DNA from: Desulfobacula sp. | GTDB lineage: Bacteria > Desulfobacterota > Desulfobacteria > Desulfobacterales > Desulfobacteraceae | Length of the DNA: 64,000 nucleotides | Assembly: GCF_014237455.1 (NCBI RefSeq) | Contig: NZ_JABZFL010000015.1 | Location: forward strand, 4,403 to 68,402 | Reading direction: 5' to 3' | Shown here: in pieces, positions 1-64,000 of the stretch | Position numbering within the stretch: the first letter of the stretch is position 1 | Layout of the letters: the number at the start of each line of letters is the position of its first letter | Notes under the pieces: model-generated | The model's database searches: none | The model's input: the letters and a program-made list of their open reading frames with translations, nothing else | What the model was told of the DNA's origin: nothing | Position numbers and translations under genes: made by a program

Positions 1-2
1 TA

Positions 3-1214
3 GCAAAATTGCTGATATCTTTAAAAGAGGAACCTGAAAAAACAGAAATTATCAAAACGCCCCCCAGCGTCAAGATAATGGTCGTAACGCCTGTTTCAAA
101 AATCATGACCGTGGATGCATATGGCACGGTAAAACCAAGGAAATTGGTAAAGATTGCCATGGAAGTGCCGGGGAGAATCGATTATATCCACCCCTCTTTT
201 ATTGAGGGCGGGGTGATTCATAAGGGGGAGGTTCTGATCAGGATTGATCAAAGATCTTATAAACTGGACCAGCAGGCAGGACAGGTGCGGATCAGGCAGG
301 CAAAAACTGATATTGAAAGCTTAAAGCAGGATATTGAAAACTTGAAAAATGACATCCTGCTTTCCAAAGACAATGTAGAGATTGCCAAAAAAGAACTGAA
401 GAGAATCAAAGCGTTGAGTAAAAATCAATTTGCTTCAAAAAACAGTCTTGATAAGGCCGAACAGCAATATTTACAGGCAAAGATTGCCCTGCAGAGTATC
501 AGCAACAGACTGTCTTTGACGGATACGTTAATGGAACAGAAGAATACGGCTCTTGCCATGGCCCGTGTTGATTTCCAAAAAGCAGACCTCGCGCTTCAGA
601 AGACCCGGATAAAATATGAGTTTGATGGTTTAATTCTGGATAAATTTGCTGAAAAAGGGGAATATGTCAATCCCGGTCAGATCTTAGGGTCAATATATCA
701 AAAAGGCAGCCTGGATGTGGATGTGAGAATCCCTTTGGAAAAAATGAAATGGATTGAATCTTTTTTTAAAAACGGGAAAACACCGGATGCAAGAGTAATG
801 ATGGCCAACTTTGACTCGATGAAACCCTATGCTTGGGATGCCAAAGTCGTCCGGTTAAAAGCAAAGATTGATGAAAAGACGAGAACCTTGCCCATGACGC
901 TTGAAATACTGAAGACGGATGTAAAAATAAAAGATATTTTCAATTTAAAACCGGGTACATTTGTTAAGTGCAGTATTATTGGAGAAGCTTACAAGAATAT
1001 TTATGTGCTGCCAAGGTATCTGTTAAAGAGTGATAATATTCTTTTTACAGTGAATGACAATCATTTAAAAATGAAAAAGGTGAATATTTTAAGAAAGTTT
1101 GAAGAAGAAATGTATATTGACAGCGGGCTGAACCCGGGTGATAAAATTATTTCTTCCCCCCTTCCAGGCGCCATTGAGGGAATGAAGCTTAATATCAAAC
1201 AAAATGGAAAATAA
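3..1214 (+). CDS. RND efflux transporter periplasmic adaptor (MFP) subunit, 5' end outside the window
   Basis: Frame is open to the window edge. Lipoyl-like halves (EVPGRIDYIH...GEVLIRID; DGLILDKFAEKGEYVNPGQ) flank a long coiled coil; C-terminal 'GLNPGDKII'; directly upstream of an RND permease. Confidence 0.9.
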   Translation, partial: AKLLISLKEEPEKTEIIKTPPSVKIMVVTPVSKIMTVDAYGTVKPRKLVKIAMEVPGRIDYIHPSFIEGGVIHKGEVLIRIDQRSYKLDQQAGQVRIRQAKTDIESLKQDIENLKNDILLSKDNVEIAKKELKRIKALSKNQFASKNSLDKAEQQYLQAKIALQSISNRLSLTDTLMEQKNTALAMARVDFQKADLALQKTRIKYEFDGLILDKFAEKGEYVNPGQILGSIYQKGSLDVDVRIPLEKMKWIESFFKNGKTPDARVMMANFDSMKPYAWDAKVVRLKAKIDEKTRTLPMTLEILKTDVKIKDIFNLKPGTFVKCSIIGEAYKNIYVLPRYLLKSDNILFTVNDNHLKMKKVNILRKFEEEMYIDSGLNPGDKIISSPLPGAIEGMKLNIKQNGK

Positions 1215-1217
1215 AAC

Positions 1218-4200
1218 ATGAAAGCGTTGGGCAAATGGTCTGTTGAACACAGGGTTTCTGTGAATCTCATAATGGTCTTTCTGATTGTGGCAGGGCTGTA
1301 CACGGTTTTAACCATGAAACGGGAAATGTTTCCTCAATTTTCCCTTGATATGATCAATATTTCCGTAACATACCCTGGCGCATCCCCAGAGGAAGTTGAA
1401 GAAGGGATTTGTATCAAGATCGAAGAGCAGCTCAAAAGCCTTGAAGATGTCAAAACAATGTACTCAACCGCCCTTGAAGGACACGGGTCGCTAACATTGG
1501 AACTTGCGGCCGGGACAGATATTAATGAAAAACTCGATGAAATAAGAACTGAGATAGACCTGATTGATACATTTCCCGACCAGGCAGAAGAGCCGGTTAT
1601 CATTGAGATCAAAAACAATGATCCGGCCATCTATCTGGCTATCTATGGTGATGTTGATGAAAAGGTGTTGCGGGATACTGCCGAGAGAATAAGGGATGAT
1701 CTTGTGGATACGGATGATATCTCCCTTGCAAGCCTCATTGGTGTCAGAGACTATGAAATTTCCATTGAAGTGTCTGAAGAAAATTTGAGACGATTTAATC
1801 TGTCTTTTGAACAGGTTGCAATAGCTGTAAAGACAGGAAGTCTTGATTTGCCGGGTGGTAAAATTAAGACAAAAGGCGGTGAATTTCTGGTCCGGACCAA
1901 GGGGAAGCTTTATACGGGCGAAGAGTTTGAACAGATTCCCGTGGTGACAAGGGAAGATGGAACCACCATTAAACTTGGGGATGTGGCAACGGTTATCGAC
2001 GGATTTGAAGATACGGATATCAAGGCAAGGTTTAATGGAAAACCGGCAGCGCTTGTTGTTGTCCGGCGTACGGACAGCCAGGATACCATTGCCATCTCAA
2101 AAACAGTCAAAGAGTATATTAAAACGCATAAGGATTCTCTTCCCAAAGGCATCACCCTGGGCTATTGGTTTGATATGGCGGAAATGGTCCAGGACAGGAT
2201 TGATCTTTTGCTGAAAAACGGTGTCCAGGGAATATTGCTGGTATTTATCGTATTGGCCCTGTTCCTTGATCTTGGACTTGCTTTCTGGGTGGCATCCGGG
2301 ATTCCCATTTCATTTATGGGCGCCTTTCTTGTCCTGAACTATTTCGGCGCATCCATTAACATGCTATCCCTGTTCGGGTTTATCATGACATTGGGTATTC
2401 TGGTGGATGATGCGATTATTGTCGGGGAAAATGTTTATACCCATTATAAAACAGGCAAATCCGCCAAAGAGGCGGTGATTGACAGTGTTGCCCAGATCGG
2501 GGCGCCGGTTGTGATGGCGGTTACCACGACCATTGTCGCATTCACACCTTTGATGCATATTGAAGGAATTATGGGAAAGTTCATCTTCATCATGCCCCAG
2601 ACAGTGATTTGTATTCTTGCCTTTTCTCTTATAGAGGCCTTTGTTATTCTACCGGCTCACCTTGATCATGCACTTACCCCGCCAAAAAAAAATAAAAGTC
2701 TGATTTACCGGATTTGTTTTTTCTGGCTGGAATGGTTGAAAAAAGATATTTTGGATGGCCATGGATGGGTTCGGGACAGAATTGAAAGCGTCTTAACGGT
2801 TGTTATCCGCTCGATTTATACCCCTGTTTTGAAATATTGTGTTAAGAATCGGTATTTTACGCTTGCCATGGGGTTTGGGATATTGATTGTCAGCATCGGG
2901 GTTTTGGCAGGCGGACATGTGCCGTTTGTGTTTTTTCCGAAAACCGACAGCAACTGGATTGTTTCAGAGATCATATATCCTTTGGGAACTCCCTTTGAAG
3001 CCACAGAAAAGACCATAAAACAAATTGAAAAAGGGGCTTTTGAGCTCAATGCGTTTTTCAGGGACAGGGTGGCGGGGGGTGATGATTTGATTGTTAATAA
3101 TTTTTCACAGGTGGGTGTTATTCCCAGAAGAGACTGGAAACCGGGTGTGTATGGCGGACATTGCGGGGAGGCTTGGATAGAGATCCAATCGGCGTCAAAA
3201 CGGCCCGATATTCCTGCGCCTGAAGTAACAGCAAAATGGCGGGAACTGACAGGGGATATTCTGGGTGCTGAACAGCTCACCTTTTCCATTATCGGCGGCG
3301 GGCCCGGTGGGAACCCCATAGAAATTCAACTGAAGGGCAAGGATCTTGATCAGCTTGAACTTGCCGCAGATGAGTTGAAACAGGAAATTGAAAAATACCC
3401 GGGAACCTTTGATATCACGGACACTTTTAGGCCGGGTAAAATGGAAAAACGGATTCACATCAAAAAAGGGGCTAAATCTTTAGGCATTACAATGGCAGAT
3501 ATTGCCACACAGATCCGGCAGGCCTATTATGGAGATGAAGCTTTGAAGATCCAGAGAGGCAAAGATGATATCAAAGTAATGGTACGATATTCTCAAAAAG
3601 AGAGGGAATCCGAAGCCAGTATTGATGCGTTAAGGATCAGAACCCGAGACGGAAGGCAGGTGCCTTTGAACCAGGTGGCTGATATTGAAATGAAAAGAGG
3701 GTATTCAACCATTCAGCGGGTAGACCGGAAAAGGATCATTACCGTCATTTCCGATATTAATGAAGATATTGCCAATGCCCGGGAAATCGTTGAAGATTTA
3801 AAAAAGAATTACCTTGATACCCTTGTTAATCGATTCCCAGGGGTGACCTATGACCTGGAAGGCCAGGCCAAAAGAACTGAAGAATCCATTGATAGCCTTA
3901 AGTTAGGATTTTCTCTTGCAGGAATGATTATATTTTTGCTCCTGGCCAGCCAGTTTAGATCCTATATCCAGCCGGTCATCATCATGACCGCCATTCCCTT
4001 TGGACTCATCGGCGCGATTGCCGGGCACTATTTTATGAACCTTGATATCACTATGATCAGTATATTCGGAATTGTTGCCCTGTCCGGAATTGTAGTAAAT
4101 GACGCTTTGATTTTAATCGATTTTATCAATTCAAAGGTCAGGAAAGGCATTCCGGTTTTTGATGCTGTCATTGAAGCAGGGCAGAACAGGTTCAGGCCGG

Positions 4201-4457
4201 TTCTTCTGACCTCGGTGACAACGGTTGCAGGTCTTTTCCCGCTTCTTCTGGAAACCAGTTTTCAGGCACAGTTTTTAATTCCAATGGCAGTCAGTATCAG
4301 TTTCGGTCTGATGGCAGCCACTGTTTTAACCCTTGTTTTTGTCCCGTCTTTGTATGTGGTTATCAATGATACGGTAGGGATTTTTATTGCCGGAGATGAT
4401 GAAACTGCATTTAATGAAATCAAATCATCAATACCCCAGGGGAAAAATAGAGATTAA
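1218..4457 (+). CDS. RND efflux permease (AcrB/AcrD/AcrF family)
   Basis: 1079 aa, two large periplasmic loops, TM4 motif 'GILVDDAIIVGEN', 'GIVVNDALILID' and 'RFRPVLLTSVTT'. Confidence 0.95.
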   Translation: MKALGKWSVEHRVSVNLIMVFLIVAGLYTVLTMKREMFPQFSLDMINISVTYPGASPEEVEEGICIKIEEQLKSLEDVKTMYSTALEGHGSLTLELAAGTDINEKLDEIRTEIDLIDTFPDQAEEPVIIEIKNNDPAIYLAIYGDVDEKVLRDTAERIRDDLVDTDDISLASLIGVRDYEISIEVSEENLRRFNLSFEQVAIAVKTGSLDLPGGKIKTKGGEFLVRTKGKLYTGEEFEQIPVVTREDGTTIKLGDVATVIDGFEDTDIKARFNGKPAALVVVRRTDSQDTIAISKTVKEYIKTHKDSLPKGITLGYWFDMAEMVQDRIDLLLKNGVQGILLVFIVLALFLDLGLAFWVASGIPISFMGAFLVLNYFGASINMLSLFGFIMTLGILVDDAIIVGENVYTHYKTGKSAKEAVIDSVAQIGAPVVMAVTTTIVAFTPLMHIEGIMGKFIFIMPQTVICILAFSLIEAFVILPAHLDHALTPPKKNKSLIYRICFFWLEWLKKDILDGHGWVRDRIESVLTVVIRSIYTPVLKYCVKNRYFTLAMGFGILIVSIGVLAGGHVPFVFFPKTDSNWIVSEIIYPLGTPFEATEKTIKQIEKGAFELNAFFRDRVAGGDDLIVNNFSQVGVIPRRDWKPGVYGGHCGEAWIEIQSASKRPDIPAPEVTAKWRELTGDILGAEQLTFSIIGGGPGGNPIEIQLKGKDLDQLELAADELKQEIEKYPGTFDITDTFRPGKMEKRIHIKKGAKSLGITMADIATQIRQAYYGDEALKIQRGKDDIKVMVRYSQKERESEASIDALRIRTRDGRQVPLNQVADIEMKRGYSTIQRVDRKRIITVISDINEDIANAREIVEDLKKNYLDTLVNRFPGVTYDLEGQAKRTEESIDSLKLGFSLAGMIIFLLLASQFRSYIQPVIIMTAIPFGLIGAIAGHYFMNLDITMISIFGIVALSGIVVNDALILIDFINSKVRKGIPVFDAVIEAGQNRFRPVLLTSVTTVAGLFPLLLETSFQAQFLIPMAVSISFGLMAATVLTLVFVPSLYVVINDTVGIFIAGDDETAFNEIKSSIPQGKNRD

Positions 4458-4467
4458 GATCAGCAAA

Positions 4468-5337
4468 ATGGATAATATATTTAATAAAAATTTTTGGCTC
4501 AACGAGTGGGAAAAAGATAAAAAGAGTGATACTTACAGCGTTCATAAGGGGTTTTCCACCCGGGAATACTGGGACAGTGCGGCTGCTACATACAATCAGA
4601 ATAAAAAAGAAATTAAGGGCCGCCGGCTTAAAAAGACAATGTCGTTTTTTAAAAAAAGTGGTCTTCTGTTTGACGGAATGACTGTCCTTGAAATCGGATG
4701 CGGAACTGGAATGGTTGCAATAGAGTTGGCAAAACACGGCGCACAGGTGACAGCCCTTGATTTTTCAAAGGGGATGCTGGAACAATTTAAACAGGGTATC
4801 ACGCCTGATATAAAAAAAAACATCACTGTTCTTCATGAAGACTGGTATAAAATAGATAGTGAAAAAAAAGGATGGAAAAAGAAATTCGATCTTGTCATTG
4901 CCTTTATGTCTCCGGGAGTTGCAAGCCCGGAATCCTTTTTTAAAATGATGAGCTGTTCAAAAAAAGGATGTGCTATCCGGGGATGGGCCGCAAAAAGAAA
5001 TCACCCGATTCTGTCTGATTTATGGGAAAAAATTGTGGGAACAGTTCTTGAAGACAAGCCACAGAGTATTTTATATAAAATAAATCTCTTGTTTTCTTTG
5101 GGCTTTTTCCCGGAGATTACCTTTGATGCAATTGAATGGGACCAGACAGTTTCGATTAAAGAAGAATTTGACAGCCAAATGGCTTTTTTTAAAAAAGTGA
5201 GCAAACAAACTGATACTGAGCTTGAAAAAATTATTCGTCCTTATCTTGAGAGCATGTCGAAAGACAATTATATTGTCAGGAAGCATAAAGGCTTGACAGC
5301 CACGGCAGTCTGGGAGATGGATTCACGATACCCTTAA
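4468..5337 (+). CDS. Class I SAM-dependent methyltransferase
   Basis: Motif I 'VLEIGCGTG', motif II 'VTALDFSKGML', 'FDLVIA'. Start placed at ATG 4468 to avoid overlap with the permease. Confidence 0.85.
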   Translation: MDNIFNKNFWLNEWEKDKKSDTYSVHKGFSTREYWDSAAATYNQNKKEIKGRRLKKTMSFFKKSGLLFDGMTVLEIGCGTGMVAIELAKHGAQVTALDFSKGMLEQFKQGITPDIKKNITVLHEDWYKIDSEKKGWKKKFDLVIAFMSPGVASPESFFKMMSCSKKGCAIRGWAAKRNHPILSDLWEKIVGTVLEDKPQSILYKINLLFSLGFFPEITFDAIEWDQTVSIKEEFDSQMAFFKKVSKQTDTELEKIIRPYLESMSKDNYIVRKHKGLTATAVWEMDSRYP

Positions 5338-6168
5338 ATCAAATATCGGCAGCCTGTCTTCACCCAGTTTTTCTTTTTTGATTCCCAATGCAGCACCCAG
5401 GATTTGTGTAAAAAGGACCGGAGTGATATGGTGTTTTTGGCATTCATTTTGAAATGACAAATCAGTATATTGTATCTGGCAATGGGTACAGGCAGTACAA
5501 ATATGGTCTGCCCCCGATTCTAATGCGGCGTTTAATTTGGAATTCAGTATTTTTAAAGACAGGTTTTTATTGGTTTCATAAATGGGATTTCCGCAGCACT
5601 CAGTGCTTTTTGACCATTCAACGGTCTTAAATCCGGTGATATTTATCAGTTCTTCAAAAATTTGGGGTGCGTGCGGATTATCAAATCCGGTGATAGTAAA
5701 TGGCCTCAACGCGTGACAGCCGTATTGGGTGACAATTTTCTTTTCAGGCAGTTTATGATTAATTTTCTTTTTAATTTCAAGAACGCCAATGTCGTCATAA
5801 AGAAACGAAAGAAGGTGCTTGATTTTTGTTTTTCCGTCCCAGAAAAGATTTTCATCTGCAAGAAGGCAATCCATTTTTTGTTTTAATTCTTTATTTTCAT
5901 GCCATTGGTAAGAGGCGTATTTGAGTTGCCCGAAACAGCATTTACAGGGGGTGATGATATCCAGATCATATTTTCGGGCCAGGGCAAAATTTCTTATGGA
6001 AGAGAAAACAGAAACTTCAAAACTGGTGCTCCGGGCAGGATAACCGCAGCAATTGAATGGAAGTTGAACCAGGTCCACGCCCAGTTTTTCCATTAAAGAT
6101 TTAAAAGAGGTGTCATAGTCTTTTAAATAAAAATTTATTTTACATCCCGGGAAATATGCAAGTTTCAT
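5323..6168 (-). CDS. HdrB-like CCG-domain Fe-S protein (heterodisulfide reductase subunit B family)
   Basis: Two CCG domains: YFPGC...NCCGYP...PCKCC and QYGCH...ECCGNP...ACTHC. Confidence 0.9.
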   Translation of the reverse strand: MKLAYFPGCKINFYLKDYDTSFKSLMEKLGVDLVQLPFNCCGYPARSTSFEVSVFSSIRNFALARKYDLDIITPCKCCFGQLKYASYQWHENKELKQKMDCLLADENLFWDGKTKIKHLLSFLYDDIGVLEIKKKINHKLPEKKIVTQYGCHALRPFTITGFDNPHAPQIFEELINITGFKTVEWSKSTECCGNPIYETNKNLSLKILNSKLNAALESGADHICTACTHCQIQYTDLSFQNECQKHHITPVLFTQILGAALGIKKEKLGEDRLPIFDLRVS

Positions 6169-7781
6169 AATGTGTTCGCCTTATCCGCTGTGGTCATGAT
6201 TTTTAACCTTTCAGCTGTCTGGTTTGAGATGTTTCGGAGTTCTATAATGATATCTGCAACTTTTATCTCACTGGGACAATGCTCCTGGCATAAATAACAG
6301 GTCAGGCAGTTCCAGACCATCCGGGTTTCTGCAGCCGTCTGTTTTTTTCCCAGCCTTAACAGGTTCATGATTTGCTGGGGTGTCATGTCGTTATCGTTTC
6401 CACTATAAGCAACGACGGGGCAGACATTGGTGCAAATGGTACACTGAACACAATTTTCAAAAGAATAAACACGGCCGGTAAGATTTTGGGTCAAGCCATA
6501 TGTTCCGGCGGCCCGATCTTTTTCCAACTCTTTATTTCCCCAGTCCTGAAGTGCCTTGTCTTTTACAAAGGTATAATTATCCGGATACCCCATTTTATGC
6601 AGTGTTTTCGGAAGTGTTTTCCATAATCCCTGAAGGTCAATTCCCGACGGACAGATATTTGTACAATTATTGCACATTGTACACTCATCATTGCCAAGCT
6701 GAAGCTGATTCAGCGCTTCCGGGTTCAGATGTCCCGTAAATATCATTTTTCTGGCAGATTCGATTTTGGAATGGGGCAGGATCTGTTTATTCCCTGTGAT
6801 TAGAAAGTTTGGATAAACACTGCAGACCTCAGAACAGATACCGCAGTTTGTGCATGCAGCAAAGGTTGCCGGGTGAATGAATACCGCTTCTTTTTGAAAG
6901 TGTTTGTTCGTCACTTTATGCTGTGCACTTGCAAACGGAATCAATAACATATGGAAAAATCGTGAAAAAGGAAGACTGATCAGCATTAAAAATGAAAGCA
7001 GGTAGTGAATCGGATACAGCCAGTTGTCTGCACGGTAATGGTTTAAAAAATTTGCAGGTTTTCCAAGATGCGTGGCAAATGCCTTTGATACAAAGGCACT
7101 ATTTATTTTTGAGTGACAGTCAAGGCAGTAGTCATTGTTTAAACGTCTGCCTTGTTCAAGTGCATCTTCGGTAATGAGGAGCGTTTCTTTAAATACAACA
7201 TGATAATTTTTTTCCCAGTAAATTTTCAGGTGATCAAGGTCTGTGCCCTCATCCAGATCGGAATAGTCTTCAACCATTTCTAAAAACGCAGGTTCTGAGA
7301 TGATTTTTACCGTTTCAAGCATAAACCCTGAACCAATCACCAAAAGGATCAGGATAATGGAAAAAATTCCTTTATATTTTAATTTGTTATCCGGCTTGAT
7401 TCGAGTATTGAAACTTCTTCTAAACAAAAATCCAATACATCCGGCCAGTACCAGAAAACCGGCAAAATTTCTCAGGAATTGAAAGGGATCAAGAGTGGGT
7501 TGATAGTATTGAAACAGGTTAAATGCAGTCAATTCGTCCAAAGCATGGAAAAAAACCAGATAGCTAAAACCGGATAACACAAGAAAATGAACTGCCCACC
7601 TTGTTTTTGATGCGCGAAACAGTTTTGATTGAAAAATCGTGTTGAAAAGGACCAGCTTTAAATTTAAACTCAATTTTAATTTCGGGACCCCTGAGGCACC
7701 TTTTTTTTGAAACCGGTAAACCTGAAATAAAAGACCTGCTGTTGACAGGATTAATGATGTATATAAAGTAATTTGAAACAT
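6165..7781 (-). CDS. Membrane NarI/HmeC-like cytochrome fused to two HdrC-like 2x[4Fe-4S] domains, with one CxxCH motif
   Basis: Hydrophobic N-terminal half with His-containing helices (WAVHFLVL; IHYLL...RFFHMLL), CLDCH at 7113-7127, four ferredoxin motifs (CTNCGICSEVC, CTMCNNCTNICP, CVQCTICTNVCP, CLTCYLCQEHCP). Confidence 0.8.
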   Translation of the reverse strand: MFQITLYTSLILSTAGLLFQVYRFQKKGASGVPKLKLSLNLKLVLFNTIFQSKLFRASKTRWAVHFLVLSGFSYLVFFHALDELTAFNLFQYYQPTLDPFQFLRNFAGFLVLAGCIGFLFRRSFNTRIKPDNKLKYKGIFSIILILLVIGSGFMLETVKIISEPAFLEMVEDYSDLDEGTDLDHLKIYWEKNYHVVFKETLLITEDALEQGRRLNNDYCLDCHSKINSAFVSKAFATHLGKPANFLNHYRADNWLYPIHYLLSFLMLISLPFSRFFHMLLIPFASAQHKVTNKHFQKEAVFIHPATFAACTNCGICSEVCSVYPNFLITGNKQILPHSKIESARKMIFTGHLNPEALNQLQLGNDECTMCNNCTNICPSGIDLQGLWKTLPKTLHKMGYPDNYTFVKDKALQDWGNKELEKDRAAGTYGLTQNLTGRVYSFENCVQCTICTNVCPVVAYSGNDNDMTPQQIMNLLRLGKKQTAAETRMVWNCLTCYLCQEHCPSEIKVADIIIELRNISNQTAERLKIMTTADKANTL

Positions 7782-9064
7782 CAGTGTCCTGTTGTGCTTT
7801 TTTTATAAAAATCATTAACCGCTGTAAATGCGCTTAAGGCCGAGACTCCGGAACCTGATTTGAGTCTGACCCAGTCATTGTGGGCAAGAATTGTCCCAAT
7901 GGCATAAAGATTTTCATAAATAATAGCGCCATGTGTATCCACCGGCCTGAAAACACTGTCTGTTTCCACGCCTGCCGTGTTAATCAGGTGTCCCTGTTTT
8001 TCAAAAAAATCAAGGTGATGCCAAAGGCTTCTTTCGTCTGGCTGATAAACCGGCAGGTTGAATACGGTTTCCTGTATACGTCCTCTTTGGGCATGGAGTC
8101 CTCCTCCCGGGAATCTTCCCGTGGCAAGAATACCCCCCCTGGATCTTATTTGAGTTTCCATATTCTGATTCATTACATCTAAAACAAATTCAGATCCGTT
8201 AAATCGCGGTGGCTTGATTTTTGCCTGACTCAAAAAATGAACCTTATTTTTGGCCAGTTTTTTTTCAAATGCATTTTTCAGTCGTAACCCTGGAATGGAA
8301 GGCGGCATCATCGGAATTTCAAATATATCAAGACCGGTCATTTTTTCCAGACGGGTCAGTGCCTCAAGGCTTTTATTTACACCGCATACTGCAGGTATCC
8401 CCATCAGTTCAACTTTATCCAGGAAAGGAGAAATCTGTGTGGCAAGCTCTTTGAGAAAGGAAGAATCTTCAAACAGTGTTGCCAAATGTGTTGGATTTAA
8501 ATCGCCATTTTTTCCCGGAACCTCCACACTTAACGTAAGAATATTGGGATAGTTCTTTTTTAAAATATCCGCTATTTGTCTGGCACAAAACCCCTTTAGC
8601 CCTTTAAAGTCTACAAGCAATAAGTTTGTATCATTTTTAAGCAGACGGCTTTTTGAAATGGTTTCAGGAATCATACAGGTTGGTTTGAACGTACCGGCAG
8701 AGGTGAGAACAGATCTGTTCCCTTTCTCTGGTTTAATATAATTAAGTCCGGCTGATTGTAAAAACCGGGTTAAAAAATCAAAACTTTTCAATATGGCTTC
8801 CAGGCTGGTCTTTGAATACGGATGTCCGGGCATTTCTTTTTGCAATAAGCTCAGGCCTGTTAGAGGGTCCTGCAAGACTGTTCGTGAATGAAGCGGATAG
8901 ACACCCAGAAAATCAAACAAACCGCTTGCAAAATAAAGGTGTGATGAATTACCCGTCTGAACCGTTTTCAAGCCGAGAGCAGAAGCGCGAGCCGCAGCAA
9001 CCATGCCTGCAAAACCGGCCCCAATCACTGTTATGTCACATGTGATATATTTTTTATCTTTCAT
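7781..9064 (-). CDS. glpB: Anaerobic glycerol-3-phosphate dehydrogenase subunit B
   Basis: FAD motif 'VIGAGFAG', 'FEIPMMPPSIPGLRL', 'ILATGRFPGGGL', 'SGSGVS'; downstream of glpA. Confidence 0.9.
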   Translation of the reverse strand: MKDKKYITCDITVIGAGFAGMVAAARASALGLKTVQTGNSSHLYFASGLFDFLGVYPLHSRTVLQDPLTGLSLLQKEMPGHPYSKTSLEAILKSFDFLTRFLQSAGLNYIKPEKGNRSVLTSAGTFKPTCMIPETISKSRLLKNDTNLLLVDFKGLKGFCARQIADILKKNYPNILTLSVEVPGKNGDLNPTHLATLFEDSSFLKELATQISPFLDKVELMGIPAVCGVNKSLEALTRLEKMTGLDIFEIPMMPPSIPGLRLKNAFEKKLAKNKVHFLSQAKIKPPRFNGSEFVLDVMNQNMETQIRSRGGILATGRFPGGGLHAQRGRIQETVFNLPVYQPDERSLWHHLDFFEKQGHLINTAGVETDSVFRPVDTHGAIIYENLYAIGTILAHNDWVRLKSGSGVSALSAFTAVNDFYKKSTTGH

Positions 9065-10671
9065 TTTTTAACAAGTTCAAGGCCGAATAAGCCGCAATGT
9101 ATCATTTCCTTTAAAGAGGACTGAACAAGTGCCTGGCCCCATAACAAGGATTGTTCCCCTTTCCATCGTTCATTTAAAAAATATTTCAGATCGTTTATAC
9201 CGGTTTGATCCATAATTTCCCCCCTGGCATAGAGATGTGACAGTATCCGCATGCTGCAAAAAGCCCCCTGGCAGGGCCCCTTTCCAATCCTGGTTCTAAG
9301 GGCAATGGATGAAAGGTCAGGTTTTCCACCATTTTTTTTAATTGAATCAATCACTGTATTTATCGCACTGGCCGGAACCATTTCACATTCGCAGAGAAAA
9401 GGGTCTTCCAGCGTATCGGGTTTGAACGGATCATTGACCAGAACCCCCGGTTCCGACCATTCTCCGCTATGGGTGGATGGCAATGGGATCATTTTTGTCC
9501 GGCATTCCACTGAAACTTGATGTTTTTTACAGACAATATCAGATGTCTTTTCTGCCATTAACCGGTATGTAGACAGTTTGCCCCCTGTAATTGTGATAAG
9601 ATTATTCACCTGGTCTTTTTCATGATCCAGCAGGGTAAATCCTCGGCTCACATCTCTGTCATTGTCTTTTCCCATGCTGACCAGGGGTCTTACACCTGCA
9701 TATGCCCGGATATACCGGCAGGTTTTCAGTTCAGGTATCATTTTTTCACCCTCACTGATAATATAATCCACTTCTTTGACCGTGGGATAGATGTTGTCCG
9801 GGGACTTGATTCTTACGGAAGTGGTTCCAAGGATTGAAACAACGCCGCCCGGAACCAGAATATCTCCATCAGTGGGTTTTCTCAGGCGGTTAATCGCTCT
9901 TTTTGTGATTCGTTTACTTGTGACCAGAAGACTTCCCTTGGAAAAAACCATATTGATGTGAATCCCGGCCATGGCAGCAATGCTTCCGGCCCACGCTCCG
10001 GTTGCATTGACATAGGTTTTTGCTTTTATTTTATGGGTTTTGCCGCTGATTTGATTTCGAACCCGGGCATAAACGATGGCCTTGTTTTCAATCTTGAACG
10101 CTTCAATCCGGGTGTGGCTGAGGTAGCAGGCCCCTCTGGAAACGGCATCGTTTATATTTTCAATGGACAGTTTAAACGGGTTAATGGAAGCATCATTCAC
10201 TTTATACACAGCGATTGTTTCATCCGACAATGACGGTTCCATTTCCCGGGCTTCTTTCGGATCTATCTTTTCAGATGGAATTCCGTATTTTTTACACATA
10301 TCAGGAAAATCAGCAATGTAATTTTCTTTATCTCCCTTAACAGCAACAAACAGTCCCCCGGTTTCCTCGATGCAATGGCCGACATTTTTTTTTAATATTT
10401 CCGATTCAGTACTGCACTCAACCGCTGCCTCGGGGTCAGAACAGACATATCTGGCACCACTGTGCAAAAGGCCGTGATTCCCACCGGATGCACCGGCATT
10501 CAGGTCGCTTTTTTCAATCAGAATCACGTTGAGCCCTCTAAGTGTCAGGTCTCTGGCAATCCCGGTGCCTGTCACGCCCCCGCCTATGATTAATACATCT
10601 GTTTCCACAATATCGTCTCCAGTTGCAACCAGAAAGGGTGTTTTTACTGGATGTTGGTTTTTAAAATTCAA
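9061..10671 (-). CDS. glpA: Anaerobic glycerol-3-phosphate dehydrogenase subunit A
   Basis: 'IIGGGVTGTGIARD', 'GASGGNHGLLHSGARY', 'ITGGKLSTYRLMAE', C-terminal BFD-like CECE...RIGKGPCQG..C. Start codon uncertain (TTG). Confidence 0.93.
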   Translation of the reverse strand: MNFKNQHPVKTPFLVATGDDIVETDVLIIGGGVTGTGIARDLTLRGLNVILIEKSDLNAGASGGNHGLLHSGARYVCSDPEAAVECSTESEILKKNVGHCIEETGGLFVAVKGDKENYIADFPDMCKKYGIPSEKIDPKEAREMEPSLSDETIAVYKVNDASINPFKLSIENINDAVSRGACYLSHTRIEAFKIENKAIVYARVRNQISGKTHKIKAKTYVNATGAWAGSIAAMAGIHINMVFSKGSLLVTSKRITKRAINRLRKPTDGDILVPGGVVSILGTTSVRIKSPDNIYPTVKEVDYIISEGEKMIPELKTCRYIRAYAGVRPLVSMGKDNDRDVSRGFTLLDHEKDQVNNLITITGGKLSTYRLMAEKTSDIVCKKHQVSVECRTKMIPLPSTHSGEWSEPGVLVNDPFKPDTLEDPFLCECEMVPASAINTVIDSIKKNGGKPDLSSIALRTRIGKGPCQGAFCSMRILSHLYARGEIMDQTGINDLKYFLNERWKGEQSLLWGQALVQSSLKEMIHCGLFGLELVKK

Positions 10672-10700
10672 GCCCGAAGTCCTGAATTAATATGTTCCTT

Positions 10701-10751
10701 TTTTATTGTTTTTATATATTTTTTATTGTTTTTTTACAAGTTTTATTGTTT
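10701..10751. promoter_or_regulatory. Three direct repeats TTTTATTGTTT at exact 20-bp period in the glpA/DeoR divergent promoter (candidate operator)
   Basis: Copies start at 10701, 10721 and 10741. Confidence 0.5.
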
Positions 10752-10828
10752 ATTTTTTTGATGAATTGATCTGACTTTCTAATCCTGCTATAAAATATTC
10801 ATTATTTTTAATTCGGAGGTAAAAAAAG

Positions 10829-11602
10829 ATGGCCCAGACTTTAATACCGGTTGACAGGCAGGCGCGGATCCAGAAATTGATTGAAGAAAAAGGGATTGTA
10901 AGGGTTTCCGAGTTAAGCAAATTGTTTGGTGTGACGGAACTGACCATCCGTCGGGATTTTGATGTGTTGGAAAAAAGGGGGGTGCTGGAACGAACCCATG
11001 GGGGGGCTATTTTGCGCCGCCGTTTAAAAGTCGAACCCCTTTATGTGGAAAAAAACCAGAAACACCGGACACAGAAAGAAAAAATAGGCATTGCCGTCGC
11101 CAAGATCATTGAGCCCGGCGATACACTTCTTATCAACACCGGTTCTACTAACACACAGGTTTTAAGACATTTGTCAGGGAAAAATCTTCGTGTCATTACC
11201 AGTAATGCAAATGCCCTTACGGAAATTGAGAATCCTGAAATTGAGGTGGTTTTAACCGGTGGACTGTTCCGCAGGCAATCAAACTCTTTGATTGGAAATT
11301 TTACCCATACCCTGCTTAAAAATGTCTGCGGCAGCAAGGCCATTATCGGTGTTGACGGGGTCAGCATAAGATTCGGCTTGACAACCCCTATTCAGGAAGA
11401 AGCCGCAGTGGCTCGCCTGATGATTGATCAGACGCTGGGTCCGGTTATTGTAGTTGCCGACAGCAGCAAGATGGGCGTGGTATCAAATTTTGTGACAGCG
11501 TCCATAGATAAGGTCAATATCCTGGTTACTGATGCAGGAATCAAGACAGGCGTTAAAAAAGAACTGGAGGAAATGGGTATAACCGTTATTATTGCAAAAT
11601 AA
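10829..11602 (+). CDS. DeoR/GlpR family transcriptional regulator
   Basis: HTH 'VSELSKLFGVTELTIRRDF', 'RTHGGA', sugar-phosphate sensor domain 'INTGSTN...VITSN...LTGG'. Confidence 0.93.
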   Translation: MAQTLIPVDRQARIQKLIEEKGIVRVSELSKLFGVTELTIRRDFDVLEKRGVLERTHGGAILRRRLKVEPLYVEKNQKHRTQKEKIGIAVAKIIEPGDTLLINTGSTNTQVLRHLSGKNLRVITSNANALTEIENPEIEVVLTGGLFRRQSNSLIGNFTHTLLKNVCGSKAIIGVDGVSIRFGLTTPIQEEAAVARLMIDQTLGPVIVVADSSKMGVVSNFVTASIDKVNILVTDAGIKTGVKKELEEMGITVIIAK

Positions 11603-11659
11603 AGAGCAGACTTCCTATTGTTTTCTAACTTGAAATATTCCTTAATCTTCAGGTGCGAA

Positions 11660-12757
11660 TCAGTAAATCACCTGGGTGGTTTTGGCATCAAACAAATGCA
11701 TTTCATTGAGGTTCATGCCCAGATTAATTTCTTCATTTGTCCTGACAATCTTCCTCCCTTCACTTCTTGATAAAACTTTAATACCCATAATATCCACATG
11801 AAGCTGGGTTTCATTTCCCAATGGTTCAACAACCATGACATTGGCGCTAAATATCCAGTCTTCAGGAAGCTGTGTATGGCTATTTATGGGTGTGATCTCC
11901 TCTGCCCGAAGTCCGAAGACAACTTTTTGATCATGAACCAGCTGGATTCCTTCTTTATCTGGAACAGGAATCTTGAGCCCATCTTCAAACTGGACAAAGG
12001 TTTGATTCTTGTCTTTATTGATTTTGCAGTCAACAAGATTCATGGGAGGGGTGCCGATAAATCCTGCGACAAATGTATTTGCAGGGTTTGAAAAAAGTTC
12101 AATGGGGGTGCCGACCTGTTCAATGTACCCATCCCTGAGGACAACGATCCGATCAGCCAGGGTCATGGCTTCCACCTGGTCATGGGTCACATAAATCATA
12201 GTGGAGTTAACCCTCTGGTGCAGCATTTTTATTTCCGCTCTCATCTGGATACGAAGCTTGGCATCCAGGTTTGACAAGGGTTCATCAAAAAGAAAAATGG
12301 AAGGTTTTCTGACCATGGCCCGACCCATGGCCACCCGTTGCCGCTGGCCACCGGAAAGTTCATGGGGTTTTCTAAACAGCAGGTCTTCAAGACCCAGAAT
12401 AAGCCCAACTTCCTCAACTCTTTGCTTGATCTCTTTTTTGGGCGTTTTCATCAATGTTAACCCAAAGGACATATTATCAAACACATTCATATGGGGATAA
12501 AGCGCGTAATTCTGAAACACCATGGCAAGGCCCCGGTCCTTTGGCGCAATATCATTGACTATTTTATCATCAATGGAAATCGTGCCATTGGTTATCTCCT
12601 CCAACCCTGCGACCATTCTAAGCAAGGTTGATTTACCGCACCCTGAAGGTCCGACAAGAACAATGAATTCTTTGTCCTTTATATCAAGGTTTAACTCATG
12701 GATTACCTCTATTTTACCATATTTTTTAATGACATCTTTGAATTTTAGCTCAGCCAT
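11660..12757 (-). CDS. ugpC: sn-glycerol-3-phosphate ABC transporter ATP-binding protein
   Basis: Walker [31 protein letters not shown], '[11 protein letters not shown]', TOBE tail; divergent from ugpBAE. Confidence 0.9.
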
Positions 12758-12986
12758 TTACTATCCTGATTCTTATATTTTATTAAATTTCTGCCATTTC
12801 CATTAGTGATCATAAAACTACAAAAAATATCATTATGCAAATCTTTTTTTAAAAATCACTTTAATCTTGACTCTCTGCCAATATTCTAATAATTTTAACG
12901 CAATGCAATAAAAATAAACAGATTTTTTTATTGGCAGGTTCGACAAAATGAAAAATTCAACATAATCAGGTAAGGAGGAAAGTAAG

Positions 12987-14315
12987 ATGAAATTATCGAA
13001 ATTGTTTGTATTTTTAGTTGTTGCAGTTTGTATTGCCTTCCCGGTTTCCGTTTTTGCCAAACCCGTTACCATTAACTGGTGGCATGCCATGAGAAGTGCA
13101 AGGGGTGAAGTGGTCAAGAACATGATCAATGAATTCAACGCATCTCAGTCAGAGTATGAAGTTGTCGGAACCAACAAAGGCAACTATGATGAAACAATGA
13201 ATGCCGGCGTTGCAGCCTTCAGGGCTAAAAAACAGCCCCATCTCCTCCAGGTTTTTGAAGTGGGAACCCAGACCATGATGCTTTCAGGAGCTATCTATCC
13301 GGTGTTTGAACTCATGAAGGATGCAGGCATTGATGTGGACTGGTCAAGATATCTTCAGGCGGTTCTTTCCTATTATATGAATGCCGACGGAAATCTCATG
13401 TCCATGCCGTTTAACTCTTCCACACCCATTATGTATTACAATGCAGATATGTTTAAAAAAGCAGGTATTGCGCCTTTATCAAAATCTGAACCCATTACCT
13501 GGGATGAACTGGGAGACATTACAAAAAAACTTGTCAGTACCGGAATTGCTTCGGCAGGTATGGTTACAGCTTGGCAGTCCTGGACCCAGATTGAAAATTA
13601 CAGCGCCATTCACAATGTTGCGTTTGCCAGCAAATCCAACGGATATGAGGGGCTTGACTGCCAGCTTGAAATTAATAATCCCCTGGTAGTAAAACATATC
13701 ACAAGACTTAAATCATGGGCAGATGACAAACGCTTCATGTATGGCGGACAAAAATACCAGGGCCCTAAATCAGAATTTATGGCTCAGAACGTGGCCATTT
13801 ATATTGATTCCATCAGCGGGATTGCAAAATTAAAAAAAGGAGTCAAGGATTTTAAATGGGATGCAGCACCTCTTCCAGTGGAAGCAGGCACAGCAAAACT
13901 CCAGAACTCTATCATTGGCGGGGCATCTCTATGGGTACTCAATGGTCACTCAAAAAAAGAATATAAGGGGGTTGCAGCTTTCTTAAAATTTCTGGCCGGA
14001 AATGAGATGCAGGAATACTGGCACAAGGAAACAGGATATTTCCCCATTACTATTGATGCCTATGAATCTTTGAAATCCAAAGGGTATTATAATACTGATC
14101 CCCTCCAGGAAGTGGGTATCAATCAGCTCAACCGGGCTATTCCCACTAAAATATCAAGAGGATTGAGGCTGGGCTATTTTGTTCAGATCAGAAACATTAT
14201 CAATGAAGAATTAGAGCTTGTCTGGAATGGGAAAAAATCTCCCAAGGAAGCTTTGGACAATGCAGCTGCAAGAAGTAATATCCAGTTGAGAACCTTTGAA
14301 AAAACCTATAAATAA
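12987..14315 (+). CDS. ugpB: sn-glycerol-3-phosphate ABC transporter substrate-binding protein
   Basis: Signal peptide, 'WWHAM', 'KGNYDET', 'QVFEVGTQTMM', 'SMPFNSSTPIMYYN', 'IIGGASLWV'. Confidence 0.92.
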   Translation: MKLSKLFVFLVVAVCIAFPVSVFAKPVTINWWHAMRSARGEVVKNMINEFNASQSEYEVVGTNKGNYDETMNAGVAAFRAKKQPHLLQVFEVGTQTMMLSGAIYPVFELMKDAGIDVDWSRYLQAVLSYYMNADGNLMSMPFNSSTPIMYYNADMFKKAGIAPLSKSEPITWDELGDITKKLVSTGIASAGMVTAWQSWTQIENYSAIHNVAFASKSNGYEGLDCQLEINNPLVVKHITRLKSWADDKRFMYGGQKYQGPKSEFMAQNVAIYIDSISGIAKLKKGVKDFKWDAAPLPVEAGTAKLQNSIIGGASLWVLNGHSKKEYKGVAAFLKFLAGNEMQEYWHKETGYFPITIDAYESLKSKGYYNTDPLQEVGINQLNRAIPTKISRGLRLGYFVQIRNIINEELELVWNGKKSPKEALDNAAARSNIQLRTFEKTYK

Positions 14316-14383
14316 GATGTACAAGGAGTCAGATAAATAGACTTGATATTTATCTGACTCCTTTTTTTGCCCTTGATAAAACC

Positions 14384-15274
14384 ATGATAAAACGCTCATT
14401 CTTCAAATCAAGATATTTGCCCTATCTGTTGATTTTTCCACAGATACTTGTCACCCTGACTTTTTTCTATTGGCCGGCTATCCAGGGGCTTTCCCAGTCT
14501 TTTCTTTTAAGTGATCCCTTTGGAAGACACTCTAAATTTGTATGGTTTTATAATTATATTGAACTTTTTACAGATCCCCTATATCTGAAATCGATTTTCA
14601 CCACTTTTTTTTTCAGCCTTGCTGTTGCCGCTGTTTCCTTATCCCTGGGACTTTTTATTGCCTCCATGGCCAATAGAGCACTGAAAGCAAAGGCATTGAC
14701 CAGAACCCTTCTTATCTGGCCCTATGCGGTAGCACCGGCAATCTCTGGGATTATGTGGCTTTTTCTGCTCCATCCTTCCTATGGCATTGTTGCCCTGGGC
14801 ATCAAAAAATGGCTGGGGGTTGACTGGAACCCGGTTCTCTATGGAAGCGATGCCATGGTAATGATTGTCATGGCCAGTGCCTGGAAGCAAGTCAGCTACA
14901 ACTTCGTGTTTTTTATGGCAGGTTTGCAGGCCGTACCCAAATCCCTGACTGAGGCCGCAGCCATTGATGGCGCAAGTCCCTTCAAAAGATTCTGGTATAT
15001 CACCTTTCCTTTGTTATCACCGACTTTTTTCTTTTTAACTGTGATGAATATTATTTATTCTTTTTTTGAAACATTTGGAATTATTCATACAGTGACCCAG
15101 GGGGGCCCTGGCGGTTCTACAAATATTCTGGTTTACAAGGTGTACCAGGATGGATTTGTGGGATTGAACTTAGGATCTTCCTCCGCCCAGTCGGTTGTGC
15201 TCATGTCTCTTATCATTGTTATTACTTTTCTTCAGTTCAGATTTCTCGAGAAAAAGGTACAGTATGGTGGATAA
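14384..15274 (+). CDS. ugpA: G3P ABC transporter permease
   Basis: EAA motif 'EAAAIDGASPFKRF', 'WKQVSYNFVFFMAGLQ', 'SSAQSVVLM'. Confidence 0.9.
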   Translation: MIKRSFFKSRYLPYLLIFPQILVTLTFFYWPAIQGLSQSFLLSDPFGRHSKFVWFYNYIELFTDPLYLKSIFTTFFFSLAVAAVSLSLGLFIASMANRALKAKALTRTLLIWPYAVAPAISGIMWLFLLHPSYGIVALGIKKWLGVDWNPVLYGSDAMVMIVMASAWKQVSYNFVFFMAGLQAVPKSLTEAAAIDGASPFKRFWYITFPLLSPTFFFLTVMNIIYSFFETFGIIHTVTQGGPGGSTNILVYKVYQDGFVGLNLGSSSAQSVVLMSLIIVITFLQFRFLEKKVQYGG

Positions 15275-15279
15275 ATATT

Positions 15280-16200
15280 ATGGTTGAAAAAACCCCGATA
15301 CTTGATTTTTTTACCTATGCATTTTTAATACTGGGAATATTTATAGTAGGATTTCCAATACTTTACAGCTTGATTGCGGCTACCCTGCCCCTGGAAGATG
15401 TAGTTAAAGTGCCCATGCCGCTTATCCCCGGGGATCAGTTTATTGTCAATATGAAAGAAGCCTGGTCAAGGGGAGATCTTGGAACCCAGATCTTAAATTC
15501 CGTTATTATGGCATCGGGTATAACCATTGGCAAAATTACCGTGTCCATGATCGGCGCTTTTTCAATTGTTTATTTTGATTACAAATTCAGGGTTTTGGCT
15601 TTTGCATCGGTTTTCTGTACTTTGATGCTGCCTGTGGAAGTCAGGATTCTTCCCACCTATGAAATGGCTGCCAATCTTCTGAATCCAATCCAGGCCCTGT
15701 GCGATTTTCTGCACCTGGATGGACTTTTGTCATGGTTTACTGGTAATGACATAACGATTGACCTCAATTGGAGTCTGCTTGACAGTCATACCGGACTCAT
15801 CTTACCCCTGGTGGCATCGGCAACCTGTACTTTTTTGTTCAGGCAGTTTTTCCTGACCGTTCCGGAAGAACTATGCGAGGCAGCAAAAATGGACGGGGCT
15901 TCTCCCATGACCTTTTTCAGGAAAATCCTTTTTCCCCTGTCCAAAACTAATATTGCCGCCCTTGTGGTCATTGAATTTGTATATGGGTATAATCAATACC
16001 TCTGGCCCCTGCTTGTTACGACCAACCCAAAAATGACAACGGCTGTCATCGGCCTTCAGAATCTTATACCCCAGGCAGATGATCTGCCCGAGTGGAATCT
16101 CGCCCTTGGCGCTGCCGTCCTTGTTATGCTGCCCCCTGTTCTGGTTGTACTGTTCATGCAAAGATGGTTTGTAAAAGGCCTGATTGAGAAAGAAAAATAG
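15280..16200 (+). CDS. ugpE: G3P ABC transporter permease
   Basis: 'TLMLPVEVRILPTY', 'FLFRQFFLTVPEELCEAAKMDGA', 'NQYLWPLL'. Confidence 0.9.
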   Translation: MVEKTPILDFFTYAFLILGIFIVGFPILYSLIAATLPLEDVVKVPMPLIPGDQFIVNMKEAWSRGDLGTQILNSVIMASGITIGKITVSMIGAFSIVYFDYKFRVLAFASVFCTLMLPVEVRILPTYEMAANLLNPIQALCDFLHLDGLLSWFTGNDITIDLNWSLLDSHTGLILPLVASATCTFLFRQFFLTVPEELCEAAKMDGASPMTFFRKILFPLSKTNIAALVVIEFVYGYNQYLWPLLVTTNPKMTTAVIGLQNLIPQADDLPEWNLALGAAVLVMLPPVLVVLFMQRWFVKGLIEKEK

Positions 16201-16244
16201 CATAGTTCAGACATTTGCCGCTATCTTTTCCGGAAAATAAAATA

Positions 16245-17036
16245 ATGATGAAATCAATAAAAGACTTTCCACAGGGAAAAAGATCTGCCATCACGTATCT
16301 GCTTACAGATATTGATGATACCATAACCCATAAAGGCAGAATACCGGCCTGTGCTTTTAAGGCCATGGAAGATCTTGACAAGGCCGGTATAAAGGTGATT
16401 CCCATCACGGGCAGACCTGGGGGATGGTGCGATCATATCGCCAGAATGTGGCCCGTTAAAGGTGTTGTCGGTGAAAACGGCGCATTTTATTTTGTTTATG
16501 ATATCCACACAAAAAAGATGATACGCAGATATTTCAAAACAGATCAGGAACGAGAACAGGATCAAATAAAACTGCTTGCTGTAAAACAAAGAATCCTGCG
16601 CTCAATTCCAGGCTGTGTGATCTCGGCTGATCAACCATACAGGGAGGCTGATCTTGCCATTGATTTTGCTGAAGATGTCCCTCCTCTTTCCCAAACTGAC
16701 ATTGACAGGATTGTTGACATGTTTGAACAATGCGGCGCAACCGCAAAAGTCAGTTCTATCCATGTGAACGGCTGGTTTGGTAGCTATGACAAGCTTTCCA
16801 TGACCAAAATAATGTTCAGGGAAGTATTTAAAACAGATCTGGACGTAATAAAGGAAAAGGTTGTCTTTGTCGGGGATTCTCCCAATGATGAACCCATGTT
16901 TGAATATTTCCCCAACTCAGTTGGTGTTGCCAATGTGCTTGAATTTTTTGACAGGCTTGCATTTAAACCTGCCTGGATAACAAAAGGAAAAGGAGGGATC
17001 GGATTTGCACAGCTGGCCAAAATTCTTGTCCCGTGA
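16245..17036 (+). CDS. HAD-IIB family hydrolase
   Basis: Motif I 'TDIDDT', 'ITGR', 'GENGA', 'FVGDSPNDEPMF'. Start placed at ATG 16245. Confidence 0.85.
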   Translation: MMKSIKDFPQGKRSAITYLLTDIDDTITHKGRIPACAFKAMEDLDKAGIKVIPITGRPGGWCDHIARMWPVKGVVGENGAFYFVYDIHTKKMIRRYFKTDQEREQDQIKLLAVKQRILRSIPGCVISADQPYREADLAIDFAEDVPPLSQTDIDRIVDMFEQCGATAKVSSIHVNGWFGSYDKLSMTKIMFREVFKTDLDVIKEKVVFVGDSPNDEPMFEYFPNSVGVANVLEFFDRLAFKPAWITKGKGGIGFAQLAKILVP

Positions 17037-17271
17037 AGATAATTTTCAGGTGTCCTGTTGATTTTTTTGTTTTGATATCATGTATCAACTTGGACATTTT
17101 TTTTCTTAGCTGCCATGAATCAGATGGAGGAAATTGAACCCGGGCCCATACTCATACTTCAAAGAAACAAACATCTGTTCGTCCTTTGTTTTTTTAACAC
17201 CCATCACAAAATTATGAAAAATACTTGAAAAATAAAATTTATCATAATATGTATACTTGAATTTAATAAAT

Positions 17272-17288
17272 TTAGACACGAAGTCTAA
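17272..17288. promoter_or_regulatory. Palindrome TTAGAC-N5-GTCTAA upstream of the TonB receptor (candidate metal-regulator operator)
   Basis: Perfect 6-bp inverted repeat in an AT-rich intergenic region. Confidence 0.35.
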
Positions 17289-17319
17289 TTGCAATTAATA
17301 TAAAATTTATTTAAAAACT

Positions 17320-17371
17320 AAACCGCAACAACAATAGTATTAAGAAAATACTAATGTGGGAGCGGTTTTTT
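17320..17371 (+). terminator. Long leader hairpin with U-tract just upstream of the TonB receptor RBS (possible attenuator)
   Basis: AAACCGC...AGTATT-aagaa-AATACT...GCGGTTT followed by a T run, about 25 nt before the ATG. Confidence 0.5.
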
Positions 17372-17395
17372 TGTTTATGACCTTGGAGGGTTACA

Positions 17396-19537
17396 ATGAA
17401 AAGATTAAACTTCGTGATAAATATACTTTTTTGTTTTTTTCTTGTTGCAAGTGCTAATGCAACAGAAGAAGGGGCTGGAATAATTGCTCTTGACGAAATT
17501 GTTGTTTCAGCTAATCGTATTGATAAAAAATTAGGTGCGACTCCTGCCAGCATCTCTATCATTACAGCTAAACAAATAAAAGATATGGGAGCAAAAAACA
17601 TAATTGATATTGTTAAAACCATACCGGGAGTAACTAAAGATAGTGATAGTAAGGAGAGAGTGACGATTCGCGGCAATAGGTCAGTGCAATCTGCCGGAGT
17701 TCTGGTGCTTGTAGATGGTGTGCCATTGAATTCAGGCCTTAGTAATTATGTGGAATTTGATGCCATTCCTGTTTCAGACATCAAACAAATTGAGGTTCTT
17801 CGTTCATCGGCTGCAATGATTTTTGGACCGGATGCAGCACGTGGCGCTATTAATATTATCACAAAAAAAGGAAAATCGGAAAAACCGCAAATTAAAACAG
17901 CAATATCTTATGGCTCGTGGAATAGTAAAAAAGTATCTGCAAGCATAGATGGAATGGTGAAAAATTGGGATTATCGTTTGGGGGGATCATTTTTCAATAC
18001 AGACGGTTATGAAAATGATGAAAAAAAGAGAAGTGCCGTTAGATTAAATACAGGCTATAATTTTTCAAACGATAGCAGGGTGGGGTTTAGTTTTTCACAT
18101 CAAGATACAGAATATGACACAATATATGCAAAAACAAAGTGGCAGATTGATAATTATAGAGAAGAAAGCATATTCCCAAAATCGGAAACGAATTCAGCGC
18201 TTGTTCATTTTAGAGAAAATGAGAATGAAAATTCGGCTTTCAGTATTGATTTTACTCATAAAAAGGATAAATATTTTGTAAACAGCTTAATCTCTTATGA
18301 TAAGACTGATCATATTTATCAATATCTGCCAAAGTGTTTAGATGCTGCTGCAAGCAAAACAAGCTCGTATTATGATTACAAAGAGGATAGAGACAGTGAC
18401 AGATCAGTTTTTAAGGCATCAGGCGGCTATTATTTAGATTTTGATAATGGCGCAAGATACACACCAACTTTTGGAATGGATTATGAAAAAAATTCATTTG
18501 ATCAATTGCGGACATATCCGTGGTCGCCGACACCGCTTTCTTCTTCTCAAACAACTGCTGTTAATAAAGCAAACATAGATTCCCAAAAAAAGCGGTTTGG
18601 TCTCTTTTTTGATAATGAAATAGCGTTTGAAAATTTCGAATTCAATTTTGCCATACGTGCTGACAAAGTAAAATATGACATAGAAAATCAAGTGTCGCAA
18701 AAAATAAGTAATGACATAACCGATTACAGTTGGGATATAACGCCTCTTTATTATTTAACACCTTCCTCATCACTATATTTTTCAGCTTCCAAATCATATT
18801 GGCATCCGGCCTTGATATATTATAAATACGCTATGGAAAAGGATTCCCCTTTAAATAAACCGGAAGATTTAAAATCGGAAGAGTACCTTACTTACGAGTT
18901 TGGTTATAAAGCTGCGTTTAATTCAAAACTAAATCTGGCTTTGTCGATTTATTTTATGAATGTAAAAGATAAATATATGTCTCTTTATGATGGAAGCTCC
19001 TGGAAAGGATATAAAAACATTGGCGATTCAGATCATAAAGGTGTTGAATTAGAAGCGAACGGAAAACTTTCTTCTTTTTTCGGCTATCGTTTTCAAGGAA
19101 CATATCAAAGTGCAAAATGGGATAATGCTAGTTTCAGGGCTTATGAATGGGGAGCGACTCAAAGCGATGACAGTTTGGAAAATTTTGATATCTCAGGAAA
19201 AACAGTCCCGCATGTCCCCAAATTCACTTCTACACTTGGTTTGGATTTCTATTTTTTAGAATTTTTCAAACTCAGTGCTGATGCAAATTATTATGGAGAG
19301 CAGGAAATTGATGTTCTTAATCGTTATCAAACAGATGCCTATGCAACTCTTGATTTAAGGCTTTCATACGATCGCAAAAATTATAAAATATGGTTATCTG
19401 CCTTTAACCTCTTAGACACAAAAGAAGAAAATATGTTTAATGAGCAAGGAAAAAGATTGTCAGATGGTTCCCCTGCTCATAATTATTACCCATTAGATGG
19501 CAGATACATAGAAGCAGGCATTAGTTTTACTTTTTAA
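17396..19537 (+). CDS. TonB-dependent outer-membrane receptor (BtuB/siderophore-like)
   Basis: Signal peptide, TonB box 'DEIVVSAN', plug 'LVLVDGVP...IEVLRSS..FGPDAARGAINIITKK', C-terminal Phe. Confidence 0.93.
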   Translation: MKRLNFVINILFCFFLVASANATEEGAGIIALDEIVVSANRIDKKLGATPASISIITAKQIKDMGAKNIIDIVKTIPGVTKDSDSKERVTIRGNRSVQSAGVLVLVDGVPLNSGLSNYVEFDAIPVSDIKQIEVLRSSAAMIFGPDAARGAINIITKKGKSEKPQIKTAISYGSWNSKKVSASIDGMVKNWDYRLGGSFFNTDGYENDEKKRSAVRLNTGYNFSNDSRVGFSFSHQDTEYDTIYAKTKWQIDNYREESIFPKSETNSALVHFRENENENSAFSIDFTHKKDKYFVNSLISYDKTDHIYQYLPKCLDAAASKTSSYYDYKEDRDSDRSVFKASGGYYLDFDNGARYTPTFGMDYEKNSFDQLRTYPWSPTPLSSSQTTAVNKANIDSQKKRFGLFFDNEIAFENFEFNFAIRADKVKYDIENQVSQKISNDITDYSWDITPLYYLTPSSSLYFSASKSYWHPALIYYKYAMEKDSPLNKPEDLKSEEYLTYEFGYKAAFNSKLNLALSIYFMNVKDKYMSLYDGSSWKGYKNIGDSDHKGVELEANGKLSSFFGYRFQGTYQSAKWDNASFRAYEWGATQSDDSLENFDISGKTVPHVPKFTSTLGLDFYFLEFFKLSADANYYGEQEIDVLNRYQTDAYATLDLRLSYDRKNYKIWLSAFNLLDTKEENMFNEQGKRLSDGSPAHNYYPLDGRYIEAGISFTF

Positions 19538-20539
19538 ATGAAAAAAAGCACTATTATAACATTCCTCATTCTATCTCTATTTTTTTTAACAGGTGAGCTG
19601 TTTGGTGAAATTATTCAAGATTCTACCGGCAAATTTATCACTCTCAACTCACCTGTTAAAAAAATAGTGGTTTTAACATCCGATGCTCTGGAAATTGTTC
19701 GCGCCATTAAAGCAGAAGAGTCTGTCATAGGCGTTTATTTTGAAGTTTCAAAAAAGCCTCTATTCTGGCAAGATTTAAAAAACAGAACAAAAGTCGGCAG
19801 TTGGAGAGAGGTTAATTATGAACTGATTGCAAAATTAAAACCCGATATTGTTATCTGTTATACAGATTATCCAGGCCGAACTCTAGAAAAAAAATTAAAC
19901 CCTTTCGGTATTAAAATCATACGGCTCAATTTTTATAAACTGAACACCATTGAAAAAGAGATAAAAACACTCGGGCATATTTTAGAAAGAGAGCAAGATG
20001 CGGAGAAGCTTATCGTATGGTACAGGGAAAATTTAAATTTTGTACAGGAAAAATTGAAACATATTGAATCGCGCCCAAGCGTTTATATAGAAGGCTATCT
20101 GAATTATAATACTGTTGGGAAAAATTCCGGGGGCAATGAAATGTGTCTGCTTGCAGGTGGAAACAATATAGCTTCAAATATTTTAGTGCCATATCCTAAA
20201 ATAACGTCAGAATGGGTTTTATCAAACAATCCGGATATTATTATTAAAGCGGTTGGAAAGAACAGCCGCACTTCGGCAGATGATTTAAGCTCCTTAAAAC
20301 AGCTCTCAAAAAAAATACAATCAAGAATACTCTGGGACAACATTGAGGCGGTGCATAATAACAAGGTGTTTTTAATTTCAAACGAAATATGGACAGGCTC
20401 AAGAACGCTTATCGGTTTAAGCTATATGGCAAAATGGTTTTATCCAAAACTTTTTAAAGATTTTGACCCTGAAAAACTGCACAAAGAATATTTTGAAAAA
20501 TTTCAGGGGATTAAATTTTATGGGACATACATTTATTGA
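19538..20539 (+). CDS. Class III (BtuF/FepB-like) ABC substrate-binding protein
   Basis: 'KKIVVL', 'NYELIAKLKPDIVI', 'LLAGGNNIA', 'WDNIEAVHNNKVFLI'. Confidence 0.88.
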   Translation: MKKSTIITFLILSLFFLTGELFGEIIQDSTGKFITLNSPVKKIVVLTSDALEIVRAIKAEESVIGVYFEVSKKPLFWQDLKNRTKVGSWREVNYELIAKLKPDIVICYTDYPGRTLEKKLNPFGIKIIRLNFYKLNTIEKEIKTLGHILEREQDAEKLIVWYRENLNFVQEKLKHIESRPSVYIEGYLNYNTVGKNSGGNEMCLLAGGNNIASNILVPYPKITSEWVLSNNPDIIIKAVGKNSRTSADDLSSLKQLSKKIQSRILWDNIEAVHNNKVFLISNEIWTGSRTLIGLSYMAKWFYPKLFKDFDPEKLHKEYFEKFQGIKFYGTYIY

Positions 20540-21564
20540 ATATCAGCAATAAATACAAAAAAAATATTAAAAAGAAGATTCTGTTATTATCTTTTCTTTT
20601 GCTCGTTATGGTTATCGCCGCATTAACCGGCATTTCCAATGGTATTGAATCTTTTGATTTTAAAAAATCGTTTATCGCCTTTTTTTCAGATGCCGGGTTG
20701 CAGCATAAGATTATCTGGGAATTAAGAGTCCCTCGTATCGTTATGGCAATTTTAACAGGAAGCGGGCTTGCGGTTGCAGGAACTGTTTTCCAGGCCATTC
20801 TTAAAAACCCCCTTGCCTCGCCATACACGCTTGGGACAGCATCCGGTGCCGGATTCGGGGCTGTTATTGCCATTTTTTTGCTTGATGCCGATTTTTTGTA
20901 CAAAGACTATTTTGTTGCCGGCAGTGCTTTCTTTTTTACGATGCTTTCATCTCTTATTATTTTAAGCATTGCAAAAATAAAAATTTTTACAAATGAAACC
21001 ATGATACTTGCCGGCATAGCCATAATGTTTCTTTTTTCATCCCTCAGCTCTCTTTTTCAATATCTGGGAACTATGGAGCAGGTTAATGAAATCGTATTCT
21101 GGTTTTTTGGAAGCTTATCTAAGGTTGGATGGAATGAAATAGGGATAGCATCTGTTATGATACTTCTTCCCATGCCCTTGCTTTTTAAATGGTCCTGGAG
21201 TTTTAATCTTATTGCGGCAGATGATGAATCTGCAAAAGCTCTGGGAATAGATGTTGAAAAAGTAAAAATATTTGGAATCGTGTGTGCCTCTTTAATTACA
21301 GCAGGAGCAATATGTTTTACCGGCGTAATAGGGTTTATTGGAATCGTCTCTCCACATATCGTTAGGATGCTTATTGGATACAACCACAGATTTCTATTGC
21401 CCGGTGCCGCACTTGTCGGGGCATCACTTGTATTGACAGCAGATACGGTCGGGAGAATAATATTACCCCCGCAAGTAATACCAATAGGAATTGTTACCTC
21501 TTTTATCGGGGTACCTTTTTTCTTCTATTTATTAATGAAAAGAACAAAAGACTATTGGAGATAA
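20536..21564 (+). CDS. FecCD/BtuC family ABC permease
   Basis: 'LRVPRIVMA', 'QAILKNPLASPYTLG', 'FTGVIGFIGIVSPH', 'IPIGIVTSFIGVPFF'. Confidence 0.93.
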   Translation: MNISNKYKKNIKKKILLLSFLLLVMVIAALTGISNGIESFDFKKSFIAFFSDAGLQHKIIWELRVPRIVMAILTGSGLAVAGTVFQAILKNPLASPYTLGTASGAGFGAVIAIFLLDADFLYKDYFVAGSAFFFTMLSSLIILSIAKIKIFTNETMILAGIAIMFLFSSLSSLFQYLGTMEQVNEIVFWFFGSLSKVGWNEIGIASVMILLPMPLLFKWSWSFNLIAADDESAKALGIDVEKVKIFGIVCASLITAGAICFTGVIGFIGIVSPHIVRMLIGYNHRFLLPGAALVGASLVLTADTVGRIILPPQVIPIGIVTSFIGVPFFFYLLMKRTKDYWR

Positions 21565-21565
21565 A

Positions 21566-22333
21566 TTGTTAGATATTCAAAATCTCTTTTTTAAATACAA
21601 AAAAAAATTTGTTCTTAATGATATTACATTAAGCATAAACAAAGGTGAGATCCTAAGCGTAATAGGGATTAATGGTTCGGGAAAAACAACACTTTTAAAA
21701 AGTATTGTTAACATAATAAAACCAACCAGGGGCAGGGTTTTAATTAAAGGCAGAGACAGTTCGAAAATAAGCAGATTAGAAAGAGCAAAGTATATTTCCT
21801 ATCTTCCTCAAAATATTCCTTTTAAATTTCCCATTACTGTTTTTGATGTTATTTTAATGGGAAGAATGCCTTATATCAAATGGAAGCCATCAGAACGAGA
21901 TATAAATGCAACTTCAGAAATTATCAAGTCTATGAATTTTGAAGACATTGCATTAAAAAATTTTGATCATTTAAGCGGCGGACAAAAACAAAAAGTTTTA
22001 CTGGCAAGGCTGTTTGTACAAAACACGGATTGTTTAATCCTGGACGAGCCAACAAGCAGTCTGGATTTGAAATATCAAATTCAAATTATGGAAATGATTA
22101 AAAATCTGGTTAAAACACAAAAAAAATCAGCTGTTATCGCCATACACGATTTAAACATGGCGGCACGGTATTCAAATAAAATTATAATGTTAAATTCAGG
22201 CAAGGTTTTTTGCTTTGACCGTCCGGAAAAAGTATTAACCAAAGAAAATATTAAAACAGTTTATAAAGTTCAAACTGTAATAAATAACGATAATGATTTT
22301 TTACAGATATCGCCAATCAAGGTGATTGATTAA
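21566..22333 (+). CDS. FepC/BtuD family ABC ATPase
   Basis: GINGSGKTT, LSGGQKQ, LDEPTSSLD, 'AIHDLNMAARY'. Confidence 0.93.
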   Translation: MLDIQNLFFKYKKKFVLNDITLSINKGEILSVIGINGSGKTTLLKSIVNIIKPTRGRVLIKGRDSSKISRLERAKYISYLPQNIPFKFPITVFDVILMGRMPYIKWKPSERDINATSEIIKSMNFEDIALKNFDHLSGGQKQKVLLARLFVQNTDCLILDEPTSSLDLKYQIQIMEMIKNLVKTQKKSAVIAIHDLNMAARYSNKIIMLNSGKVFCFDRPEKVLTKENIKTVYKVQTVINNDNDFLQISPIKVID

Positions 22334-22345
22334 AGGAGGAATAAA

Positions 22346-22912
22346 ATGGATTGGGATAAAGTAAAAGAAGATACGTATTATAAATGCAGGAAACTGGAAA
22401 GTGATGCCAGAAATGATGCAGATCCGGACAAATGGGAAGAATATGCAGATATTAAAAGTATTAAAGGCAGTTATGTCCTGGGAATTTATGGATATATGAA
22501 TGCGGCATCTTTATCAGAAGTCAAAAAAAAGAGTGATGAAGCAATCTTTTATTATAAAAAAGCCTTTAAACTTGCTGTTAAAGCTAACTACAAAGAGCTT
22601 ATTGTTATTTCAGGCTACAAAATGGCACAACTTTATGAACAGGAAAAAAAATGGACGGACTGTATAGACATATATGAAGAAGTTGCAGGATTTTGTGATA
22701 TGCAGGGAGAACATTTTCTATCAGCAGATGCGTATGAGCATGCCGCAGAAATGATAGCTTTATCAGGAAAAGATGCGGCGAATTATACAAAACCAATTGA
22801 TTTGTGGAAAAGAAATATTACCCATTGGGAAGAAGAAGACCATATTCACGATGCAGTATGGAGCAGAGAGCATATTGAACTTTATAAAAAACTGTTTGGG
22901 ATAAAAAAATGA
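22346..22912 (+). CDS. Hypothetical all-helical (TPR/SNAP-like) protein
   Basis: Strong RBS (AAGGAGG); repeats such as 'A..YYKKAF.LA', 'MAQLYEQ..KW..CI.IYEEVA', 'SADAYEHAAE'. Confidence 0.55.
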   Translation: MDWDKVKEDTYYKCRKLESDARNDADPDKWEEYADIKSIKGSYVLGIYGYMNAASLSEVKKKSDEAIFYYKKAFKLAVKANYKELIVISGYKMAQLYEQEKKWTDCIDIYEEVAGFCDMQGEHFLSADAYEHAAEMIALSGKDAANYTKPIDLWKRNITHWEEEDHIHDAVWSREHIELYKKLFGIKK

Positions 22913-23982
22913 TCGGTTTATTGTTTCACGGCCCCGAAGTTTTTGATTCTAACTGGGCCCAAAAAATTATTACTGCCATAAAAAAAACAGATTCTGTTAA
23001 GTGCGTCTTAGCCGGTACCATGGGACGGACTGCTGTTATAGACAGTGGGCTTGAAAATATTGAATTCTGGGATGAAACGCCAAGCAGTTGTCTTTCTCGC
23101 ATGGCTTTAAAACTAAAAAATATCATTATTGTTAATTACGGCAAGACGCTTCATTCAGGGTTAACTTTTGGCAATATGATTATTGAGCGTGCGGGTTTAA
23201 AAACACCTGTTCTTCAAATTGAATGCAGCCATCCCTGTTTTGTAGAGTGGAACGACACCAATAATCCTGTTATTATTTCTATTTTACAAAAAATGGGGAT
23301 TAAACAAAAAAAACCGCAAAAGAAAATTGATACCACCTCTCCTCTGGTGTGGAAAGAAAACAAAAAAACATACCGGAAAATAACAACAGCAAACATAAAT
23401 GATTTTATTCTTGTAGATGGCATTATAGTCGGCACGGCATTGAAAACAGAAATTGTATTGATATCTAAAGGAAAACATCTTATTGAGATTCAAGGTGCTC
23501 AAATCAAAGCGCATGGAATAGAAAAATTAGAAAGATTTGGGGGTATTAATCTAGAAACAATTAAACTTACAACATCATCTTTTCTCAGACGAACAGAGCA
23601 TATACCGCGAATAAAAAAGACAAACGGCACAAAAATCACATTTATAGATCATGCGGGAATGTATGTGTATAATTTAATAAATGACACAAAAGGGGTTGTA
23701 ACCGTTGGAGATGATACCACTTCCATCGTTGGTGATATTATGTATCGGTTTCAAATTCCTGTCATTGGTATTATTGATGGCGATGAAGATATTATTCACA
23801 ATAACGCGCACATCACACCCGGTTCAATAAAATTAACAGTCAAGGCAGACGACATATTCGGCTTAAAAGTTTTTAAAGAGATATTTAATAACAAAAAAAA
23901 TATAGAAATGGATTTCAAAGCGCTGAAAGATCAAATAATTAAAATGGCAAAAAAAGATTTAGTAAAAATCCAGCATTATTAA
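22909..23982 (+). CDS. DUF2117-like protein (family known mainly from methanogenic archaea)
   Basis: N-terminal 'GLLFHGPEVFDS...AGTMGRTAVIDSGL' and C-terminal 'VTVGDDTT...DIMYRFQIPVIGIIDGD' match my recollection of DUF2117/COG4069; ATGA overlap with the preceding gene. Confidence 0.75.
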   Translation: MIGLLFHGPEVFDSNWAQKIITAIKKTDSVKCVLAGTMGRTAVIDSGLENIEFWDETPSSCLSRMALKLKNIIIVNYGKTLHSGLTFGNMIIERAGLKTPVLQIECSHPCFVEWNDTNNPVIISILQKMGIKQKKPQKKIDTTSPLVWKENKKTYRKITTANINDFILVDGIIVGTALKTEIVLISKGKHLIEIQGAQIKAHGIEKLERFGGINLETIKLTTSSFLRRTEHIPRIKKTNGTKITFIDHAGMYVYNLINDTKGVVTVGDDTTSIVGDIMYRFQIPVIGIIDGDEDIIHNNAHITPGSIKLTVKADDIFGLKVFKEIFNNKKNIEMDFKALKDQIIKMAKKDLVKIQHY

Positions 23983-24016
23983 AATTTGATTGATTCGTTG
24001 CTGACCACTATTTTTC

Positions 24017-24886
24017 TTATTGTACATATGATTCCTTTAATACGTTTTCCAGAGCCTGGGGGATATGTTGGATAATTTCGCCAACCTGGGTTGCAGGGGT
24101 GGGCTTGGCAAAAAACCCGGCAAGGCGGTTAACTTTTGCTGCAATTTTTGCTGCTTTTAAAATTTGCATTCCTGTCCCTGCAAGCGCAGTAACAATGCCT
24201 GTAATCGTATCCCCTGTCCCCCCCATTGCCTCCATGGCTTCCGCTACAGGACTGTCTACAGAAAAAACAATACCACTTTTATCTGCAATAGAGTCTATTG
24301 CTCCTTTAACAAGCAAATTTTTTGCAGCATTTCCATGCAGGTATGCCCGGCTGATAAGATCAGGAACACTATTGTCATCGTGCAGGATAAACCCACGAGT
24401 GTAAAACGGATGAGGCGCGGTTTCATCAGCAAGAAACGAAAGTTCTCCCACATCCGGTGTAAAAAGGTCATAGGCTTGTGCCTGACCGCTCATTTTGGCA
24501 GCATACATAAAACCGGCATCTGCTATCAACACCGGTTTTTTTTCCAAATCATCGAGCATGAACATAATCCGGTTATGCCAGTCTACATCCGGCTGAAGAT
24601 AATGAAATACAATGGTATTAAAATCAATTTGGGGCCCGTTTTCAATCAGGTATTGATACAGTTTGCTGCTGCCGTGGCCAAGCTCTATATCCCCTGCGAT
24701 AAACCCGGTTATATCCGTTGGGCCCAGTACTTTCAAAGTATTGACCATAGCGCCTAAAAGCGCTGGGGTTCCCCGGTTCACCAGGACATGTTTTCCATCA
24801 ATAGTGAGCCTGTTTTCAACCATATCCACCCGGCCCACAGTCAAGGGAAAATTGGGGTCAGGGACTGTTCCTACCACTGCAAGCAT
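24017..24886 (-). CDS. Ribokinase-fold YjeF-C/NAD(P)HX-dehydratase-like protein (selenium-cluster associated)
   Basis: 'VNRGTPAL', 'ADAGFMYAAK', 'FTPDVGELSFLAD', 'LLVKGA.D', 'GGTGDTITG'. Confidence 0.75.
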   Translation of the reverse strand: MLAVVGTVPDPNFPLTVGRVDMVENRLTIDGKHVLVNRGTPALLGAMVNTLKVLGPTDITGFIAGDIELGHGSSKLYQYLIENGPQIDFNTIVFHYLQPDVDWHNRIMFMLDDLEKKPVLIADAGFMYAAKMSGQAQAYDLFTPDVGELSFLADETAPHPFYTRGFILHDDNSVPDLISRAYLHGNAAKNLLVKGAIDSIADKSGIVFSVDSPVAEAMEAMGGTGDTITGIVTALAGTGMQILKAAKIAAKVNRLAGFFAKPTPATQVGEIIQHIPQALENVLKESYVQ

Positions 24887-25419
24887 TTTTTCTGCATCTC
24901 CTTAAAAGCAAGGCCAAGGGCATAGCCGCAGAGGGTATGTCCGATATCCAGTGGATTGGGGGCCTGTGCCATAGTTTTGCCCACCAGTTTGAAAGCAAGA
25001 TACGGCACATCCGGGCAACCGCCTCCGGAAACATTAACGATCAACTGGGTCCTTTTTTCCACAGTAATTTTCATATTGGCAGCCCTGATCATGAGGAACC
25101 GGCCAAAATCCTTTATATGAAAAAGGTCCACCGGCTGGAGCAGGGGATCGGTAACCGGAACTGTCTCTATGGGCGGAATTCCTGCCTTTTCAAGGAGTCG
25201 AAGGATATTGAGCTCCTGGATCAGGGGAAACTCAATCACGAGATCACACCCGCTTTGGATCTCCGGTGGCGGACCCATCACCCTGATTTCCCAGTCATTT
25301 GCCAATAAAATTCTTTGAGCGGCAATGACCTCGCTTGTATTTTCAAACACAAGGATACCCAGTTCTGCCCGGGAAAGATTATCCTGTTTTTTTTCTTTGA
25401 ACAGCTTTAATTTAAACAA
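24871..25419 (-). CDS. DUF3343-domain protein with C-terminal Cys-containing domain
   Basis: 'LVFENTSEVIAAQRIL...PPPEIQSGCDL', then 'SGGGCPD...TLCGY'. TTG start at 25419 after AAGGGG chosen to avoid overlap with yedF. Confidence 0.7.
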   Translation of the reverse strand: MFKLKLFKEKKQDNLSRAELGILVFENTSEVIAAQRILLANDWEIRVMGPPPEIQSGCDLVIEFPLIQELNILRLLEKAGIPPIETVPVTDPLLQPVDLFHIKDFGRFLMIRAANMKITVEKRTQLIVNVSGGGCPDVPYLAFKLVGKTMAQAPNPLDIGHTLCGYALGLAFKEMQKKCLQW

Positions 25420-25435
25420 AATGCCCCTTACGTCA

Positions 25436-25654
25436 TTAGTCCTTTGCAATGGTAATTTGGTATTCATCCCCCTGCTGCTGGATATCCGTGACAGTGTATT
25501 TTTTGCTTTCCGCAGCCCTTGAGACATTCTCTTTTGAAGCATCCGTATCCACCAGCACAATTATCGTGCTTTCATTCCCTGATTTAACGGCTTCCATAAA
25601 CATTAACACTGGCTGAGGACATGAAAGCCCTCTTGCATCAATCGTTATACTCAC
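25436..25654 (-). CDS. yedF: TusA/SirA-like sulfur/selenium carrier
   Basis: 'IDARGLSCPQPV', 72 aa, directly downstream of yedE. Confidence 0.85.
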   Translation of the reverse strand: MSITIDARGLSCPQPVLMFMEAVKSGNESTIIVLVDTDASKENVSRAAESKKYTVTDIQQQGDEYQITIAKD

Positions 25655-25656
25655 GG

Positions 25657-26751
25657 TTATACTCCTTTGATATTTTTTCTCATTGTAAATCCGATAAACA
25701 GGCAGACGACAAGACCGACTGCTACAGCAGCAATTCCATGGGGACCGACACCTTTGGGTGAACTTGCCAGTCCGAAATTATGCGCAAAGGCTGCGCCCGT
25801 AATCATCCCAAGGACAAAGACGGCTGCATCACCATCCCCTTCACCGGAAAGAAACAACTGACGTCCGGGACATCCTCCTGCCAGGGCAAAAGCAAGGCCT
25901 GCAAGCACCATTCCTGCAAAATTCCAGACCTGCATGGTATGAGCAACCGGCTGTCCTTCAAAGCCGGGATTGAACTGGCCCAGAACAAGATTTGCAGCAA
26001 ATGCGAACAGTGCAAGAGAAATCAATCCCGTTAAAAGATGAACATGGCGAAACAGGATCAGGTCACGAAAAGCACCCATGGTACAGAACCGGCTTCTCTG
26101 GGCTGCAAACCCGATCACAAGCCCGATCACAAGGGATATAAATAATGGTGCATGCATGGCCCCGGGACCTTTAAGGCTGTATAACAAAACCCCGCTTTTA
26201 TTTTCTCCTGCCACCTGGGGGTAAAGAAACATCAGGCATAAAAAACCCAGCATGATAAGCGGGAACAACAGGCCGACACTTTTATGGGTTGCCTGGCTTC
26301 TGCCCAGGTTGTACCCGTTTTTTAAAAATAGAACACCGATCCAGATCCCCCCTGCTAGTCCCAGCAGGCCAATAATGGCATTGCCATCCCCACCGGCAAG
26401 GCGAAGCAGGGCACGCCAGGGGCAGCCTAAAAAAACCAGGGCTCCGATCATGGCAAAAACACCCAGAATAAACCTGGCAATGGGTGCAGATCCGCTACGG
26501 GGTTTAAATTCCTTAAAAGTTAATGCCGCAATTAAAGAGCCTAAAACAAAGCCAATAATCTCCGGACGTATATATTGCACCACGCCTACCCTGTGAAGCC
26601 CTAAGGCTCCTGCAATATCCCTTTCAAAGCATGCCACACAGATCCCCATGTTTCCCGGATTTCCCATTTTCTGCAAAATGCCTGCAAAAATACCGATAAC
26701 CGCGCCAACACAGATAATTCCCCAACGACCAGCAAAAAAGTTCTTAGTCAT
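25657..26751 (-). CDS. yedE: YedE/YeeE-family putative selenium transporter
   Basis: 'GNPGNMGICVACF.RDIAG', 'FLGCPWR', 'RSRFCTMG', 'LAGGCPGRQL'; multi-TM. Confidence 0.88.
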   Translation of the reverse strand: MTKNFFAGRWGIICVGAVIGIFAGILQKMGNPGNMGICVACFERDIAGALGLHRVGVVQYIRPEIIGFVLGSLIAALTFKEFKPRSGSAPIARFILGVFAMIGALVFLGCPWRALLRLAGGDGNAIIGLLGLAGGIWIGVLFLKNGYNLGRSQATHKSVGLLFPLIMLGFLCLMFLYPQVAGENKSGVLLYSLKGPGAMHAPLFISLVIGLVIGFAAQRSRFCTMGAFRDLILFRHVHLLTGLISLALFAFAANLVLGQFNPGFEGQPVAHTMQVWNFAGMVLAGLAFALAGGCPGRQLFLSGEGDGDAAVFVLGMITGAAFAHNFGLASSPKGVGPHGIAAVAVGLVVCLFIGFTMRKNIKGV

Positions 26752-27244
26752 TTTATATCATCCTTTCAAAGCATTAGTATTGTTCAACTCACCACCCATT
26801 TTTTAGTGGATTATTTTTTTTCATAAATTGTCTGGAAAATCCAATTGATAATTAAAATATGAAACCCGGTATTCATAGAACAAGTCAATACAGGCTATAA
26901 TATCTTTTTGTTTTGTTAAACTATTCAGTTGCCCTATTACGTCCATGGTTAAGTTCCCATACTTTCCCACCAGTCTGTATATTTTGTCAGTTTAATTCAT
27001 TTCACAGGAATTTTAACCCACATTTCCTGGGGGGGGTATCATTTTTTTACCGGGATCACATTTTCTTTTTTTTGAAAACTTATTTTTTTCAAGGTTGCTG
27101 GTTGATCTTTAAAATTTTGTTTTTTTACTGTCTTAATTTGTCTGGCTTCCAGCATCTCTGGCTTAACAGGGGTTAGTGTCCTCTTTATCACTTGTTATAA
27201 TTTTATCAAAAATTTTGTTGGCCAGGTATTTTATGTTTTTTGAT

Positions 27245-28135
27245 TTAAAGACTGGTGCTTAAAAGGATAAAGCCTAAACAAGCCACTAATAAGCCTGCCA
27301 TGGCTTCAATCATATGTTCAAGTAGGATTAATATCCTGCTGTGATTGGAAACCAGAGAGAGGACAGCGGCTTTGCCTGACATGCCTGCTATGACAATCAA
27401 AGTAATGGTTGAAGCCATGCCGAAAGAAATGGTTGTGCCCAATAAAATTCCCAGCCAGGTTAAATCCAAAGATATGGCAAACAACATCACCATAACCACA
27501 CCGGGACATGGGATGATACCCACTGCGATTGCTGTTATAAATGGATTGGCAAACAGTTTTGTACGGGGTTCATGATGTGCTGTTTTATTTTTGTTCCATT
27601 TATAAATGGTTCTGGAAAATATGATGAGTCCAAGGCAGGTGATTAAGGAATAGCTGATGATTTGAGTGATATTTGTCATGGTTTCAAGTGAGGTCGAAAT
27701 GCTTGTTTGCAATAAGTATTTTACGGATAGAACAAAGAAAATACCTGAGAATCCATGGGTTAATGCCACAAGGTTGCCGAAAATTAAACCCTGAGGAAAA
27801 CTTGGTTTACAAGACAGAATATAGGATAGGGCGACGGCCTTTCCATGGCCTGGGCCGGCTGAATGGATAACGCCATAGGCAAAGGCTGAAGCGATAAGAA
27901 CAAAAAAGGGTGCCGGACTTTTTTTTGTTTTGGCCTCACGTATCAAACTGGACATCTTTTCTCTTAACTTCTGCTGCCAGTAAATTATTTTAACAAAGAA
28001 TTTGCTTTTTACCAATGGCTTAGACGTCATGTGATGCTTTTCAGGTTTTGTTGTAAAAGGGTTATCGGCATTTGTTATTGAAGTGGATAAAAAGACTGCA
28101 CACAGCAAAAAGACGACTATGGATATTTTGTTCAT
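27245..28135 (-). CDS. NiCoT/RcnA-family (ZevB-like) Ni/Co/Zn transporter
   Basis: 'YGVIHSAGPGHGKA', 'GIIPCPG'; TGATG coupling with the DUF1007 gene. Confidence 0.85.
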   Translation of the reverse strand: MNKISIVVFLLCAVFLSTSITNADNPFTTKPEKHHMTSKPLVKSKFFVKIIYWQQKLREKMSSLIREAKTKKSPAPFFVLIASAFAYGVIHSAGPGHGKAVALSYILSCKPSFPQGLIFGNLVALTHGFSGIFFVLSVKYLLQTSISTSLETMTNITQIISYSLITCLGLIIFSRTIYKWNKNKTAHHEPRTKLFANPFITAIAVGIIPCPGVVMVMLFAISLDLTWLGILLGTTISFGMASTITLIVIAGMSGKAAVLSLVSNHSRILILLEHMIEAMAGLLVACLGFILLSTSL

Positions 28136-28740
28136 CACTTTAACTTGAAATCCAGAAATAATGCCCAAGGGTTCACCATGTCATAGTATATCAAGGTAGC
28201 TTTGTCTCTTTTTATGTGAGCATTGACTTTAAATTTGTTATTGTTTTCAATTGCAAAAGGACGTTGTTCTGTAAAATAAATGGCAGAGTAGTAATTTGGG
28301 TCATAAAAAGCAATGTTGATGTGTTTAAAATTTTTTATGGCACTGACATGGCAGGGGATGAAAAAATCATAAATCAATTTTCCGTTTTCAAGTTTTGCAG
28401 AAAAGTCAGTCACATATTTAACTTTAAAAGGAGTACCGTCAATTTTTACATAAATAAAATAATTGAATTCGGCAATATAGGAAAAAGCTTTTTCCCTGAT
28501 GGATGTCACCTCGGTTTTTTCAAGAGTTCCATTTTTATTCAGGTCATGATCTTCGCAGATCATGTTTGAAAACATGTCATCAAATTTCCAGTATACATTA
28601 AAACCTGCTACTCCTTTTTCATCAAACACGACCGTCAGGTTCTGGGCAATAAAAACATGGGGATGCCCCCAGGTGATTTCGATGAGGATAAACAGGAGCC
28701 AGGAAATCATAAGAACAGATTTAATAACCATATGTTTCAT
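28135..28740 (-). CDS. DUF1007 family periplasmic metal-binding protein (ZevA-like)
   Basis: Signal peptide followed by 'HPHVFI', 'W.FDDMFS', 'FYDPNYY'. Start placed at ATG 28740. Confidence 0.85.
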   Translation of the reverse strand: MKHMVIKSVLMISWLLFILIEITWGHPHVFIAQNLTVVFDEKGVAGFNVYWKFDDMFSNMICEDHDLNKNGTLEKTEVTSIREKAFSYIAEFNYFIYVKIDGTPFKVKYVTDFSAKLENGKLIYDFFIPCHVSAIKNFKHINIAFYDPNYYSAIYFTEQRPFAIENNNKFKVNAHIKRDKATLIYYDMVNPWALFLDFKLK

Positions 28741-28906
28741 ATATTTTGCGCCAATATTTTTTATAGCCTTTGTGTTTTTTGACCCCTTATATAGTATGGG
28801 TAATATAAAATTGAAATAGAAAAAAAGATGTTCTCTTATTCCTGGAACGCGGCAATCAGGCGGGAAAAAAGTTAGGAGGGGGCTTACTTTTATTGGATTG
28901 ATGAGG

Positions 28907-29326
28907 TCAATTTGTGATCGGCTCAATGTCACAATGGGGGCAGGTATCGATTTTTTTTACAAATTTTTTAAATTTACTAAAAGTCTGTTTATTCATTGCA
29001 TGTTCCATCTGGCAGGCTGTGCGGTCGGCTGTTTTCTCATCAACCTCCAATATCCTGAAAAGAAAATCCTTTAGGAAAATATGACGGCGTTCTATTTCCA
29101 AAGCAATTTTTTTGCCTTCAGGAGTTAAGGTGACATATCCATAGGGCTCATAGTTGATAAGTTTGTTGATAGCAAGCTTTTTTAACATCCCTGTAACAGA
29201 CCCTCTTTTAATGCCCATCTTTTCGGCAATATCCTTGGACCGGGCCACGGTTTTTGTTCTCTGCAATTCAAGTATGATTTCAAGATAATCTTCAAGGCTT
29301 TCTGAAAGTTGATTTTTTTTAGCCAT
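28907..29326 (-). CDS. DtxR/MntR family metal-dependent regulator
   Basis: 'SESLEDYLEII', 'ARSKDIA', 'SVTGMLKKL', 'YEPYGYVTLT..G', 'ACQMEH'. Confidence 0.92.
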   Translation of the reverse strand: MAKKNQLSESLEDYLEIILELQRTKTVARSKDIAEKMGIKRGSVTGMLKKLAINKLINYEPYGYVTLTPEGKKIALEIERRHIFLKDFLFRILEVDEKTADRTACQMEHAMNKQTFSKFKKFVKKIDTCPHCDIEPITN

Positions 29327-29417
29327 GTCTCTTCTCCCTTAAGTTTATTGTCATATGTTTATATTTAAATATTTAGTAAGTCAAATATTTATTTTATATA
29401 GACAGCTCATTTTTTTA

Positions 29418-29452
29418 TTGACAACAATAAAAGTTAGGTATAATAAACTTTT
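29418..29452 (+). promoter_or_regulatory. feoA sigma70-like promoter overlapped by inverted repeat AAAGTT-N10-AACTTT (candidate DtxR-type operator)
   Basis: TTGACA at 29418-29423, TATAAT at 29439-29444 (15-nt spacer, short); palindrome spans the -10. Confidence 0.45.
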
Positions 29453-29497
29453 TATTTATCGAAAAACTTAATTATATATTCAAAACAAGGAGGCTAT

Positions 29498-29731
29498 ATG
29501 GGAAGAATAAGTTTAAGGCAAATGCAGGTTGATCAAACCGGTACGATTATTTCTGTTAAAGGTACAGGAGAGCTTGGCAGGCGGATCAGGGACATGGGAC
29601 TCATTCCCGGCAAGAAGATTAAAGTTCAGGGGCGAGCACCTCTCCATGATCCGGTTTCCCTCAGAATCATGGGATTTACACTAACGCTTCGGAACAATGA
29701 AGCCGACCATATTGAAGTAGAGGTGCAATAA
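29498..29731 (+). CDS. feoA: Ferrous iron transport protein A
   Basis: 'RRIRDMGLIPG', 'RAPLHDPV', 'LTLRNNEA..IEV'. Confidence 0.93.
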   Translation: MGRISLRQMQVDQTGTIISVKGTGELGRRIRDMGLIPGKKIKVQGRAPLHDPVSLRIMGFTLTLRNNEADHIEVEVQ

Positions 29732-29732
29732 G

Positions 29733-31970
29733 ATGAGTACAGCAATCGCACTGGCAGGGAACCCGAATTCAGGCAAAACAACTCTTTTTAATGAATTAAC
29801 AGGCGCACGGCAGCATGTTGGCAACTATCCCGGTGTGACTGTTGAAAAAAAACAGGGAACATGCGTAAGTGATTCCGGGAAATTTGACATAGTTGATCTT
29901 CCCGGAACCTATTCTTTGACAGCCTATTCCCTGGAAGAAGTGGTTGCAAGAGATTTCCTTGTAAATGAAAAACCTTCCATGATTGTCAATATTGTTGATG
30001 CATCCAATCTTGAAAGAAATCTTTATCTTTCGGTCCAGTTTATGGAAATGGGGATTCCTGTAACCATTGCATTAAATATGATGGATGTGGCAAAAAAGCG
30101 GGGTATTAAGATTGACATTAAAAAATTGTCAAAATTATTGAATGTTCCTGTTGTTCCGACCATTGCCCGAAGTGGTGAAGGGAAAAAAGAACTGCTGCAG
30201 ACCATTGCTTCAAATGTAAACGGTAAAGCCGAGCCTTTAACGATTTCCTATGGACGCGACATTGATACTGCCCTTGATGAAATGGAAGAAATTATCCAAT
30301 CTTCTACTTTTTTAACAGCAAGATACAGGGCAAGGTGGACGGCCATCAAATATCTTGAAAAGGATCAACAGATTGTTGAGTCCGGCAAAAAGGAAGATAT
30401 GAAGGTTGCTTTGCAACTGGAAGGGATTGTTAAAAAAGTTACTGGCCATCTTTTGGCAACCCTTGATACCCATCCTGAAGGAATCATTGCAGATCACAGG
30501 TATGGATTTATCAATTCAGTTCTAAAACAGAACGTGATCGGCTATTTCCAGGACAAAAACAGGCTGCAATTGTCAGATAAAATTGATAAAGCAGTGACTA
30601 ACCGATTCCTGGGACCCATCATCATGGTTGGCATTTTGATGGGGCTCTATAAATTTACATTTACCTATAGCGAAATCCCAGTGGGATGGTTTGAAAGTTT
30701 TTTCGGGTGGATTGGAGGAATTGCAGATAATGCCTTGCCTGAAGGGCATTTAAAATCCCTTGTTATTTCGGGGATAATTGACGGAGTGGGCGGGGTTCTC
30801 GGATTTGTGCCTTTGATTATGTTCATGTTTTTAGGGATTGCTTTTCTTGAAGACTCGGGATACCTGGCACGAATGGCATTTATGCTGGACAGGGTGTTCA
30901 GAATGTTTGGACTCCATGGAAGTTCAGTAATGGCATTTATTGTATCAGGCGGTATTGCAGGCGGTTGTGCAGTCCCCGGTGTTATGGCCACAAGAACCCT
31001 TAAATCTCCTAAAGAAAGGCTTACAACGCTTTTAACCGTTCCATTTATGAATTGCGGTGCCAAACTTCCAGTGTATGCATTGCTGGTTGCTGCATTTTTT
31101 TCAAAAAATGAAGCAACGGTGATGCTGCTCATTACATTGATCTCCTGGGTTGGCGCATTGTTGGTGGCCAGGCTTTTGCGGTCTACCGTTATAAAAGGAG
31201 AATCAACGCCCTTTGTCATGGAACTTCCTCCATACAGGATGCCGACAATTAAAGGCATTTTGATTCATACCTGGGAAAGAACCTGGCAGTATATTAAAAA
31301 AGCAGGCACTGTTATTTTAGGCATTTCCATTGTTCTATGGGCCATGATGACATTCCCGGGCCTTCCTGAGACAAAAACTCAAGAGTTTGAAAGCCTGCGA
31401 TTATTTATTATGTCGGGTGTGCCGGCTCGGGTTTTGAGTGAGATTGAAACCCTTGAAACTGAAACCATAAAAGGAGATAACCTGAAGGTCACACGTAAAT
31501 TGTCTGCAAAGGCAATGGTGGTAAAGAAAAGCCTTGCCCAGGTTGATTTTGATGAAGCCCATGCAGGATTGAAGAATTCCATTGCAGGCCGTATCGGTTC
31601 TTCCCTTGAAGGGATAACAAAGTTTGCAGGGTTTGACTGGAGAACAAATATTGCCCTTGTGGGCGGGTTTGCAGCAAAGGAGATCGTGGTATCAACACTT
31701 GGAACGGCCTATTCCATTGGTGAAGTAGATCCGGAAGAAACCACCTCCCTTTCTGACAGATTAAAAGTAGCAGAAGGTTGGGGTCCCTTGACGGCATTCA
31801 GTCTGATCATATTTACCATTTTTTATGCTCCTTGTTTTGTTACGGTGGTCTGTATTGCAAAAGAGGCTGGCTCATGGAAATGGGCGGCTTTTTCTGTTGT
31901 GTTTAATACGGTACTTGCCTTTGGGTTGTCAGTACTCTTTTACCAGGTTGGGTCTATTGTCTTGACATAA
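29733..31970 (+). CDS. feoB: Ferrous iron transport protein B
   Basis: G1 GNPNSGKT, 'VGNYPGVTVE', DLPG, NMMD, gate 'PFMNCGAKLPVY'. Confidence 0.96.
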   Translation: MSTAIALAGNPNSGKTTLFNELTGARQHVGNYPGVTVEKKQGTCVSDSGKFDIVDLPGTYSLTAYSLEEVVARDFLVNEKPSMIVNIVDASNLERNLYLSVQFMEMGIPVTIALNMMDVAKKRGIKIDIKKLSKLLNVPVVPTIARSGEGKKELLQTIASNVNGKAEPLTISYGRDIDTALDEMEEIIQSSTFLTARYRARWTAIKYLEKDQQIVESGKKEDMKVALQLEGIVKKVTGHLLATLDTHPEGIIADHRYGFINSVLKQNVIGYFQDKNRLQLSDKIDKAVTNRFLGPIIMVGILMGLYKFTFTYSEIPVGWFESFFGWIGGIADNALPEGHLKSLVISGIIDGVGGVLGFVPLIMFMFLGIAFLEDSGYLARMAFMLDRVFRMFGLHGSSVMAFIVSGGIAGGCAVPGVMATRTLKSPKERLTTLLTVPFMNCGAKLPVYALLVAAFFSKNEATVMLLITLISWVGALLVARLLRSTVIKGESTPFVMELPPYRMPTIKGILIHTWERTWQYIKKAGTVILGISIVLWAMMTFPGLPETKTQEFESLRLFIMSGVPARVLSEIETLETETIKGDNLKVTRKLSAKAMVVKKSLAQVDFDEAHAGLKNSIAGRIGSSLEGITKFAGFDWRTNIALVGGFAAKEIVVSTLGTAYSIGEVDPEETTSLSDRLKVAEGWGPLTAFSLIIFTIFYAPCFVTVVCIAKEAGSWKWAAFSVVFNTVLAFGLSVLFYQVGSIVLT

Positions 31971-31987
31971 AGATAGGAGGATACATC

Positions 31988-32149
31988 ATGGATGAAATTA
32001 TCGTTGGCATTATCGTGGCCGGGGCAGTCGCTTTCACGATTAAAAGTTTTATAAATACGTATCAGGGAAAGAAATCGTGTGATTGTGGCACCGGATGCTC
32101 ATGCGCGTCAAAAAAATCATGTCCCCCTGGATTTTTGAAAGACAAATAA
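31988..32149 (+). CDS. FeoB-associated Cys-rich small membrane protein (53 aa, not in ORF track)
   Basis: MDEIIVGIIVAGAVAFTIKSFINTYQGKKSCDCGTGCSCASKKSCPPGFLKDK*; RBS AGGAGG; one TM plus five Cys. Confidence 0.85.
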   Translation: MDEIIVGIIVAGAVAFTIKSFINTYQGKKSCDCGTGCSCASKKSCPPGFLKDK

Positions 32150-32320
32150 AAAATAAGTTTTGTAAAAAATAGTTATATCATCCCTCAGCTTTGTCTGATG
32201 TGTATCAGTATCAAGGTTGGTATGGATTTTGCTTTTATTAGGTTGTCAGAATTAAAATACTATTATAATAAGGGTAATATTCATCGTTAATATAACATCA
32301 ATTTTTTAAAGAGGTGATTT

Positions 32321-34720
32321 ATGACGGATGACAACACGCCGATTACACCGGAAATAGTCGAAGCCGATAATGGGAAAAAAGACGGTCAACTGGTTCAGCA
32401 AAGCGTCAAACCGGATATTTTATATCTTATCCCCATCACGGGCCGTCCTCATTTGCCTGCACAGGTTCAACCCCTTATGGTCAGCAAGAAAAGATGGGAA
32501 GAAACGTTGAGGAAGGCATCCAAAGATTCTAAGAATCTTTTGGGCCTTTCATATCTGAAAGAAGTGAAGGGAAAATACGTGTATAAAGAAAATTTTCCTG
32601 AAGTGGGTTGTATTGTCAGGATGATGAATATCGTGGATGTTCAGGAAAATATCCAGTTTATTGCCCAGGGGCTTGAAAGATTTCGGATCAAGCAGTTTCT
32701 TTCGGACAAACCACCCTTTGTGGTTCGGGTGGAGTATTTCGAAAAAACAAAAGAGAATGAAGATGAACTTAAGGCCTATGCCATTGCCATTATTAATGCC
32801 ATCAAGAAATTGCTCACGCTGAACCCCTTATACTCTGAAGATTTAAGGCAATACTTAGGCATGTTCAGCCCGGATCAACCGTCGCCTCTGACTGATTTTG
32901 CAGCCGGAATTACTACGGCATCCGGTGATGATTTACAGGAAGTTTTGGAACTCTCCTCTGTTCTGGACCGGATGAAGAAAGTCATGTTGCTGTTGCAAAA
33001 AGAGATAGAAATTGCAAAGCTCCAAAGTAAAATACAAAAAGACCTCAACATCCAGATGGATGAAAGCAAACGCAAATTCTTTTTAAAAGAACAGCTTAAA
33101 GCAATCCAGAAAGAGCTTGGATTGAAAAAAGATGACAAAACGTCGGATGTGGATAAATTTAAAGATAAGTTTGAAAAATTGAATCCACCCGAACATGTGG
33201 TCAAGCGGTTTGAAGAGGAGATTGAAAAATTAGCCGTACTTGAGACAGGATCTTCAGAATATGGAGTGACCCGAAACTATCTGGACTGGATCACATCCTT
33301 CCCATGGGGAGTCTATTCCAGGGATAATATTGATATTAAACGGGCTGAAAAAATCCTTGACCGGGATCATGCAGGACTTTTAGATGTAAAAGAAAGGATT
33401 GTAGAGTTTTTTGCAGCCGGAATTTATAAAAAAGATTTTTCCGGCTCCATTATTTTGTTTGTCGGACCTCCGGGTGTCGGTAAAACTTCTATTGGGAAAT
33501 CAATTGCCGAGGCCCTTGGAAGAAAATTTTACAGGTTCAGTCTTGGCGGAATGAGGGATGAGGCTGAGATCAAAGGGCATAGAAGAACCTATGTGGGAGC
33601 ATTGCCCGGGAAACTGGTCCAGGCCTTAAAAGATACCCAAGTGGCAAATCCTGTGATCATGCTGGATGAGGTGGATAAAATCGGATCATCTTACCAGGGG
33701 GACCCCGCATCTGCTTTACTTGAAGTGCTTGATCCTGAACAAAATTCTGAATTTCTCGATCATTATATGGATCTTCGGATTGATTTGTCCAAAGTGTTGT
33801 TTATCTGCACAGCCAATCAGCTTGATACGATTCCCAGGCCACTTTTGGACAGGATGGACCGGATTAACCTGTCCGGTTATATTACGGAAGAAAAAATTCA
33901 AATTGCCAGAAAGCATCTCTGGCCAAAACTTTTAAAAAGAAATAAGCTGACATCCAAAGAGATCACTATCACAGATCCTACTATCCGTCTTCTTATTGAA
34001 GGCTTTGCCAGGGAAGCCGGGGTCAGAAATATTGAAAAACTTTTCAATAAAATTATCAGAAAAAGCATTGTGACCCTGTTAAAAGGAAAGAAAAAGAAAA
34101 TCAGGATCAATATTAAATCCCTGGAAGATTATCTGGGGCCGCCGGTTTTCAAAGATGAAAAACAAATATCAGGCGTTGGCGTAGTAACCGGCCTTGCCTG
34201 GACCCAGCTTGGCGGGGTAACGCTTCCCATTGAGGCGGTAAAGGTTCATGGGAAAAATCCGGGATTTAAGCTGACCGGAAAGCTTGGGGAAGTGATGCAG
34301 GAGTCGGCAGCCATTGCCTACAGCCATGTGAGGGCAAATCTTGCATCATTTGAAATTGATAAAAAATATTTTGATAATGCCTTTATCCATATCCATGTGC
34401 CGGAAGGGGCAACTCCAAAGGATGGCCCAAGTGCCGGGATTACTATTACAACAGCTTTGGTTTCCCTTGCGATTAGAAAGGCAATCGACCATCCCCTTGC
34501 CATGACGGGAGAAATGACTTTGACAGGTGAAGTCCTTCCTGTTGGCGGCATTAAAGAGAAAATTATTGCTGCCCGACGATCCGGTATTAAAGAGATTATT
34601 TTGCCCGAAGGGTGTAAGCCTGACTTCAAAAAACTTCCGGAGTACATTAAAGACGGCATCACGTTTCATTTTGCTAAAAAATATAAAGACGTGTTCAAGA
34701 TCGTGTTTAATGATCTTTAA
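32321..34720 (+). CDS. lon: ATP-dependent Lon protease
   Basis: GPPGVGKTS, 'GHRRTYVGALPG', 'MLDEVDKI', catalytic 'PKDGPSAG' and 'GGIKEK'. Confidence 0.97.
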   Translation: MTDDNTPITPEIVEADNGKKDGQLVQQSVKPDILYLIPITGRPHLPAQVQPLMVSKKRWEETLRKASKDSKNLLGLSYLKEVKGKYVYKENFPEVGCIVRMMNIVDVQENIQFIAQGLERFRIKQFLSDKPPFVVRVEYFEKTKENEDELKAYAIAIINAIKKLLTLNPLYSEDLRQYLGMFSPDQPSPLTDFAAGITTASGDDLQEVLELSSVLDRMKKVMLLLQKEIEIAKLQSKIQKDLNIQMDESKRKFFLKEQLKAIQKELGLKKDDKTSDVDKFKDKFEKLNPPEHVVKRFEEEIEKLAVLETGSSEYGVTRNYLDWITSFPWGVYSRDNIDIKRAEKILDRDHAGLLDVKERIVEFFAAGIYKKDFSGSIILFVGPPGVGKTSIGKSIAEALGRKFYRFSLGGMRDEAEIKGHRRTYVGALPGKLVQALKDTQVANPVIMLDEVDKIGSSYQGDPASALLEVLDPEQNSEFLDHYMDLRIDLSKVLFICTANQLDTIPRPLLDRMDRINLSGYITEEKIQIARKHLWPKLLKRNKLTSKEITITDPTIRLLIEGFAREAGVRNIEKLFNKIIRKSIVTLLKGKKKKIRINIKSLEDYLGPPVFKDEKQISGVGVVTGLAWTQLGGVTLPIEAVKVHGKNPGFKLTGKLGEVMQESAAIAYSHVRANLASFEIDKKYFDNAFIHIHVPEGATPKDGPSAGITITTALVSLAIRKAIDHPLAMTGEMTLTGEVLPVGGIKEKIIAARRSGIKEIILPEGCKPDFKKLPEYIKDGITFHFAKKYKDVFKIVFNDL

Positions 34721-34775
34721 GGCCGACATCATTTTTTAAGAAACTGCAAAGAGTATTGTTTCAGGTGCTTTGGTT

Positions 34776-35756
34776 TTATATCAGCTTTTTTATCCGTGCC
34801 CATGCATCTTCAGGGAGCTGAGCCCCCATGATCTGGCAAACCTCATAGCCGCAGGCAGACGCGATTCGGCCGCTTTTTTCAATGGAAAATCCATGGGCAA
34901 TTCCAAAAAGAAATCCGGCTGCCCAGAGATCTCCTGCCCCGGTTGTGTCGATGGGGGTATTTCCCGATTGGGGTTGTATTCTTGTGATAGTGTTATTGTA
35001 TGAGACATAACTGCCTCTTTTGCCAACTTTCAGGACAGCATATGTGACATGCCGAGACATTTTTTCAATGGCTTTTTGTTCATTATCGTAACCGGTATAT
35101 GCCTTTGCTTCATCTTCATTGGCAATAAGAATATCAACAAAGTTTTTTATGATATCTTCAAGAATATCGCTGGACGAATTGACCACTTCAAAACTTGCAA
35201 GATCGAGAGCAATAAGAGATCCGGCAGCCCTGGCAGCTTCTAGCGCAGCCATCATTAAATCCTTGTTGAACAAAAGATATCCTTCAATCATGGAAATGGC
35301 AGTCCCTTTAAATATGTCAGAAGTGATAAGTTCAGGATCAAGTTCTGTGGATGCGCCAAGAAAAGTGAACATGGAGCGCTGGGCATCCGGTGTGATAACA
35401 GATAGAACTTTGCCTGTCGGAGAGCTGGAGATTGAAACAACGGGTTCAACATTACATTTAACCACCTGTTTTTCAAAAATTTCACCATATGCATCATTTC
35501 CCCTTTTGCCGATAAATCTGGCATCCCCGCCAAGACTGCCGACACCCACGATTGTATTGCATGCCGCACCGCCGGGAACAACAACAGGCGTTTGATCTGA
35601 TTCAGATAAAATTATTTCGATATCCCTGTCCTCTACAAGGGTCATCCCCCCTTTTTCTTTTTCAAGGTTTGTTAAAAATCGGTCAGATTCATTGATTAAA
35701 ATATCAACAAGTGCAGAACCGATACCTGTAATTCTTGTTACTCTGTTTTCCGGCAT
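34776..35756 (-). CDS. PfkB family adenosine/carbohydrate kinase
   Basis: 'GSALVDI', 'PGGAACNT', 'ANEDEA', 'DTTGAGDLWAAGF'. Confidence 0.85.
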   Translation of the reverse strand: MPENRVTRITGIGSALVDILINESDRFLTNLEKEKGGMTLVEDRDIEIILSESDQTPVVVPGGAACNTIVGVGSLGGDARFIGKRGNDAYGEIFEKQVVKCNVEPVVSISSSPTGKVLSVITPDAQRSMFTFLGASTELDPELITSDIFKGTAISMIEGYLLFNKDLMMAALEAARAAGSLIALDLASFEVVNSSSDILEDIIKNFVDILIANEDEAKAYTGYDNEQKAIEKMSRHVTYAVLKVGKRGSYVSYNNTITRIQPQSGNTPIDTTGAGDLWAAGFLFGIAHGFSIEKSGRIASACGYEVCQIMGAQLPEDAWARIKKLI

Positions 35757-35978
35757 GTTTTCTCCAAGGTCTATATTATTTAGTGTTTAAATTTAATCAA
35801 AGAATAAAAATTGTGAGATAATTGTCAAGTAATTTGTGATTTTTTCGAAAATGAAAAAATATGGCACAAGAAGGAGCCGGTATCGTTGACAAAGAGAGAA
35901 TAAAAACTTATTAATTATAGCCGTAAATGTAAATTATGTATGAATAAAATAGTTATCCTAATATAAAAGGAGTTCGTA

Positions 35979-37154
35979 ATGTCAGAAAAACAATCTTATA
36001 TGTTTACATCTGAATCTGTAACAGAAGGTCATCCTGATAAAGTAGCTGATGCCATATCAGATGGTATTCTTGATGCCATCATGGCGCAAGACAAAAAATG
36101 CAGAGTTGCCTGTGAGACTTTGGTGACCACGGGTCTTGCAATGGTTGCAGGAGAAATTACCACGGATTGCTATGTGGATATTCCCGAAGTTGTCAGAAGT
36201 ACCATCAAAGATATTGGATATAACTCCTCTAATATGGGATTTGACTGGCAGACCTGCTCTGTTGTTACCAGTATTGATCAGCAATCAGTTGATATTGCTC
36301 AGGGCGTTGATGAAGGCGCAGGTCTTTACAAAGAACAGGGTGCCGGTGATCAGGGAATAATGTTCGGGTTTGCCACAAATGAAACCCCGGAACTTATGCC
36401 CATGCCCATTATTTATGCCCATAAATTGACCAAGCGGCTGGCTCAGGTTAGAAAAAACGGTGCTCTTGATTTTCTAAGGCCAGACGGAAAATCTCAGGTG
36501 ACCATTGAATATATGAACGGGGGTCAGCCTAAGAGGGTGGATACGATTGTTGTTTCCACTCAGCATTCCCCTGATGTGTCTTATGGTGATTTAAAAACTG
36601 CCATTATAAAAGAAGTTATTCAAAAGGTGATACCCGAAGAGATGATAGACGGGGACACACGATTTTTTATTAACCCCACAGGGCGGTTTGTTGTGGGCGG
36701 TCCCATGGGAGACTGTGGCGTGACCGGCCGGAAAATCATTGTGGATACCTATGGAGGCAAGGGCAGTCATGGAGGTGGTTGTTTTTCCGGAAAAGATCCT
36801 TCAAAAGTTGACAGGAGCGCATCCTACATGGGAAGATATATTGCAAAGAACCTTGTAGCATCAGGAATTACAGACAAATGCGAGGTTCAGGTGGCCTATG
36901 CAATAGGTGTTGCCCAGCCAGTCTCCCTTTTTGTCGATTTCATGGGAACCGGGAAAATAACGGAATCCAAAGCAATTGAAATCGTTAAAGAGGTGTTTGA
37001 TCTGCGACCTGCTGCAATCATTAGTACCCTTGATCTTCTTCGCCCGATTTACAGGAAGACATCAGCGTACGGACATTTTGGAAGAAAAGATCCTGATTTT
37101 TACTGGGAAAGAACAGACAAGGCAAATCAAATAAAGGATCTGGCCGGACTATAG
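35979..37154 (+). CDS. metK: S-adenosylmethionine synthetase
   Basis: '[13 protein letters not shown]', 'GAGDQG', '[11 protein letters not shown]', '[17 protein letters not shown]'. Confidence 0.98.
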
Positions 37155-37182
37155 TCCAACTTCCCAACGATTTTGTTTTTTT

Positions 37183-37226
37183 AAAAGCCGCCTGAATTTT
37201 ATAGTTAAGTTCAGGCGGCTTTTTTT
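37183..37226 (+). terminator. Intrinsic terminator after metK
   Basis: AAAAGCCGCCTGAA...TTCAGGCGGCTTTTTTT. Confidence 0.85.
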
Positions 37227-37227
37227 A

Positions 37228-37289
37228 TTGACTTTAAAAACAGATACTTGTATTTTAGATATAAAACAACGTATCAATATATTTTGATA
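37228..37289 (+). promoter_or_regulatory. ahcY promoter with downstream palindrome TATCAA-N6-TTGATA
   Basis: TTGACT (37228-37233), 17-nt spacer, TATTTT (37251-37256); palindrome at 37272-37289. Confidence 0.55.
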
Positions 37290-37317
37290 TCTAATAAATT
37301 TAACAAGGAATTTTAAA

Positions 37318-38763
37318 ATGTTACAATTAAGTAAAGACCCTTCTTATATCGATCTTGACATTAGCTTGAAATACAAAATTAAGGACATCGCCCTTGCAGA
37401 AGAGGGATACAAAGATATGCAGCTTTCAGAGAAAGAGATGCCGGGACTCATGGCGATCAGGGAAAAATATGGACCTGAAAAACCTCTTAAGGGTTTGAAA
37501 ATCATGGGCAGTCTTCATATGACGATTCAGACCGCCATGCTCATTGATACCCTTTATGAGCTGGGGGCTGATATTCGATGGGCCTCCTGCAATATTTTTT
37601 CTACCCAGGATCACGCTGCGGCAGCCATTGCACAAAAAGGATCTGCTGCCGTATTTGCATGGAAAGGAGAAACCCTTGAAGAATTCTGGTGGTGTACAGA
37701 GCAGGCGCTGATCTGGCCGGATGGTTCAGGACCCGACCTGATCGTTGACGATGGGGGGGATGCAACCCTTTATGTCCACCAGGGTGTGAAAGTGGAAAAA
37801 AAGCCTTCTTTGCTGGAGAATAAAACCAACAGCCTGGATGAGAAATGCCTGATGGACCGGATGAAGGTAAGCGTTATGGAAGATCCAAAAAAATGGACTA
37901 ATATTGCCAAAAAGATCCGGGGTGTATCAGAAGAGACAACAACCGGTGTTCACAGACTGTATCAGCTGGCTGAAAAAAATGAACTGCTGTTTCCTGCCAT
38001 TAATGTTAATGATTCCGTGACCAAATCCAAATTTGATAATCTTTACGGATGTAGAGAATCCCTCGCAGACGGGATCAAAAGGGCGACCGATGTCATGCTC
38101 GCAGGCAAAACTATTGTTGTGGCCGGATATGGGGATGTCGGTAAAGGGTGTGCCGCATCCATGAAAGGATATGGCGCTATTGTCTGGGTCACTGAAATTG
38201 ATCCGATCTGCGCACTTCAGGCGGCCATGGAAGGCTACAGGGTAGTGACAATGGAAGAGGCGGCTCCCCATGGGGATATTTTTGTGACAGCCACCGGGAA
38301 TTACCATGTTATTGCAGGCGAACATATTGAACAGATGAAGGATGAATCCATTATCTGTAATATTGGGCATTTTGATAGTGAAATAGAGATGAGTTATCTG
38401 GAGAACAATCCAAAGGCTGTAAAAATAACTATTAAACCCCAGGTGGATAAGTGGACGCTGGAGTCTGGCCGGTCCGTCATAGTTCTTGCTGAAGGAAGAC
38501 TTGTGAACCTGGGTTGTGCAACGGGACACCCAAGCTTTGTGATGAGCAGCAGTTTTTCAAACCAGATTCTGGCCCAGATCAAACTGGCCAGAGAAGATTT
38601 TGAAAACAAAGTCTACACACTGCCAAAGGAGCTTGACGAAGAAGTGGCAAGATTCCACTTGAAAAACCTTTCCGTAAACCTGACCCGGTTGACCCAGGAG
38701 CAGGCGGATTATCTTGGGATTCCCATCAACGGCCCGTTTAAAGCGGAGATTTACAAGTATTGA
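37318..38763 (+). CDS. ahcY: Adenosylhomocysteinase
   Basis: '[10 protein letters not shown]', 'SCNIFSTQD', 'SEETTTGV', '[13 protein letters not shown]', 'GYGDVGKG', 'GHPSFVMS'. Confidence 0.98.
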
Positions 38764-39068
38764 TTTTTTATCAGTTTAAAATTTTGAATCTCTTGTCGTT
38801 ATTTGTTTATTCAATTATTTCAGTATGTTGTAGTTTTATTGAAAAATGAAGGGCCACAGGGGTTCAAAATTTTGAACTTTTTATGTATGGAAAAGCAAAT
38901 GATGTCTTTGTAATTTTTATAAAGCAAAAAAAATAATTTGTTGAATGGGTTGATTAGCAATCGTTTTGCGGTTTGATATAGTTTGATTGAAGGAAATGGC
39001 ATGGGAATTGCTTTATAACTCTTTAACATATAAGAAGATTAATTTTTTCATCTTTTTTTCCTTTTCTT

Positions 39069-39100
39069 AAAAAGGCTGCTTCCCAAAAAGCAGCCTTTTT
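39069..39100. terminator. Bidirectional intrinsic terminator
   Basis: AAAAAGGCTGCT-tcccaaaa-AGCAGCCTTTTT, 44 nt beyond the stop of the minus-strand selenoprotein gene. Confidence 0.85.
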
Positions 39101-39143
39101 AAGTTTTAATCCTGGTCAAAGTGCAAAATCAGTATCAGCAAGT

Positions 39144-39362
39144 CTATTTTTTTATCAGTTTAATGATTTCATCGTTATCGGGAAATCGTTTTGTCTGATG
39201 TTTTGAAAAAACAGTTTTTTCATCCACAATAATGTCATAGATGCCTTTTGAGCCCGGGACCAATCTGGGCGTTATGCCGAATTCCTTTTTTATAATGTCT
39301 GCCAGACCGGCAGCCCGTGGTTCATAGTTTCAGACGGCACAATAATTAATTTTGATATCCAT
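39144..39362 (-). CDS. Rdx (SelW/SelT/SelH) family selenoprotein, CxxU motif, 72 aa (missed by ORF track)
   Basis: ATG 39362 after AAGGGG; MDIKINYCAV-TGA(39332-39330)-NYEPRAAGLADIIKKEFGITPRLVPGSKGIYDIIVDEKTVFSKHQTKRFPDNDEIIKLIKK-TAG. Confidence 0.9.
39299..39313 (-). other. Bacterial SECIS hairpin
   Basis: Minus strand CTGCC-GGTCT-GGCAG; loop begins 21 nt after the UGA; GGUCU loop as in the E. coli fdhF SECIS. Confidence 0.8.
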
Positions 39363-39567
39363 GTGTTTCCCCTTTATTTGTCTGATAGTGTGGATCATGT
39401 TCAAAAATTAAAATAGTCAAATCAGATCTTTACTATAATTTAGAATCGCATGGTTCACAACAGGTTTTATTCTTGGGTGATTTTGTTTAAAAAAAGCTCG
39501 ACATTCACTCAATTTTGTTCTAATGCAAAAAGTAAAAATAAATTTGTTTTTAAGGGAGGCCATCCAC

Positions 39568-40698
39568 ATGCTTTTTCATATGCCGTCAAGACTCTATTTC
39601 GGGTCAGGAGAAATTGGCAGTTTAAAATTAATCGTTGATGAATACTTGAAGGCAGACAATCCGGTTCTTGTGACCGATAAAGGAATCGTTCAGTCTGGTT
39701 TGCTGGAAAAAATATTGCCACAGCTTCCAGAGATCAAAATATTTGATGAGATTGAAGCAAACCCGAAATCCGATACCATTAATAACATTGCAAGGGAGAT
39801 GCGAAAGCTTGCCCCCGACCTGGTTATTGGATTTGGCGGCGGAAGCCCCCTTGATGCAGGAAAGGCCCTTGCCCTGCTTGGGACAAATGACGGCAATATT
39901 GAAGATTATGAAGGGAAAGAGAAATATAAGAATGATCCCTTGCCGTTTCTTGCCATTCCCACAACCTGCGGTACCGGAAGTGAGGTGACCTGGGTTTCGG
40001 TGATTACGGATGTGAATAGGAAATTTAAAATGAGCATCAAGGGTCCCAAAATGTATCCTTCCGTTTCCATTGTCGATCCGGATTTGATTAAAACCCTGCC
40101 GCCGTCAATTATTGCCTCCACAGGCCTTGATGCATTGACCCATGCAGTGGAAGCCTATCTGTCCAAACCGGCCACCCTTATTACGGATAATCATGCAGCC
40201 AGGGCGGTTAAATTAATATTAGGCGCCATTGAAGGAGCATATGATGATATTGAAAATCATCATGCAGACCGTGAGGACCTGATGTTTGGCTCAACCATCG
40301 CAGGATTTGCATTTGGCAACTCTGATGTAACAGCCGTCCATTGTATCTCCGAATCCATTGGCGCTTTGTATGATATTCCCCATGGTGTGGCAAATTCAAT
40401 CTTTTTGCCATATGTGCTTTCCTATAACCTGCCCGAATGCTTTGAAAAAATGGCAACACTGGCAAGGCAGGCAGGGATTAACGAAACTGACGACATGAGA
40501 GCATCCATGGCCTTTATTCAATTGATAAAGGATTTGTCAAAGAGACTTGGGATTCCTTTGTTTAAGGATTTGAAAATTGGAAAAGATCAATTTGAGAAGA
40601 TTGCAGAGATGTCGTTTGAAAATAATTCCAATCTATCAAATCCAAGAGAACTTGGATGGGAGGATTACCTTAAAATACTTGAAAATGCGTATGAATAG
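39568..40698 (+). CDS. Iron-containing alcohol dehydrogenase
   Basis: 'GFGGGSPLDAGK', 'AIPTTCGTGSEVT', 'DALTHAVEAY', 'HCISESIG..YDIPHG'. Start placed at ATG 39568 after GGGAGG. Confidence 0.93.
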   Translation: MLFHMPSRLYFGSGEIGSLKLIVDEYLKADNPVLVTDKGIVQSGLLEKILPQLPEIKIFDEIEANPKSDTINNIAREMRKLAPDLVIGFGGGSPLDAGKALALLGTNDGNIEDYEGKEKYKNDPLPFLAIPTTCGTGSEVTWVSVITDVNRKFKMSIKGPKMYPSVSIVDPDLIKTLPPSIIASTGLDALTHAVEAYLSKPATLITDNHAARAVKLILGAIEGAYDDIENHHADREDLMFGSTIAGFAFGNSDVTAVHCISESIGALYDIPHGVANSIFLPYVLSYNLPECFEKMATLARQAGINETDDMRASMAFIQLIKDLSKRLGIPLFKDLKIGKDQFEKIAEMSFENNSNLSNPRELGWEDYLKILENAYE

Positions 40699-40725
40699 AA
40701 AATAAATATATGGAGGGTTTGATTT

Positions 40726-41388
40726 TTAATTATCCCGTCTATTCGTGTTACCGACAACAAACTCTTTTATTTTTTTTAGATATGGGATCAATACAATAAT
40801 GACAATGGCAGCAAACAGATACTGGATCATGTGGAAGCGCTGTTCTAAAAAATCAAAGCAGTAAAACCAGACAGCGATGGCCGTCAGAGTACCCAGAAAT
40901 GTGGCGGTAAAATTTTTGAACAGGCTTAACCTGAGCATATATCCGATAATAGATCCCACCACAGGTCCGGTTACCGGGAGGGGGGCCATGACAAAGATAA
41001 AAATGCCGATCCATCCAAAGGGTTTTATTTTGTCTTTTTGTTCAATAGCTTTTCCAGTCAGCCGGGCCATGAATTTAATTATCCATTCGTTCCTTAGATA
41101 ATTGGTGGTGCTTAATACAAATCCGGCATAGGTGAAACAGACGATAAGCACCTCAATATAAAAATTATATAAAATGGTGGGAAAGGCACCAAATCCATTG
41201 AGAATGCACAAGCCAATGCCGGCGGCCCGGCCACCGACGGTATGGGCAATAAAAACAAGGACAAGGGTTTTTGCTATGTGAAGATCGGTGATACCATAGA
41301 ATCCGATAAAAACCATGAGCAGAGCACTTAAAAAAAATCCGCTTAACAGCAGTCTGCCCTCAATGGTATTTAACAGGGTATGCTTCAT
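40726..41388 (-). CDS. Small multi-drug export (COG2426-like) membrane protein
   Basis: Multi-TM; 'GIFIFVMAPLPVTGPVVGSIIG..L'. Confidence 0.65.
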   Translation of the reverse strand: MKHTLLNTIEGRLLLSGFFLSALLMVFIGFYGITDLHIAKTLVLVFIAHTVGGRAAGIGLCILNGFGAFPTILYNFYIEVLIVCFTYAGFVLSTTNYLRNEWIIKFMARLTGKAIEQKDKIKPFGWIGIFIFVMAPLPVTGPVVGSIIGYMLRLSLFKNFTATFLGTLTAIAVWFYCFDFLEQRFHMIQYLFAAIVIIVLIPYLKKIKEFVVGNTNRRDN

Positions 41389-41605
41389 CTTTATTTTATC
41401 ATCTTAAAAGTTATCATTTCAGCCCAAAAATTTATAGAGCAAGATGGGAAAATTGTCAAGAAGTACGTGAGTTTCCTGAAACCGGATCTATTTTTATAAT
41501 CTTCATAAAATCAGGGTCTCCGGGCCTGCCGTGGCCGATTGCTTGAATTTGAGGTATTACGTTTTTATTACAATTTACCATAAATTATCGGACCACCGGA
41601 TTCGC

Positions 41606-41656
41606 TTGACAAAAAGCAACATCCTAATTTATTGTACAAACATATTTTTATGTTTG
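41606..41656 (+). promoter_or_regulatory. Promoter of the DUF1538 operon with 20-bp palindrome CAAACATA-TTTT-TATGTTTG
   Basis: TTGACA 41606-41611, TATTGT 41630-41635 (18-nt spacer); palindrome 41637-41656. Confidence 0.45.
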
Positions 41657-41752
41657 GCTCAGTGCTTTTGGCGAGCCTCTTTTCGGATCAAGACAAAGTT
41701 TTTCAAAACCGGAAAGTGGTGTCATGACATTTTACAAAAACAAGAGAAAATA

Positions 41753-42487
41753 ATGATCACCACCATAATCCTGAAAAAACTCAAACAGGCATTTACTGAT
41801 CTGCTACCCATTGTTCTGGTAATTGCCTTTTTTCAAATTTTTGTTTTAAAGCAGGCGTTGCCGCAGATGGGAGAAGTCCTTTTTGGCGTGCTTCTCGTGG
41901 TGGCCGGTCTTACCCTGTTTGTTCAGGGACTGGAAATGGGCCTGTTTCCCATTGGTGAGGCAATGGCCCATGCCTTAGCCAGAAAGGGCAGTCTTTTCTG
42001 GCTCCTTAGCTTTGCTTTTTCTCTGGGTTTTTCAACCACTGTGGCAGAGCCTGCCCTTATAGCAGTGGCCTGGGAAGCAGCAGAGATTGCCGGCCAGGGG
42101 GGCCTTATTGAGCCAAGCCAGGAATCTTTAAAGCAATATGCCTTTGGGCTTCGTATGTCTGTGGCTTTTTCCGTGGGACTTGCCATTCTTATCGGTGTCA
42201 TGCGTATCATCCGCGGTTGGCCAATTCATTATCTGATCATCGGCGGTTATGGTGTTGTGATGCTGATGACCATCATTGCGCCCAAAGAGATCATTGGTAT
42301 AGCCTATGATGCCGGCGGCGTCACCACCTCCACCATCACTGTACCTCTGGTTGCAGCTTTGGGAGTAGGGTTGGCCTCATCCATCAAAGGGCGAAGCCCT
42401 CTTGTGGATGGGTTTGGTCTTATTGCTTTTGCATCTCTTCTCCCTATGATGTTTGTCATGGGGTATGGCCTTATAATTTTTGGATAA
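41753..42487 (+). CDS. DUF1538 family membrane protein
   Basis: 'GFSTTVAEPAL', 'AYDAGGVTTSTITVP', 'DGFGLIAFASL'. Start placed at ATG 41753. Confidence 0.88.
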   Translation: MITTIILKKLKQAFTDLLPIVLVIAFFQIFVLKQALPQMGEVLFGVLLVVAGLTLFVQGLEMGLFPIGEAMAHALARKGSLFWLLSFAFSLGFSTTVAEPALIAVAWEAAEIAGQGGLIEPSQESLKQYAFGLRMSVAFSVGLAILIGVMRIIRGWPIHYLIIGGYGVVMLMTIIAPKEIIGIAYDAGGVTTSTITVPLVAALGVGLASSIKGRSPLVDGFGLIAFASLLPMMFVMGYGLIIFG

Positions 42488-43298
42488 AAAAGGACCTGTA
42501 TTTGTGGAATTCATATATGATTTCAGCAAAATATTACTTGCCACCTGTAGAGATGTGCTGCCAATTCTTATTCTTATTACTGTTTTTCAGCTCCTGGTCC
42601 TGCGCCAGCCAATTCCCCATCTGCGTCGTGTCGTTGTCGGTGGTATCTACGTTGTCATTGGTCTTGCCCTGTTTCTGGCAGGGCTTGAAAAAGCACTTTT
42701 CCCCCTGGGGAAAATTATGGCAGCCCAGCTGTCCGATCCTGTTTTTATTTATGGAACAGGGGATGTTGTCGCTGTTGCTGACTGGAAGGCCTATGGCTGG
42801 GTGTACCTTTTTGCGGCCATGATCGGTTTTGCAACCACCATTGCCGAACCCTCTCTTATTGCCGTGGCGTATAAAGCCAATGAGGTATCAGCCGGGACGA
42901 TCAGTAAATGGGGTTTAAGAATCACCGTTGCCATAGGGGTCGCATTTGGCATAAGCCTTGGAACCTTTCGTATTATCACCGGCACCCCGCTTTATCTGTA
43001 CATTCTTGCCGGTTATATGATTGTTATAATACAGACCTTATCTGCCCCCAAAAGCATCATCGCTCTGGCGTATGATTCAGGCGGGGTCACAACTTCAACA
43101 GTCACAGTACCTTTGGTGGCAGCCCTTGGTATAGGACTTGCTTCAACAGTACCAGGACGAAATCCCGCCCTGGACGGTTTCGGCCTTATTGCCTTTGCCA
43201 GTCTTTTTCCGATTATAGCCGTTATGGGCTATGCACAGTTAATGCACTGGCGTACTATATACAAAACAAAATTTATGGAGAAAAAAAATGCGCTTTAA
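42480..43298 (+). CDS. DUF1538 family membrane protein (second paralog)
   Basis: 'GFATTIAEPSL', 'AYDSGGVTTSTVTVP', 'DGFGLIAFASL'. Confidence 0.88.
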   Translation: MDKKGPVFVEFIYDFSKILLATCRDVLPILILITVFQLLVLRQPIPHLRRVVVGGIYVVIGLALFLAGLEKALFPLGKIMAAQLSDPVFIYGTGDVVAVADWKAYGWVYLFAAMIGFATTIAEPSLIAVAYKANEVSAGTISKWGLRITVAIGVAFGISLGTFRIITGTPLYLYILAGYMIVIIQTLSAPKSIIALAYDSGGVTTSTVTVPLVAALGIGLASTVPGRNPALDGFGLIAFASLFPIIAVMGYAQLMHWRTIYKTKFMEKKNAL

Positions 43299-43635
43299 AC
43301 TTATTTTAGCCTCGGTAAAGGCAGATATCACGGACGGCATTGTTGATGCTGCAAAAGAGGCAGGAGCCACAGGGGCAACCATCATACCGGCCAGAGGAAC
43401 CGGCATCAAGGAGGCAAAAACCTTTTTTGGACTTTCTCTGGAAGCACAGACCGATATTGTCCTGCTCCTTGTTGAAGAACATCTTATTACCCAGATTTTG
43501 GAAGCTATAAAGAAAGCAGGGAAATTCCATAAACCTGGAACAGGCATCGCCTTTGTGCTTCCCGTTGAGCATGTTGTGGGCCTGGAAAGTCAAATGGAAA
43601 AATTTAAAGAAGACGTTCGGAAATCTTATTTTTAA
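43288..43635 (+). CDS. P-II family signal protein
   Basis: 'AGATGATIIPARGTG', short T-loop, 'KPGTGIAFVLPVEHVVGL'. Confidence 0.88.
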   Translation: MRFKLILASVKADITDGIVDAAKEAGATGATIIPARGTGIKEAKTFFGLSLEAQTDIVLLLVEEHLITQILEAIKKAGKFHKPGTGIAFVLPVEHVVGLESQMEKFKEDVRKSYF

Positions 43636-43669
43636 ACAATAACATTTATTTTTACTGGGAGAAAAAATC

Positions 43670-44074
43670 ATGGTACCTGACAACACCTCAATAATAAGGG
43701 CAAGGGATGTGATGCGTAAGGGAATCATTACCATTGACGGCATGGCCACGGCCAAAGAGGCGGCCGCTAAAATGCGGGCTGAAAAAGTTTCCTGTCTTAT
43801 CGTCAAAAGAAGGGATAATGATGATGCCTGGGGCATAGTAGTTGTTCAGGATTTTCTTAAAGGGGTGATAATACCGGGCCGCTCTCCGGAAAATGTACAT
43901 GTCTATGAAATCATGACAAAGCCTGTTATCACTGTACCGGCTGACATGGACATCCGCTATGTTGCCCGCCTGATTAACCGGGCCGGCATACGAAGAGCTT
44001 CCGTCGAAGATGGAGGGGAGCTTATCGGAATGATTTCTCTTTCTTCGTTGATTCTCGATAATGAGCTTTTTTAG
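43670..44074 (+). CDS. CBS-domain protein
   Basis: Tandem CBS pair 'ARDVMRKGIITID'...'VYEIMTKPVITV'. Confidence 0.88.
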   Translation: MVPDNTSIIRARDVMRKGIITIDGMATAKEAAAKMRAEKVSCLIVKRRDNDDAWGIVVVQDFLKGVIIPGRSPENVHVYEIMTKPVITVPADMDIRYVARLINRAGIRRASVEDGGELIGMISLSSLILDNELF

Positions 44075-44179
44075 TGCTAAGTTTTTATTTTTTCCCCTTG
44101 ATATTTTTTCAAATTATCAAGGCAATTAGACGTGATAATAAATGGTTCTGTGTAAATATGATGAACCCAAAGCATTTTT

Positions 44180-44608
44180 TTGTTTAAAAAAAAGGTTTTA
44201 CGAATGGAAACAGAAGATGGCAGAAGAATTATTAGTGGTTTTTACTCCACCAAAGAAGAAAGAAAAGCTTGCTTAAGTTTGGAGCAATGGAGTAAATGGA
44301 AGCAATTGGAAAAAACCATTTCTGTACGAGATACAGGAACCAAGGCAATTGTGCACGGGCGCAATCGGAACCAACATAGTATAGTTGGAACACCCGGAGA
44401 GATAAATCCTTGGGGACATTCTGAAGGAACGATTGGCAATACCATTGATTATTGTGTTCAGCTTGGTATTTTTACAAAAGATCAAATAAAAATTCTTGCT
44501 GGAACAAAAATGAATAAAATCAATTCACATCTTCGCAGTATGGAAAAAAAAGGTGAGTATGTGGCAATTAAAAATTTTGATGGAATTATATCTTTTAAAA
44601 ATAAGTAA
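44180..44608 (+). CDS. Hypothetical protein, probable first cassette ORF (ends at attC1)
   Basis: AT-rich ORF whose stop abuts an attC-like hairpin; start uncertain (TTG 44180 or ATG 44204). Confidence 0.5.
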   Translation: MFKKKVLRMETEDGRRIISGFYSTKEERKACLSLEQWSKWKQLEKTISVRDTGTKAIVHGRNRNQHSIVGTPGEINPWGHSEGTIGNTIDYCVQLGIFTKDQIKILAGTKMNKINSHLRSMEKKGEYVAIKNFDGIISFKNK

Positions 44609-44681
44609 ACACAGAAGGCAAATTAACTCGGATGCAAATTCCGTTGCGCTCCATTTGCACCGGTTATTTGCAGCGTTAGCT
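44605..44681 (+). repeat. attC-like site 1 (R'' degenerate)
   Basis: GCAAAT[T]AAC[T]CGG[A]TGCAAAT ... ATTTGCACCGGTTATTTGC imperfect palindrome with three unpaired bases, ending in core GTTAGCT (44675-44681). Confidence 0.75.
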
Positions 44682-44718
44682 TGTCCAGTTCTCAGCTGGA
44701 TAAAAGGAGAAAGAACAA

Positions 44719-45150
44719 ATGGATAGTTTTGGTATAATTTTAATTGTTGCTGTTATTATTGGTATCATTCCTGCCTTTATTGCATCAAGTAAAGGGAGAG
44801 ATTTTGTTCTTTGGTGGATTTATGGCACATCATTGTTTGTCTTTGCTATGATTCATGCAATTGTATTAAAACCAAACGAAGAACAACTAATTAGAGAAGG
44901 AAAGAAACATTGTCCCTATTGTGATGAATTGATAAAGCCCAAAGCAACTGTATGTCGATACTGTAGCAGAGAGCTACCATCAGATCAGGAAGAATTGCCA
45001 GTATCAACTAAAGAAACAAATAAAGAAACAAAATTTTGTCATAATTGTTCAAATAATAGATACCATGGCTTTTCGGGGTATAAATGTAAATTAACTAAAA
45101 ACAAAACAGATACTTTTGAAACTTGTGACAATTGGAGTCAAAAAAGTTGA
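44719..45150 (+). CDS. Membrane protein with zinc-ribbon and second Cys cluster (cassette gene)
   Basis: Two TM helices, CPYC-x10-CRYC, then CHNC...C...C; RBS AAGGAG. Confidence 0.75.
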   Translation: MDSFGIILIVAVIIGIIPAFIASSKGRDFVLWWIYGTSLFVFAMIHAIVLKPNEEQLIREGKKHCPYCDELIKPKATVCRYCSRELPSDQEELPVSTKETNKETKFCHNCSNNRYHGFSGYKCKLTKNKTDTFETCDNWSQKS

Positions 45151-45908
45151 ATGAATTAATACGGGGATTTTTTTATCACTACACTTCAATCGAAAAACTT
45201 ACATTAATATTAAACAGTCAAAATATTCGATTCACCAGAGCTGATTTAGTTAATGATTTAGAGGAAATAAATATTATCGATAAACCTGAGATAAAAAAAT
45301 CTGCCTTTATTTCATGCTGGACAAGCCAAAATAATGAATCAATACCGATGTGGAATTTATATGGTGGTATATCAAAAGGAGTTAGAATAAAGCTGAGATA
45401 TCCGATTTTTGAAGGTGCATCTGTTGCATACAATGTTGAGAATCACCACTGCAACATTATGAATTTAAAAAATATCAGCAATTTTATAAAAAGAGATGGG
45501 GATCATGAATGGGTAAAGTATCTATTCGGACCAATTAAAGTAAATTATGCAAAAAATGTTGCTGTTTATGTAATAGGAAATAATAATTCTTTAATTGTAG
45601 AAAAAATTGGAACTCAAAAACTAGAACATTGGAAATTCGAAAATGAATCCCGTTTTTTAGCTCTGGCAAATCATGAATGGAATAGCAGTACAAAACAATT
45701 TGAACTTAAGCAGGAACCATATTATTCAAAGACTAAAGATAACTATTTTGATATCAGAATAGACAAAAATATATTCAATAAAATGGAAGTTACTCTTGGC
45801 CCAAGTTGTCAATATCCTGAGCAAATTATTGTTGAAAGTCTAATTGAAAAATTTACAACAAATGGAAAAGTGAAACTAAGCGAACTTAAAGAAAAAATTA
45901 GATTATAA
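45132..45908 (+). CDS. DUF2971-like protein (cassette gene)
   Basis: 'YHYTS...L', 'NDLEE', 'SCWT....ESIPMWNLYG...GVRI', 'KLEHWKFENESR'; start uncertain (TTG 45132 or 45147, coupled to the upstream stop). Confidence 0.65.
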   Translation: MESKKLNELIRGFFYHYTSIEKLTLILNSQNIRFTRADLVNDLEEINIIDKPEIKKSAFISCWTSQNNESIPMWNLYGGISKGVRIKLRYPIFEGASVAYNVENHHCNIMNLKNISNFIKRDGDHEWVKYLFGPIKVNYAKNVAVYVIGNNNSLIVEKIGTQKLEHWKFENESRFLALANHEWNSSTKQFELKQEPYYSKTKDNYFDIRIDKNIFNKMEVTLGPSCQYPEQIIVESLIEKFTTNGKVKLSELKEKIRL

Positions 45909-45915
45909 AAAGCTA

Positions 45916-47881
45916 ATCGGGTAGCCGGGGGTTTTAATCCCCCAGCCCCCACAACACCCTGCATGCGGGTCCGCACAGGGCGTTTCATCAAGATTACCGG
46001 GCTGTGGCCGGGTAATGTATTTTCACCCACTGTTCTTTGACAGATATTAACCCTTGTTCAGATAGCCATTTGTTTGTCATACCGGCCTGTGTTGCCATGG
46101 TTCTGGACAGATGCCATGGCCCTCTTCGGCTGAGGGATGTCATGATTGCCTCTCTTTTGTAGGTGCCTAATTTGAGAAGATTTCGGACTTTGGTACGGGT
46201 ATACCGCCATTGTTTCCAGTAGCACATCCGTGTCCGGCGGCGAAGCCATTCGTCTATTCCCGGAATTGGTCGGTAGTATTCCGATATCCCGTAATAGTTC
46301 ATCCAACCCCGGATATATTCCGCTAACTTCTTGTATCGGTGCTCCATAGAGACAAACCAGCTCCTTCCGGTAAACAGGCGTAACCGCCGCTTAAATTCCA
46401 GAAAGGATTTATCACTCCATCTGATTTTGCCATTTACAAATACAAAACCAAGAAAACCGCATTCTTCCACTGGTGCCACCTTGCTCTTCTTCTCGTTGAC
46501 TTTGAGTTGAAGCTTTAGCTCAAGGAACCGACGTATACTTGCCATCACCCGTTTGCCGGCACTCAGGCTTTTCACCATAATGATGAAATCATCTGCATAC
46601 CGGACAAAATGGTGGCCTCGTTTTTCCAGTTCCTTGTCAAGGTCATCAAGAAGGATATTAGCGAGCAAAGGTGAAAGTGGGCCTCCCTGGGGAACACCCG
46701 TAGGAGTTGCCTGAAGGCGGCCTTTGACCACAACACCGGCCCTGAGATATTTACCGATAAGCTTCAGTACTCGCTTATCTTGTATCTGGCGGGATACTCT
46801 ATTCATCAAGACATCGTGATTAACTTTATCGAAAAATTTCGACAAATCAGTATCAACGGCCACTTTGTAGCCCTGCCCTATGAATTGTTTTACCTGCCGG
46901 ACACCATCATGGGCCGATCTGCCAGGCCTGAAACCGCAACTTGATTCCGAAAACAAGGGATCAAATATTAACCCCATAACCTGGGCAATGGCTTGTTGGA
47001 TCGTTCTATCCAGCACGGTTGGGATACCCAGGGGACGTTTACTTCCATCCGGTTTTGGTATTTCAACCCTTAGAACAGGAGAAGGGATATATGTCCCTTC
47101 AAAAAGGTCTGAACGTATCTTAGGCCATAACTCACGAAAGGCGTCCGGAAATTGCTCAACGGTTACACCGTCGATTCCAGGGGCACCCTTGTTGGCCCGC
47201 ACCTGTTTCCAGGCACGACGTATATTCTCTGCCGAAAGAATACGTTCCAGTAGATGATTCTTTGAAAAAGGTACTTCCACAGCGCGCTTGTAAATTACTC
47301 CTCCATTCGGATTCACGGTATATACAAAGCTCATGGATACCTCCTTTTCGTTTGATGTTCTGTCCTTCACCCTGTCCGGGGCATTACTCCCGGCGTTTGG
47401 CTACTATGACGTCTGCTGACTTCTGCTTCATCACTAATCAGGTTACCCTGACCAGCGCAATGAAACTTCTTTTGCAGGTGTTGCCCATTGTTCGTGTCTC
47501 ATCACCGTCGGCAACAGCCGGTGATGCCTGGACCTTGGTTTCCCGGTATGGTCCGAGCCGGGAGTTGTTGCAAAAGATGCTCAATGCATGCAAGGCAGAT
47601 CTCCCCGGATAAGAGCGTGAACTGTCACTACACAACCGCAGCATTTACCCTGTCTCTTGAATCCTGGGCTTTGTCATGTTGTGCTGACTTACCCGGAGAC
47701 CAGGCCTTATATGCTGTTTCTGTTCGTCGGCTCATAGTTTTGCACTCCAACTTCCTTCGGACGGTTCCTCACAGTTCCGCCCTTGTTTTCGGCTAATACT
47801 TGTGTTAACAAAAACATATGCTAACAGGACTCACGTATAGGGGACTTGCACCCCATAAGTTCACGCCCATGCCGGGCGTAC
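45916..47881 (-). mobile_element. Group II intron, class IIC-attC, inserted in the bottom strand of attC2
   Basis: 5' end GTACGCCCGGCATGGGCG (G at 47881); domain V with CGC triad at 45953-45984; domain VI ending ACCCGAT at 45916; flanks rejoin into an attC. Confidence 0.9.
45994..47370 (-). CDS. ltrA: Group II intron reverse transcriptase/maturase (no endonuclease domain)
   Basis: RT0 'NKGAPGIDG', 'RPLGIPTVLDR', 'GVPQGGPLSPLLANI', 'YADD', X domain 'GWMNYY'. Confidence 0.95.
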   Translation of the reverse strand: MKDRTSNEKEVSMSFVYTVNPNGGVIYKRAVEVPFSKNHLLERILSAENIRRAWKQVRANKGAPGIDGVTVEQFPDAFRELWPKIRSDLFEGTYIPSPVLRVEIPKPDGSKRPLGIPTVLDRTIQQAIAQVMGLIFDPLFSESSCGFRPGRSAHDGVRQVKQFIGQGYKVAVDTDLSKFFDKVNHDVLMNRVSRQIQDKRVLKLIGKYLRAGVVVKGRLQATPTGVPQGGPLSPLLANILLDDLDKELEKRGHHFVRYADDFIIMVKSLSAGKRVMASIRRFLELKLQLKVNEKKSKVAPVEECGFLGFVFVNGKIRWSDKSFLEFKRRLRLFTGRSWFVSMEHRYKKLAEYIRGWMNYYGISEYYRPIPGIDEWLRRRTRMCYWKQWRYTRTKVRNLLKLGTYKREAIMTSLSRRGPWHLSRTMATQAGMTNKWLSEQGLISVKEQWVKIHYPATAR

Positions 47882-47937
47882 GCCAACTGTTCCACTGGAC
47901 CCGCAAACAGCGCGGGCCAGTGAACGCCACGTTAGAA
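47882..47937 (+). repeat. attC site 2, right part (left part AGCTA at 45911-45915)
   Basis: GTTC[C]ACTGG[A]CCCGC / GCGGGCCAGTGAAC stem gives extrahelical G and T on the bottom strand; core GTTAGAA at 47931-47937. Confidence 0.85.
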
Positions 47938-48029
47938 AAAAATAAAATCGTGAATCAATGCGCAGTGGGTTGGAAAAAGTCGTTTGGGTTACTGAATATT
48001 AACATATTGCAAAAGTACAAAGAGGTAGC

Positions 48030-48719
48030 ATGAAAACAATTGGTCTTTTGGGTGGAATGAGTTGGGAAAGCACGGTGAGTTATTATCGAGCGATAAACGA
48101 GGGGGTAAAAAATGCTCTTGGCGGTTTGCACTCCGCCAGGATCGTATTGTACAGTGTTGACTTTGACCCTATTGAGAAGCTGCAGCGAAAAGGCGATTGG
48201 GAAGGTACAGCTGAAATACTTTCAGAAGCAGCCTTGAGCGTTCAGTCTGCCGGTGCTGATTTTTTGGTTATCTGCACAAACACTATGCATAAGGTTGCTC
48301 CCCAGATAGAGGATACAATTGATATACCCTTGCTGCATATTGCTGATGCGACAGCCGAATCGCTTGTGCACAACGGTATAAAAAAAGTGGGCCTGCTGGG
48401 TACAGCGTTTACAATGGAGCAAGATTTTTACAAAGGTCGGTTGATTCAGAAATACGGACTCACTGTTTTGGTGCCCAATAAAGAAGACAGAAAGGCTGTC
48501 CACAAAATAATTTTTCAAGAGCTTTGTCTGGGGAAAATAAGAATCGATTCCAAGGCAACATATCTTCATATCATTGATTCCCTGGCTGACCAGGGAGCCG
48601 AAGCAGTGATTCTCGGCTGTACTGAAATAGGGATGCTTGTGAACCAGAGCGATACCACTGTAAAGCTGTTTGATACCACTGCTGTTCATGCAGAAAAGGC
48701 AGTCGCATATGCAATATAA
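48030..48719 (+). CDS. Aspartate/glutamate racemase family protein (YgeA/RacX-like)
   Basis: 'GLLGGMSWEST', catalytic 'CTNTMH' and 'GCTEI'. Confidence 0.92.
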   Translation: MKTIGLLGGMSWESTVSYYRAINEGVKNALGGLHSARIVLYSVDFDPIEKLQRKGDWEGTAEILSEAALSVQSAGADFLVICTNTMHKVAPQIEDTIDIPLLHIADATAESLVHNGIKKVGLLGTAFTMEQDFYKGRLIQKYGLTVLVPNKEDRKAVHKIIFQELCLGKIRIDSKATYLHIIDSLADQGAEAVILGCTEIGMLVNQSDTTVKLFDTTAVHAEKAVAYAI

Positions 48720-48814
48720 CGCATCGGCCCCACCCTCGGTGAATTTATGGGTCTTAGTGGCGGGCCCGGTTTTTATGGTACAAATATTAGCGATCTTAGA
48801 GAAGGATGGTATAG

Positions 48815-49351
48815 GTGAAGACCTTCACAAACCCTAAAGCGTTGGTGGAAAATCTGCATTATCAAGAGCAAAGGCAGAAAAGCCTGGCCGGGCTCAGTGA
48901 TGATATGATTGATGTGCCCATAGTCAAACTGATCAACTTTTTTAATAAACTGCCGTATTGTTTTACCATGCAAAGCTGCTATGGACATTTTCTTTACAAC
49001 GGTCAGAAGGATCCATATAACTTTCGCCCCTTGCCGGCTACAAATACTATTGCCAGGGTGGAGTACAAGATATCCTACATTGCTTTTTGCATTGAGAACA
49101 GTGATTCGGGAAGGTGCCTCTTAGAGGCTCTGAAGAAAATCGTGGTTATTGATCCGGAAAACATCCAGTTCTGTTGCGCAGAGTGGTTTTGGAAAAGACA
49201 GGTCAATTCTTATGTGCTGCAGGTTGAACCTGACAGATTCAAGCAGGAAGACAGAGCTAAATTTGATTACAAGGAAGCATTGAATATAGAAAAGATACGA
49301 AATGAATTTTTTATACAGATAGAGAAGTTGCTTCAGAAGCAGCAAGATTGA
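48815..49351 (+). CDS. Hypothetical protein with TYW3-like N-terminal motif
   Basis: 'IDVPIVKLINFFNKLPYCFTMQSCYGH' resembles the D..I..L...N......T.SSC.GR signature; GTG start. Confidence 0.45.
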   Translation: MKTFTNPKALVENLHYQEQRQKSLAGLSDDMIDVPIVKLINFFNKLPYCFTMQSCYGHFLYNGQKDPYNFRPLPATNTIARVEYKISYIAFCIENSDSGRCLLEALKKIVVIDPENIQFCCAEWFWKRQVNSYVLQVEPDRFKQEDRAKFDYKEALNIEKIRNEFFIQIEKLLQKQQD

Positions 49352-49405
49352 TATGGGATCGGCTTTTGTTCGCTTTCAAGTTTGGATGTTAAAATAAATT
49401 TTAAA

Positions 49406-49428
49406 TCTGCCCTGTGGATCAGGGCAGA
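49406..49428 (-). terminator. Probable terminator of the minus-strand catabolic operon
   Basis: TCTGCCCTG-tggat-CAGGGCAGA followed on the minus strand by TTTAAAATTT. Confidence 0.6.
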
Positions 49429-49438
49429 GTGTATTGTT

Positions 49439-50692
49439 TTATGGATACTTATTCTTTATAAAGGCAAGGGATTCATCGATCGCGGTCAAGGTGAGATCCA
49501 GGTCTTCTTCGGTGTGTCTGTAGCTGATATAGGCATGGTGAAAGGGGGTGAAAAAGAAACCTTTCCGGATGAGCTGGGTATAAAAATCCCTGCGCTTGCC
49601 TTTGTATGCACCGGTTTCATCCTTTTTAAAGGTGATGTAGAACATGGGGGCAACACCCGTCAGTTCGGCACCCACACCATGTTTGTCAATCACGGTCTGG
49701 ATATTTTTCATGAACCGTTCACCTTTTTCCCATATGTTCTCCAGCACATTGTCCCGCTCCAGGATTTCTATAGTTTTCAGCGCGGCAATAAAGGCCTCGC
49801 TGTTGGGAAAGAATGTGGAAGAAATAAACAGCTTGGATTCAGCCGCCATCATGACCTCTTTTTTTCCGGTCACAACAGAGATGGGATATCCGTTGCCCAT
49901 GGCCTTTCCAAGGACTGTTAAATCAGGGGTTACATTATAAAGTTCCTGGGCGCCGCCCATTCTAAGCCTGAAGCAGGTACGGATTTCATCATAGATAAGG
50001 ACTGCTCCATACTTGTCTGAAATTTTCCTGACCCCTTCAAGGAATCCCGGGGTCGGGGTCTCCATTTTTTGATGGTTGGGATGGCCGAATGGGGTCATAA
50101 TGATGGCGGCGGTATCACCTCCATGAGTGGCCATCAGCTCTTCTAACTGTTCAAGCTTATTGTACTGGAATTCAAAAACGTCTTCATAAAATTTTGACGG
50201 AATCCCCCCTTTCATCTCAATACACCAGTCGTGCCAGCCATGGTAACCGCACCGCATCACCTTGAGTTTATTTGTATGGGCCCTTGCAATACGGATGCTG
50301 GCGGTGGTGGCGTCAGAACCTGTTTTTAAAAAAATGCTCATTTCAGAAGAGGGAACAATCTGGGTCAGCTTTCTGGCAAGTTTGTTCTGAAACTTCTGGG
50401 TCAGGGTGAAACAAAAACCTTTTTCTTTTATTTGTTTGTAAACCGCTGCATCCACCTCTTCTTCCCGGTAACCCAGGATGATGGGGCCGTAACCGCAGAG
50501 AAAATCAATAAATTCATTGCCGTCAACATCAGTCAGATGGCAGCCTTTGCCCTCATCAAGAAAGATGGGATATTCTCCGTCAATAAAATCGCCCGGCTTT
50601 CTGGCACCCAAAACCCCACCGGGGATAAGTGTGGTTGCCTCTTCAAATAATTCCCGGCTTTTCGTGATATTTAGTTTTTCTGTCTCTTTCAT
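49439..50692 (-). CDS. Class III PLP aminotransferase (GSA-aminomutase-like)
   Basis: 'DVDGNEFIDF..GYGPIILG', 'KTGSDAT', 'YHGWHD', 'LIYDEIRT.FR', PLP-Lys 'LGKAMGNG'. Confidence 0.88.
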   Translation of the reverse strand: MKETEKLNITKSRELFEEATTLIPGGVLGARKPGDFIDGEYPIFLDEGKGCHLTDVDGNEFIDFLCGYGPIILGYREEEVDAAVYKQIKEKGFCFTLTQKFQNKLARKLTQIVPSSEMSIFLKTGSDATTASIRIARAHTNKLKVMRCGYHGWHDWCIEMKGGIPSKFYEDVFEFQYNKLEQLEELMATHGGDTAAIIMTPFGHPNHQKMETPTPGFLEGVRKISDKYGAVLIYDEIRTCFRLRMGGAQELYNVTPDLTVLGKAMGNGYPISVVTGKKEVMMAAESKLFISSTFFPNSEAFIAALKTIEILERDNVLENIWEKGERFMKNIQTVIDKHGVGAELTGVAPMFYITFKKDETGAYKGKRRDFYTQLIRKGFFFTPFHHAYISYRHTEEDLDLTLTAIDESLAFIKNKYP

Positions 50693-50713
50693 GGAATACC
50701 TCCTGTGCTAAAC

Positions 50714-51856
50714 TTAAATTTCAAACATGGATGAAATTTTTTGGGTCTGGTGGATTCTGGCACCCCTCTTTAAAAACGCACCAATGAATTTGGCAGGGTC
50801 AATACAGCCTTCCGGGGCCACAACCCCTTTTACGCTCACATCACCGGCATCCATCATAAGTGATGCTATGGAGGCGGGGAGTCCTGTTCCGGGAGCCATT
50901 CTTCCCACCATATCGGCGGTGTAAGTAACTTTTTTACCATCTTTTTTTCCTTTGACAATGACTTTAAGGCCCGAAGACTGGGGGCCGTTATCCCTTCCTT
51001 CAGGGATGGTCTCCCAAAGTTTTAATGCAATATCATAGGGAGTGACCTTGGTTCCCTTGATATCCATAGGTTCGGTGCTTAATAAACCCGTATTTTTCTG
51101 CTCCTGTATCAGTTCATCCACCCATAAAGGAATAAGAGCGCCTTTGATGATGACATTTTTAACCCCTTTAATATATCTTGGAAGGGTTAATGGCTGGGGA
51201 TGTCCCACGTAGCGGACATGGCAGGTGCCAAGGGGGTCAAGAAACTGTTCTGCCGTTTCTTCGGTTCCGCCTTCCACATGGACCAGTTTTCCATCAATAT
51301 ACTGGGGGATTTTCCCCAGGGTCATATGAAGGCTGTGGTCCCATGCAGCGCCTGCAAGTTCGGCAATGCTGACCACCCAGTAAAGATAAATATCATCAAC
51401 ACTGTCCAATTTGTCTGCATACCATTTTACCAGGATATTATTGGTTCCGGGATCAGAGCCCATGCCAGTGAGAACGGTGATGCCTGCTTCTTTTGCCATT
51501 TTATCAATGTCGGAGTTGAAAAGAATCTCGGTCCCTTCATAATCGTCACAGATATCAATATAGTTTACCTTTGCCTCAACCGCTGCTTTTGCGACCGGCA
51601 CGGCAGTCTTGTAAAAGGGTCCGGCACAGTTAATCACCACATCAACCTCTTTGAATGCAGTCACCATGACATCGTGGTTGTTTACGTCCATTTTTATCAG
51701 TGTTGTTTTTTCATTTTCGCGTAATTTTTTTGACAGTCTTTCCGGGTCCGGATACAAGTCAGCTAAAATAACATGTGTAACCTGTTCCTGTTTTATCAGA
51801 TCCCTTGCCACTCCCTGACCCATACCGCCGACGCCGCCTATTATCACTGCACGCAT
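50714..51856 (-). CDS. Saccharopine dehydrogenase/lysine 6-dehydrogenase-like NAD(P) oxidoreductase
   Basis: 'IIGGVGGMG', 'VINCAGPFY', 'NYIDICDD', 'GMGSDPG..N'. Confidence 0.85.
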   Translation of the reverse strand: MRAVIIGGVGGMGQGVARDLIKQEQVTHVILADLYPDPERLSKKLRENEKTTLIKMDVNNHDVMVTAFKEVDVVINCAGPFYKTAVPVAKAAVEAKVNYIDICDDYEGTEILFNSDIDKMAKEAGITVLTGMGSDPGTNNILVKWYADKLDSVDDIYLYWVVSIAELAGAAWDHSLHMTLGKIPQYIDGKLVHVEGGTEETAEQFLDPLGTCHVRYVGHPQPLTLPRYIKGVKNVIIKGALIPLWVDELIQEQKNTGLLSTEPMDIKGTKVTPYDIALKLWETIPEGRDNGPQSSGLKVIVKGKKDGKKVTYTADMVGRMAPGTGLPASIASLMMDAGDVSVKGVVAPEGCIDPAKFIGAFLKRGARIHQTQKISSMFEI

Positions 51857-51946
51857 GTTTTTTTCTCCTGCTATTCTTTATATAATAAATGTTATTAATA
51901 TTTATTGTCTATTATCTGTTTCCGCTGCCTCCCGGTCTCCCTCCTC

Positions 51947-53134
51947 TTATATTTTAAGAACCAGAGCCGCTCCTGTATCCCCGGCCGCACAGCCGGTAAA
52001 GAGCATATATCCTCCGCCCTTGTCTGCCAGTTCCTCTATGCCTTCAATGATCAGCCGTCCTGCCGTGGGTGCCTGGGGGTGGCCGAATATAAGAGAAGAC
52101 CCGAAATTATTGAATGAATTTACATCGATATCCATCTGGCTGGCCAGATAGATGTCATTGGCAGCAAAGGGATTGTGGGTCTTGATCACTTTTACATCCT
52201 TGATGGAGATGCCAGCCTTGTCCAGGGCCATTTGGGCGGCAGGTACTACTGCCATGGCCATGAACCCTTTTTTTGACCTTGAAAATCCATAGGAAATAAT
52301 CTGTGCATCCTTTGATCTGTCCTGGCTTAGTTCTTTTGCTTTTTCTCTTGAGGTGACAATCAGACCGCAGTTGCCGTCAGCCGGGTGGGTCTGGGACCCG
52401 AAAGTATGAGAACCGTCCGGCAGTACCGGCCTGAGTTTTTCAAGACCTTGTCTTGTGGTGGGCATAACCCCTTCATCTGCATCCAGTGAAAGGGTTTTCT
52501 TTTTTGATATTCGTATGCTTACCGGAAACATATATTTTTTCTGGAATTCTCTGTCATTGGCAAGGCTGTCTGTGTACTGTTCATATCGTCGCAAGGCAAC
52601 ATCATCACATTGCTCCCTTGTCACTCCGGTTTTTCTGGCAACATTTTCAGCGGTCTGGATCATGGCATTTTTTGCCCAGGGATCATTGTTGAACTGGTCC
52701 ATGAGCCAGTTTTCTGAAATCACCTGTCCGCCGGGGCCGTTTGGATTGGGCCAGATGGTATGGGGACCGTTGGAACATCGGTCTGTCATCAAAGTGAAGA
52801 CATTTTGATAAAGTCCTGTCTCAATACCCATGGCTGCCTGGAATATAACAGTGGTTGAGGTGGAACAGGCCTGGCTGATAAGACAACCTGGAATATTTTG
52901 AGCGCCGATCAAAGCAGATGCCCATGGACCTCCGTAAAATGTATAGGGCTGCCCTATAGTTGCACCAAGGATCAGATAGTCGAACAGATCGGGTTCTATT
53001 TTTTTTGTTTGCAGCCATGCCTTTGCAGTTTCAGATCCAAGAACAATGGAATGCTCATTGGCCAGGCTGCCCTGCCATTTGGAAAAAGGGCTTGAATAAT
53101 AACCTTTGTATGGGATAAACGCTTTTGTTAACAT
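51947..53134 (-). CDS. Thiolase family protein (non-canonical motifs)
   Basis: 'SQACSTS', 'HPADG', 'HNPFAAND', 'VNSFNNFGSSLIFGHPQAPT', 'GCAAGD'. Confidence 0.85.
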   Translation of the reverse strand: MLTKAFIPYKGYYSSPFSKWQGSLANEHSIVLGSETAKAWLQTKKIEPDLFDYLILGATIGQPYTFYGGPWASALIGAQNIPGCLISQACSTSTTVIFQAAMGIETGLYQNVFTLMTDRCSNGPHTIWPNPNGPGGQVISENWLMDQFNNDPWAKNAMIQTAENVARKTGVTREQCDDVALRRYEQYTDSLANDREFQKKYMFPVSIRISKKKTLSLDADEGVMPTTRQGLEKLRPVLPDGSHTFGSQTHPADGNCGLIVTSREKAKELSQDRSKDAQIISYGFSRSKKGFMAMAVVPAAQMALDKAGISIKDVKVIKTHNPFAANDIYLASQMDIDVNSFNNFGSSLIFGHPQAPTAGRLIIEGIEELADKGGGYMLFTGCAAGDTGAALVLKI

Positions 53135-53193
53135 GATTAAATCCTCCGTATGAATATCATCTCACCAAGTCCATGATTTGGTCTATGACTGGG

Positions 53194-54003
53194 TCAATGA
53201 TTATATTTTTTTAAAATAGCTTCCAGAACACTGCCGCCAATAGCCCGTGCTTTTTCCGAGATTGTGGTGCAATATTGCCTGTTTCCCCTGGGATCAATGT
53301 CACCAAGTTTCAGCTTGTCTGTGACACTGATATTATTTCTTATCCGGCCTCTTAAAACGCCGTCAATCTGAGCAATGACGGGTTTGCCGTCAACATGTCC
53401 CACTACATCATTTTTTTTGACAGGGGTGCCGATGCTTAAAGAAGAGGTGAATATGCCGGAGCAGGGAGAGCGAAGAACCCTTTCTATAGTATACCCGTTT
53501 ATATTGCCGGGGGCTCCGGTATTGGGTTCGGGACAACCCTTTAAAATGAGTCGCCCAAGGTTGTGGCCCCGGTTGGTTTCTATGGCCATATGCACATCTT
53601 TTCCTGCCTCAAATCCAGGCCCAAGTCCGATAACCAAAGGGGCTTCGGATAGGTTTGTCCCCAGGTTTTTTTTGGCAATAATTGCATCAATCACCACATG
53701 GGGCCGAATCGCCTTTATACTTTCCCAATACGGGTCAACAATGACAGGGATACTATTGCTGTCCCAGGCGGTTTGGATGTCATCAAGGTGAAAGACCTTT
53801 TTGGCCGTAACACCTTCCACGATGATTTTTCCATCATGGATTGCCTCGCAGAAGGAAACCCGCCTTCTGACAGCCACAGGGTTTTCGATCTCCAGCATGA
53901 AGATATGTTTAAAATTTGATTGAAAAAGACGGCAGGCAAGACCGGTTGCCATTTCTCCTGCACCTTTTATTGCGATGATAAGTTCTGAGATATTTTGTTT
54001 CAT
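53194..54003 (-). CDS. yqeB: Selenium-dependent molybdenum hydroxylase system protein, YqeB family
   Basis: 'IKGAGEMATG.A..L', 'P.AVRRRVSF.EA', 'GHNLGRLI..G..EPNTG.PG', 'KLGDIDPR', 'KARAIGGSVLEA'. Confidence 0.85.
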   Translation of the reverse strand: MKQNISELIIAIKGAGEMATGLACRLFQSNFKHIFMLEIENPVAVRRRVSFCEAIHDGKIIVEGVTAKKVFHLDDIQTAWDSNSIPVIVDPYWESIKAIRPHVVIDAIIAKKNLGTNLSEAPLVIGLGPGFEAGKDVHMAIETNRGHNLGRLILKGCPEPNTGAPGNINGYTIERVLRSPCSGIFTSSLSIGTPVKKNDVVGHVDGKPVIAQIDGVLRGRIRNNISVTDKLKLGDIDPRGNRQYCTTISEKARAIGGSVLEAILKKYNH

Positions 54004-54007
54004 TGTT

Positions 54008-54730
54008 TTAATGCCCGTATTCACAAAAGGTTGTAAGGTTAAGAATTTTTGCGGGTGCGCAAATGGTCACCCCATAGAAAACAGCAGGCTTGTCCGCATT
54101 AATAAAGTTTGAAATGGTGTTGTTGACAATGGTTGAACCGGTTGCAAATATCATGGTACACCACTTGATCGCCTCTTGGGTATTTTTTTGTGGTTCAATG
54201 GCAATATTGAAAAATTTTTTCCCAATATTGTCCTTGTCCAGATCAACGGCCCGCACCTGGCAATGGGAAGCGAGTGTCTCAAGAAATCTTGGCTGGTGTC
54301 CCACCAGAAGCACCTTTGAATCTTTCGGAATAATGTCAGGCAGTTTCTCGGCGCAAAAAACTGGTTCCTTATCTTTGCAGTGAATGGTTTTGTCAGCAAG
54401 GCCAAGATGTCTGTAAACAGCATTCAACCCTGCAATAAAAGAGGCTCGTTCCCTGTTTGTGGAAAGGTCCATAGTCAAGAGATCTTTAACGCGATATGCC
54501 CTGTTTTCAAATTCATCCGTAAAGCTCTGGCCCTTTGCATTGAGAAAATCAGCCTCAACCATGACTTCTTTGCCTTTGATAATGGGGTAGTCATCATGAT
54601 CAGGATTCCCAATGGCCTGTTCAGCCGAAAGCGCCTTGCACGTGATGTTGATAGGCTGGTCTGCAAGATCATGAAAGATTATTTTTTCTTTTAGAGCTTT
54701 TTTTAAGGCATCATATAGGATAACTGACAT
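54008..54730 (-). CDS. DUF364-like (Rossmann-like, putative heavy-metal chelation) protein
   Basis: 'AIGNPDHDDYPII.GKE..VEA.F....GQSFTD', 'IFATGSTIVNNT', 'FYGVT'. Confidence 0.65.
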   Translation of the reverse strand: MSVILYDALKKALKEKIIFHDLADQPINITCKALSAEQAIGNPDHDDYPIIKGKEVMVEADFLNAKGQSFTDEFENRAYRVKDLLTMDLSTNRERASFIAGLNAVYRHLGLADKTIHCKDKEPVFCAEKLPDIIPKDSKVLLVGHQPRFLETLASHCQVRAVDLDKDNIGKKFFNIAIEPQKNTQEAIKWCTMIFATGSTIVNNTISNFINADKPAVFYGVTICAPAKILNLTTFCEYGH

Positions 54731-55579
54731 TTATATCTCCTTATAGAGGGCATCTCTTTTTTCTTTGTGAGTTTTTATTGCCTTTAAAGTCGGTTGCAAC
54801 AGATAGGTAAAGGCAATCATCATCAGGATAATGCCAAATACTTGTTTAAGATAAAAACCCGGCAGCAGACCGGATATGGCAGAGCCTGTCACAGCGCCTG
54901 CAAGAGACGGGAGAAACAACGCCTTAAACACCTTGAAATTCAAGTTTGCAAGTTTGTGGTGCATGAGTGTGGCAGATTGTGATAAAAAAAACATGGTTGT
55001 TAAAGACAGGCAGATGGCCTGGTGCATGTTAAAATTCATTACAATCACAAAAAACGGTACAATGAGCAGTCCGCAGCCAATCCCCAGCCATGTGGCGATG
55101 ATGCCGATAATAATGCCGAAAGCCATGATAAAAAGGGCTTCATGGGCCCAGGAGATCTCATTGAGATTTGAAAACATTAAAAATGGAAAGTCCACAAATT
55201 TTAAAATCCGAAGGCTTGCAATGAGAAGAAAAACGGCAAAAATCCACTTGAGCCACTGGTTGTTCCATTTATGGATATATTTTGAGCCTATGATGGTACC
55301 AATGACACACATGGGAATAAAAACAAGAAAGTATTTGCCTGAAGGGGGATTGGGAAAAATAAACAAATGAGATACAGCCCCTACAAATGTGATGGGGATA
55401 ATGGTTGCAAGGGAAGTTGCTGCCGCCTGCTTAAAATCAAATTTAAAAATCGATATGAATGTGGAAACAAATATGGTTCCCCCGCCAATACCGATACCGG
55501 CACTGAAAAGTGCCACAAAAAAGCCCAGCAGTCTTAACGCTGTTTTAGGAAAATTTTTAGATGTCTTTACTCTGGACAT
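54731..55579 (-). CDS. TauE/SafE family sulfite exporter-like membrane protein
   Basis: Duplicated 'GIGIGGG' / 'LGIGCG.LIVP' halves with 'A.ATSL' / 'A.CLSL'. Confidence 0.8.
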   Translation of the reverse strand: MSRVKTSKNFPKTALRLLGFFVALFSAGIGIGGGTIFVSTFISIFKFDFKQAAATSLATIIPITFVGAVSHLFIFPNPPSGKYFLVFIPMCVIGTIIGSKYIHKWNNQWLKWIFAVFLLIASLRILKFVDFPFLMFSNLNEISWAHEALFIMAFGIIIGIIATWLGIGCGLLIVPFFVIVMNFNMHQAICLSLTTMFFLSQSATLMHHKLANLNFKVFKALFLPSLAGAVTGSAISGLLPGFYLKQVFGIILMMIAFTYLLQPTLKAIKTHKEKRDALYKEI

Positions 55580-55596
55580 AATGGCCGCCTCACATT

Positions 55597-56616
55597 TTAT
55601 CTTCCGAATGAACAGACAGGATAATGACAGACCTTGCAATTCATGCACAATCCGCCATGACCCATGGCTGCAATATCATCTTCAGTGATTATTTCTCCGG
55701 CCAGAACCCTTGGGAAAATCAGGTCAAACACGGTCTGCTTGTAATAAAACACACAGGCCGGCAGGCTGATAATGGGTATGTCAGCAAGCCGTGAGACCAT
55801 GAGCATGGCCCCGGGAAGAACAGGACTGCCGTAAAATGTAACATCGGCACCCGTCCTGATAACCCCCTGGCGGGTGACATCATCCGGGTCAACGGAAAGT
55901 CCTCCCGTGGTAATAATCATTTCGCATCCCAGTTTTTTTAATTCCAGGATGGCATTGGAAATGGCCTTCTCTTCATCGGGTACGATGATTTTTTTGATGA
56001 GTGTACATCCGGCATCTGTAATTTTTTTCCCGACGGACGGGCCAAAATCATCTGTGATCAGGCCGTTAAAGACTTCAGAACCCGTTACCACAGCACCAAT
56101 TTTTAAGGATTTGTAGGGTTTGACTGAAAGAAGGGTTCCTGTCTTTTTTGTCAGTGTTTCCAAAACTTCAATGTTCTCTGTCGGGATAGTTAATGGAATG
56201 ATCCGAGTGCCTGCAATGATTTCTCCTTTTTTGCAGGGAAAATTATTTTTTAATGTGGCCACAATAATGTTTTCCATTTTGTTGACCTGGAGCAGGGCAT
56301 CAACATTGATTTTTAGCAGGCCTGCATGCTTTGTACTTATATTTATTTTACCTTCCCGGGGTTCAGAAAATTCAAGGTCCTGATCTGAAATAGCACTTGC
56401 TATCCTTTTTGCAGCATCATCTTCATGGAGTTGATCATTTCCAAGATCAAGGACATAGAGATACTGCTTCCCGATTTTTAAAAGTTCCGGAATATCTTTT
56501 TTTTGTATGACATATCCTTTTTTAAATCCAACCCCTTTGAATTTTCCCCGGATGATCCGTGTCATATCATGGGCGAGAACGGTTCCAACTGCATCTTCAA
56601 CTTTGAGCTTTTTCAT
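55597..56616 (-). CDS. Molybdopterin-binding (MoeA/MogA-like) protein
   Basis: 'AVGTVLAHDMT', 'LHEDDAA', 'TGSEVFNG', 'TGGLSVDPDDVT', 'PVLPGAM', 'LPACV'. Confidence 0.85.
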   Translation of the reverse strand: MKKLKVEDAVGTVLAHDMTRIIRGKFKGVGFKKGYVIQKKDIPELLKIGKQYLYVLDLGNDQLHEDDAAKRIASAISDQDLEFSEPREGKINISTKHAGLLKINVDALLQVNKMENIIVATLKNNFPCKKGEIIAGTRIIPLTIPTENIEVLETLTKKTGTLLSVKPYKSLKIGAVVTGSEVFNGLITDDFGPSVGKKITDAGCTLIKKIIVPDEEKAISNAILELKKLGCEMIITTGGLSVDPDDVTRQGVIRTGADVTFYGSPVLPGAMLMVSRLADIPIISLPACVFYYKQTVFDLIFPRVLAGEIITEDDIAAMGHGGLCMNCKVCHYPVCSFGR

Positions 56617-56635
56617 TTATATATCCTGGTCGTGA

Positions 56636-58981
56636 TCAATTGACCGCATTATTTTTTGATGTTTTTTTTTCAGCCTGGGCTTTTTTTCCCTTAATGGCGG
56701 CAAGGATTTTGTCCGGGGTTAAAGGAAATGAGTCCATATAGACACCGATGGCATTACTGACAGCTGCGCTGTAGCCTTGTGCCGCCGACATGGCAATGGA
56801 CATGCCGGCTTCCTTGGCCCCGTATGGCCCTTTGGGGTCAATGGACTCCACAATGATAGTATTGATTTTGGGCATGTCACAGGCCAGGGGCAGTTTATAA
56901 TCCAGCATGGTGGGGTTGATGCATCTGCCGTCTTTCCATTCATGATATTCAGTGAGCATACCGCCCTGTCCGCCCATGGTAAGGGCGCCTTCAAACTGCC
57001 CTTCCAGAACCAGGGGATTTATACCATATCCCACATCCTGGGCAGCGGTTGCCTCCAGCACCTCAACCTGACCCGTGTCAGGGTCCACTTTGACTTCAAC
57101 AATAGTGGTGCCGAATGAAAAGGCTTCACACATCTGGCCGTAGGGATTTTTAACCCATTCGCGTTTCATGTCCACTTTGGGCCAGTATCCGCCTTCAGCA
57201 TTAACGGAATTAAAATTCAAAAGGCTGATTCGCACCACCTTTTTAATAGGGATGGATTTTGATGCTTTGCATCTCTTCGAGCCAGGGTCATCTTTGACAA
57301 AAATCAGGCGGTTTTTTGCCGCAAGCTTGTCAGGTTCCACTTTCAACAATTTTGAAGCCACCTCAAAGAGTTTTTCTCTACAGTTCTGTGCTGCGATCTT
57401 CACAGCATGACCGCCCACAAAGGTGGAGACCTGGGAATAGGACCCCGGATCAGAAGACGTGGTCTCTGTGTCGGCCGAAACCAGATGGATGTCTTCGGGT
57501 AAAAGTCCCAGCTCTTCGGCGGCTATCTGGACCAGCATGTTGTCATTTCCCTGGCCGTTATCCACAACCCCTGACATGACCGTTGCCTCCCCGTCTTCAT
57601 TAAACTTGATAAAAGACTGGGAACCACCGCGGATTCCCATGGGAAATCCGGTCTGTACAGAGTTTGTCCCGATACCGATACCATGATATGGGGGTAGTTT
57701 TCCCCATTTTTCCTTGAACCCGGACTTTTCAACAGCCTTATGAATGGTCTCATCCATGGCACAGGAATCGACATAGGATTTTGTACTGGTATATTCACCC
57801 GGCTGCCGGGAATTTCTTAACCTCATCTCCACGGGATCAATGCCAAGATGGTCTGCTATCATGTCCAGCTGGGTATCGAGCCCACAGGCAAATCCCCGTC
57901 CGTGGGTTCTTATCATGCCCCTGATGGGTTTGTTGGTATAAATCCTGTACCCGTTGTACCGAACGCTTTCCATCCTGTAAGCCTGTTCCATGGAAAGAAA
58001 GGGCACGCTTGTGGCAATGGGCCCAGTACTGGAATAGGCACCTCCATCCATATAGCAGGTGGTTTCTCTTGCCAGGACCCTTCCGTCCTTGTCCACCCCT
58101 GTTTTATGGGTGGTGATCATGGCATGCCCCTGTCGGGTGGCAATGGTGTTTTCTTCTCGTGTGAACTGAATTCTGACAGGCCGTTTGGTCTTTTTTGCCA
58201 GAAGGGCACAGATATAGTCTACCGGGCAGATTTCGGACCGGCCCCCGAATGCACCACCAATGGCTATTTTTTTTACTTTTACCTTGTGAAGCGGAAGTTT
58301 GAAAGCATTGGATAACGGTTTGGATTTCATATGGGGTCCGCCGTTAGGACACCAGACCTCCAGGCAGTCTTCATGGTCAAATCTTGCGGCAACTGCATAG
58401 GGCTCAGCCTGGAAATAAGATTCTTCCGGTGCCACATAGGTATCTTCCCTGATATAGTAGGCCTTTTCAAAGTTTTCGTCCACATTTCCCGTATCAATAT
58501 TCACATGGACATTAATATTGTTGGGAAAATCCTCATGGATGAGTTCGGTTTCCGATACCATGGCTTCCATGGGATCAAATACGGGCGGCAGCTCCTCGTA
58601 CGTAACTTCAATGAGATCAAGGGCTTTAAGAGCGGTGTCTTCATCCACAGCCGCCACACCTGCCACTTCATCCCCAATATATCTGACTTTTTCTATCTGG
58701 ATAAATTGTTGGTCCCGGGTATAAGCAAATACTCCCCATTTAACGCCTTTGGTCTCTTTTCCGGTAACAATCGCTTTGACTCCGGGAAGTGCTTCGGCCT
58801 TTGAGGTATCAATATTTAGAATACGGGCGTGGGCATAGGGGCTTCTTTTGATTTTTCCCACCAGCATGCCGGGCAGTTTCAAATCAGCAGTAAACTTTGC
58901 CTTTCCCATGACCTTGGCTCTGGAATCAACTCTGGGCATTCTTTTTCCAACAATAGTATAATCTGAGGTATAATCAGACAT
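56636..58981 (-). CDS. Xanthine-oxidase-family Mo-binding subunit (HcrA-like, atypical active site)
   Basis: 'RSPYAHARI', 'GGAFGGRS', 'GQGNDN', 'SDPGSYSQ', C-terminal 'GPYGAKEAGMS'. Confidence 0.9.
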   Translation of the reverse strand: MSDYTSDYTIVGKRMPRVDSRAKVMGKAKFTADLKLPGMLVGKIKRSPYAHARILNIDTSKAEALPGVKAIVTGKETKGVKWGVFAYTRDQQFIQIEKVRYIGDEVAGVAAVDEDTALKALDLIEVTYEELPPVFDPMEAMVSETELIHEDFPNNINVHVNIDTGNVDENFEKAYYIREDTYVAPEESYFQAEPYAVAARFDHEDCLEVWCPNGGPHMKSKPLSNAFKLPLHKVKVKKIAIGGAFGGRSEICPVDYICALLAKKTKRPVRIQFTREENTIATRQGHAMITTHKTGVDKDGRVLARETTCYMDGGAYSSTGPIATSVPFLSMEQAYRMESVRYNGYRIYTNKPIRGMIRTHGRGFACGLDTQLDMIADHLGIDPVEMRLRNSRQPGEYTSTKSYVDSCAMDETIHKAVEKSGFKEKWGKLPPYHGIGIGTNSVQTGFPMGIRGGSQSFIKFNEDGEATVMSGVVDNGQGNDNMLVQIAAEELGLLPEDIHLVSADTETTSSDPGSYSQVSTFVGGHAVKIAAQNCREKLFEVASKLLKVEPDKLAAKNRLIFVKDDPGSKRCKASKSIPIKKVVRISLLNFNSVNAEGGYWPKVDMKREWVKNPYGQMCEAFSFGTTIVEVKVDPDTGQVEVLEATAAQDVGYGINPLVLEGQFEGALTMGGQGGMLTEYHEWKDGRCINPTMLDYKLPLACDMPKINTIIVESIDPKGPYGAKEAGMSIAMSAAQGYSAAVSNAIGVYMDSFPLTPDKILAAIKGKKAQAEKKTSKNNAVN

Positions 58982-58984
58982 TTT

Positions 58985-59494
58985 TTACTCCTTTGTTTTA
59001 CCACCAGTCTTACAGTCTGGGCAATGGTCCTGTGGATTGCCTGTATGGGCCACGGCTTCAACAATTTTTGCATAACCGGTACACCGGCAGATATTTCCGG
59101 CAAGGGCTTTTCGGACGGTTTTTTCATCGGGCTTGGAATTTTTATTCAGCAGTGCATCGGCTGACATGAGCATGCCCGGGGTGCAGAATCCGCATTGGAC
59201 AGCCCCGTGGTCGATAAAGGACTGCTGAAGATCTGACAAATCATCCTCGGTGGCAAGCCCTTCCACTGTTTTAATCTTTGTTCCTGTGGCTTCCATGGCA
59301 AGAGTCAGGCAGGACCGGACAGGATTTCCGTCCATGTGAACGGTACAGGACCCGCAAACGCCTTCACCGCAACTTTCTTTTGATCCGGTCAGATCAAGCT
59401 CATCCCGCAATACTTCCAAAAGGGTGTCATTGGGAAAGACCCGGACGTCATAGGGTTTATCATTTATATTTAAGGTGATCTTTATTTTTTCCAT
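58985..59494 (-). CDS. 2x[2Fe-2S] subunit (CoxS/HcrC-like)
   Basis: 'CGEGVCGSCTV', 'C', 'QCGFCTPG', 'GNICRCTGY'. Start placed at ATG 59494. Confidence 0.92.
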   Translation of the reverse strand: MEKIKITLNINDKPYDVRVFPNDTLLEVLRDELDLTGSKESCGEGVCGSCTVHMDGNPVRSCLTLAMEATGTKIKTVEGLATEDDLSDLQQSFIDHGAVQCGFCTPGMLMSADALLNKNSKPDEKTVRKALAGNICRCTGYAKIVEAVAHTGNPQDHCPDCKTGGKTKE

Positions 59495-59516
59495 GTTTAA
59501 AAACTCCGTTATTCGG

Positions 59517-60521
59517 TTATTCCCTTGCAGCCAAGGCTGCCTGCTCAAGCGCCTGGAATACCATTTGCGACACCATGGCACATCGGTACTCAAGGGTTGC
59601 GCCCACATTGTGAACGGCAAATGTTGATGCATTATCCATTGCAATATCGGCTGCCCTTTTAAAGGCGACTGTATCAGATAATTTTTTTCCTTTTAAAGAA
59701 GATGATGCCTGGGCAAGGAAGAGAGGCGACCTTCCCATGGCACCGACAACGATTCGCACGTCATCTATTTCATTTTTTTGAGTGTCGGATAGTTTTAAAA
59801 GAACGCCGGCACAGACAATGGGGTAATCAATGGCAGACCGGTAGGCAAGGCGCTTATAGGCACTCTGGGCACCCCCTATGGGTATGATAATTTCTTTTAG
59901 GAGTTCATGGGATTCCATGGCAAAGGGCATGATGCCGTCAGTGGTGTAAAAGTCGGCAAGATCCATGGTTCTCTCCCCGCCTTTTCTTGCCAAAATGATT
60001 TTGGCGTTTAAGGTCATGAGAGCCGTGGCACCGTCTGACTGGCAGGTGGAGTTGCACCGGTCTGCTTCTTCTCGAGCATAACAGATTTTTCCACCATCCT
60101 TGTGGCAGGCCTGGCGCCCGGATCTATGGAAATCCGATTGGTTGTAGTGATGGCACCTATTGTCCTGGAGGATGTTTCCGCCAATGGTACCCCTGTCATG
60201 CTGGATGGTAATGGCCCCGATTTTTTCACATGCCTGGAACAGCGCTTTGGCTTTTTTTTGAATAAGATCCGAAGCAATAATATCTGCTATGGATGTTCTG
60301 GCACCGATTTTAATACATCCGTCTTTTTTATTAATATAGGATAATTCGTTCAAGGCTTTGAGGCTGATGAGAGTTTTTGGTTTTAACAACCCTTTTTTCA
60401 TCCTGACCAGAAGATCCGTTCCCCCTGCAAGGATTTTCGCATCATCCTTGTGAGTGGCTAAAAGGTCAAGGGTTTGATCAAGCGTTTCAGGTCCTAAATA
60501 GTCAAACCTTGGTAACCGCAC
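59517..60521 (-). CDS. FAD subunit with HcrB-type [4Fe-4S] insertion
   Basis: 'AGGTDL', 'GTIGGNILQDNRC', Cys spacing C-x15-C-x7-C-x8-C; GTG start. Confidence 0.88.
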   Translation of the reverse strand: MRLPRFDYLGPETLDQTLDLLATHKDDAKILAGGTDLLVRMKKGLLKPKTLISLKALNELSYINKKDGCIKIGARTSIADIIASDLIQKKAKALFQACEKIGAITIQHDRGTIGGNILQDNRCHHYNQSDFHRSGRQACHKDGGKICYAREEADRCNSTCQSDGATALMTLNAKIILARKGGERTMDLADFYTTDGIMPFAMESHELLKEIIIPIGGAQSAYKRLAYRSAIDYPIVCAGVLLKLSDTQKNEIDDVRIVVGAMGRSPLFLAQASSSLKGKKLSDTVAFKRAADIAMDNASTFAVHNVGATLEYRCAMVSQMVFQALEQAALAARE

Positions 60522-60542
60522 GGTTTTTTCTCCTTTTTATTT

Positions 60543-60587
60543 GGGGTCAAGCTTGGCTTATTGCATCAATAAGCCAAGCTTGACCCC
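60543..60587. repeat. Perfect 21-bp inverted repeat (REP-like)
   Basis: GGGGTCAAGCTTGGCTTATTG-CAT-CAATAAGCCAAGCTTGACCCC between dctM and the FAD subunit gene. Confidence 0.75.
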
Positions 60588-60592
60588 GTTTA

Positions 60593-61897
60593 TTAATTCA
60601 AGAGGTTCGGTAAAAACAGGACCACTTTCGGGAAAAGCATCATTAAAATTACACAAATAATATAGGCCGGCAGAAAATAGGCAACACCCTTAAACACCCG
60701 TTCAAGAGGCACATCTTTTGCCATGCCGCCAACCACATAGGTGGTAGCCCCCACAGGCGGTGTCACAGCACCCAGTGTGGTGACAATGGTAATGGTGACC
60801 CCGAACCAGATGGGATCATACCCGAGTTCTACGGCCACAGGAAAGAAAATGGGAATCGTGATGAGCAAAAGGGCCAGGGCATCCATGACAGCCCCACCGA
60901 TCATGTAAATTAAAAAGATGATGGCCATGATGGTCAGTTTGGAAAAGGGAAGGGCGACCACCCAGGAGGCAATATCAAAGGGTATTCTTGTAATGGCCAG
61001 AAACCGTCCGAATATCATGGCGCCTGTGATGATCACAATGACCATGCAGGATATTTTCAGGGTGTCGAAAATGGAATTATAAAAATCATTCCAGGAAAGA
61101 TTTTTTTGCACCACGCCGATGACAACGGCAAAGAATGATCCAATGGCGCCTGCTTCTGTCGGGGTGAACAGTCCGAAGTAGAGTCCGATCATGACGACCA
61201 GGAAAAGAATGAGCATTTCAACGGCACCGGTAAGGGATTTTATCTTTTCCTTAAATGTGGTTTTTCCCCCCACAGGCCCCCATTCAGGATAGATGGTACA
61301 AAGCACGTAGACGGTGAGGGTCAAAAGCAGGGCAAGCAGAATGCCGGCACCAAGCCCGCCGTAAAAGAGTTTGGCAATGGACTGTTCCGTGGAAAGCCCG
61401 ATAATAATCAGGACAACACTTGGTGGAATAACTACTCCCAGGGTTGACCCGCAGGCAATGGCTCCTGTGCTGAGCATGGGTTCATACTTGTATTTGTTCA
61501 TCTGGGGCAGGGCAACCGTGGTCATGGTGGCTGCCGTAGCTGCATTGGAACCGCAGATGGCTGCAAAGGCAGAGCATGCCAGGATAGTTGCCATGGCAAT
61601 ACCGCCCCTGACGTGGCCCACCCATTTATAGGCGGCAGTGTAAAGTTTTTCATTGACTCCGGAATAAAAGGCAATCTGGCCCATAAAGATAAACAGCGGG
61701 ATTACTGTCAGCCCGTATTTGGAAAAGGTATCCCATGTGACCGTTGCCAGCATGTTGAATCCTGCAGTAAGAGAAATGACATAGGAAAATCCGCAGAATC
61801 CCACAAGGCCCATGGCAAATCCAACAGGGATGCCGAAGACAAACAGGATAAACAGTAAAGCAAAGATACCGATAATGCCGATCAGGGTGAGGCTCAT
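60593..61897 (-). CDS. dctM: TRAP transporter large permease
   Basis: 'IPLFIFMG', 'CGSNAATAAT', 'GSTLGVVIPPS', 'TPPVG'. Confidence 0.93.
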   Translation of the reverse strand: MSLTLIGIIGIFALLFILFVFGIPVGFAMGLVGFCGFSYVISLTAGFNMLATVTWDTFSKYGLTVIPLFIFMGQIAFYSGVNEKLYTAAYKWVGHVRGGIAMATILACSAFAAICGSNAATAATMTTVALPQMNKYKYEPMLSTGAIACGSTLGVVIPPSVVLIIIGLSTEQSIAKLFYGGLGAGILLALLLTLTVYVLCTIYPEWGPVGGKTTFKEKIKSLTGAVEMLILFLVVMIGLYFGLFTPTEAGAIGSFFAVVIGVVQKNLSWNDFYNSIFDTLKISCMVIVIITGAMIFGRFLAITRIPFDIASWVVALPFSKLTIMAIIFLIYMIGGAVMDALALLLITIPIFFPVAVELGYDPIWFGVTITIVTTLGAVTPPVGATTYVVGGMAKDVPLERVFKGVAYFLPAYIICVILMMLFPKVVLFLPNLLN

Positions 61898-62385
61898 CTG
61901 GAGATCTCCTTTTGCGGCAAAATGGCCTTTAAAAAATCTGTAAAGATCGCCAGGGCAAGAACAAAACAGCCGAATGCCACGGCAAAGGTAAAGGGATAAT
62001 AGATAATTCTCAAGGTTTCGGAGAGTTCACCTGCATTTTTCAGTGTCAAGGCCTTTTGAACAATATGCCAGGAAGCAATGGAAAAGAAGGCACAGCAAAC
62101 CCCGTGGTTAATAATGGATACAATCCGTTTAAGCGGTTTAGGATAGGCATTGACCAGAACATCTACGGAGATATGCCCATTGGTAAACTGGGTGTATCCA
62201 AGGGCAAACGCCGTTACAACCGCCCCGGCATATCCCATGAGTTCAAAAGTGCCTCTGATGGGGATATAAAACTGCCGGATAAAGATGTTGGCACAGGTCA
62301 GAAGAATCATGCCCAGGAGAAATGCACCTCCGGTCAGCGTGAGCAGCTTATTCAAAAATTTATTGATTCTCATTAAAAGATCCAT
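61894..62385 (-). CDS. dctQ: TRAP transporter small permease
   Basis: Four TM helices, 'GHISVDVL'. Confidence 0.9.
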   Translation of the reverse strand: MDLLMRINKFLNKLLTLTGGAFLLGMILLTCANIFIRQFYIPIRGTFELMGYAGAVVTAFALGYTQFTNGHISVDVLVNAYPKPLKRIVSIINHGVCCAFFSIASWHIVQKALTLKNAGELSETLRIIYYPFTFAVAFGCFVLALAIFTDFLKAILPQKEISR

Positions 62386-62401
62386 GTGGAGTCTCCGAAA
62401 C

Positions 62402-62429
62402 CCTCTAACCGCCGCATGGCGGTTAGAGG
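62402..62429. other. Intercistronic stem-loop between dctP and dctQ
   Basis: CCTCTAACCGCC-GCAT-GGCGGTTAGAGG perfect 12-bp stem; no U-tract on the minus strand. Confidence 0.6.
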
Positions 62430-62448
62430 TAATTTGTAAACAAGAAAG

Positions 62449-63459
62449 TTATTGGGCAAAGGCTTTAATATCCTTGATAATCTCTTCTGCAGGAAGGCCC
62501 TTTTCTTTGGCACCTGCAATCCATTTTTCAGTTATAAAATCAAGTTTAGCATCCCATTTGGTTTTTTCTCCGGCTGAAAGAGAGATAAATTCAACATTGT
62601 TGGCCTCTTTTGACCAGGCAATCGATTTTTTAATCTGCTCATCCATGTAAGCCCCGGTCCAGAGAGACTGTTCTTCTTTAAGATCCATCATGACTTTCTG
62701 TACATCAGCAGGTAATGAAGCCCATTTCGTTTTATTCATAATAACAGAAAAGGGGTATAATACCGTATCGGTCATGGTAACATATTTGCAGTTTTCAGCG
62801 AATTTAAAGTCCTTCATGACTTCCAGCGAAGAGAAAAGGCCTTTAACCGTTCCTTTCTGCAAAGCTTCAACAGTTGCCGGCATGGGCATTCCCACAGGAT
62901 TGGCTCCCCAGGCTTTCAGAATCTGGGCGGCACCGCCGGATGCTCTTAAATCCAGCCCCTTGATATCGGCAAGAGTTCTTACCGGAACTTTTGACATGAC
63001 ATTTCCGGGGGCATTGGTAAACATGGCCAGAACAACGACATCCTTAAAAGCTTTGGGTTGATATTTTTCATATAATTTGAGAAGGGCGATGCTGCCTTTT
63101 TTGGCATCCTTGATGCCAAGCGGAAGACTTGTGGCATTGGTGACAATAAATCTTCCCGGTTGATAGGCCATGCAGATATTTCCGATGTCCGACTGCCCTG
63201 CAATAACACCATCCATCATTCCCTTGGCACCCAGAAGGGTTCCGCCGGGGAATGTATTGATCTGGACCTGTCCGTTGGTGCGTTTTTCAACTTCAACTTT
63301 CCATCTTTCCATTTGAACACAGGGGAATGTGGGAGCCGGTGGGAAATTGGCATAATTGAGTTTGATTTTGCCTGCCATTACAGGAGTTTGAAATATTAAA
63401 AGGCAGGTGACAATAGCAAATAAAAAAAGTGTTGCTGAAAAAATTGATCGTTTTACCAT
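62449..63459 (-). CDS. dctP: TRAP transporter substrate-binding protein
   Basis: Signal peptide, 'FPGGTLL', 'LKGL.LR'-like 'IKGLDLRASG', 'GANPVGMPM'. Confidence 0.9.
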   Translation of the reverse strand: MVKRSIFSATLFLFAIVTCLLIFQTPVMAGKIKLNYANFPPAPTFPCVQMERWKVEVEKRTNGQVQINTFPGGTLLGAKGMMDGVIAGQSDIGNICMAYQPGRFIVTNATSLPLGIKDAKKGSIALLKLYEKYQPKAFKDVVVLAMFTNAPGNVMSKVPVRTLADIKGLDLRASGGAAQILKAWGANPVGMPMPATVEALQKGTVKGLFSSLEVMKDFKFAENCKYVTMTDTVLYPFSVIMNKTKWASLPADVQKVMMDLKEEQSLWTGAYMDEQIKKSIAWSKEANNVEFISLSAGEKTKWDAKLDFITEKWIAGAKEKGLPAEEIIKDIKAFAQ

Positions 63460-63507
63460 GGTTTAACCTCCGTTATTGAGAGCACATTTGCTCTGTTATA
63501 AGTTTCA

Positions 63508-63530
63508 GGGACAGATTTAAAATCTGTTCC
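63508..63530. repeat. Short REP-like palindrome
   Basis: GGGACAGATTT-A-AAATCTGTTCC just after the stop of the second Mo subunit. Confidence 0.45.
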
Positions 63531-63538
63531 TATTCACA

Positions 63539-64000
63539 TTAACCGTTTTTATCCTTTAAAGCAGCCAGCACTTTTTCGGGCGTAATGGGGAGATCTTTAA
63601 TCCTGACACCAACAGCATCATAAATCGCATTTGCAATGGCCGGAGCAGTGGGAACACATCCGGGTTCTCCAATTCCCTTGGCACCGAAAGGACCGTCCTT
63701 ATCGTCGGTTTCAATTACCGGAGCTTTGATTTTTACGGCATCTTTGGCAGTAAACAATTTGTAGTCCCTGAAATTAGCGTTCATAATTTCTCCGTCCTTG
63801 ACTGTGACTTCTTCTGTCAAGGCATAACCAAGTCCCATTATAACGCCGCCATAGACCTGGCCTTCAAGGAGCAGGGGATTGATGGCCCGGCCCACATCAT
63901 GGGCTGCCACATATTCAAGGACCTCTACTTTGCCGGTTTCTTCATCCACTTTGACTTTTGCCCCATGGGCACCAAAAGAGTATGTCATGGACATATTTCC
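63539..64000 (-). CDS. Second xanthine-oxidase-family Mo-binding subunit, C-terminal part (5' end outside window)
   Basis: 'HDVGRAINP', 'EGQVYGG', canonical 'GPFGAKGIGEP', 'LPITPEKVL'. Confidence 0.9.
   Translation of the reverse strand, partial: GNMSMTYSFGAHGAKVKVDEETGKVEVLEYVAAHDVGRAINPLLLEGQVYGGVIMGLGYALTEEVTVKDGEIMNANFRDYKLFTAKDAVKIKAPVIETDDKDGPFGAKGIGEPGCVPTAPAIANAIYDAVGVRIKDLPITPEKVLAALKDKNG

Follow-up and report, generated by a model that had tools for sequence, protein, structure and literature searches.

For sulfate reducers, the path by which electrons from donors near -190 mV, such as lactate and glycerol-3-phosphate (G3P), reach the enzymes of sulfate reduction is still debated. 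A locus of Desulfobacula sp. in which an anaerobic G3P dehydrogenase is encoded together with an Hdr-like membrane module raises the question of where this dehydrogenase sends its electrons. Enterobacterial GlpC is a single polypeptide with two cubane and two non-cubane clusters. In the window analyzed here (the whole stretch of 64,000 nt), four genes follow each other on the minus strand: 1) glpA (9061..10671; 536 aa, with a TTG start as called), for the FAD-dependent catalytic subunit of the anaerobic G3P dehydrogenase; 2) glpB (7781..9064; 427 aa), for the second flavoprotein subunit; 3) a gene for a membrane Fe-S protein (6165..7781; 538 aa) that combines a NarI-like five-TM domain, a predicted periplasmic loop domain and two ferredoxin dicluster domains; and 4) a gene for an HdrB-like protein (5323..6168; 281 aa) with two CCG (non-cubane cluster) domains. 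The start of glpB overlaps the stop of glpA, and that of the HdrB-like gene the stop of its upstream neighbor; the three successive junctions read ATGA, TGATG and ATGA in the sequence, with overlaps of 4, 1 and 4 nt. The four-gene glp operon that the sequence-only reading had described is thus present with all its reading frames.

A survey of 80 related loci showed that this arrangement is conserved. The membrane-module gene is immediately preceded by glpA and glpB in 60 of the 64 loci with enough flank, and immediately followed by the HdrB-like gene in 68 of 69; hence the pairing of glpAB with the module is not a matter of chance. The four-gene order spans Desulfobacterales, Desulfovibrionales, Desulfarculaceae and Spirochaetota, and is identical to that of Desulfobacula in the cultured P. 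piezophilus, in which deoR lies next to a glpA-glpB-module-glpK cluster. In three to four related loci without glpAB the two-gene module stands alone among unrelated genes. The overlapping junctions and the conserved synteny suggest that the four genes are co-transcribed. Consensus scans for promoters and terminators gave counts no different from those in shuffled sequence.

The two dehydrogenase subunits score above their equivalog cut-offs and are bona fide family members on these profile matches: GlpA scores 566.7 bits with TIGR03377 (cut-off 552.8) and matches Pfam DAO at 1e-49, with a weak BFD-like [2Fe-2S] match at residues 427-476, while GlpB scores 524.2 bits with NF003725 (cut-off 345) and 219.5 bits with TIGR03378 (cut-off 174). 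By contrast, the genome (98% complete) contains no GlpC above cut-off, its best score being 97.5 bits against 279.9. The GlpC models TIGR03379 and NF008369, whose cut-offs lie at about 279, give only 49.6 bits for the 538-aa protein and 31.6 for the 281-aa protein. We therefore rejected the view that these two proteins are a plain GlpC equivalent: neither protein comes close to the thresholds, and nothing in GlpC corresponds to the haem domain. Profile searches instead recovered the NarI-type domain, the four [4Fe-4S] motifs and the two CCG domains as originally claimed, in agreement with the proposal that a NarI-type membrane cytochrome with four fused [4Fe-4S] motifs stands in for GlpC, together with a separate two-CCG HdrB-like protein.

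The N-terminal part of the 538-aa protein (residues 1-281; 6939..7781, minus strand) has five TM helices as predicted from hydropathy and the positive-inside rule, and contains two candidate bis-histidine b haem sites, a proximal one formed by H65 and H277 and a distal one formed by H79 and H259. These histidines are present in all homologues that cover them (32/32) and in 79-80 of the 80 loci. The two histidines of TM5 are spaced by 18 residues, like H187 and H205 of NarI, and a profile of this region matches TM5 of NarI with an E-value of about 7e-4. The Pfam model Nitrate_red_gam (PF02665) matches weakly, passing its threshold over the whole protein (27.9 against 22.9) with no single stretch that passes. 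In a Foldseek fold search the top match, and the only significant one, is the M. smegmatis protein EtfD (9OJN; E 1e-5, probability 1.00), with NarI second at probability 0.99. The domain thus reads as a NarI-type five-TM cytochrome b with two histidines in TM2 and two in TM5, and its predicted ligands point to two b haems. C-terminal to it lie the two ferredoxin dicluster domains. The first (residues 310-381; 6639..6854, minus strand), with cysteines C310/313/316/320 and C367/370/373/377, matches Pfam Fer4_7 and the N-terminal ferredoxin region of the NCBIfam TmcB/HmcF-like family. The second (residues 441-506; 6264..6461, minus strand), with C444/447/450/454 and C492/495/498/502, matches the HdrC chains 8RVV_C and 5ODC_C with E-values of about 4e-11, and at 9e-16 in a profile search. 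All 16 cysteines of these four [4Fe-4S] motifs are invariant. The membrane protein with four such motifs described in the sequence-only reading is confirmed.

The operon lies beside genes for a regulator and for a G3P importer. Divergent from glpA lies a gene for a DeoR/GlpR-family regulator (10829..11602, plus strand) with HTH_DeoR and DeoRC domains, which scores 162 bits with the haloarchaeal GlpR model and 178 bits with the AgaR model, each below cut-off; many related loci, and P. piezophilus too, have a DeoR gene on the upstream side of glpA. The glpA-deoR intergenic region contains three exact copies of AACAATAAAA, 20 bp apart (10701..10750), as a candidate operator. This element occurs four times in the window, where 0.68 occurrences are expected, and the related loci L001 and L002 keep two copies at this spacing. 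Beyond the regulator, a G3P ABC importer is encoded at 11660..16200, with ugpC (11660-12757) on the minus strand and ugpB, ugpA and ugpE (12987-16200) on the plus strand. UgpC (495.7 bits against 432), UgpB (443.9 against 411) and UgpE (328 against 297) exceed their cut-offs, while UgpA (326.3 against 335) falls below.

We consider it probable that the products of the four genes form a single respiratory G3P dehydrogenase in the membrane, which would act as a G3P:menaquinone oxidoreductase; most likely, the arrangement simply wires G3P oxidation to the membrane quinone. G3P, supplied by UgpBAEC import or by GlpK, which is encoded elsewhere in the genome, would be oxidized to DHAP by GlpA and GlpB on the cytoplasmic side, and the electron wire of GlpC would be divided between two proteins and lengthened. 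Electrons would pass from the HdrC-like dicluster domain through the other dicluster domain to the H65/H277 haem b, then to the H79/H259 haem b and on to menaquinone; we infer cofactor occupancy, this order of transfer and the identity of the acceptor. The transfer would be exergonic, because the G3P/DHAP couple lies at -190 mV and quinone at about -80 mV (values quoted in PMC13689815). The genome contains mqnA and mqnD of the futalosine pathway, which we used as menaquinone markers in place of menA, a gene missing even from a cultured Desulfovibrio. Against this reading, exergonic quinone reduction on the N-side does not need two membrane-spanning haems, and the HdrB-like subunit retains all ten cysteines of a catalytic HdrB.

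This second objection bears on the foremost alternative, in which GlpAB would dock on a ferredoxin domain rather than on the HdrB-like subunit, and part of the G3P electrons would pass via the haems to the quinone pool, the others reducing a thiol/disulfide acceptor, for example DsrC, at the HdrB-like clusters. The 281-aa protein matches two Pfam CCG domains (6e-25) and gives a full-length alignment with the methanogen HdrB 8RVV_B (E 7e-41), to which it is nearer than to GlpC (E 8e-8), and it was correctly recognized from the start as a separate two-CCG HdrB-like subunit. The ten canonical HdrB cysteines (C9, 40, 41, 75, 78, 151, 191, 192, 227 and 230) are invariant in 74 of 74 sequences. With its second dicluster domain the module exceeds EMO and HdrDE by one, and the additional domain could serve as a junction; a split was likewise proposed by Strittmatter et al. 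in 2009. On the other hand, the score with the HdrB model TIGR03288 (179 bits) is far below the equivalog cut-off of 345, and the partners of the gene are GlpAB rather than HdrA. Further, EMO, which follows the same domain logic and has been studied in two species, has a closed, non-catalytic site: it has been demonstrated to act as an ETF:(methyl)menaquinone oxidoreductase, in which the HdrB-like clusters serve for electron transfer alone, and a histidine inside its first CxxC blocks the site (bioRxiv 10.64898/2026.08.18.745454, on the S. aciditrophicus enzyme). At the equivalent position the Desulfobacula protein has a ligand-type residue, in the motif C75-K-C77-C78 (CKCC; 5935..5946, minus strand). 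Cys77, an eleventh invariant cysteine (74/74), aligns with the glycine of the HdrB CNGC motif and with the site-blocking histidine of EMO. Within the same genome the EMO-like protein has CPHC and an ordinary HdrB-like protein CPSC, CKCC being shared only by the module of a sister operon. We initially took Cys77 as evidence of a blocked site and then downgraded it to ambiguous, because a cysteine at that position could be catalytic as well.

The distribution of the sulfite reduction genes cuts both ways. The module is found with dsrA in 11 of 15 module-bearing genomes, and without it in four, one of them a near-closed assembly of 4.8 Mb; hence DsrC is not a general acceptor. In Desulfobacula dsrC lies on a different contig and is not linked to the glp operon. 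It is, however, adjoined by the sister operon, which combines a CKCC/CxxCH module of the same type with an HdrA2-like protein. This is the only dsrC of the genome, and the same adjacency is seen in two other genomes (3/3 complete cases), for which reason a thiol/disulfide function of the module family is still conceivable. For the glp operon itself we regard a split of electrons as rather unlikely, and the suggestion that G3P electrons reach a DsrC-type disulfide is weakened by the purely electron-transferring clusters of EMO/EtfD, the four carriers without dsrA and the lack of a nearby dsrC.

A further alternative arises from the loop between TM4 and TM5, an acidic, predicted periplasmic segment of about 100 aa with a CxxCH motif (C219-L-D-C222-H223; 7113..7127, minus strand), which is a candidate covalent haem c site. 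The motif is conserved in 32 of 32 homologues, in 79 of 80 loci (the exception being a truncated fragment) and in 61 of 63 full-length representatives, and M169 is invariant alongside it, which suggests that the protein is more than a plain membrane anchor. This domain may hold a third, c-type haem next to the distal haem. Electrons could then leave through a b-b-c haem chain into a periplasmic cytochrome c pool, as in a miniature Tmc/Hmc complex run in reverse, with menaquinone not the main acceptor. The loop modeled by itself folds confidently (pLDDT 90.9), the first dicluster domain is similar to the ferredoxin regions of TmcB and HmcF, the genome encodes two CcsA-type cytochrome c maturation proteins, and of 14 genomes with the module 12 have maturation genes, 7 of the 9 Spirochaetota MAGs among them. 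We nevertheless judge such an export unlikely: the haem c is a candidate only, in a modeled loop whose fold matches no known cytochrome c or other PDB entry (best E 5.6), maturation genes were not seen in two MAGs that carry the module, the operon has no gene for a periplasmic cytochrome beside it, and both NarI-type domains and EMO belong to quinone/quinol enzymes. In the favored G3P:menaquinone oxidoreductase, the CxxCH/Met169 haem c would be part of a P-side quinone site or provide a side exit. Electron bifurcation, in which GlpAB would pass one electron exergonically through the module to quinone and the second, endergonically, to NAD+ at GlpB, has been proposed for E. coli GlpABC by analogy with purified FngABC (Schut et al. 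2026, PMC13689815) and would suit true GlpA and GlpB family members with the module as a high-potential branch compatible with quinone reduction, but it seems quite improbable, being hypothetical and untested by its authors even for E. coli, with domain and profile searches finding no NAD-binding signature in GlpB besides the FAD fold, and nothing in the membrane module bearing on it.

As a broader and more tentative proposal, the membrane module and its HdrB-like partner might constitute an undescribed family of "membrane-anchored HdrBC", characterized by a b-b-c tri-haem arrangement with a His223/Met169 haem c in a periplasmic domain of new fold, a first non-cubane cluster remodeled by the CKCC motif, and swappable partners (GlpAB, or an HdrA2-like protein with dsrC). 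If so, a single device would join cytoplasmic dehydrogenases to menaquinone, to the cytochrome c pool of the periplasm and possibly to DsrC. In the literature that we searched there is no mention of the CxxCH and Met169 candidate haem c site, of the eleventh cysteine in CKCC, or of the sister operon with its module, HdrA2-like protein and dsrC. The conserved GlpAB-linked module is a tractable case, since P. piezophilus and D. autotrophicum are cultured carriers, with glycerol or G3P presumably inducing. It also corrects recent surveys, of which one has bacterial glpA always accompanied by glpBC and another places the exceptions in a 3% remainder.

The route had been thought undescribed for G3P in sulfate reducers, which proved incorrect: the arrangement is real, widely conserved and already contained in genome papers from 2009 onward. 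GlpAB was found clustered with "HdrF" in Desulfobacterium (Desulforapulum) autotrophicum HRM2, once split over two genes (HdrF1/F1'), and electron flow to quinone or Hdr was proposed (Strittmatter et al. 2009, PMC2702500); a glpK-'hdr-like'-glpBA-glpR cluster was later shown for Pseudodesulfovibrio spp. and other sulfate reducers (PMC11505543, 2024, Fig. S8). "HdrF" was defined by several TM helices with HdrC- and HdrB-homologous parts, encoded by a single gene or by two, in a cluster with glpAB or etfAB (PMC2702500), and the Desulfobacula module has all these features as predicted from its sequence. The D. autotrophicum homologue P0093 (539 aa, 46% identity to the 538-aa protein) would be HdrF1, given its architecture, its organism and the description in that paper. 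Both published clusters share with ours glpAB and a membrane Hdr-like protein of TM, HdrC-like and HdrB-like parts, but they are known from genome annotation alone, and the extra dicluster domain is unmentioned in the literature searched.

Among the better-known systems, E. coli GlpABC has GlpA and GlpB orthologous to those of Desulfobacula by the equivalog models, and its GlpC likewise has two cubane clusters and two CCG domains, but GlpC is a soluble or peripheral single polypeptide without TM helices or haems. HdrDE of Methanosarcina and the DsrMK of sulfate reducers take electrons from a quinol or from methanophenazine to reduce a disulfide or trisulfide. They share with the module a NarI-type dihaem cytochrome b and a dicluster and CCG protein with the ten cysteines kept; in contrast, the Desulfobacula module is fed by a dehydrogenase, has the E and C parts fused and B separate, contains an extra dicluster domain, CxxCH and CKCC, and scores under the HdrB and HdrC equivalog cut-offs. 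TmcABCD and HmcABCDEF of Desulfovibrio pair a c-type cytochrome and a NarI-type cytochrome b with an HdrD-like CCG protein in the cytoplasm, but their cytochrome c forms a multihaem subunit of its own and they have no flavoprotein dehydrogenase; the likeness to TmcB is weak (52.6 bits against a cut-off of 735). The nearest characterized relative is EMO/EtfD, which likewise joins a NarI-like five-TM haem domain to a cubane dicluster domain and a non-cubane domain of HdrB type, carries electrons from a cytoplasmic flavoprotein to menaquinone, and has a ligand-type residue inside its first CxxC, histidine in EMO and cysteine in the Desulfobacula module. The Desulfobacula genome has its own etfB-etfA-EMO-like gene set on contig C78, whose 702-aa EMO-like product has CPHC and no CxxCH. 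EMO is a single chain with one dicluster domain, ETF as the donor and no CxxCH loop, whereas the Desulfobacula glp module is encoded by two genes, with a second dicluster domain, a periplasmic CxxCH domain of 100 aa and GlpAB as its partner.

The predicted operon consists of four genes on the minus strand, whose ORFs lie exactly where the sequence-only reading had placed them: glpA (9061..10671, 536 aa), glpB (7781..9064, 427 aa), and genes for a 538-aa membrane Fe-S protein (6165..7781) and a 281-aa HdrB-like protein (5323..6168). GlpA and GlpB both pass their NCBI equivalog cut-offs (566.7 versus 552.8 bits and 524.2 versus 345 bits, respectively). The membrane protein combines 5 predicted transmembrane (TM) helices and a weak match to the NarI family with two ferredoxin dicluster domains containing sixteen cysteines, and the 281-aa protein contains a pair of CCG domains and can be aligned to methanogen HdrB over its entire length (E 7e-41). 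The junctions, read directly, are ATGA, TGATG and ATGA, so that no intergenic base separates any pair of genes. A 15 nt overlap between the 3' end of the HdrB-like gene and a convergent SAM-dependent methyltransferase ORF (4387-5337, plus strand; weak CpaM-like match, 62 bits versus 180) marks the end of the operon. At its other end a gene for a DeoR/GlpR-type regulator diverges from the operon, and beyond it lies a G3P ABC importer with UgpC, UgpB and UgpE above cut-off and UgpA just below. The gene directly 3' of ugpE (16215-17036, plus strand) encodes a HAD-IIB family hydrolase, which may be a phosphatase of a G3P or glycerophosphodiester regulon. Between glpA and the divergent regulator gene, AACAATAAAA occurs in three exact copies at 20 bp spacing (10701-10750), against 0.68 copies expected over the whole window; a pair at identical spacing is retained in the two closest relatives, and these repeats probably form a GlpR/DeoR operator array. 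The genome (3.48 Mb, 98% complete) has its glpK on a different contig and contains no GlpC above cut-off, the best match scoring 97.5 versus 279.9 bits.

A pattern scan restricted to a single genome for each species recovered 208 relatives of the 538-aa protein, the best 80 of which were examined for synteny. Among these 80, glpA and glpB lie directly upstream on the same strand in 60 of the 64 loci with enough upstream DNA, and an HdrB-like gene directly follows the membrane protein gene in 68 of 69; at the few loci where glpAB is missing, the two-gene module stands alone. This gene order is neither a chance juxtaposition nor rare. Its carriers include Desulfobacterales, Desulfovibrionales (among them the cultured Desulfovibrio caledoniensis), Desulfarculaceae and several Spirochaetota/Leptospirales MAGs, and in cultured Pseudodesulfovibrio piezophilus, whose genome is closed, the genes are arranged as deoR | glpA-glpB-membrane protein-CCG protein-glpK. 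Three homologues (P0169, P0181 and P0257) are fused versions of the split module, in which a single chain of ~711-716 aa carries the membrane domain with CxxCH together with a dicluster domain and a pair of CCG motifs. Five of the Spirochaetota/Leptospirales-labelled MAGs (G081-G083, G086 and G087; loci L050, L056, L059, L071 and L058) combine the glpAB-module operon with dsrA above cut-off, and all except G081 also encode CcmF/CcmC. Dissimilatory sulfite reductase is thus present in lineages affiliated with the spirochaetes.

The sequence-only reading had taken this route to be undescribed in sulfate reducers, a view that the literature contradicts. When the genome of Desulfobacterium autotrophicum HRM2 was published in 2009 (PMC2702500), "HdrF" was defined as a group of Hdr-like proteins that join multiple TM helices to parts homologous to HdrC and HdrB. 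One of these proteins was described as encoded by two genes, glpAB was reported to cluster with two of them, and the authors proposed that electrons pass to quinone or Hdr; a 539-aa homologue from this organism is 46% identical to the 538-aa protein. A cluster drawn in 2024 for Pseudodesulfovibrio and further sulfate reducers unites glpK, a gene for a "heterodisulfide reductase-like protein", glpBA and glpR (PMC11505543). Work on G3P dehydrogenases has for the most part overlooked this variant: a 2025 survey states that glpA in bacteria "consistently" co-occurs with glpB and glpC, and in a 2026 survey of 4,273 homologues those without GlpB or GlpC form a 3% remainder (PMC13689815). In the literature found, no biochemistry is reported for the glpAB-linked subfamily, and the wiring of glpAB to this module is of an already known, uncharacterised kind. 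Its interest comes mainly from a conserved CxxCH/Met169 site, a CKCC motif and a dsrC-linked sister operon.

By the positive-inside rule the N-terminus of the 538-aa protein is predicted to lie outside and the acidic 100-residue loop between TM4 and TM5 to be periplasmic. This loop contains a haem-c-type motif, CLDCH (C219, C222 and H223; 7113-7127, minus strand), present in 32/32 homologues down to 35% identity, in 79 of the 80 loci (the exception being a fragment) and in 61 of 63 full-length representatives from an exhaustive HMMER search, in which 1.84 billion proteins yielded only 212 clusters. A second invariant feature of the loop is Met169, which is what His/Met ligation of a haem c would call for. 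When modelled in isolation, the loop folds confidently into a helical domain (pLDDT 90.9) for which the PDB offers no match (best E 5.6), a result that speaks neither for nor against a bound haem. This genome has cytochrome c maturation genes, as do 12 of 14 carriers, among them 7 of 9 Spirochaetota MAGs. A c haem probably sits at the periplasmic face of the protein.

In the HdrB-like subunit all ten canonical HdrB cysteines are invariant, and HdrB's CNGC is replaced by CKCC (5935-5946, minus strand), whose extra, eleventh cysteine, Cys77, is invariant in 74/74 homologues. In the closest characterised relative of the module, the ETF:(methyl)menaquinone oxidoreductase EMO/EtfD, a histidine fills the position of the HdrB substrate site (preprint 10.64898/2026.08.18.745454), and the alignment places Cys77 at this blocking histidine. 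Cys77 may either close the site or be catalytic; within the genome CKCC is found elsewhere only in the sister module.

We somewhat favor the view that the four proteins form a G3P:menaquinone oxidoreductase. GlpAB would oxidise G3P, and the electrons would enter the clusters of the HdrB-like subunit and pass through the two dicluster domains to the proximal and then the distal b haem, from which menaquinone would be reduced. Electron transfer from G3P at -190 mV to quinone at about -80 mV (potentials as given in PMC13689815) is exergonic, and mqnA/D or a sub-threshold MenA-like prenyltransferase was detected in 7/7 genomes checked. The earlier interpretation stands in so far as a NarI/Hdr-type module has taken the place of GlpC; its second branch, in which DsrC is an added acceptor, appears unlikely. 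The only dsrC of the genome is on a different contig from the glp operon, ~1 kb downstream of a five-gene array of the same module family (C109:37011-46780). The genes of this sister operon code for a 586-aa membrane protein that is paralogous to the 538-aa one and has an identical CLDCH, an HdrB-like protein of 340 aa with CKCC, an HdrA2-like flavoprotein of 934 aa (807 bits) and a pair of Fe-S proteins; the product resembles a complex of HdrABC type that is anchored in the membrane and has a link to DsrC. Since dsrC also follows the array in the two other genomes where array and flank are complete, the module family is genomically tied to DsrC, but via an HdrA-type complex and not via GlpAB. 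DsrC is made a less likely acceptor for the Glp complex by the lack of dsrA in 4 of 15 carriers, one of them a Spirochaetota genome in a single 4.8-Mb contig. Export of electrons through the probable c haem to periplasmic cytochromes, on which the invariant loop site bears, seems a shade less likely than the DsrC branch. Least likely is a bifurcating variant with additional reduction of NAD+ by GlpB, as hypothesised in PMC13689815.

The assignment as a quinone reductase finds its nearest parallel in EMO. When the 538-aa protein is modelled with AlphaFold2 (pLDDT about 70-89 across the membrane part), the sole significant PDB match is Mycobacterium smegmatis EtfD/EMO (9OJN, E 1e-5), with NarI next (prob 0.99), and the family profile matches NarI TM5 with an identical 18-residue spacing of two histidines. 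EMO is built from a NarI-like domain with haems, a dicluster domain of the cubane type and a non-cubane domain similar to HdrB, and in the two characterised enzymes its clusters are non-catalytic, accepting electrons from ETF and relaying them via the haems to (methyl)menaquinone (preprint 10.64898/2026.08.18.745454). The genome itself contains an etfB-etfA-EMO-like gene cluster (C78:54128-58035), whose 702-aa EMO-like protein has a TM domain, one dicluster domain, two CCG domains and, where the Glp-linked module has CKCC, the sequence CPHC, with no CxxCH; hence this organism possesses three related membrane modules, each with a different donor. The Glp-linked module differs from EMO in that: 1) it is encoded by two genes instead of one; 2) it has an additional dicluster domain resembling HdrC (E about 4e-11 against HdrC chains); 3) it contains the long periplasmic loop and 4) its partner is GlpAB.

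Follow-up and report, generated by a model that had tools for sequence, protein, structure and literature searches.

The window, by which I mean the whole 64-kb stretch of Desulfobacula DNA analysed here, contains six tightly coupled genes on the forward strand between positions 17396 and 23982, and all six open reading frames are present as the preliminary description had proposed. They encode, in order, a TonB-dependent outer-membrane receptor (TBDR) with a signal peptide (17396..19537, 713 aa, Pfam Plug E 4e-23), a class III periplasmic substrate-binding protein (SBP; 19538..20539, 333 aa, Peripla_BP_2 E 2e-24), a FecCD/BtuC-type permease of a type II ABC importer (20536..21564, 342 aa, FecCD E 1e-87 over its full length), the ABC ATPase of this importer (21566..22333, 255 aa, ABC_tran E 5e-31), an all-helical TPR/SNAP-like protein of 188 aa with only weak TPR and SNAP matches in Pfam (22346..22912, hereafter TPR188), and a cytoplasmic DUF2117 protein (PF09890/COG4069; 22909..23982, 357 aa, E 4.3e-98). 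The successive intergenic junctions measure 0, -4, +1, +12 and -4 nt, and the start of the DUF2117 gene overlaps the stop codon of TPR188 (ATGA). The host is a bacterium of the sulfate-reducer type. Its genome (3.5 Mb, 97.8% complete) encodes two or more [NiFe]/[NiFeSe] hydrogenases, and the bacterium consequently requires nickel.

The suspicion that the operon is richer in AT than its neighbours is borne out by a sliding-window analysis, in which a low-GC block (17040..24000) of 33-36% GC stands between flanks of about 41-48%. Every 1-kb interval between 17 and 24 kb has a GC content of 0.33-0.36, against 0.41-0.44 upstream and 0.44-0.48 downstream, and the composition shifts right at the operon's two ends. 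Only 4 of the genus's 51 genomes encode DUF2117, and at the level of the order the count is 4 of 301. In one genome of the same genus (G1021) the operon, 52-71% identical, sits at the same right flank, where the flanking genes are 80-95% identical; in another (G290) the sugar-ABC and HAD genes are syntenic only as far as the HAD stop codon. Since in addition the bacterial DUF2117 copies form a single clade in the tree, the six-gene block is, as judged from these sequence comparisons, a horizontally acquired accessory operon, in line with the earlier description of it as a chimeric island.

Upstream of the receptor gene, a 17-nt palindrome (TTAGAC-ACGAA-GTCTAA, 17272..17288, forward strand) lies in the promoter/leader region and folds as a 6-bp hairpin; it is overlapped by a weak promoter-like match, TAGACA-17-TAATAT (9/12). 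In Desulfonema, Desulfosarcina and metagenome relatives a TTGACA promoter is followed by similar palindromes with A-N-GAA centres, and the palindrome of the window is a candidate DNA operator or RNA hairpin. RNA folding further predicts a long terminator-like hairpin followed by a U7 run (17320..17375, forward strand), some 20 nt before the start codon, which is a candidate attenuator. The region 17270-17400 folds at -28.3 kcal/mol (z = -3.7), and none of 200 shuffled sequences folds as well. All type-A relatives have a hairpin and U-run at the same position of the leader; a covariance model built from the relatives did not reach the window copy, and no Rfam family matched. Expression of the operon in its host is probably governed by this leader with its palindrome and terminator-like hairpin.

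For the receptor, TIGR01783 aligns at residues 49-675 with a score under its cut-off, the scores of all BtuB, heme and siderophore equivalogs of NCBIfam are far under theirs, and the match to the nearest solved structures, CirA and BtuB, is limited to the plug. The SBP reaches no equivalog cut-off in NCBIfam; its best PDB relatives are the uncharacterised binding proteins 4ovk, 9hrj and 6b2x, and BtuF and the nickel-binding CeuE/NiuB of Helicobacter pylori (4ino, E 7e-10) are also among them. The permease scores about half of the BtuC, FhuB and FecD cut-offs, and the best NCBIfam model for the ATPase, that of a heme ABC ATPase, is not reached either (228 bits vs a cut-off of 261). One could regard the operon as an ordinary ferric-siderophore or heme importer, with the last two genes as passengers unrelated to transport, as generic models for siderophores, heme and B12 give all four transport proteins their best scores, and the operon lies in a metal-uptake neighbourhood with a DtxR-like repressor, FeoB and NicO/DUF1007. 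However, I consider this quite unlikely, as no iron or heme equivalog cut-off is reached, the last two genes are translationally coupled to the operon and stay beside receptors and importers elsewhere despite the change of transporter, and the relatives have NikR boxes, not Fur boxes. Salvage of corrinoids or cobalt, in which a system like BtuBFCD would be extended by a new corrinoid-processing protein in the cytoplasm, appears similarly improbable. BtuC models are the best NCBIfam matches of the permease, the plug resembles that of BtuB, and a Latescibacterota locus has CbiQ/ECF components, but the scores are far under the cut-offs (BtuB 112 vs 600, BtuF 65 vs 234, BtuC 227 vs 461), the relatives' regulator is the nickel-sensing NikR, and neither the window nor seven related loci yielded a cobalamin riboswitch. 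With the heme equivalogs also far under their cut-offs, the corrinoid and heme options of the preliminary description are left without support.

The assignment of the last gene to DUF2117 is genuine and full-length, the protein covering positions 2-325 of the 325 in the profile. Its AF2 model (pLDDT 90.5) predicts two alpha/beta lobes with a beta-barrel in between, for which the PDB holds no relative by structure or sequence; no relative of known function, metal-binding motif or known fold was detected, and a literature search found no experiment on any member of the family. Among 111 bacterial and archaeal sequences, near-invariant positions (85-99%) are H7, D13, G36, D45, S59, R156, K200, R227, H248, GDDTT (267-271), R280, DGDxD (290-294), S306 and DD (314-315). 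A transporter combined with a kinase is a common salvage logic, and DUF2117 might be a kinase for small molecules, of the NAD-kinase/DAG-kinase type, that traps an imported vitamin-like compound by phosphorylation. Weak matches to the N-terminal part of Pfam NAD_kinase do occur in 40 of 86 family members (best E 2e-4), always on the same stretch (GDDTT and IPVIGIxDGD vs GGDGT and PvlGiNxG). However, Toprim-type models also match this stretch weakly, the glycines of GGDGT are replaced, the probability in a profile-profile comparison against 20 NAD kinases is 0.6%, and NAD kinases are not ranked among the Foldseek matches, so that a kinase is very unlikely.

TPR188 is the obligate partner of bacterial DUF2117, its gene lying directly upstream in 31 of the 32 bacterial loci with enough upstream DNA to be informative. 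Its family comprises only 123 clusters, with members of about 185-200 aa throughout and no other domains, and its invariant residues include F-x-AADA-x-EHAAE (124-135), Y147, P150, W154, N157, W161, D169 and WS (172-173), while its His-rich tail shows no conservation across the family. Foldseek searches with the AF2 model (pLDDT 95.9) return only generic TPR scaffolds, e.g. LGN, SNAP/Sec17 and kinesin light chain. The preliminary description asked whether this pair of accessory genes keeps its association with importers elsewhere, and it does: the pair lies beside receptors or importers in at least four phyla. In Desulfonema ishimotonii and Desulfosarcina ovata the order is TBDR-SBP-FecCD-ABC-Gate-188aa-DUF2117, and in Elusimicrobiales NikR-TBDR-Gate-185aa-DUF2117. 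Brachymonas-like contigs carry TBDR-SBP-FecCD-ABC-Gate-ExbB-ExbD divergent from 185aa-DUF2117. A Latescibacterota locus has a TBDR, an ECF ATPase, CbiQ, the 188-aa gene, DUF2117 and a vitamin-type, FolT-like ECF S component, and a contig deposited as 'Corynebacterium', a Gram-positive, has SBP-FecCD-ABC divergent from the pair and no receptor. Over 45 bacterial loci, with smaller numbers informative for each gene, a Gate permease is present in 20 of 25 and a receptor in 22 of 24. The Gate permease (316-320 aa; Pfam Gate PF07670 at 27 to 34 bits, cut-off 29.6) is encoded ahead of the pair in the majority of bacterial loci and in many is the sole inner-membrane transporter; its gene is absent from the window and from the host genome. 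The 188-aa and DUF2117 genes are thus an invariant bacterial core that stays associated with an outer-membrane receptor but is combined with different inner-membrane transporters (type II ABC, ECF, Gate permease, or ABC plus Gate).

The link to nickel is found in relatives of the operon. The module of Elusimicrobia-like and Latescibacterota-like loci lies behind a gene for NikR, a nickel sensor, and/or behind NikR boxes, and the elusimicrobial regulator scores 163 bits with the NCBIfam NikR equivalog, above its cut-off of 105. Allowing at most two mismatches to the published box, GTGTTAC-N13/14-GTAACAC (PMC545781), I found 15 sites in 436 kb of bacterial loci vs 2 in 482 kb of archaeal loci. 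In each of the listed loci these are the only such sites, placed directly before nikR, the receptor or Gate, and two loci (L026 and L034) have boxes with no nikR nearby. No box is present in the window at up to two mismatches or in the 3.5-Mb genome at up to one, nor is there a nikR gene in either. The nickel link of the window operon would therefore come only from homologues, 40-55% identical. Orthologues of its receptor score 868-965 bits in type-A loci vs 33-62 bits for the receptors of NikR-type loci; the latter are not orthologous to it, and the cargo could differ between the two types.

The family is mainly archaeal, as had been stated, and tracks methyl-coenzyme M reductase (MCR). The Pfam model matches Methanocaldococcus jannaschii and Methanosarcina acetivorans among 14 control genomes, and COG4069, listed for the M. 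maripaludis gene MMP0143, which is of the DUF2117 type, is among the methanogen-specific proteins of Gao & Gupta 2007 (PMC1852104). Within 301 genomes of the Methanococcoides phylum, 139 have both DUF2117 and MCR, 23 DUF2117 only, 27 MCR only and 112 neither, an odds ratio of 25 from counts that are not phylogeny-corrected. In about 15-17 loci of the Methanobacteriales type, DUF2117 lies immediately upstream of mmp2-mmp3 and the remainder of the MCR-activation cluster ending in nifB (M. marburgensis MTBMA_c04360-c04410 plus nifB; Ramirez-Amador et al. 2025, PMC12176620); no mmp or mcr genes are near the bacterial loci. These data, with the nickel control in relatives, would suit a special case of nickel uptake, in which the receptor and importer take up coenzyme F430, or another Ni-tetrapyrrole, released by methanogens or ANME archaea, and DUF2117 is an archaea-derived protein that binds or processes F430 and recovers the nickel. 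The transporters linked to bacterial DUF2117 (TonB receptor, type II ABC, ECF with a FolT-like S component) all serve bulky chelates or vitamins, and a de-chelatase within a TonB uptake operon has a precedent in HmuS (PMC12583661). However, DUF2117 is missing from 27 of the 166 MCR-positive genomes, complete ones included, no tetrapyrrole-binding fold or motif was detected in it, a literature search found no paper that ties F430 to any uptake system, and Gate alone serves as inner-membrane transporter in many bacterial loci. F430 as cargo is therefore unlikely. Archaeal DUF2117 loci have neither the TPR188 partner, a transporter nor NikR boxes nearby, which implies that the basic activity of DUF2117 is not transport as such.

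The reading I prefer, with a probability of roughly one half, is that the operon serves to take up a nickel complex and handle it in the cytoplasm. Of the metal-chelate or tetrapyrrole cargo originally proposed, the chelated metal is likely to stand, and the nikR genes and NikR boxes of relatives point to nickel as the metal. The horizontally acquired operon would join a TonB-dependent importer to a conserved module of two cytoplasmic proteins that descends from archaea. The receptor and ABC importer may bring a nickel chelate into the cytoplasm, where the TPR-like protein would dock DUF2117, probably at the transporter, and DUF2117, with its two lobes and invariant His, Asp, Arg and Lys residues, would bind the cargo and then release the nickel or hand it on. 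This host has neither the Gate permease that is usual elsewhere nor NikR control. Nickel handling would be the first testable clue to DUF2117, a family of unknown function, as several bacterial phyla have the pair beside receptors of the outer membrane and switches under nickel control.

In H. pylori, a class III SBP and a FecDE importer (NiuBDE, i.e. CeuE-FecDE) take up chelated nickel. The window operon resembles this system in combining a TonB receptor, a class III SBP and a FecCD-type ABC importer for chelated rather than free metal, and CeuE/NiuB is among the PDB relatives of its SBP. However, the similarity is weak, with a receptor match in the plug only, and the H. pylori system lacks DUF2117, the 188-aa partner and the Gate permease. 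NikR control, known for the H. pylori nickel receptors FrpB4 and FecA3 (receptors listed in PMC11247825), is found in relatives of the operon but not in the window.

With BtuBFCD the operon shares the three transporter families, and its permease scores best with BtuC models, although the Btu equivalog scores are far under the cut-offs and there is no cobalamin riboswitch. The relatives' Gate permease matches the Gate domain, the fold of the FeoB metal-ion pore; unlike FeoB it has no G domain, and it presumably acts as an importer. The methanogen mmp cluster offers a parallel in that archaeal DUF2117 lies directly upstream of mmp2-mmp3 in Methanobacteriales and co-occurs with McrA, but PMC12176620 does not discuss DUF2117, nor is the protein among the reported subunits of the purified complex. 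Finally, although the proteins are unrelated to those of heme operons, no heme equivalog cut-off is reached and the metal indicated in the relatives is nickel, the arrangement is that of the operons with HemS/ChuS or the Bacteroidota de-chelatase HmuS (PMC12583661): a receptor, an importer, and then a cytoplasmic protein that recovers the metal from the cargo.

The six genes on the plus strand at 17396-23982, which the preliminary description took for one operon running from a TonB receptor to a DUF2117 gene in a stretch AT-richer than its neighbours, are confirmed as such in full by reading frames, Pfam assignments and base composition. The open reading frames lie at 17396-19537, 19538-20539, 20536-21564, 21566-22333, 22346-22912 and 22909-23982, with spacings of 0, -4, +1, +12 and -4 nt, and they match, in this order, Plug, Peripla_BP_2, FecCD, ABC_tran, weak TPR/SNAP signals (in a protein of 188 aa) and DUF2117; GC content by kb is 0.33-0.36 over 17-24 kb and 0.41-0.48 on both sides. 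The first product matches Plug (E 4e-23), aligns with TIGR01783 over residues 49-675 and has a signal-peptide-like N-terminus, while its orthologues carry PF00593; it is a TonB-dependent receptor, a class with a plug domain before a 22-strand beta-barrel. The next three genes, adjacent or overlapping, encode a type II importer of the BtuCD/FecCD class (Peripla_BP_2 2e-24, FecCD 1e-87, ABC_tran 5e-31). The last product matches PF09890, the DUF2117 family, over profile positions 2-325 of 325 (328.7 bits at a cut-off of 25, E 4.3e-98), and the residues conserved family-wide are also found in the window copy. None of the four transporter proteins reaches the NCBIfam equivalog cut-offs for cobalamin, heme, siderophore, dicitrate or F420-0 transport, and the cargo can therefore not be read from homology.

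DUF2117 is a small family: of 1.84 billion proteins, it takes up 225 representatives at the level of 50% identity. Its bacterial homologues occur in Desulfobacteraceae, Latescibacterota and Elusimicrobiales, and also on Brachymonas-labelled contigs and in one 'Corynebacterium' assembly. Type A loci (Desulfonema ishimotonii, Desulfosarcina ovata and several metagenome contigs) consist of receptor, substrate-binding protein (SBP), FecCD permease, ATPase, a permease of ~318 aa with a FeoB-type Gate domain (Gate), the 188-aa protein and DUF2117; the window, the same-genus genome G1021 and the homologous locus L018 have this arrangement without Gate (type A'). Elusimicrobia-like type B reads NikR, receptor, Gate, 185-aa protein and DUF2117, and type C, from Latescibacterota, receptor, ECF ATPase, CbiQ, a 232-aa unknown, 188-aa protein, DUF2117 and a FolT-like S component. 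Two further types have transport genes facing the 188-aa/DUF2117 pair, namely receptor-SBP-FecCD-ABC-Gate-ExbB-ExbD in the divergent Brachymonas-like loci and SBP-FecCD-ABC, with no receptor, in the 'Corynebacterium' assembly. Type A and type B receptors fall into distinct subfamilies (>860 versus 33-62 bits to the window receptor).

I tallied linkage in 45 bacterial-type loci, an incompletely dereplicated set, and found the 188-aa gene directly upstream of DUF2117 in 31 of the 32 loci with enough upstream DNA, a TonB receptor in 22 of the 24 long loci, and Gate in 20 of 25. No further neighbour is conserved in the bacterial loci (methyltransferase, GAF, isochorismatase, CorC, CarD and other genes were inspected). 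Given these tallies and the changing transporters, the conserved unit is therefore the pair of 188-aa protein and DUF2117, usually with Gate. The pair is joined to the envelope transporters that each host happens to have, as is expected of cytoplasmic proteins acting on an imported substrate, and the check proposed in the preliminary description, whether both accessory genes keep their linkage to importers in other genomes, has a positive outcome. Next to such linkage, I hold it to be quite improbable that the operon is a common iron or heme importer whose last two genes are passengers.

Three loci deserve a separate description. At L125 (GCA_024587035.1, labelled Corynebacterium cystitidis), the 184-aa/DUF2117 pair stands beside SBP-FecCD-ABC at 4896-9622 without a TonB receptor, and genes for an integrase, a ParA-like protein and a resolvase are found 3-7 kb away; the locus may belong to a mobile element, or the contig may be contamination. 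Adjoining the Brachymonas-like module of L126/L127, a second receptor with FmdE-domain, Peripla_BP_2, TrmO_N-domain, ABC and FecCD genes (10464-16558) makes up a further cluster for metal or vitamin uptake, also uncharacterised. At L128:849-1409, from a MAG labelled Euryarchaeota with uncertain binning, a 186-aa homologue of the partner (44% identity) has no DUF2117 after it, the one such case observed.

In the structural model of DUF2117 (pLDDT 90.5), a small beta-barrel stands between two alpha/beta lobes, one N-terminal and one C-terminal. A Foldseek search of the PDB with this model gave no match at E <1e-3; what it did return were partial matches of generic Rossmann or GT-B-like kind with TM <0.25, and profile searches against PDB sequences gave nothing significant; an internal duplication of the two lobes is not claimed (hhalign P = 0.037), and the ten longest DUF2117 proteins have no second Pfam domain. 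Across 111 archaeal and bacterial sequences, H7, D13, G36, D45, S59, R156, K200, R227 and H248 are kept at 85-99%, as are GDDTT (267-271), R280, DGDxD (290-294), S306 and DD (314-315). A putative site for catalysis or binding, with many carboxylates, histidines and basic residues, is thus common to archaea and bacteria. In 40 of 86 members, the region GDDTT...IPVIGIxDGD gives recurrent sub-threshold Pfam matches to NAD kinases around their GGDGT motif, and a kinase that traps an imported vitamin would be one reading of it, to which I attach very little weight. Membership of DUF2117 in the NAD kinase/DAG kinase superfamily was rejected, the Pfam matches being sub-threshold only and the hhalign probability 0.6%.

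The model of the 188-aa protein (pLDDT 95.9, nine helices) resembles only generic TPR/SNAP scaffolds, and judging by that likeness the protein is probably a protein-protein adaptor. The family, with 123 clusters, all single-domain, has an invariant surface motif, F-x-AADA-x-EHAAE, plus a Trp-rich C-terminal helix pair; a His-rich tail is found in Desulfobacterales and is unconserved elsewhere.

An indication of the cargo comes from the regulation of the module in other bacteria. The type B regulator scores 163 bits against NF003381 (cut-off 105), has RHH and NikR_C domains and is a bona fide NikR, and nikR adjoins the module in at least eight loci. With the delta-proteobacterial NikR operator GTGTTAC-[N13/14]-GTAACAC, plus its reversed variant (PMC545781), boxes at <=2 mismatches are observed directly before nikR in L002, L040, L041 and L046, before the receptor in L002, L041 and L026, and before Gate in L027 and L034; in each of these loci they are the only such sites, and L026 and L034 have a box though no nikR is nearby. 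At the same threshold, 15 sites were found in 436 kb of bacterial loci and 2 in 482 kb of archaeal loci, neither of them near DUF2117. From nikR and its boxes, the module is therefore predicted to be nickel-repressed in at least two bacterial lineages, and one group with such predicted control, the Latescibacterota-like one, is the nearest outgroup of the window's clade. The linked transporters (TonB receptor, class III SBP/FecCD, ECF with vitamin-type S component) carry chelates or vitamins and not free ions, and chelated nickel is therefore the most economical cargo.

The 64-kb window has no NikR site at <=2 mismatches and none at <=3 upstream of the operon, the whole 3.5-Mb genome has none at <=1, and NikR boxes are absent in the type-A relatives; neither nikR (tblastn, NikR_C HMM) nor a Gate gene was found in the window's genome. 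The nickel assignment would extend to the window through the homology of its pair, which is 40-55% identical to NikR-controlled members. The host has a nickel demand, since genes for two or more large subunits of [NiFe]/[NiFeSe] hydrogenases are present in its genome. One large-subunit gene of the [NiFeSe] type in this genome (G000:C96:20644-21948) has a single in-frame TGA, presumably selenocysteine, and Se/S-carrier and YeeE genes are present within the window at 24871-26751 (minus strand). A metal-homeostasis neighbourhood (27245-31970) lies 3-8 kb downstream of the operon, with genes for a NicO-like permease (27245-28168, minus), DUF1007 (28135-28932, minus), a DtxR-family repressor (28907-29326, minus) and a full FeoB (29733-31970, plus); GC content is also low there at 28-29 kb (0.34).

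The leader of the window operon, 360 nt in length, contains at 17272-17288 the 17-nt palindrome TTAGAC-ACGAA-GTCTAA, at 17320-17375 a long hairpin with U7 behind it, which ends ~20 nt before the start codon, and a GGAGGG ribosome-binding site; its fold energy has a z-score of -3.7. Type-A relatives have a similar design, with a TTGACA promoter, a palindrome whose arms vary while an A-N-GAA centre is kept, and a strongly conserved 55-nt hairpin with a U-run, found in receptor operons of several Desulfobacterales genera (L017:3233-3294, L021:3225-3286, L008:3209-3269, L020:3286-3347, L007:3314-3375, and in L124, the G1021 locus, 6614-6668 and 6252-6313 on the minus strand). The outer stem of this hairpin is AAAGCCAnGAAGGC...GCCTTCnTGGCTTTTTT and its inner stem GACTGGAy...GTCCAGTT, and CAnGAAG recurs both in the hairpin and in the upstream palindromes. 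Compensatory changes are seen in 5 of 22 pairs, in five sequences only. A covariance model of the relatives' hairpin recovers every type-A locus, including untrained ones (G1021 twice, E 6e-7, and L018), and does not detect the window's own diverged hairpin; the second copy in G1021 precedes a divergent, unrelated receptor gene. No Rfam family was found in the leaders of the window and its relatives. The ~55-nt hairpin may be a new attenuator or riboswitch-like element, and attenuation-type control by some effector is to be taken as a lead and not as a finding. On the metagenome contig of L017, a c-di-GMP-I riboswitch (2438-2512, minus strand; 42 bits, gathering score 35) lies ~0.8 kb upstream of the type-A receptor operon.

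In bacterial BtuBFCD systems, a cobalamin riboswitch in the leader is usual. None was found at the gathering score in the window and seven related loci, nor at E<=1 in 16800-17500, and the four transporter proteins score 112 against a cut-off of 600 for BtuB, 65 against 234 for BtuF, 227 against 461 for BtuC and 126 against 281 for BtuD. Both results argue against corrinoid salvage by this BtuCD-class importer, a reading I hold to be quite improbable.

DUF2117 is rare in the window's lineage: it is carried by 4 of 51 genomes of the genus and 4 of 301 of the order, and in a phylum sample of 401 only the window's own genome (3.48 Mb, 97.8% complete) is above the cut-off; a 93%-identical fragment has been deposited as a 'Deltaproteobacteria bacterium' MAG. 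By its deviant composition and patchy distribution among close relatives the low-GC block is a genomic island. Directly beside the operon lie genes for a HAD hydrolase, a carbohydrate-kinase-like protein, an Se/S carrier and YeeE, and no integrase, transposase or tRNA flanks the block, as judged from the neighbour genes and an Rfam tRNA search of the window. In G290, a genome of the same genus, synteny takes in the sugar-ABC and HAD genes upstream of the operon (72-89% identical at the amino-acid level) and breaks off at the HAD stop codon, where the low-GC block has its left edge; only this left flank is syntenic there, and a clean empty site is not demonstrable. G1021 has an identically arranged operon at the same right flank (G1021:C53:29000-46500, compared with 17396-26751 of the window), in which the six operon proteins are 52-71% and the right-flank genes 80-95% identical to those of the window, which suggests that one allele replaced another or that insertion took place more than once at a single site. 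Yet another genome of the genus has a third version of the operon, with an extra Gate gene, in a different genomic place. Together, these patterns point to repeated transfer or replacement and not to vertical descent. Elsewhere in the window, a group II intron (45916-47778, minus strand; Rfam D1-D4-3, D1-D4-1 and domain V/VI matches) adjoins a low-GC stretch at 44-46 kb (0.31-0.35).

DUF2117 is a methanogen signature protein, MMP0143 (COG4069) being among the methanogen-specific proteins of Gao & Gupta (2007, PMC1852104), and in some methanogens it lies beside genes for the activation of MCR. In 301 genomes from the phylum of Methanococcoides, 139 have both DUF2117 and McrA, 23 only DUF2117, 27 only McrA and 112 neither (odds ratio 25, Fisher's P 9e-33, uncorrected for phylogeny and MAG incompleteness). 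Complete genomes are among the 27 with McrA only, so DUF2117 is not indispensable for MCR. The Methanobacteriales-type gene order is Nob1-like PIN, DUF2117, mmp2 (AIRS), mmp3, more mmp genes and a radical-SAM gene (nifB-type); the mmp cluster has been named as coding additional MCR-activation proteins, with no discussion of DUF2117 (Ramirez-Amador et al. 2025, PMC12176620). In Methanothrix-like and other lineages, DUF2117 follows genes for a ~150-aa protein and DUF2098, a same-strand trio present in the loci L055, L061-L064, L067, L069, L071, L079, L085, L089 and L092-L095. The ~150-aa protein has no Pfam match and carries the motif PLIVLPKGHPASPRLKTVVS...THPEQD; no member of the trio has a known function. 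The ~150-aa protein and DUF2098, compared with the 188-aa protein as possible archaeal counterparts, show no similarity to it, and neither this partner nor Gate nor a receptor occurs at any archaeal DUF2117 locus. In a maximum-likelihood tree, the named bacterial DUF2117 sequences form one clade (SH-aLRT 100), which midpoint rooting places among archaeal branches; with the root set by midpoint only, this would fit a single transfer from archaea into bacteria and a later spread within the latter.

Piracy of F430 or Ni-tetrapyrrole precursors, F430 being among the cargoes named in the preliminary description, would also agree with the link to MCR, with transporters of the chelate type and with nickel control; bacteria of anoxic habitats (Desulfobacterales, Elusimicrobia, Latescibacterota, Brachymonas-like) would take these compounds from methanogens when nickel is scarce, and DUF2117 would be the long-missing cytoplasmic F430-handling protein. 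No paper linking F430 to an uptake system was found in the literature searched, and I consider this piracy unlikely; corrinoid salvage, iron or heme import with passengers and the vitamin-trapping kinase are each weaker still. If it were true, DUF2117 in methanogens would serve F430 trafficking or recycling beside the MCR-activation machinery, and F430 as the cargo would make this the first case of its cross-domain piracy.

The account I prefer is that receptor and importer take up chelated nickel and that adaptor and DUF2117 handle it, to which as a whole I give a probability of about one half. A chelated nickel species would cross the outer membrane through the receptor, the class III SBP would bind it, and FecCD and ATPase would import it, with Gate in most relatives importing as well or instead; the TPR-like adaptor would then position DUF2117, which would bind the cargo and release or pass on the nickel. 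Bacteria would have captured DUF2117, given it a dedicated adaptor and wired it to TonB-dependent uptake under predicted NikR control. Little is known of what becomes of chelated nickel at the inner membrane and inside the cell, and with uptake of this kind the known routes of bacterial nickel acquisition would gain a new cytoplasmic step and perhaps also a new family of permeases. No function for DUF2117, COG4069 or MMP0143 is mentioned in the literature searched, and the open annotation problem could be turned into simple questions of nickel or nickel-cofactor binding, for which Desulfosarcina ovata, Desulfonema ishimotonii and Methanococcus maripaludis are cultured hosts.

Helicobacter pylori takes up chelated nickel through the NikR-controlled receptors FrpB4 and FecA3 and the CeuE(NiuB)-FecDE importer, and this is the closest characterised analogue of the window operon. 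The likeness of the window SBP to H. pylori CeuE (4ino) is weak (E 7e-10), weaker than to several uncharacterised SBPs and similar to that to BtuF. Known nickel receptors have been listed (PMC11247825), and uptake of chelated nickel that depends on TonB and is controlled by NikR is as such an established type of transport; the literature searched has no description of the Gate permease together with a conserved cytoplasmic pair of probable archaeal descent.

Follow-up and report, generated by a model that had tools for sequence, protein, structure and literature searches.

The window analysed in this study, a 64,000-nt stretch of a Desulfobacula sp. contig, carries metK (35979-37154, plus strand) and ahcY (37318-38763, plus strand), followed after a gap by an Fe-ADH gene (39523-40698, plus strand) and a gene for an Sm_multidrug_ex protein (40726-41388, minus strand). 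A preliminary description of this DNA had proposed that a minus-strand selenoprotein gene is hidden in the gap between ahcY and the Fe-ADH gene, and all the sequence features that it had listed were recovered. An ATG...TAG frame runs on the minus strand from 39362 to 39144 (ATG 39362-39360, TAG 39146-39144) and encodes a 72-residue product when a TGA is read through (MDIKINYCAVUNYEPRAAGLADIIKKEFGITPRLVPGSKGIYDIIVDEKTVFSKHQTKRFPDNDEIIKLIKK, with TGA translated as U). This SelW-like/Rdx selenoprotein coding sequence was delimited using its translation, HMM matches, homologs and an AlphaFold2 (AF2) model; the table 11 ORF list contains only a 39-aa fragment at 39362..39144. The Rdx-type start reads MDIKINYCAV-U-NYEPRA and so contains the claimed IKINYCAV-U-NYEPRA, with the in-frame TGA at 39332-39330 (39330..39332, minus strand) as codon 11. 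This codon was assigned as the U of CxxU from the sequence, the homolog column and the Rdx structures. The C-terminal pattern FSK....RFP...EI was likewise found in the translated product.

The ribosome-binding site of the earlier claim corresponds to the Shine-Dalgarno sequence AAAGGGGAAA (39375-39366, minus strand), which lies 6 nt upstream of the ATG, and a purine-rich stretch resembling a Shine-Dalgarno sequence also precedes the start codon in relatives. Further upstream, a motif scan gave a weak promoter-like site, TTGTGA-17-TATAGT (39432..39460, minus strand); because four such sites were observed in the region against 3.5 expected by chance, it is treated only as a candidate promoter. 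The terminator attributed to the gene was also located. It is a bidirectional intrinsic-terminator hairpin at 39066..39103, composed of an A-run, GGCUGCUU...AAGCAGCC and a T-run, which stands 41 nt past the Rdx stop and is kept in four Desulfobacula relatives (alignment A4).

Family membership and predicted fold

The product matched the Pfam Rdx model PF10262 with 66.5 bits (cutoff 22.6), residues 3-72 lying on model positions 2-74 of 74, and the NCBIfam model TIGR02174 (CXXU_selWTH) with 54.1 bits against a cutoff of 34.2. The comparison with PF10262 that had been suggested as a check thus returned a whole-model match, accompanied by the match to TIGR02174. The Campylobacter-type equivalog NF041051 (SelTWH_Campy) was not reached, with 83.7 bits where the cutoff is 88; since this score is just below the cutoff, the Desulfobacula gene is placed in a sister subgroup and is not assigned to NF041051.

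The AF2 model was built on 46 homologs and reached a pLDDT of 95.4, with the predicted elements E3-8, H14-28, E33-37, E42-46, E49-53 and H63-71. In the C8-A-V-U11 motif, neither C8 nor position 11 varies among the 46 aligned sequences, and the motif is placed by the model between strand 3-8 and helix 14-28. The predicted structure is a thioredoxin-like beta1-alpha1-beta2-beta3-beta4-alpha2 fold, in which Cys8-x-x-Sec11 occupies the beta1/alpha1 loop. The top 21 PDB matches of the model were all bacterial SelW-related/Rdx structures, followed by MIEN1 and SelW and then by thioredoxins at a TM of about 0.55. A sequence search of solved proteins retrieved 3dex, 2ljk (MIEN1) and 2fa8, and weakly 2npb (SelW).

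The best structural matches were Cys-type Rdx proteins, namely, Atu0228 (2fa8), SAV_2001 (3dex) and the proteins of Bordetella (2ojl), Pseudomonas (2obk, 2oka) and Vibrio (2p0g), with TM 0.90-0.93 and an rmsd of about 1.1 Å. Residue 11 aligned with the second Cys of CxxC in the solved Rdx proteins, so that their CxxC corresponds to CxxU here, and the PRAAxLA helix start is common to both. The Cys-type proteins differ in carrying Cys for Sec, in having no SECIS, in their deposited length of about 104-108 aa and in sequence, at 23-29% identity. Mammalian selenoprotein W (2npb, CxxU) and MIEN1/C17orf37 (2ljk, CxxC) show the same loop and the thioredoxin-like Rdx fold but are more distant (TM 0.65-0.78). 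Eukaryotic SelW depends on a 3'-UTR SECIS with SBP2/eEFSec, not on an in-ORF hairpin with SelB (PMC10778597).

Homologs and the SECIS hairpin

Homologs were collected from two samples. The relatives sample, 60 related genomes searched together with the window's own genome, gave homologs in 26 other genomes of the genus Desulfobacula or the same order; each of the 25 complete homologs contains a single in-frame TGA, and N-masking affects one further locus. The phylum sample consisted of 400 other Desulfobacterota genomes under even sampling, of which 67 contained a homolog, in 62 cases in the TGA form. The preliminary description had made its reading depend on whether homologs align Sec or Cys at the TGA. 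The TGA was found in the CxxU column at 55/55 complete homologous loci examined, and the five TGA-less homologs of the phylum sample have Cys in that column (FCGVC, YCTQC). The gene was absent from 10 of the 36 other genomes of the genus, including a closed genome of 5.2 Mb and several genomes at 99-100% completeness, and is therefore dispensable; it has been lost repeatedly in the genus and is not essential.

A hairpin CTGCC-GGTCT-GGCAG lies downstream of the TGA at 39313-39299 (39299..39313, minus strand) and spans codons 17-22. It consists of a 5-bp stem (CUGCC 39313-39309, GGCAG 39303-39299) and a 5-nt loop (GGUCU 39308-39304) that starts 21 nt after the TGA, and it was assigned as a SECIS minimal hairpin from folding, RNAalifold, pair counts and synonymous-site constraint. 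Folded alone, the hairpin was not significant (z = -0.97), and the argument for a SECIS therefore rests on comparative data. RNAalifold independently predicted the identical helix on the alignment. The stem was paired at 99.2% in 24 sequences and at 97.3% in 52 distinct sequences, against 23-58% in slid controls (at most 58.5%), and none of 500 shuffles matched the observed percentage paired or the covariation score. A few homologs show a single stem mismatch, namely, L029 (U.U) and L047, L050 and L054 (U.C). No Rfam model matched the Rdx gene region.

Among the 52 distinct sequences there were 32 double-change cells, and three stem pairs out of five varied in a compensatory manner. Codons 17 and 21 pair through their third positions, which are synonymous sites, and this pair appears as U-A (25), C-G (20), A-U (4) and U-G (1). 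Position 1 of codon 18 pairs with position 2 of codon 21, and in seven sequences U-A (Ser/Glu) has replaced G-C (Ala/Ala) there, Ala18 GCC becoming UCC (Ser) together with Ala21 GCN becoming GAG (Glu) (alignment A2, columns 31/41). Because the joint replacements of Ala18 by Ser and Ala21 by Glu keep the SECIS pair, RNA pairing drives paired amino-acid changes at these positions. Three homologs with 'ASSLAA' break this pair. Within the genus, third-position entropy was about 0.2 bits on average in codons 17-21, and four-fold sites elsewhere had about 1.4 bits. The loop variants were GGUCU (26), AGUUU (8), AGUCU (6), AGGCU (5), GGGCU (4), CGUGU (2) and CGGGU (1), and loop position 2 is G in all 52 sequences. 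In bacterial SECIS elements the apical loop lies 16-37 nt from the UGA (PMC10778597) and is small and contains a G (PMC1088965), and hairpins of 5/6 bp occur in Fdh, SelD and SelW of Epsilonproteobacteria (PMC4607533). The Rdx hairpin agrees in distance, in the G of its small loop and in stem length. The SECIS hairpin of the preliminary description, with its loop 21 nt downstream of the TGA, is thus in place, covarying and in line with the published criteria.

The part of the gene upstream of the TGA also bears the marks of a coding region. In codons 1-10 the amino acids are kept and the third positions vary, with an entropy of 1.2-1.5 bits at I3, I5, S9 and V10; this constraint as protein with free third positions shows that the region upstream of the TGA is translated in frame. 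These data bear on an alternative in which codons 1-10 are an untranslated leader and only the part after the TGA is made, as a product of about 50-55 aa from an internal codon around Leu20. Public entries of this form exist, P0023, P0026 and P0028 with 53-55 aa under the name 'Rdx family protein' and P0029 with 45 aa. Such a product would be without beta1 and without CxxU, the sole known functional motif of the Rdx family, and it would leave unexplained a leader conserved as protein while its synonymous sites vary. The Shine-Dalgarno sequence precedes the ATG at 39362 and not the internal start, and the supposed internal start falls within the conserved hairpin. We consider this alternative very unlikely.

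Selenocysteine decoding and proposed function

The source genome (3.48 Mb, 113 contigs) was searched for the selenium machinery, the presence of which had been named as a check. A tRNA-Sec was detected with 76.5 bits and anticodon TCA and was confirmed by ARAGORN; selA (597 bits), selB (346 bits) and selD (371 bits) were found as well, and all four sel genes, selA, selB, selC and selD, are above curated cutoffs in this one genome. The selD gene (L018 1477-2526, G000:C37) is itself a selenoprotein gene with an in-frame TGA (…KASGU AAK…). Its SECIS has 7-8 bp and a 5-nt loop, GGACG, lying 19 nt downstream of the UGA, and is comparable to the Rdx element. In the window, a cluster on the minus strand (24017-26751) comprises genes for YedE-like (Sulf_transp), TusA/YedF, Se_S_carrier (DUF3343) and Carb_kinase-fold proteins; this selenium/sulfur-handling unit is consistent with a selenium-using organism.

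TGA is the ordinary stop of 13 of the 50 long ORFs in the window, and the genetic code is therefore not reassigned. Three long window ORFs that remain open for 66-88 codons past a TGA were considered as further selenoproteins and rejected, as they have no Cys/Sec-type context and one of them is antisense to ahcY. The use of TGA as a stop is relevant to a second alternative, in which the TGA is read not as Sec but as Trp, Cys or Gly through a reassigned code or near-cognate suppression, a reading that several metagenome-derived entries with W at position 11 might seem to favour. TGA terminates several Rdx homologs themselves in addition to the 13 window ORFs, which rules out a reassignment of the code 4/25 type, and the genome contains a dedicated tRNA-Sec with selA, selB and selD. 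Position 11 moreover coincides in alignment with the catalytic CxxC cysteine, so that Trp would destroy the motif. Decoding as an ordinary amino acid is accordingly judged highly improbable, and the W at position 11 in database entries is best explained as a gene-caller artefact. The least credible alternative, a pseudogene in which a Cys-type Rdx was inactivated by a TGT/TGC-to-TGA nonsense mutation, which a lone in-frame stop in one sequence would resemble if fresh, is effectively refuted by the comparative data. The TGA is shared by 25 homologs of the genus/order sample and by 62 other genomes of the phylum sample, at protein identities as low as about 30%, and the homologs have no other stops or frameshifts. 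Purifying selection acts on the remainder of the gene, the TGA is followed by a covarying SECIS and the Sec machinery is complete.

We are highly confident that this Desulfobacula locus is a real and functional gene, the product of which is a minimal SelW-like bacterial selenoprotein of 72 aa that belongs to the Rdx family. From the established bacterial Sec pathway, all components of which are present in the genome, we infer SelB-dependent insertion of Sec at codon 11. The ribosome would meet the UGA at codon 11 with the hairpin downstream in codons 17-22 of the mRNA, and the SelB-GTP-Sec-tRNASec complex would bind the hairpin loop, Sec being inserted in place of termination. The resulting selenoprotein is most likely a small thiol/selenol oxidoreductase, judging from its fold and motif only. 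It would alternate between reduced Cys-SH/Sec-SeH and a Cys8-Sec11 selenenylsulfide, and would reduce a disulfide or an oxidised-thiol substrate. To our knowledge, no substrate or reductant is known for any bacterial Rdx family member, and the function of these proteins is not revealed by the Desulfobacula gene.

Bacterial SelW-like selenoproteins were reportedly described by Zhang, Gladyshev and co-workers, for example in Desulfotalea psychrophila, Geobacter sulfurreducens and Campylobacter. The Desulfobacula gene shares with them the HMM family, the CxxU motif, an in-ORF SECIS just after the UGA and the small size, and does not differ from them in kind, with the NF041051 score remaining below its cutoff. 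In the Sargasso Sea data, no selenoprotein family was more abundant than the SelW-like CxxU proteins, with 48 sequences (PMC1088965). Desulfotalea psychrophila and Geobacter sulfurreducens, both deltaproteobacteria, have been listed as carrying such proteins, with Sec apparently the original form, and Sec forms outnumber Cys forms in Sec-using lineages, as they do here (PMC1794560).

The preliminary description had also expected standard callers to miss or truncate the gene, and this is borne out by the public records of its relatives, which take two forms. One is a full-length protein in which W stands at position 11 (TGA-as-Trp); the other, from NCBI and JGI, has 45-55 aa, starts after the TGA and is without CxxU, under the names 'Rdx family protein' (NCBI) or 'selT/selW/selH-like putative selenoprotein' (JGI). 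Bacterial SelW-like genes are likewise often missed or truncated in annotation, and the same problem has been reported for the SelW genes of Epsilonproteobacteria (PMC4607533). The family, the CxxU motif, the SECIS and the frequent mis-annotation are already published (PMC1088965, PMC1794560, PMC4607533), and the Desulfobacula gene is an annotation fix within a family of bacterial selenoproteins that was recognised twenty years ago, not a discovery. The chief value of the present analysis is thus correct annotation, as public relatives lack the active site or show Trp at the Sec position. Because relatives are mis-recorded in this way, the selenoproteomes of Desulfobacula and other Desulfobacterota MAGs are counted too low. 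The data set also provides a clean teaching example of a SECIS within a coding region.

Gene neighbourhood

In Desulfobacula-type loci, the gene is convergent to metK-ahcY in 16 of 22 and has Fe-ADH upstream in 8 of 22; an Sm_multidrug_ex gene replaces the upstream Fe-ADH in other loci of this type. The divergent promoter region that the preliminary description saw as shared with the Fe-ADH gene is therefore present as an arrangement here but is not conserved, and it says nothing on function and is a local accident. Convergence with metK-ahcY was not seen elsewhere in the phylum, unlike the features held in common with other bacterial SelW-like genes, and neither ahcY/metK nor Fe-ADH was a neighbour in any of the 30 loci examined outside the genus. 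Across the 22 genus loci and these 30 loci, the search for a conserved partner gene gave no general neighbour; since neighbours vary among loci, gene context provides no functional lead. The neighbours in the 30 outside loci included an EI24/CysZ-like membrane protein in six and a YggS-like PLP protein in five. In the six loci L062-L065, L069 and L074, the EI24/CysZ-family gene is directly downstream on the same strand, 15 nt apart in L064. This Rdx-EI24/CysZ pairing in six non-Desulfobacula Desulfobacterota is possibly a lineage-specific operon.

The spacer of about 380 nt between ahcY and the Rdx gene (38764-39143) shows 82% identity among five Desulfobacula genomes, a high level for a non-coding stretch. 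A 69-aa ORF in it (38820-39029, minus strand) was rejected as a gene, with no Pfam match and with in-frame stops in two relatives. The spacer carries an AT-rich palindrome, TTCAAAATTTTRAA, in two copies at 38775-38788 and 38863-38876, where 0.01 would be expected by chance; the copies sit in the conserved spacer, flanked by the ahcY stop on one side and the Rdx terminator on the other. The 16-mer GTTCAAAATTTTGAAC has no exact copy elsewhere in the 3.48-Mb genome, and two copies with one mismatch lie at G000:C91:29519 and C109:105558. The palindrome may serve as an operator or belong to a small RNA that has escaped annotation.

The convergence in 16 of 22 genus loci, the conserved spacer, the shared bidirectional terminator and the two GTTCAAAATTTTGAAC copies led us to propose a functional tie between the SelW-like selenoprotein and the methyl cycle (metK-ahcY) in Desulfobacula, which we put forward as a long shot. 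For example, the selenoprotein might keep thiols of AhcY or MetK reduced, or the genes might be co-regulated through the GTTCAAAATTTTGAAC palindrome. Were this tie true, a bacterial Rdx protein would for the first time have a physiological partner assigned to it.

Elsewhere in the window, group II intron domains were recognised by Rfam on the minus strand at 45916-47778 (RF02001 with 131.9 bits, RF01998 and RF00029).

Follow-up and report, generated by a model that had tools for sequence, protein, structure and literature searches.

Between a CBS-domain gene and a racemase gene of the 64,000-nucleotide stretch of DNA analysed here (the window), positions 44076-48002 most probably constitute an integron fragment without an integrase gene, composed of an attI-like site and two cassettes and inserted at this junction in this lineage (probability about 0.85). 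The locus belongs to a kind already described, the chromosomal integrase-less cassette cluster with a group IIC-attC intron in an attC site, of which it is a clean, well-bounded example. What is new is the head of the array, a conserved attI-like site of ~60 nt, for which one relative has an adjacent intI and at least ten others have none. The features of the insert and its flanks are as follows.

43670-44074, + strand: CBS-domain gene (Pfam CBS), left flank; last gene of a conserved operon, outside the element
44086-44145, + strand: attI-like site, ...TTGATA-N13-TATCAAGG-N10-TGATAATAAATGG; crossover after G44145
44146-44675, + strand: cassette 0 (ORF-A and attC1)
44204-44608, + strand: ORF-A, 134 aa, no known family
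44609-44681, + strand: attC1; R' GTTAGCT at 44675-44681, R'' ACAGAAG abutting the stem
44676-47931, + strand: cassette 1 (ORF-B, ORF-C, intron, attC2); starts TTAGCT, ends ...AGCTA[intron]GC...G
44719-45150, + strand: ORF-B, 143 aa; hydrophobic, putative membrane N-terminus (as read from the sequence) and zinc ribbon
45132-45908, + strand: ORF-C, 258 aa, DUF2971-type, candidate anti-phage gene
45911-45915, + strand: left five bases of the attC2 R'' (AGCTA, as read), severed from the rest by the intron
45916-47881, - strand: 1966-nt group II intron (IIC-attC type), 5'-GUACG...CCCGAU-3', opposite in sense to the cassettes
45994-47370, - strand: intron-encoded reverse transcriptase/maturase, RVT_1 and GIIM only (TIGR04416, 400 bits)
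47882-47937, + strand: remainder of attC2, in order GC, CAACT, GTT[C]CACTGG[A]CCCGC, loop, GCGGGCCAGTGAAC, GCCAC, GTTAGAA
47932-48002, + strand: 71-nt stretch, either old intergenic DNA or the first part of a truncated third cassette
48030-48719, + strand: racemase (aspartate/glutamate; Asp_Glu_race, TIGR00035), right flank, core gene

The limits of this 3.9-kb insert are set by comparison with relatives. Two genomes that keep the junction of the CBS and racemase genes, G014 and G041, are devoid of 44076-48002; instead, their racemase gene begins about 50 nt after the CBS gene (spacers of 47-55 nt). Homology with G014 and other genomes stops 1 nt past the CBS stop codon. The earlier note had drawn the cluster from 44180 to 48719: its array is retained, and both ends move. 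The array begins at G44145/TT, upstream of ORF-A, and the racemase lies outside it, as the gene abuts the CBS gene in G014 and G041, which both lack the insert. For the same reason we rejected the racemase as a last cassette without attC; no attC is found 3' of it, as had been remarked. The G+C content of the cassettes is 30-35%, versus 41% for the genome. The 71-nt stretch at the right edge has no homology to the intergenic DNA of G014 and G041 and no fold as a single strand. No convincing terminal repeats, direct or inverted, were found for the 3.9-kb block, and no empty allele, reconstructed by joining the left flank to the right flank, was found across the genus. This genus-wide search also brought up the attI-like repeat. 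The preferred reading does not account for the insertion of a block that includes an attI-like site.

The attI-like site is a conserved element of ~60-70 nt with three TGATAA-type motifs and the end ATGG/TT. At least 11 genomes of the genus, as well as MAGs of Desulfobacula and Desulfamplus, contain copies 81-89% identical to it, and the right flanks of these copies diverge exactly after G/TT. From genome to genome, the site carries different cassettes, several of them with matching R'' boxes. In G053, a divergent integron integrase (TIGR02249, 441 bits) starts 81 nt away from the site, and the junction with the first cassette is at G/TT, with an exact chain GTTACATT...AATGTAAC. In the window and in at least ten other genomes, it is followed by cassettes with no intI within 3 kb, and in these at least ten intI-free copies the similarity begins at about the same left boundary, beside unrelated core genes. 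That the putative site acts as an attI is suggested by G053, the one genome in which it is seen beside intI. An unusual attC was also considered and rejected: no attC-type hairpin was found at the site, which lacks a closing stem and contains an inverted repeat of just 6 bp. A 15-mer scan with the end of the site over the genomes of all species returned mostly chance matches in AT-rich genomes, and only the Desulfobacula and Desulfamplus matches are informative.

Cassette 0 encodes ORF-A, for which no match was obtained in Pfam, NCBIfam or PADLOC. Homologues 67-84% identical occur in metagenomes, one of them at most ~1 kb from an integrase identified by its SAM_4 and Phage_integrase domains, in a run of small co-oriented ORFs. 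On metagenome contig L045, a homologous cassette has the same start, directly after a canonical attC (G/TTATGTGTAAATAT versus G/TTCTGTGTAAATAT), and ends with the R'' ACACATAAC. The site that closes cassette 0, attC1, was scored with two covariance models trained on attC sites of other genomes, attC1 being excluded; it reached 44.6 bits with R1 (E 5e-7) and 25.3 bits with R2 (E 2e-4, the top match of the window). Sites in 8 genomes share 86-98% identity with it, among them those of the intI-linked array of G009 and of contig C87 of its own genome. This family fills intI-linked arrays across the genus as well as the C87 array, and its arrays are co-oriented and start at the attI of an intI. As single-stranded DNA, attC1 folds better than shuffled sequences (z = -2.9), with extrahelical bases on the R''/L'' arm (GCAAAT[T]AAC[T]CGG[A]TGCAAAT), and its R' fits GTTRRRY with the crossover after G. 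Its R'', on the other hand, is degenerate, as had been proposed: where the family has xxxTAAC, 3 nt and GCAAAT, the window has ACAGAAG and GCAAAT, so that 3 nt are lost at the R''/spacer. A canonical RYYYAAC at the proper distance is absent; one reads either ACAGAAG without spacer or AACACAG in the canonical slot. The box looks like a damaged canonical one, with ACAGAAC expected.

Cassette 1 has the boundaries claimed for it, G44675/TTAGCT and G47931/TTAGAA. The zinc-ribbon Pfam matches of ORF-B are weak, all under the gathering score. ORF-C matches the PADLOC model PDC-S31 (E 5e-8) and DUF2971 (E 0.02). A homologue 60% identical to it is found in a cassette with its own attC in the intI-linked integron L042, with a perfect chain, and further homologues adjoin restriction-modification and Abi genes. 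The description of the ORFs as promoter-poor is borne out by 5 sigma-70-like sites versus 10.3 +/- 3.0 in shuffles.

The second site, attC2, is harder to score. With a general model, R3, it obtains 14.0 bits, the best match of the window (E 0.1 over 64 kb, 0.009 over 5.4 kb), and genome-wide this score is not significant (14 bits, roughly E 5). The genus-specific models give 5 bits (R1) and nothing at E<=10 (R2), which says little, since the CAAAT...ATTTG family dominates both. The three models were all built for this analysis, with a shortened calibration. The earlier note would have abandoned its reading had no attC covariance model scored either site; attC1 is scored by two models from other genomes (44.6 and 25.3 bits), attC2 weakly (14 bits). 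Two relatives of attC2, in G015 (L023:9304-9367) and G014 (L025:10628-10683), score 13-15 bits, like attC2 itself. Its single-stranded hairpin folds better than shuffles (z = -3.7), and its bulge geometry agrees at 9/9 points with a scheme common to 14 independent attC sites, including that of blaIMP-4; the extrahelical bases are ~6 bp apart, as in the blaIMP-4 attC (TAT[G]CAATCG). In a scan for strict bulge geometry attC2 is the only site within the window, and the genome holds 9 sites versus 3-6 in shuffles, so that geometry alone is no proof of attC2. A simpler scanner for AAC...GTT hairpins was too noisy and was not used as evidence. Both attC-type palindromes are in place, with all bulged bases on the 5' (R''/L'') arm.

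The ends of the cassettes mirror their starts. The R' of attC2, GTTAGAA (47931-47937), fits GTTRRRY except for its last base, which is not Y. Once the intron (45916-47881) is removed, the top strand reads AGCTA/GC, which matches the complement of GTTAGCT (AGCTAAC) at 6/7 positions and at 4/4 of the variable ones, as expected from the complementarity already pointed out. In both cassettes, the R'' agrees with the cassette's own start at 4/4 variable positions, a level reached by 1/73 non-consecutive pairs in the G009 array. As in attC1, no canonical RYYYAAC is present in attC2: its R'' is AGCTAGC, split by the intron, with AGC for AAC, and looks like a damaged box for which AGCTAAC is expected. 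Identification of attC2 as an attC is supported by its geometry, the R'/R'' complementarity, the relatives elsewhere and an attC-specific intron at the canonical position, and its model score is weak. Overall, the cassettes bear the marks of integron-integrase recombination: TT after G, an attC hairpin at the end and an R'' mirroring their own start.

The intron has the ribozyme domains D1-D4 and D5/D6 (Rfam RF02001, RF01998, RF00029), and no endonuclease domain was detected in its protein by Pfam search. This protein is 54.7% identical to that of Kl.pn.I3, the closest in the plasmid collection apart from one uncharacterised record at 62.4%. The intron ends are nearly identical to those of Kl.pn.I3, which resides in the blaIMP-4 attC of pIMP-HZ1, and the 3' boundary was set by comparison with it. 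On the bottom strand, the insertion reads ...GAACAGTTGGC/intron/TAGCTTTTT, at the same position as in Kl.pn.I3 (...GCTTTGT/intron/TAGAAAT). The intron shares with Kl.pn.I3 its orientation and its point of insertion, which follows the second base of R'' on the bottom strand, and an insertion rule for IIC-attC introns is published (PMC3001079, PMC7923331). By retrohoming, an intron of the group IIC-attC type entered attC2 on its bottom strand, within R'' and antisense to the cassette genes, as its lineage does. Copies 89-90% identical adjoin attC hairpins in G014 and G010, and a fragment lies in an intI-linked array of the same genome, on contig C96. The target TGGC/T departs from the consensus TTGT/T, of which only the T at +1 is kept; the 5' exons of the sister copies end in TTGG/ and TGGT/. 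A loop of D1 differs among the three 90%-identical copies (ACCA, GCCA, AUCA) and could pair with TGGY, and this variable loop may explain the departure from the consensus. Its assignment as exon-binding site 1 was tried, and the register fails to fit all three copies.

Genome-wide, TIGR02249 detects integron integrases above cut-off on contigs C96 and C5 only, and none on the 95-kb contig that holds the window (C48). None of the 24 tyrosine-recombinase hits of the genome lies on C48, in line with the earlier note's remark that the window has no intI. The attI regions of the C96 and C5 integrases differ from the attI-like site. An intI pseudogene with in-frame stops on C85 indicates that integrase decay does happen in this genome.

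A CALIN is reportedly a cluster of attC sites lacking an integron integrase, as defined with IntegronFinder by Cury and colleagues in 2016. This label, put forward in the earlier note, is supported. Its working definition asks for two or more attC sites in one orientation, under 4 kb from each other, and for no integron integrase in the vicinity; here attC1 and attC2 are both on the + strand, 3.2 kb apart with the intron included, the co-oriented ORFs are promoter-poor, and no intI is present within 4 kb or on the 95-kb contig, while integrases exist elsewhere in the genome. What sets the present array apart is that both R'' boxes are damaged and that it keeps an attI-like head, which the CALIN definition neither requires nor detects. 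The term is in use in PMC7923331. The locus does not qualify as a complete integron, with intI adjacent and divergent to attI, since no intI is on the contig.

The intron resembles the group IIC-attC introns S.ma.I2 of Serratia marcescens and Kl.pn.I3 of the blaIMP-4 cassette of pIMP-HZ1 in its RT/maturase without detected endonuclease, its ends GUACG...CCCGAU, the T that opens the 3' exon and its placement on the attC bottom strand after the second R'' base, between gene and attC and antisense to the cassette. It differs from both in the 5' exon end, TGGC instead of TTGT, and from Kl.pn.I3 in its protein (only 54.7% identity) and its setting, a sulfate-reducer-type chromosome rather than a plasmid-borne class 1 integron. 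Family-like attC sites, such as the VCR repeats of the Vibrio superintegron, are a feature of sedentary chromosomal integrons. Similarly, attC1 comes from a sequence family that recurs within arrays and throughout the genus; however, here there are two cassettes only, away from any integrase, with attC sites from two families. Cassettes can also insert at non-integron genomic sites (secondary or 'attG' sites). The present cassettes likewise lie outside an integron platform, with the crossover G/TT, but the recipient is not a minimal GTT: it is a conserved element of ~60-70 nt with three TGATAA copies and a putative attI role beside intI in one genome.

Other explanations of the locus have to be weighed. 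The array could still be active, the C96 and C5 integrases excising and reinserting its cassettes in trans, so that the locus would be a working satellite of the genome's integrons. The genome does hold two intact intI genes, attC1 is of the same family as the C87 sites, GTT is intact in each R' box, and each hairpin folds with its bulges on the correct arm. However, the attC1 R'' is 3 nt short and without AAC, the attC2 R'' is split by the intron and has AGC, and the attI regions of the resident integrases are unrelated, all of which makes present activity unlikely. Alternatively, a complete integron may have decayed in place, through later deletion of an intI once located between the CBS gene and the attI-like site. 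The G053 site adjoining a divergent intI and the pseudogene on C85 would fit such a history. Against it, only 11 nt separate the end of shared flank homology from the site, and 24 nt from the TTGATA motif; neither the CBS stop codon nor the homology to G014 is disrupted, and G014 and G041 are without any remnant. Moreover, the site occurs without intI in at least ten other genomes, where the similarity has about the same left boundary beside unrelated core genes, a misfit with independent random deletions. We therefore consider decay in place quite improbable.

Finally, the locus could be unrelated to integrons: a small genomic islet of the ordinary sort, with terminators or REP-like repeats as its hairpins and a IIC intron that homed to a terminator. 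Terminator hairpins are common targets of IIC introns (PMC7923331), attC2 is weak with the general model and both R'' boxes are non-canonical. But both hairpins lack a T-run after them, whichever strand is read, and neither was called as a terminator-like site; the attC1 family forms co-oriented arrays starting at the attI of intI, the R'/R'' chains hold in both cassettes, the ORF-A cassette boundary is identical in the unrelated contig L045, and the closest characterised relative of the intron is attC-specific. This explanation is already largely refuted and retains a very small probability.

For the preferred reading, an integrase-less fragment inserted between the CBS and racemase genes, the suggestion of a decaying array fits, as the R'' boxes of both attC sites are damaged. 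From this damage (attC1 having lost 3 nt at the R''/spacer, attC2 having its R'' split by 2 kb of intron and AGC for AAC), we infer that the array is probably frozen now; neither attC would easily form the paired R box bound by the integrase. Mobilisation of the array in trans, also raised before, is possible in principle given the two intI genes on other contigs: the C96 and C5 integrases could still act on the sites, but their own attI regions are different. The cassette genes lack an upstream promoter-like site of their own and would owe their transcription to read-through from the CBS operon; the antisense intron now lies between this operon and the racemase.

For annotation, the three ORFs are to be regarded as mobile cassette genes, one of them a candidate anti-phage gene, and the racemase as outside the cluster; the intron breaks what was probably an operon junction. 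The locus also shows how such clusters become fixed, one R'' being lost by a 3-nt deletion and the other by an intron and a point change. A wider import may lie in the conserved attI-like site without integrase in many related genomes. In a dozen or more genomes of the genus, and in neighbouring genera as well, the element lies next to unrelated core genes; only one of these genomes has intI beside it. Tentatively, it could be a dispersed cassette docking site needing no adjacent integrase gene, a possibility that we hold to be less likely than its opposite. Should these sites be used by integrases that are encoded elsewhere or arrive with mobile elements, cassette capture in these bacteria would be spread over many chromosomal 'satellite attI' sites rather than one platform. 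If the attI-like site works in recombination, it would offer a testable route to integrase-less cassette clusters.

The integrase-less block of cassettes lies between a CBS-domain gene and a gene for an aspartate/glutamate racemase, with the following features in the window.

43670-44074, + strand: CBS-domain gene
44086-44145, + strand: attI-like element, the 60 nt left of the cassette 0 boundary
44204-44608, + strand: ORF-A, in cassette 0 (44146-44675)
44609-44681, + strand: attC1, a 73-nt imperfect palindrome
44719-45150, + strand: ORF-B, zinc ribbon, in cassette 1 (44676-47931)
45132-45908, + strand: ORF-C
47881 to 45916, - strand: group II intron, Rfam domains D1-D4 and D5/D6
47882-47937, + strand: attC2, the second palindrome
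47932-48002: 71-nt stretch before the racemase gene
48030-48719, + strand: aspartate/glutamate racemase gene

As judged from comparison with relatives, the block is an insertion between the CBS gene and the racemase gene. In G014, a genome of the same genus, the CBS gene is followed after about 55 nt by the racemase gene, and in G041 the gap is 47 nt; the block is absent from this position in all 51 genomes of the genus. Left homology stops 1 nt past the CBS stop codon and restarts at 48003. Therefore, the racemase, which the earlier note had counted in the cluster, is flanking core DNA and no cassette, and the upper coordinate of the cluster had been set too high. The G+C content of the cassette DNA is 30-35%, versus 41% for the genome.

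The left end of cassette 0 was located with homologues of ORF-A, which are 67-84% identical in metagenomes. In metagenome contig L045, the homologous cassette opens with G|TTATGTGTAAATAT right after a canonical attC and closes with the R'' box ACACATAAC; the counterparts in the window are G44145|TTCTGTGTAAATAT and CACAGAA(G). This places the cassette boundary at 44145|44146. Another ORF-A homologue heads a series of small ORFs sharing one orientation, and some 1 kb away is an integrase recognised by its SAM_4 and Phage_integrase domains. Neither ORF-A nor ORF-B matches a family at curated cut-offs. Across contigs, the ORF-A cassette keeps a constant R'' (ACACATAAC / ACACAGAA-) and carries three unrelated attC bodies (window 44608-44620; L044:1360-1460; L045:2210-2290; L046:1145-1215). 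The switch point is R'', the exact place where IIC-attC introns insert. A chimeric attC has been described at Kl.pn.I3, a group IIC intron (PMC5027574), and the R''-located switch of attC bodies fits the proposed intron-mediated exchange of attC sites.

attC1 belongs to a family of sites found in arrays. Its sequence is found again in eight genomes with 86-98% identity, where the copies have a canonical R'' (GCCTAAC, ACCTAAC and others), a 3-nt spacer and varying R' tails. In G009, the copy lies 8.3 kb inside an array of at least nine co-oriented sites that begins at the attI of an intI, and the own genome has family members on contig C87, within a series of nine or more sites that share one orientation. 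We scored the sites with three home-made covariance models of short calibration. R1, trained on ten sites from other loci, gives attC1 44.6 bits (E 5e-7 over 327 kb). R2, built from 15 short sites with attC1-family members and the window left out, gives 25.3 bits (E 2e-4), the top match in the window. At the R''/spacer junction, attC1 has ACAGAAG|GCAAAT in place of the ACAGAAC-AAG-GCAAAT expected for the family; three bases are lost, among them the C of AAC, which bears out the degenerate R'' noticed earlier.

With the intron removed, the top strand of attC2 reads AGCTA|GC CAACT GTT[C]CACTGG[A]CCCGC AAACAGC GCGGGCCAGTGAAC GCCAC GTTAGAA. This obeys a scheme seen in 14 independent attC sites, among them the blaIMP-4 attC of plasmid pIMP-HZ1: on the 5' side a 7-nt R'', a 4-6-nt spacer, a 3-bp stem, one bulged base in the 5' arm and a 6-bp stem; then the apical part, the mirror of the 5' elements and GTT. 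The complementary ends claimed for cassette 1 are also found, as the R'' of attC2 (AGCTAGC) agrees with the complement of the attC1 R' (GTTAGCT) at all four variable positions and at 6 of 7 in total. Such a match is equalled by 1 of 73 non-consecutive pairs in the G009 array. In a strict geometry scan, attC2 is the sole site in the 64-kb window; the whole genome yields nine sites versus 3-6 in shuffles. Relatives of attC2 are found in two other genomes, in G015, where two co-oriented ORFs flank the site and an intI lies 20 kb away (13.4 bits with R3), and in G014, next to a 90% identical copy of the intron (15.2 bits).

Model scores for attC2 itself are low: of the genus-specific models, R1 gives 5 bits and R2 nothing. 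R3, for which the 14 sites were aligned by hand, cut where the intron inserts and trimmed in their apical loops, gives 14.0 bits, which is the top match in the window (E 0.1; E 0.009 over 5.4 kb), with attC1 ranking second, and is not significant genome-wide. Real attC sites outside its training set score 12-30 bits. The identity of attC2 therefore stands on geometry, chain, position, relatives and intron together, and not on the model score.

The intron encodes a reverse transcriptase/maturase in which an endonuclease domain was not detected. At both ends (GUACGCCCGGCAUGGGCGUGAAC... and ...CCGGCUACCCGAU) the intron matches Kl.pn.I3, which splits the blaIMP-4 attC of pIMP-HZ1 (PMC5027574), and the two proteins share 54.7% identity. 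Both introns separate a gene from its attC, run antisense to that gene and follow base 2 of the R'' on the bottom strand (GT|TAGAA for Kl.pn.I3, GC|TAGCT for the window's intron), which is the rule for IIC-attC introns (PMC3001079; PMC7923331). The 5' exon ends in TGGC, not TTGT, and in TTGG and TGGT at the sister copies of loci L025 and L026. Among these three introns, about 90% identical, a loop of domain 1 also varies (AAACCAAGG at 47530-47550 on the - strand; TCGCCAAGG and AAATCAAGG in the counterparts). This loop is a candidate for exon-binding site 1 and may have drifted away from the pairing ACAA/TTGT seen in the plasmid introns.

The attI-like element abutting cassette 0 has no attC-like fold. 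Copies of it, with three TGATAA-type motifs and the end ATGG|TT, occur in at least 11 genomes of the genus as well as in MAGs of Desulfobacula and Desulfamplus; sequences to the right of the copies diverge from TT onward. In G053, the distance between the element and the start codon of a divergently oriented integron integrase (441 bits) is 81 nt, and the first cassette shows an exact chain (GTTACATT...AATGTAAC) and a hairpin. The other copies have unrelated core genes on their left and no integrase within 3 kb, and several are followed by a cassette whose attC opens with the expected R'' at one mismatch. From the single genome G053 and the junction pattern, we infer that 44086-44145 is an attI-type site. 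The G053-type integrase is confined to G053 and, with 68% identity, G060. In the site of one Desulfamplus MAG (L144:3553-3670), the TTATCAGG/CCTGATAA motif is present five or six times, versus three.

As the earlier note had stated for the window, its contig carries no intI; both integron integrases of the genome above the TIGR02249 cut-off lie on other contigs (C96:95501-96445, 461 bits; C5:2108-3043, 344 bits), and their attI regions differ from the attI-like element. The C96 integrase adjoins a textbook array: its first cassette ends in CGTATAAC, the mirror of attI GTTATACG, and its second in AGCGAAC, the mirror of GTTCGCT. This array contains a 140-nt piece of the window's intron (93% identity). 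Two fragments of the intron 3' end are found there (C96:99035-99185 and 99843-99860), the first of which touches an attC R' box (GGTTCA|ATCGGG), not the normal insertion point; this suggests a later rearrangement at the intron. Contig C87 has at least nine co-oriented attC sites over 45 kb (3733-48917, - strand) and no intI, and the C5 integrase faces the contig start with its cassette side (region C5:1-3043); hence, the two may be a single large integron broken by assembly. A reading frame resembling an integron integrase, split in two and interrupted by in-frame TAA and TGA (C85:23891-24705), is probably an intI pseudogene. Two further lone attC sites with a canonical R'' (AGCTAAC, CTGCAAC), attC bulge geometry and GTT lie away from any integrase at C97:45547-45606 and C69:209-335 (both - strand).

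ORF-C encodes a DUF2971-type protein (PADLOC PDC-S31, E 5e-8). One homologue, 60% identical, forms the fourth cassette in an intI-linked integron (metagenome contig L042) whose chain is perfect through four attC sites; a LexA gene directly adjoins intI there (L042:1384-3067). Further homologues adjoin restriction-modification and Abi genes. In G053, the first cassette after attI (L048/L060, contig C260) encodes a DUF2971-like protein with 32% identity to ORF-C over 78 aa. Such proteins seem to be frequent in the cassettes of this group. In G015, a module of three minus-strand genes (324, 302 and 295 aa) is present twice downstream of an intI (C1:3042259-3045016 and 3052688-3055445) and looks like a mobile unit inserted in the array.

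Overall, the block would be an acquired integron fragment, and its genes would be transcribed by read-through from the CBS operon, since promoter-like sites in the region are fewer than in shuffles, in agreement with the promoter-poor ORFs first described, and no terminator-like site is called at the CBS/cassette junction. Because both R boxes are impaired, the block would now recombine poorly.
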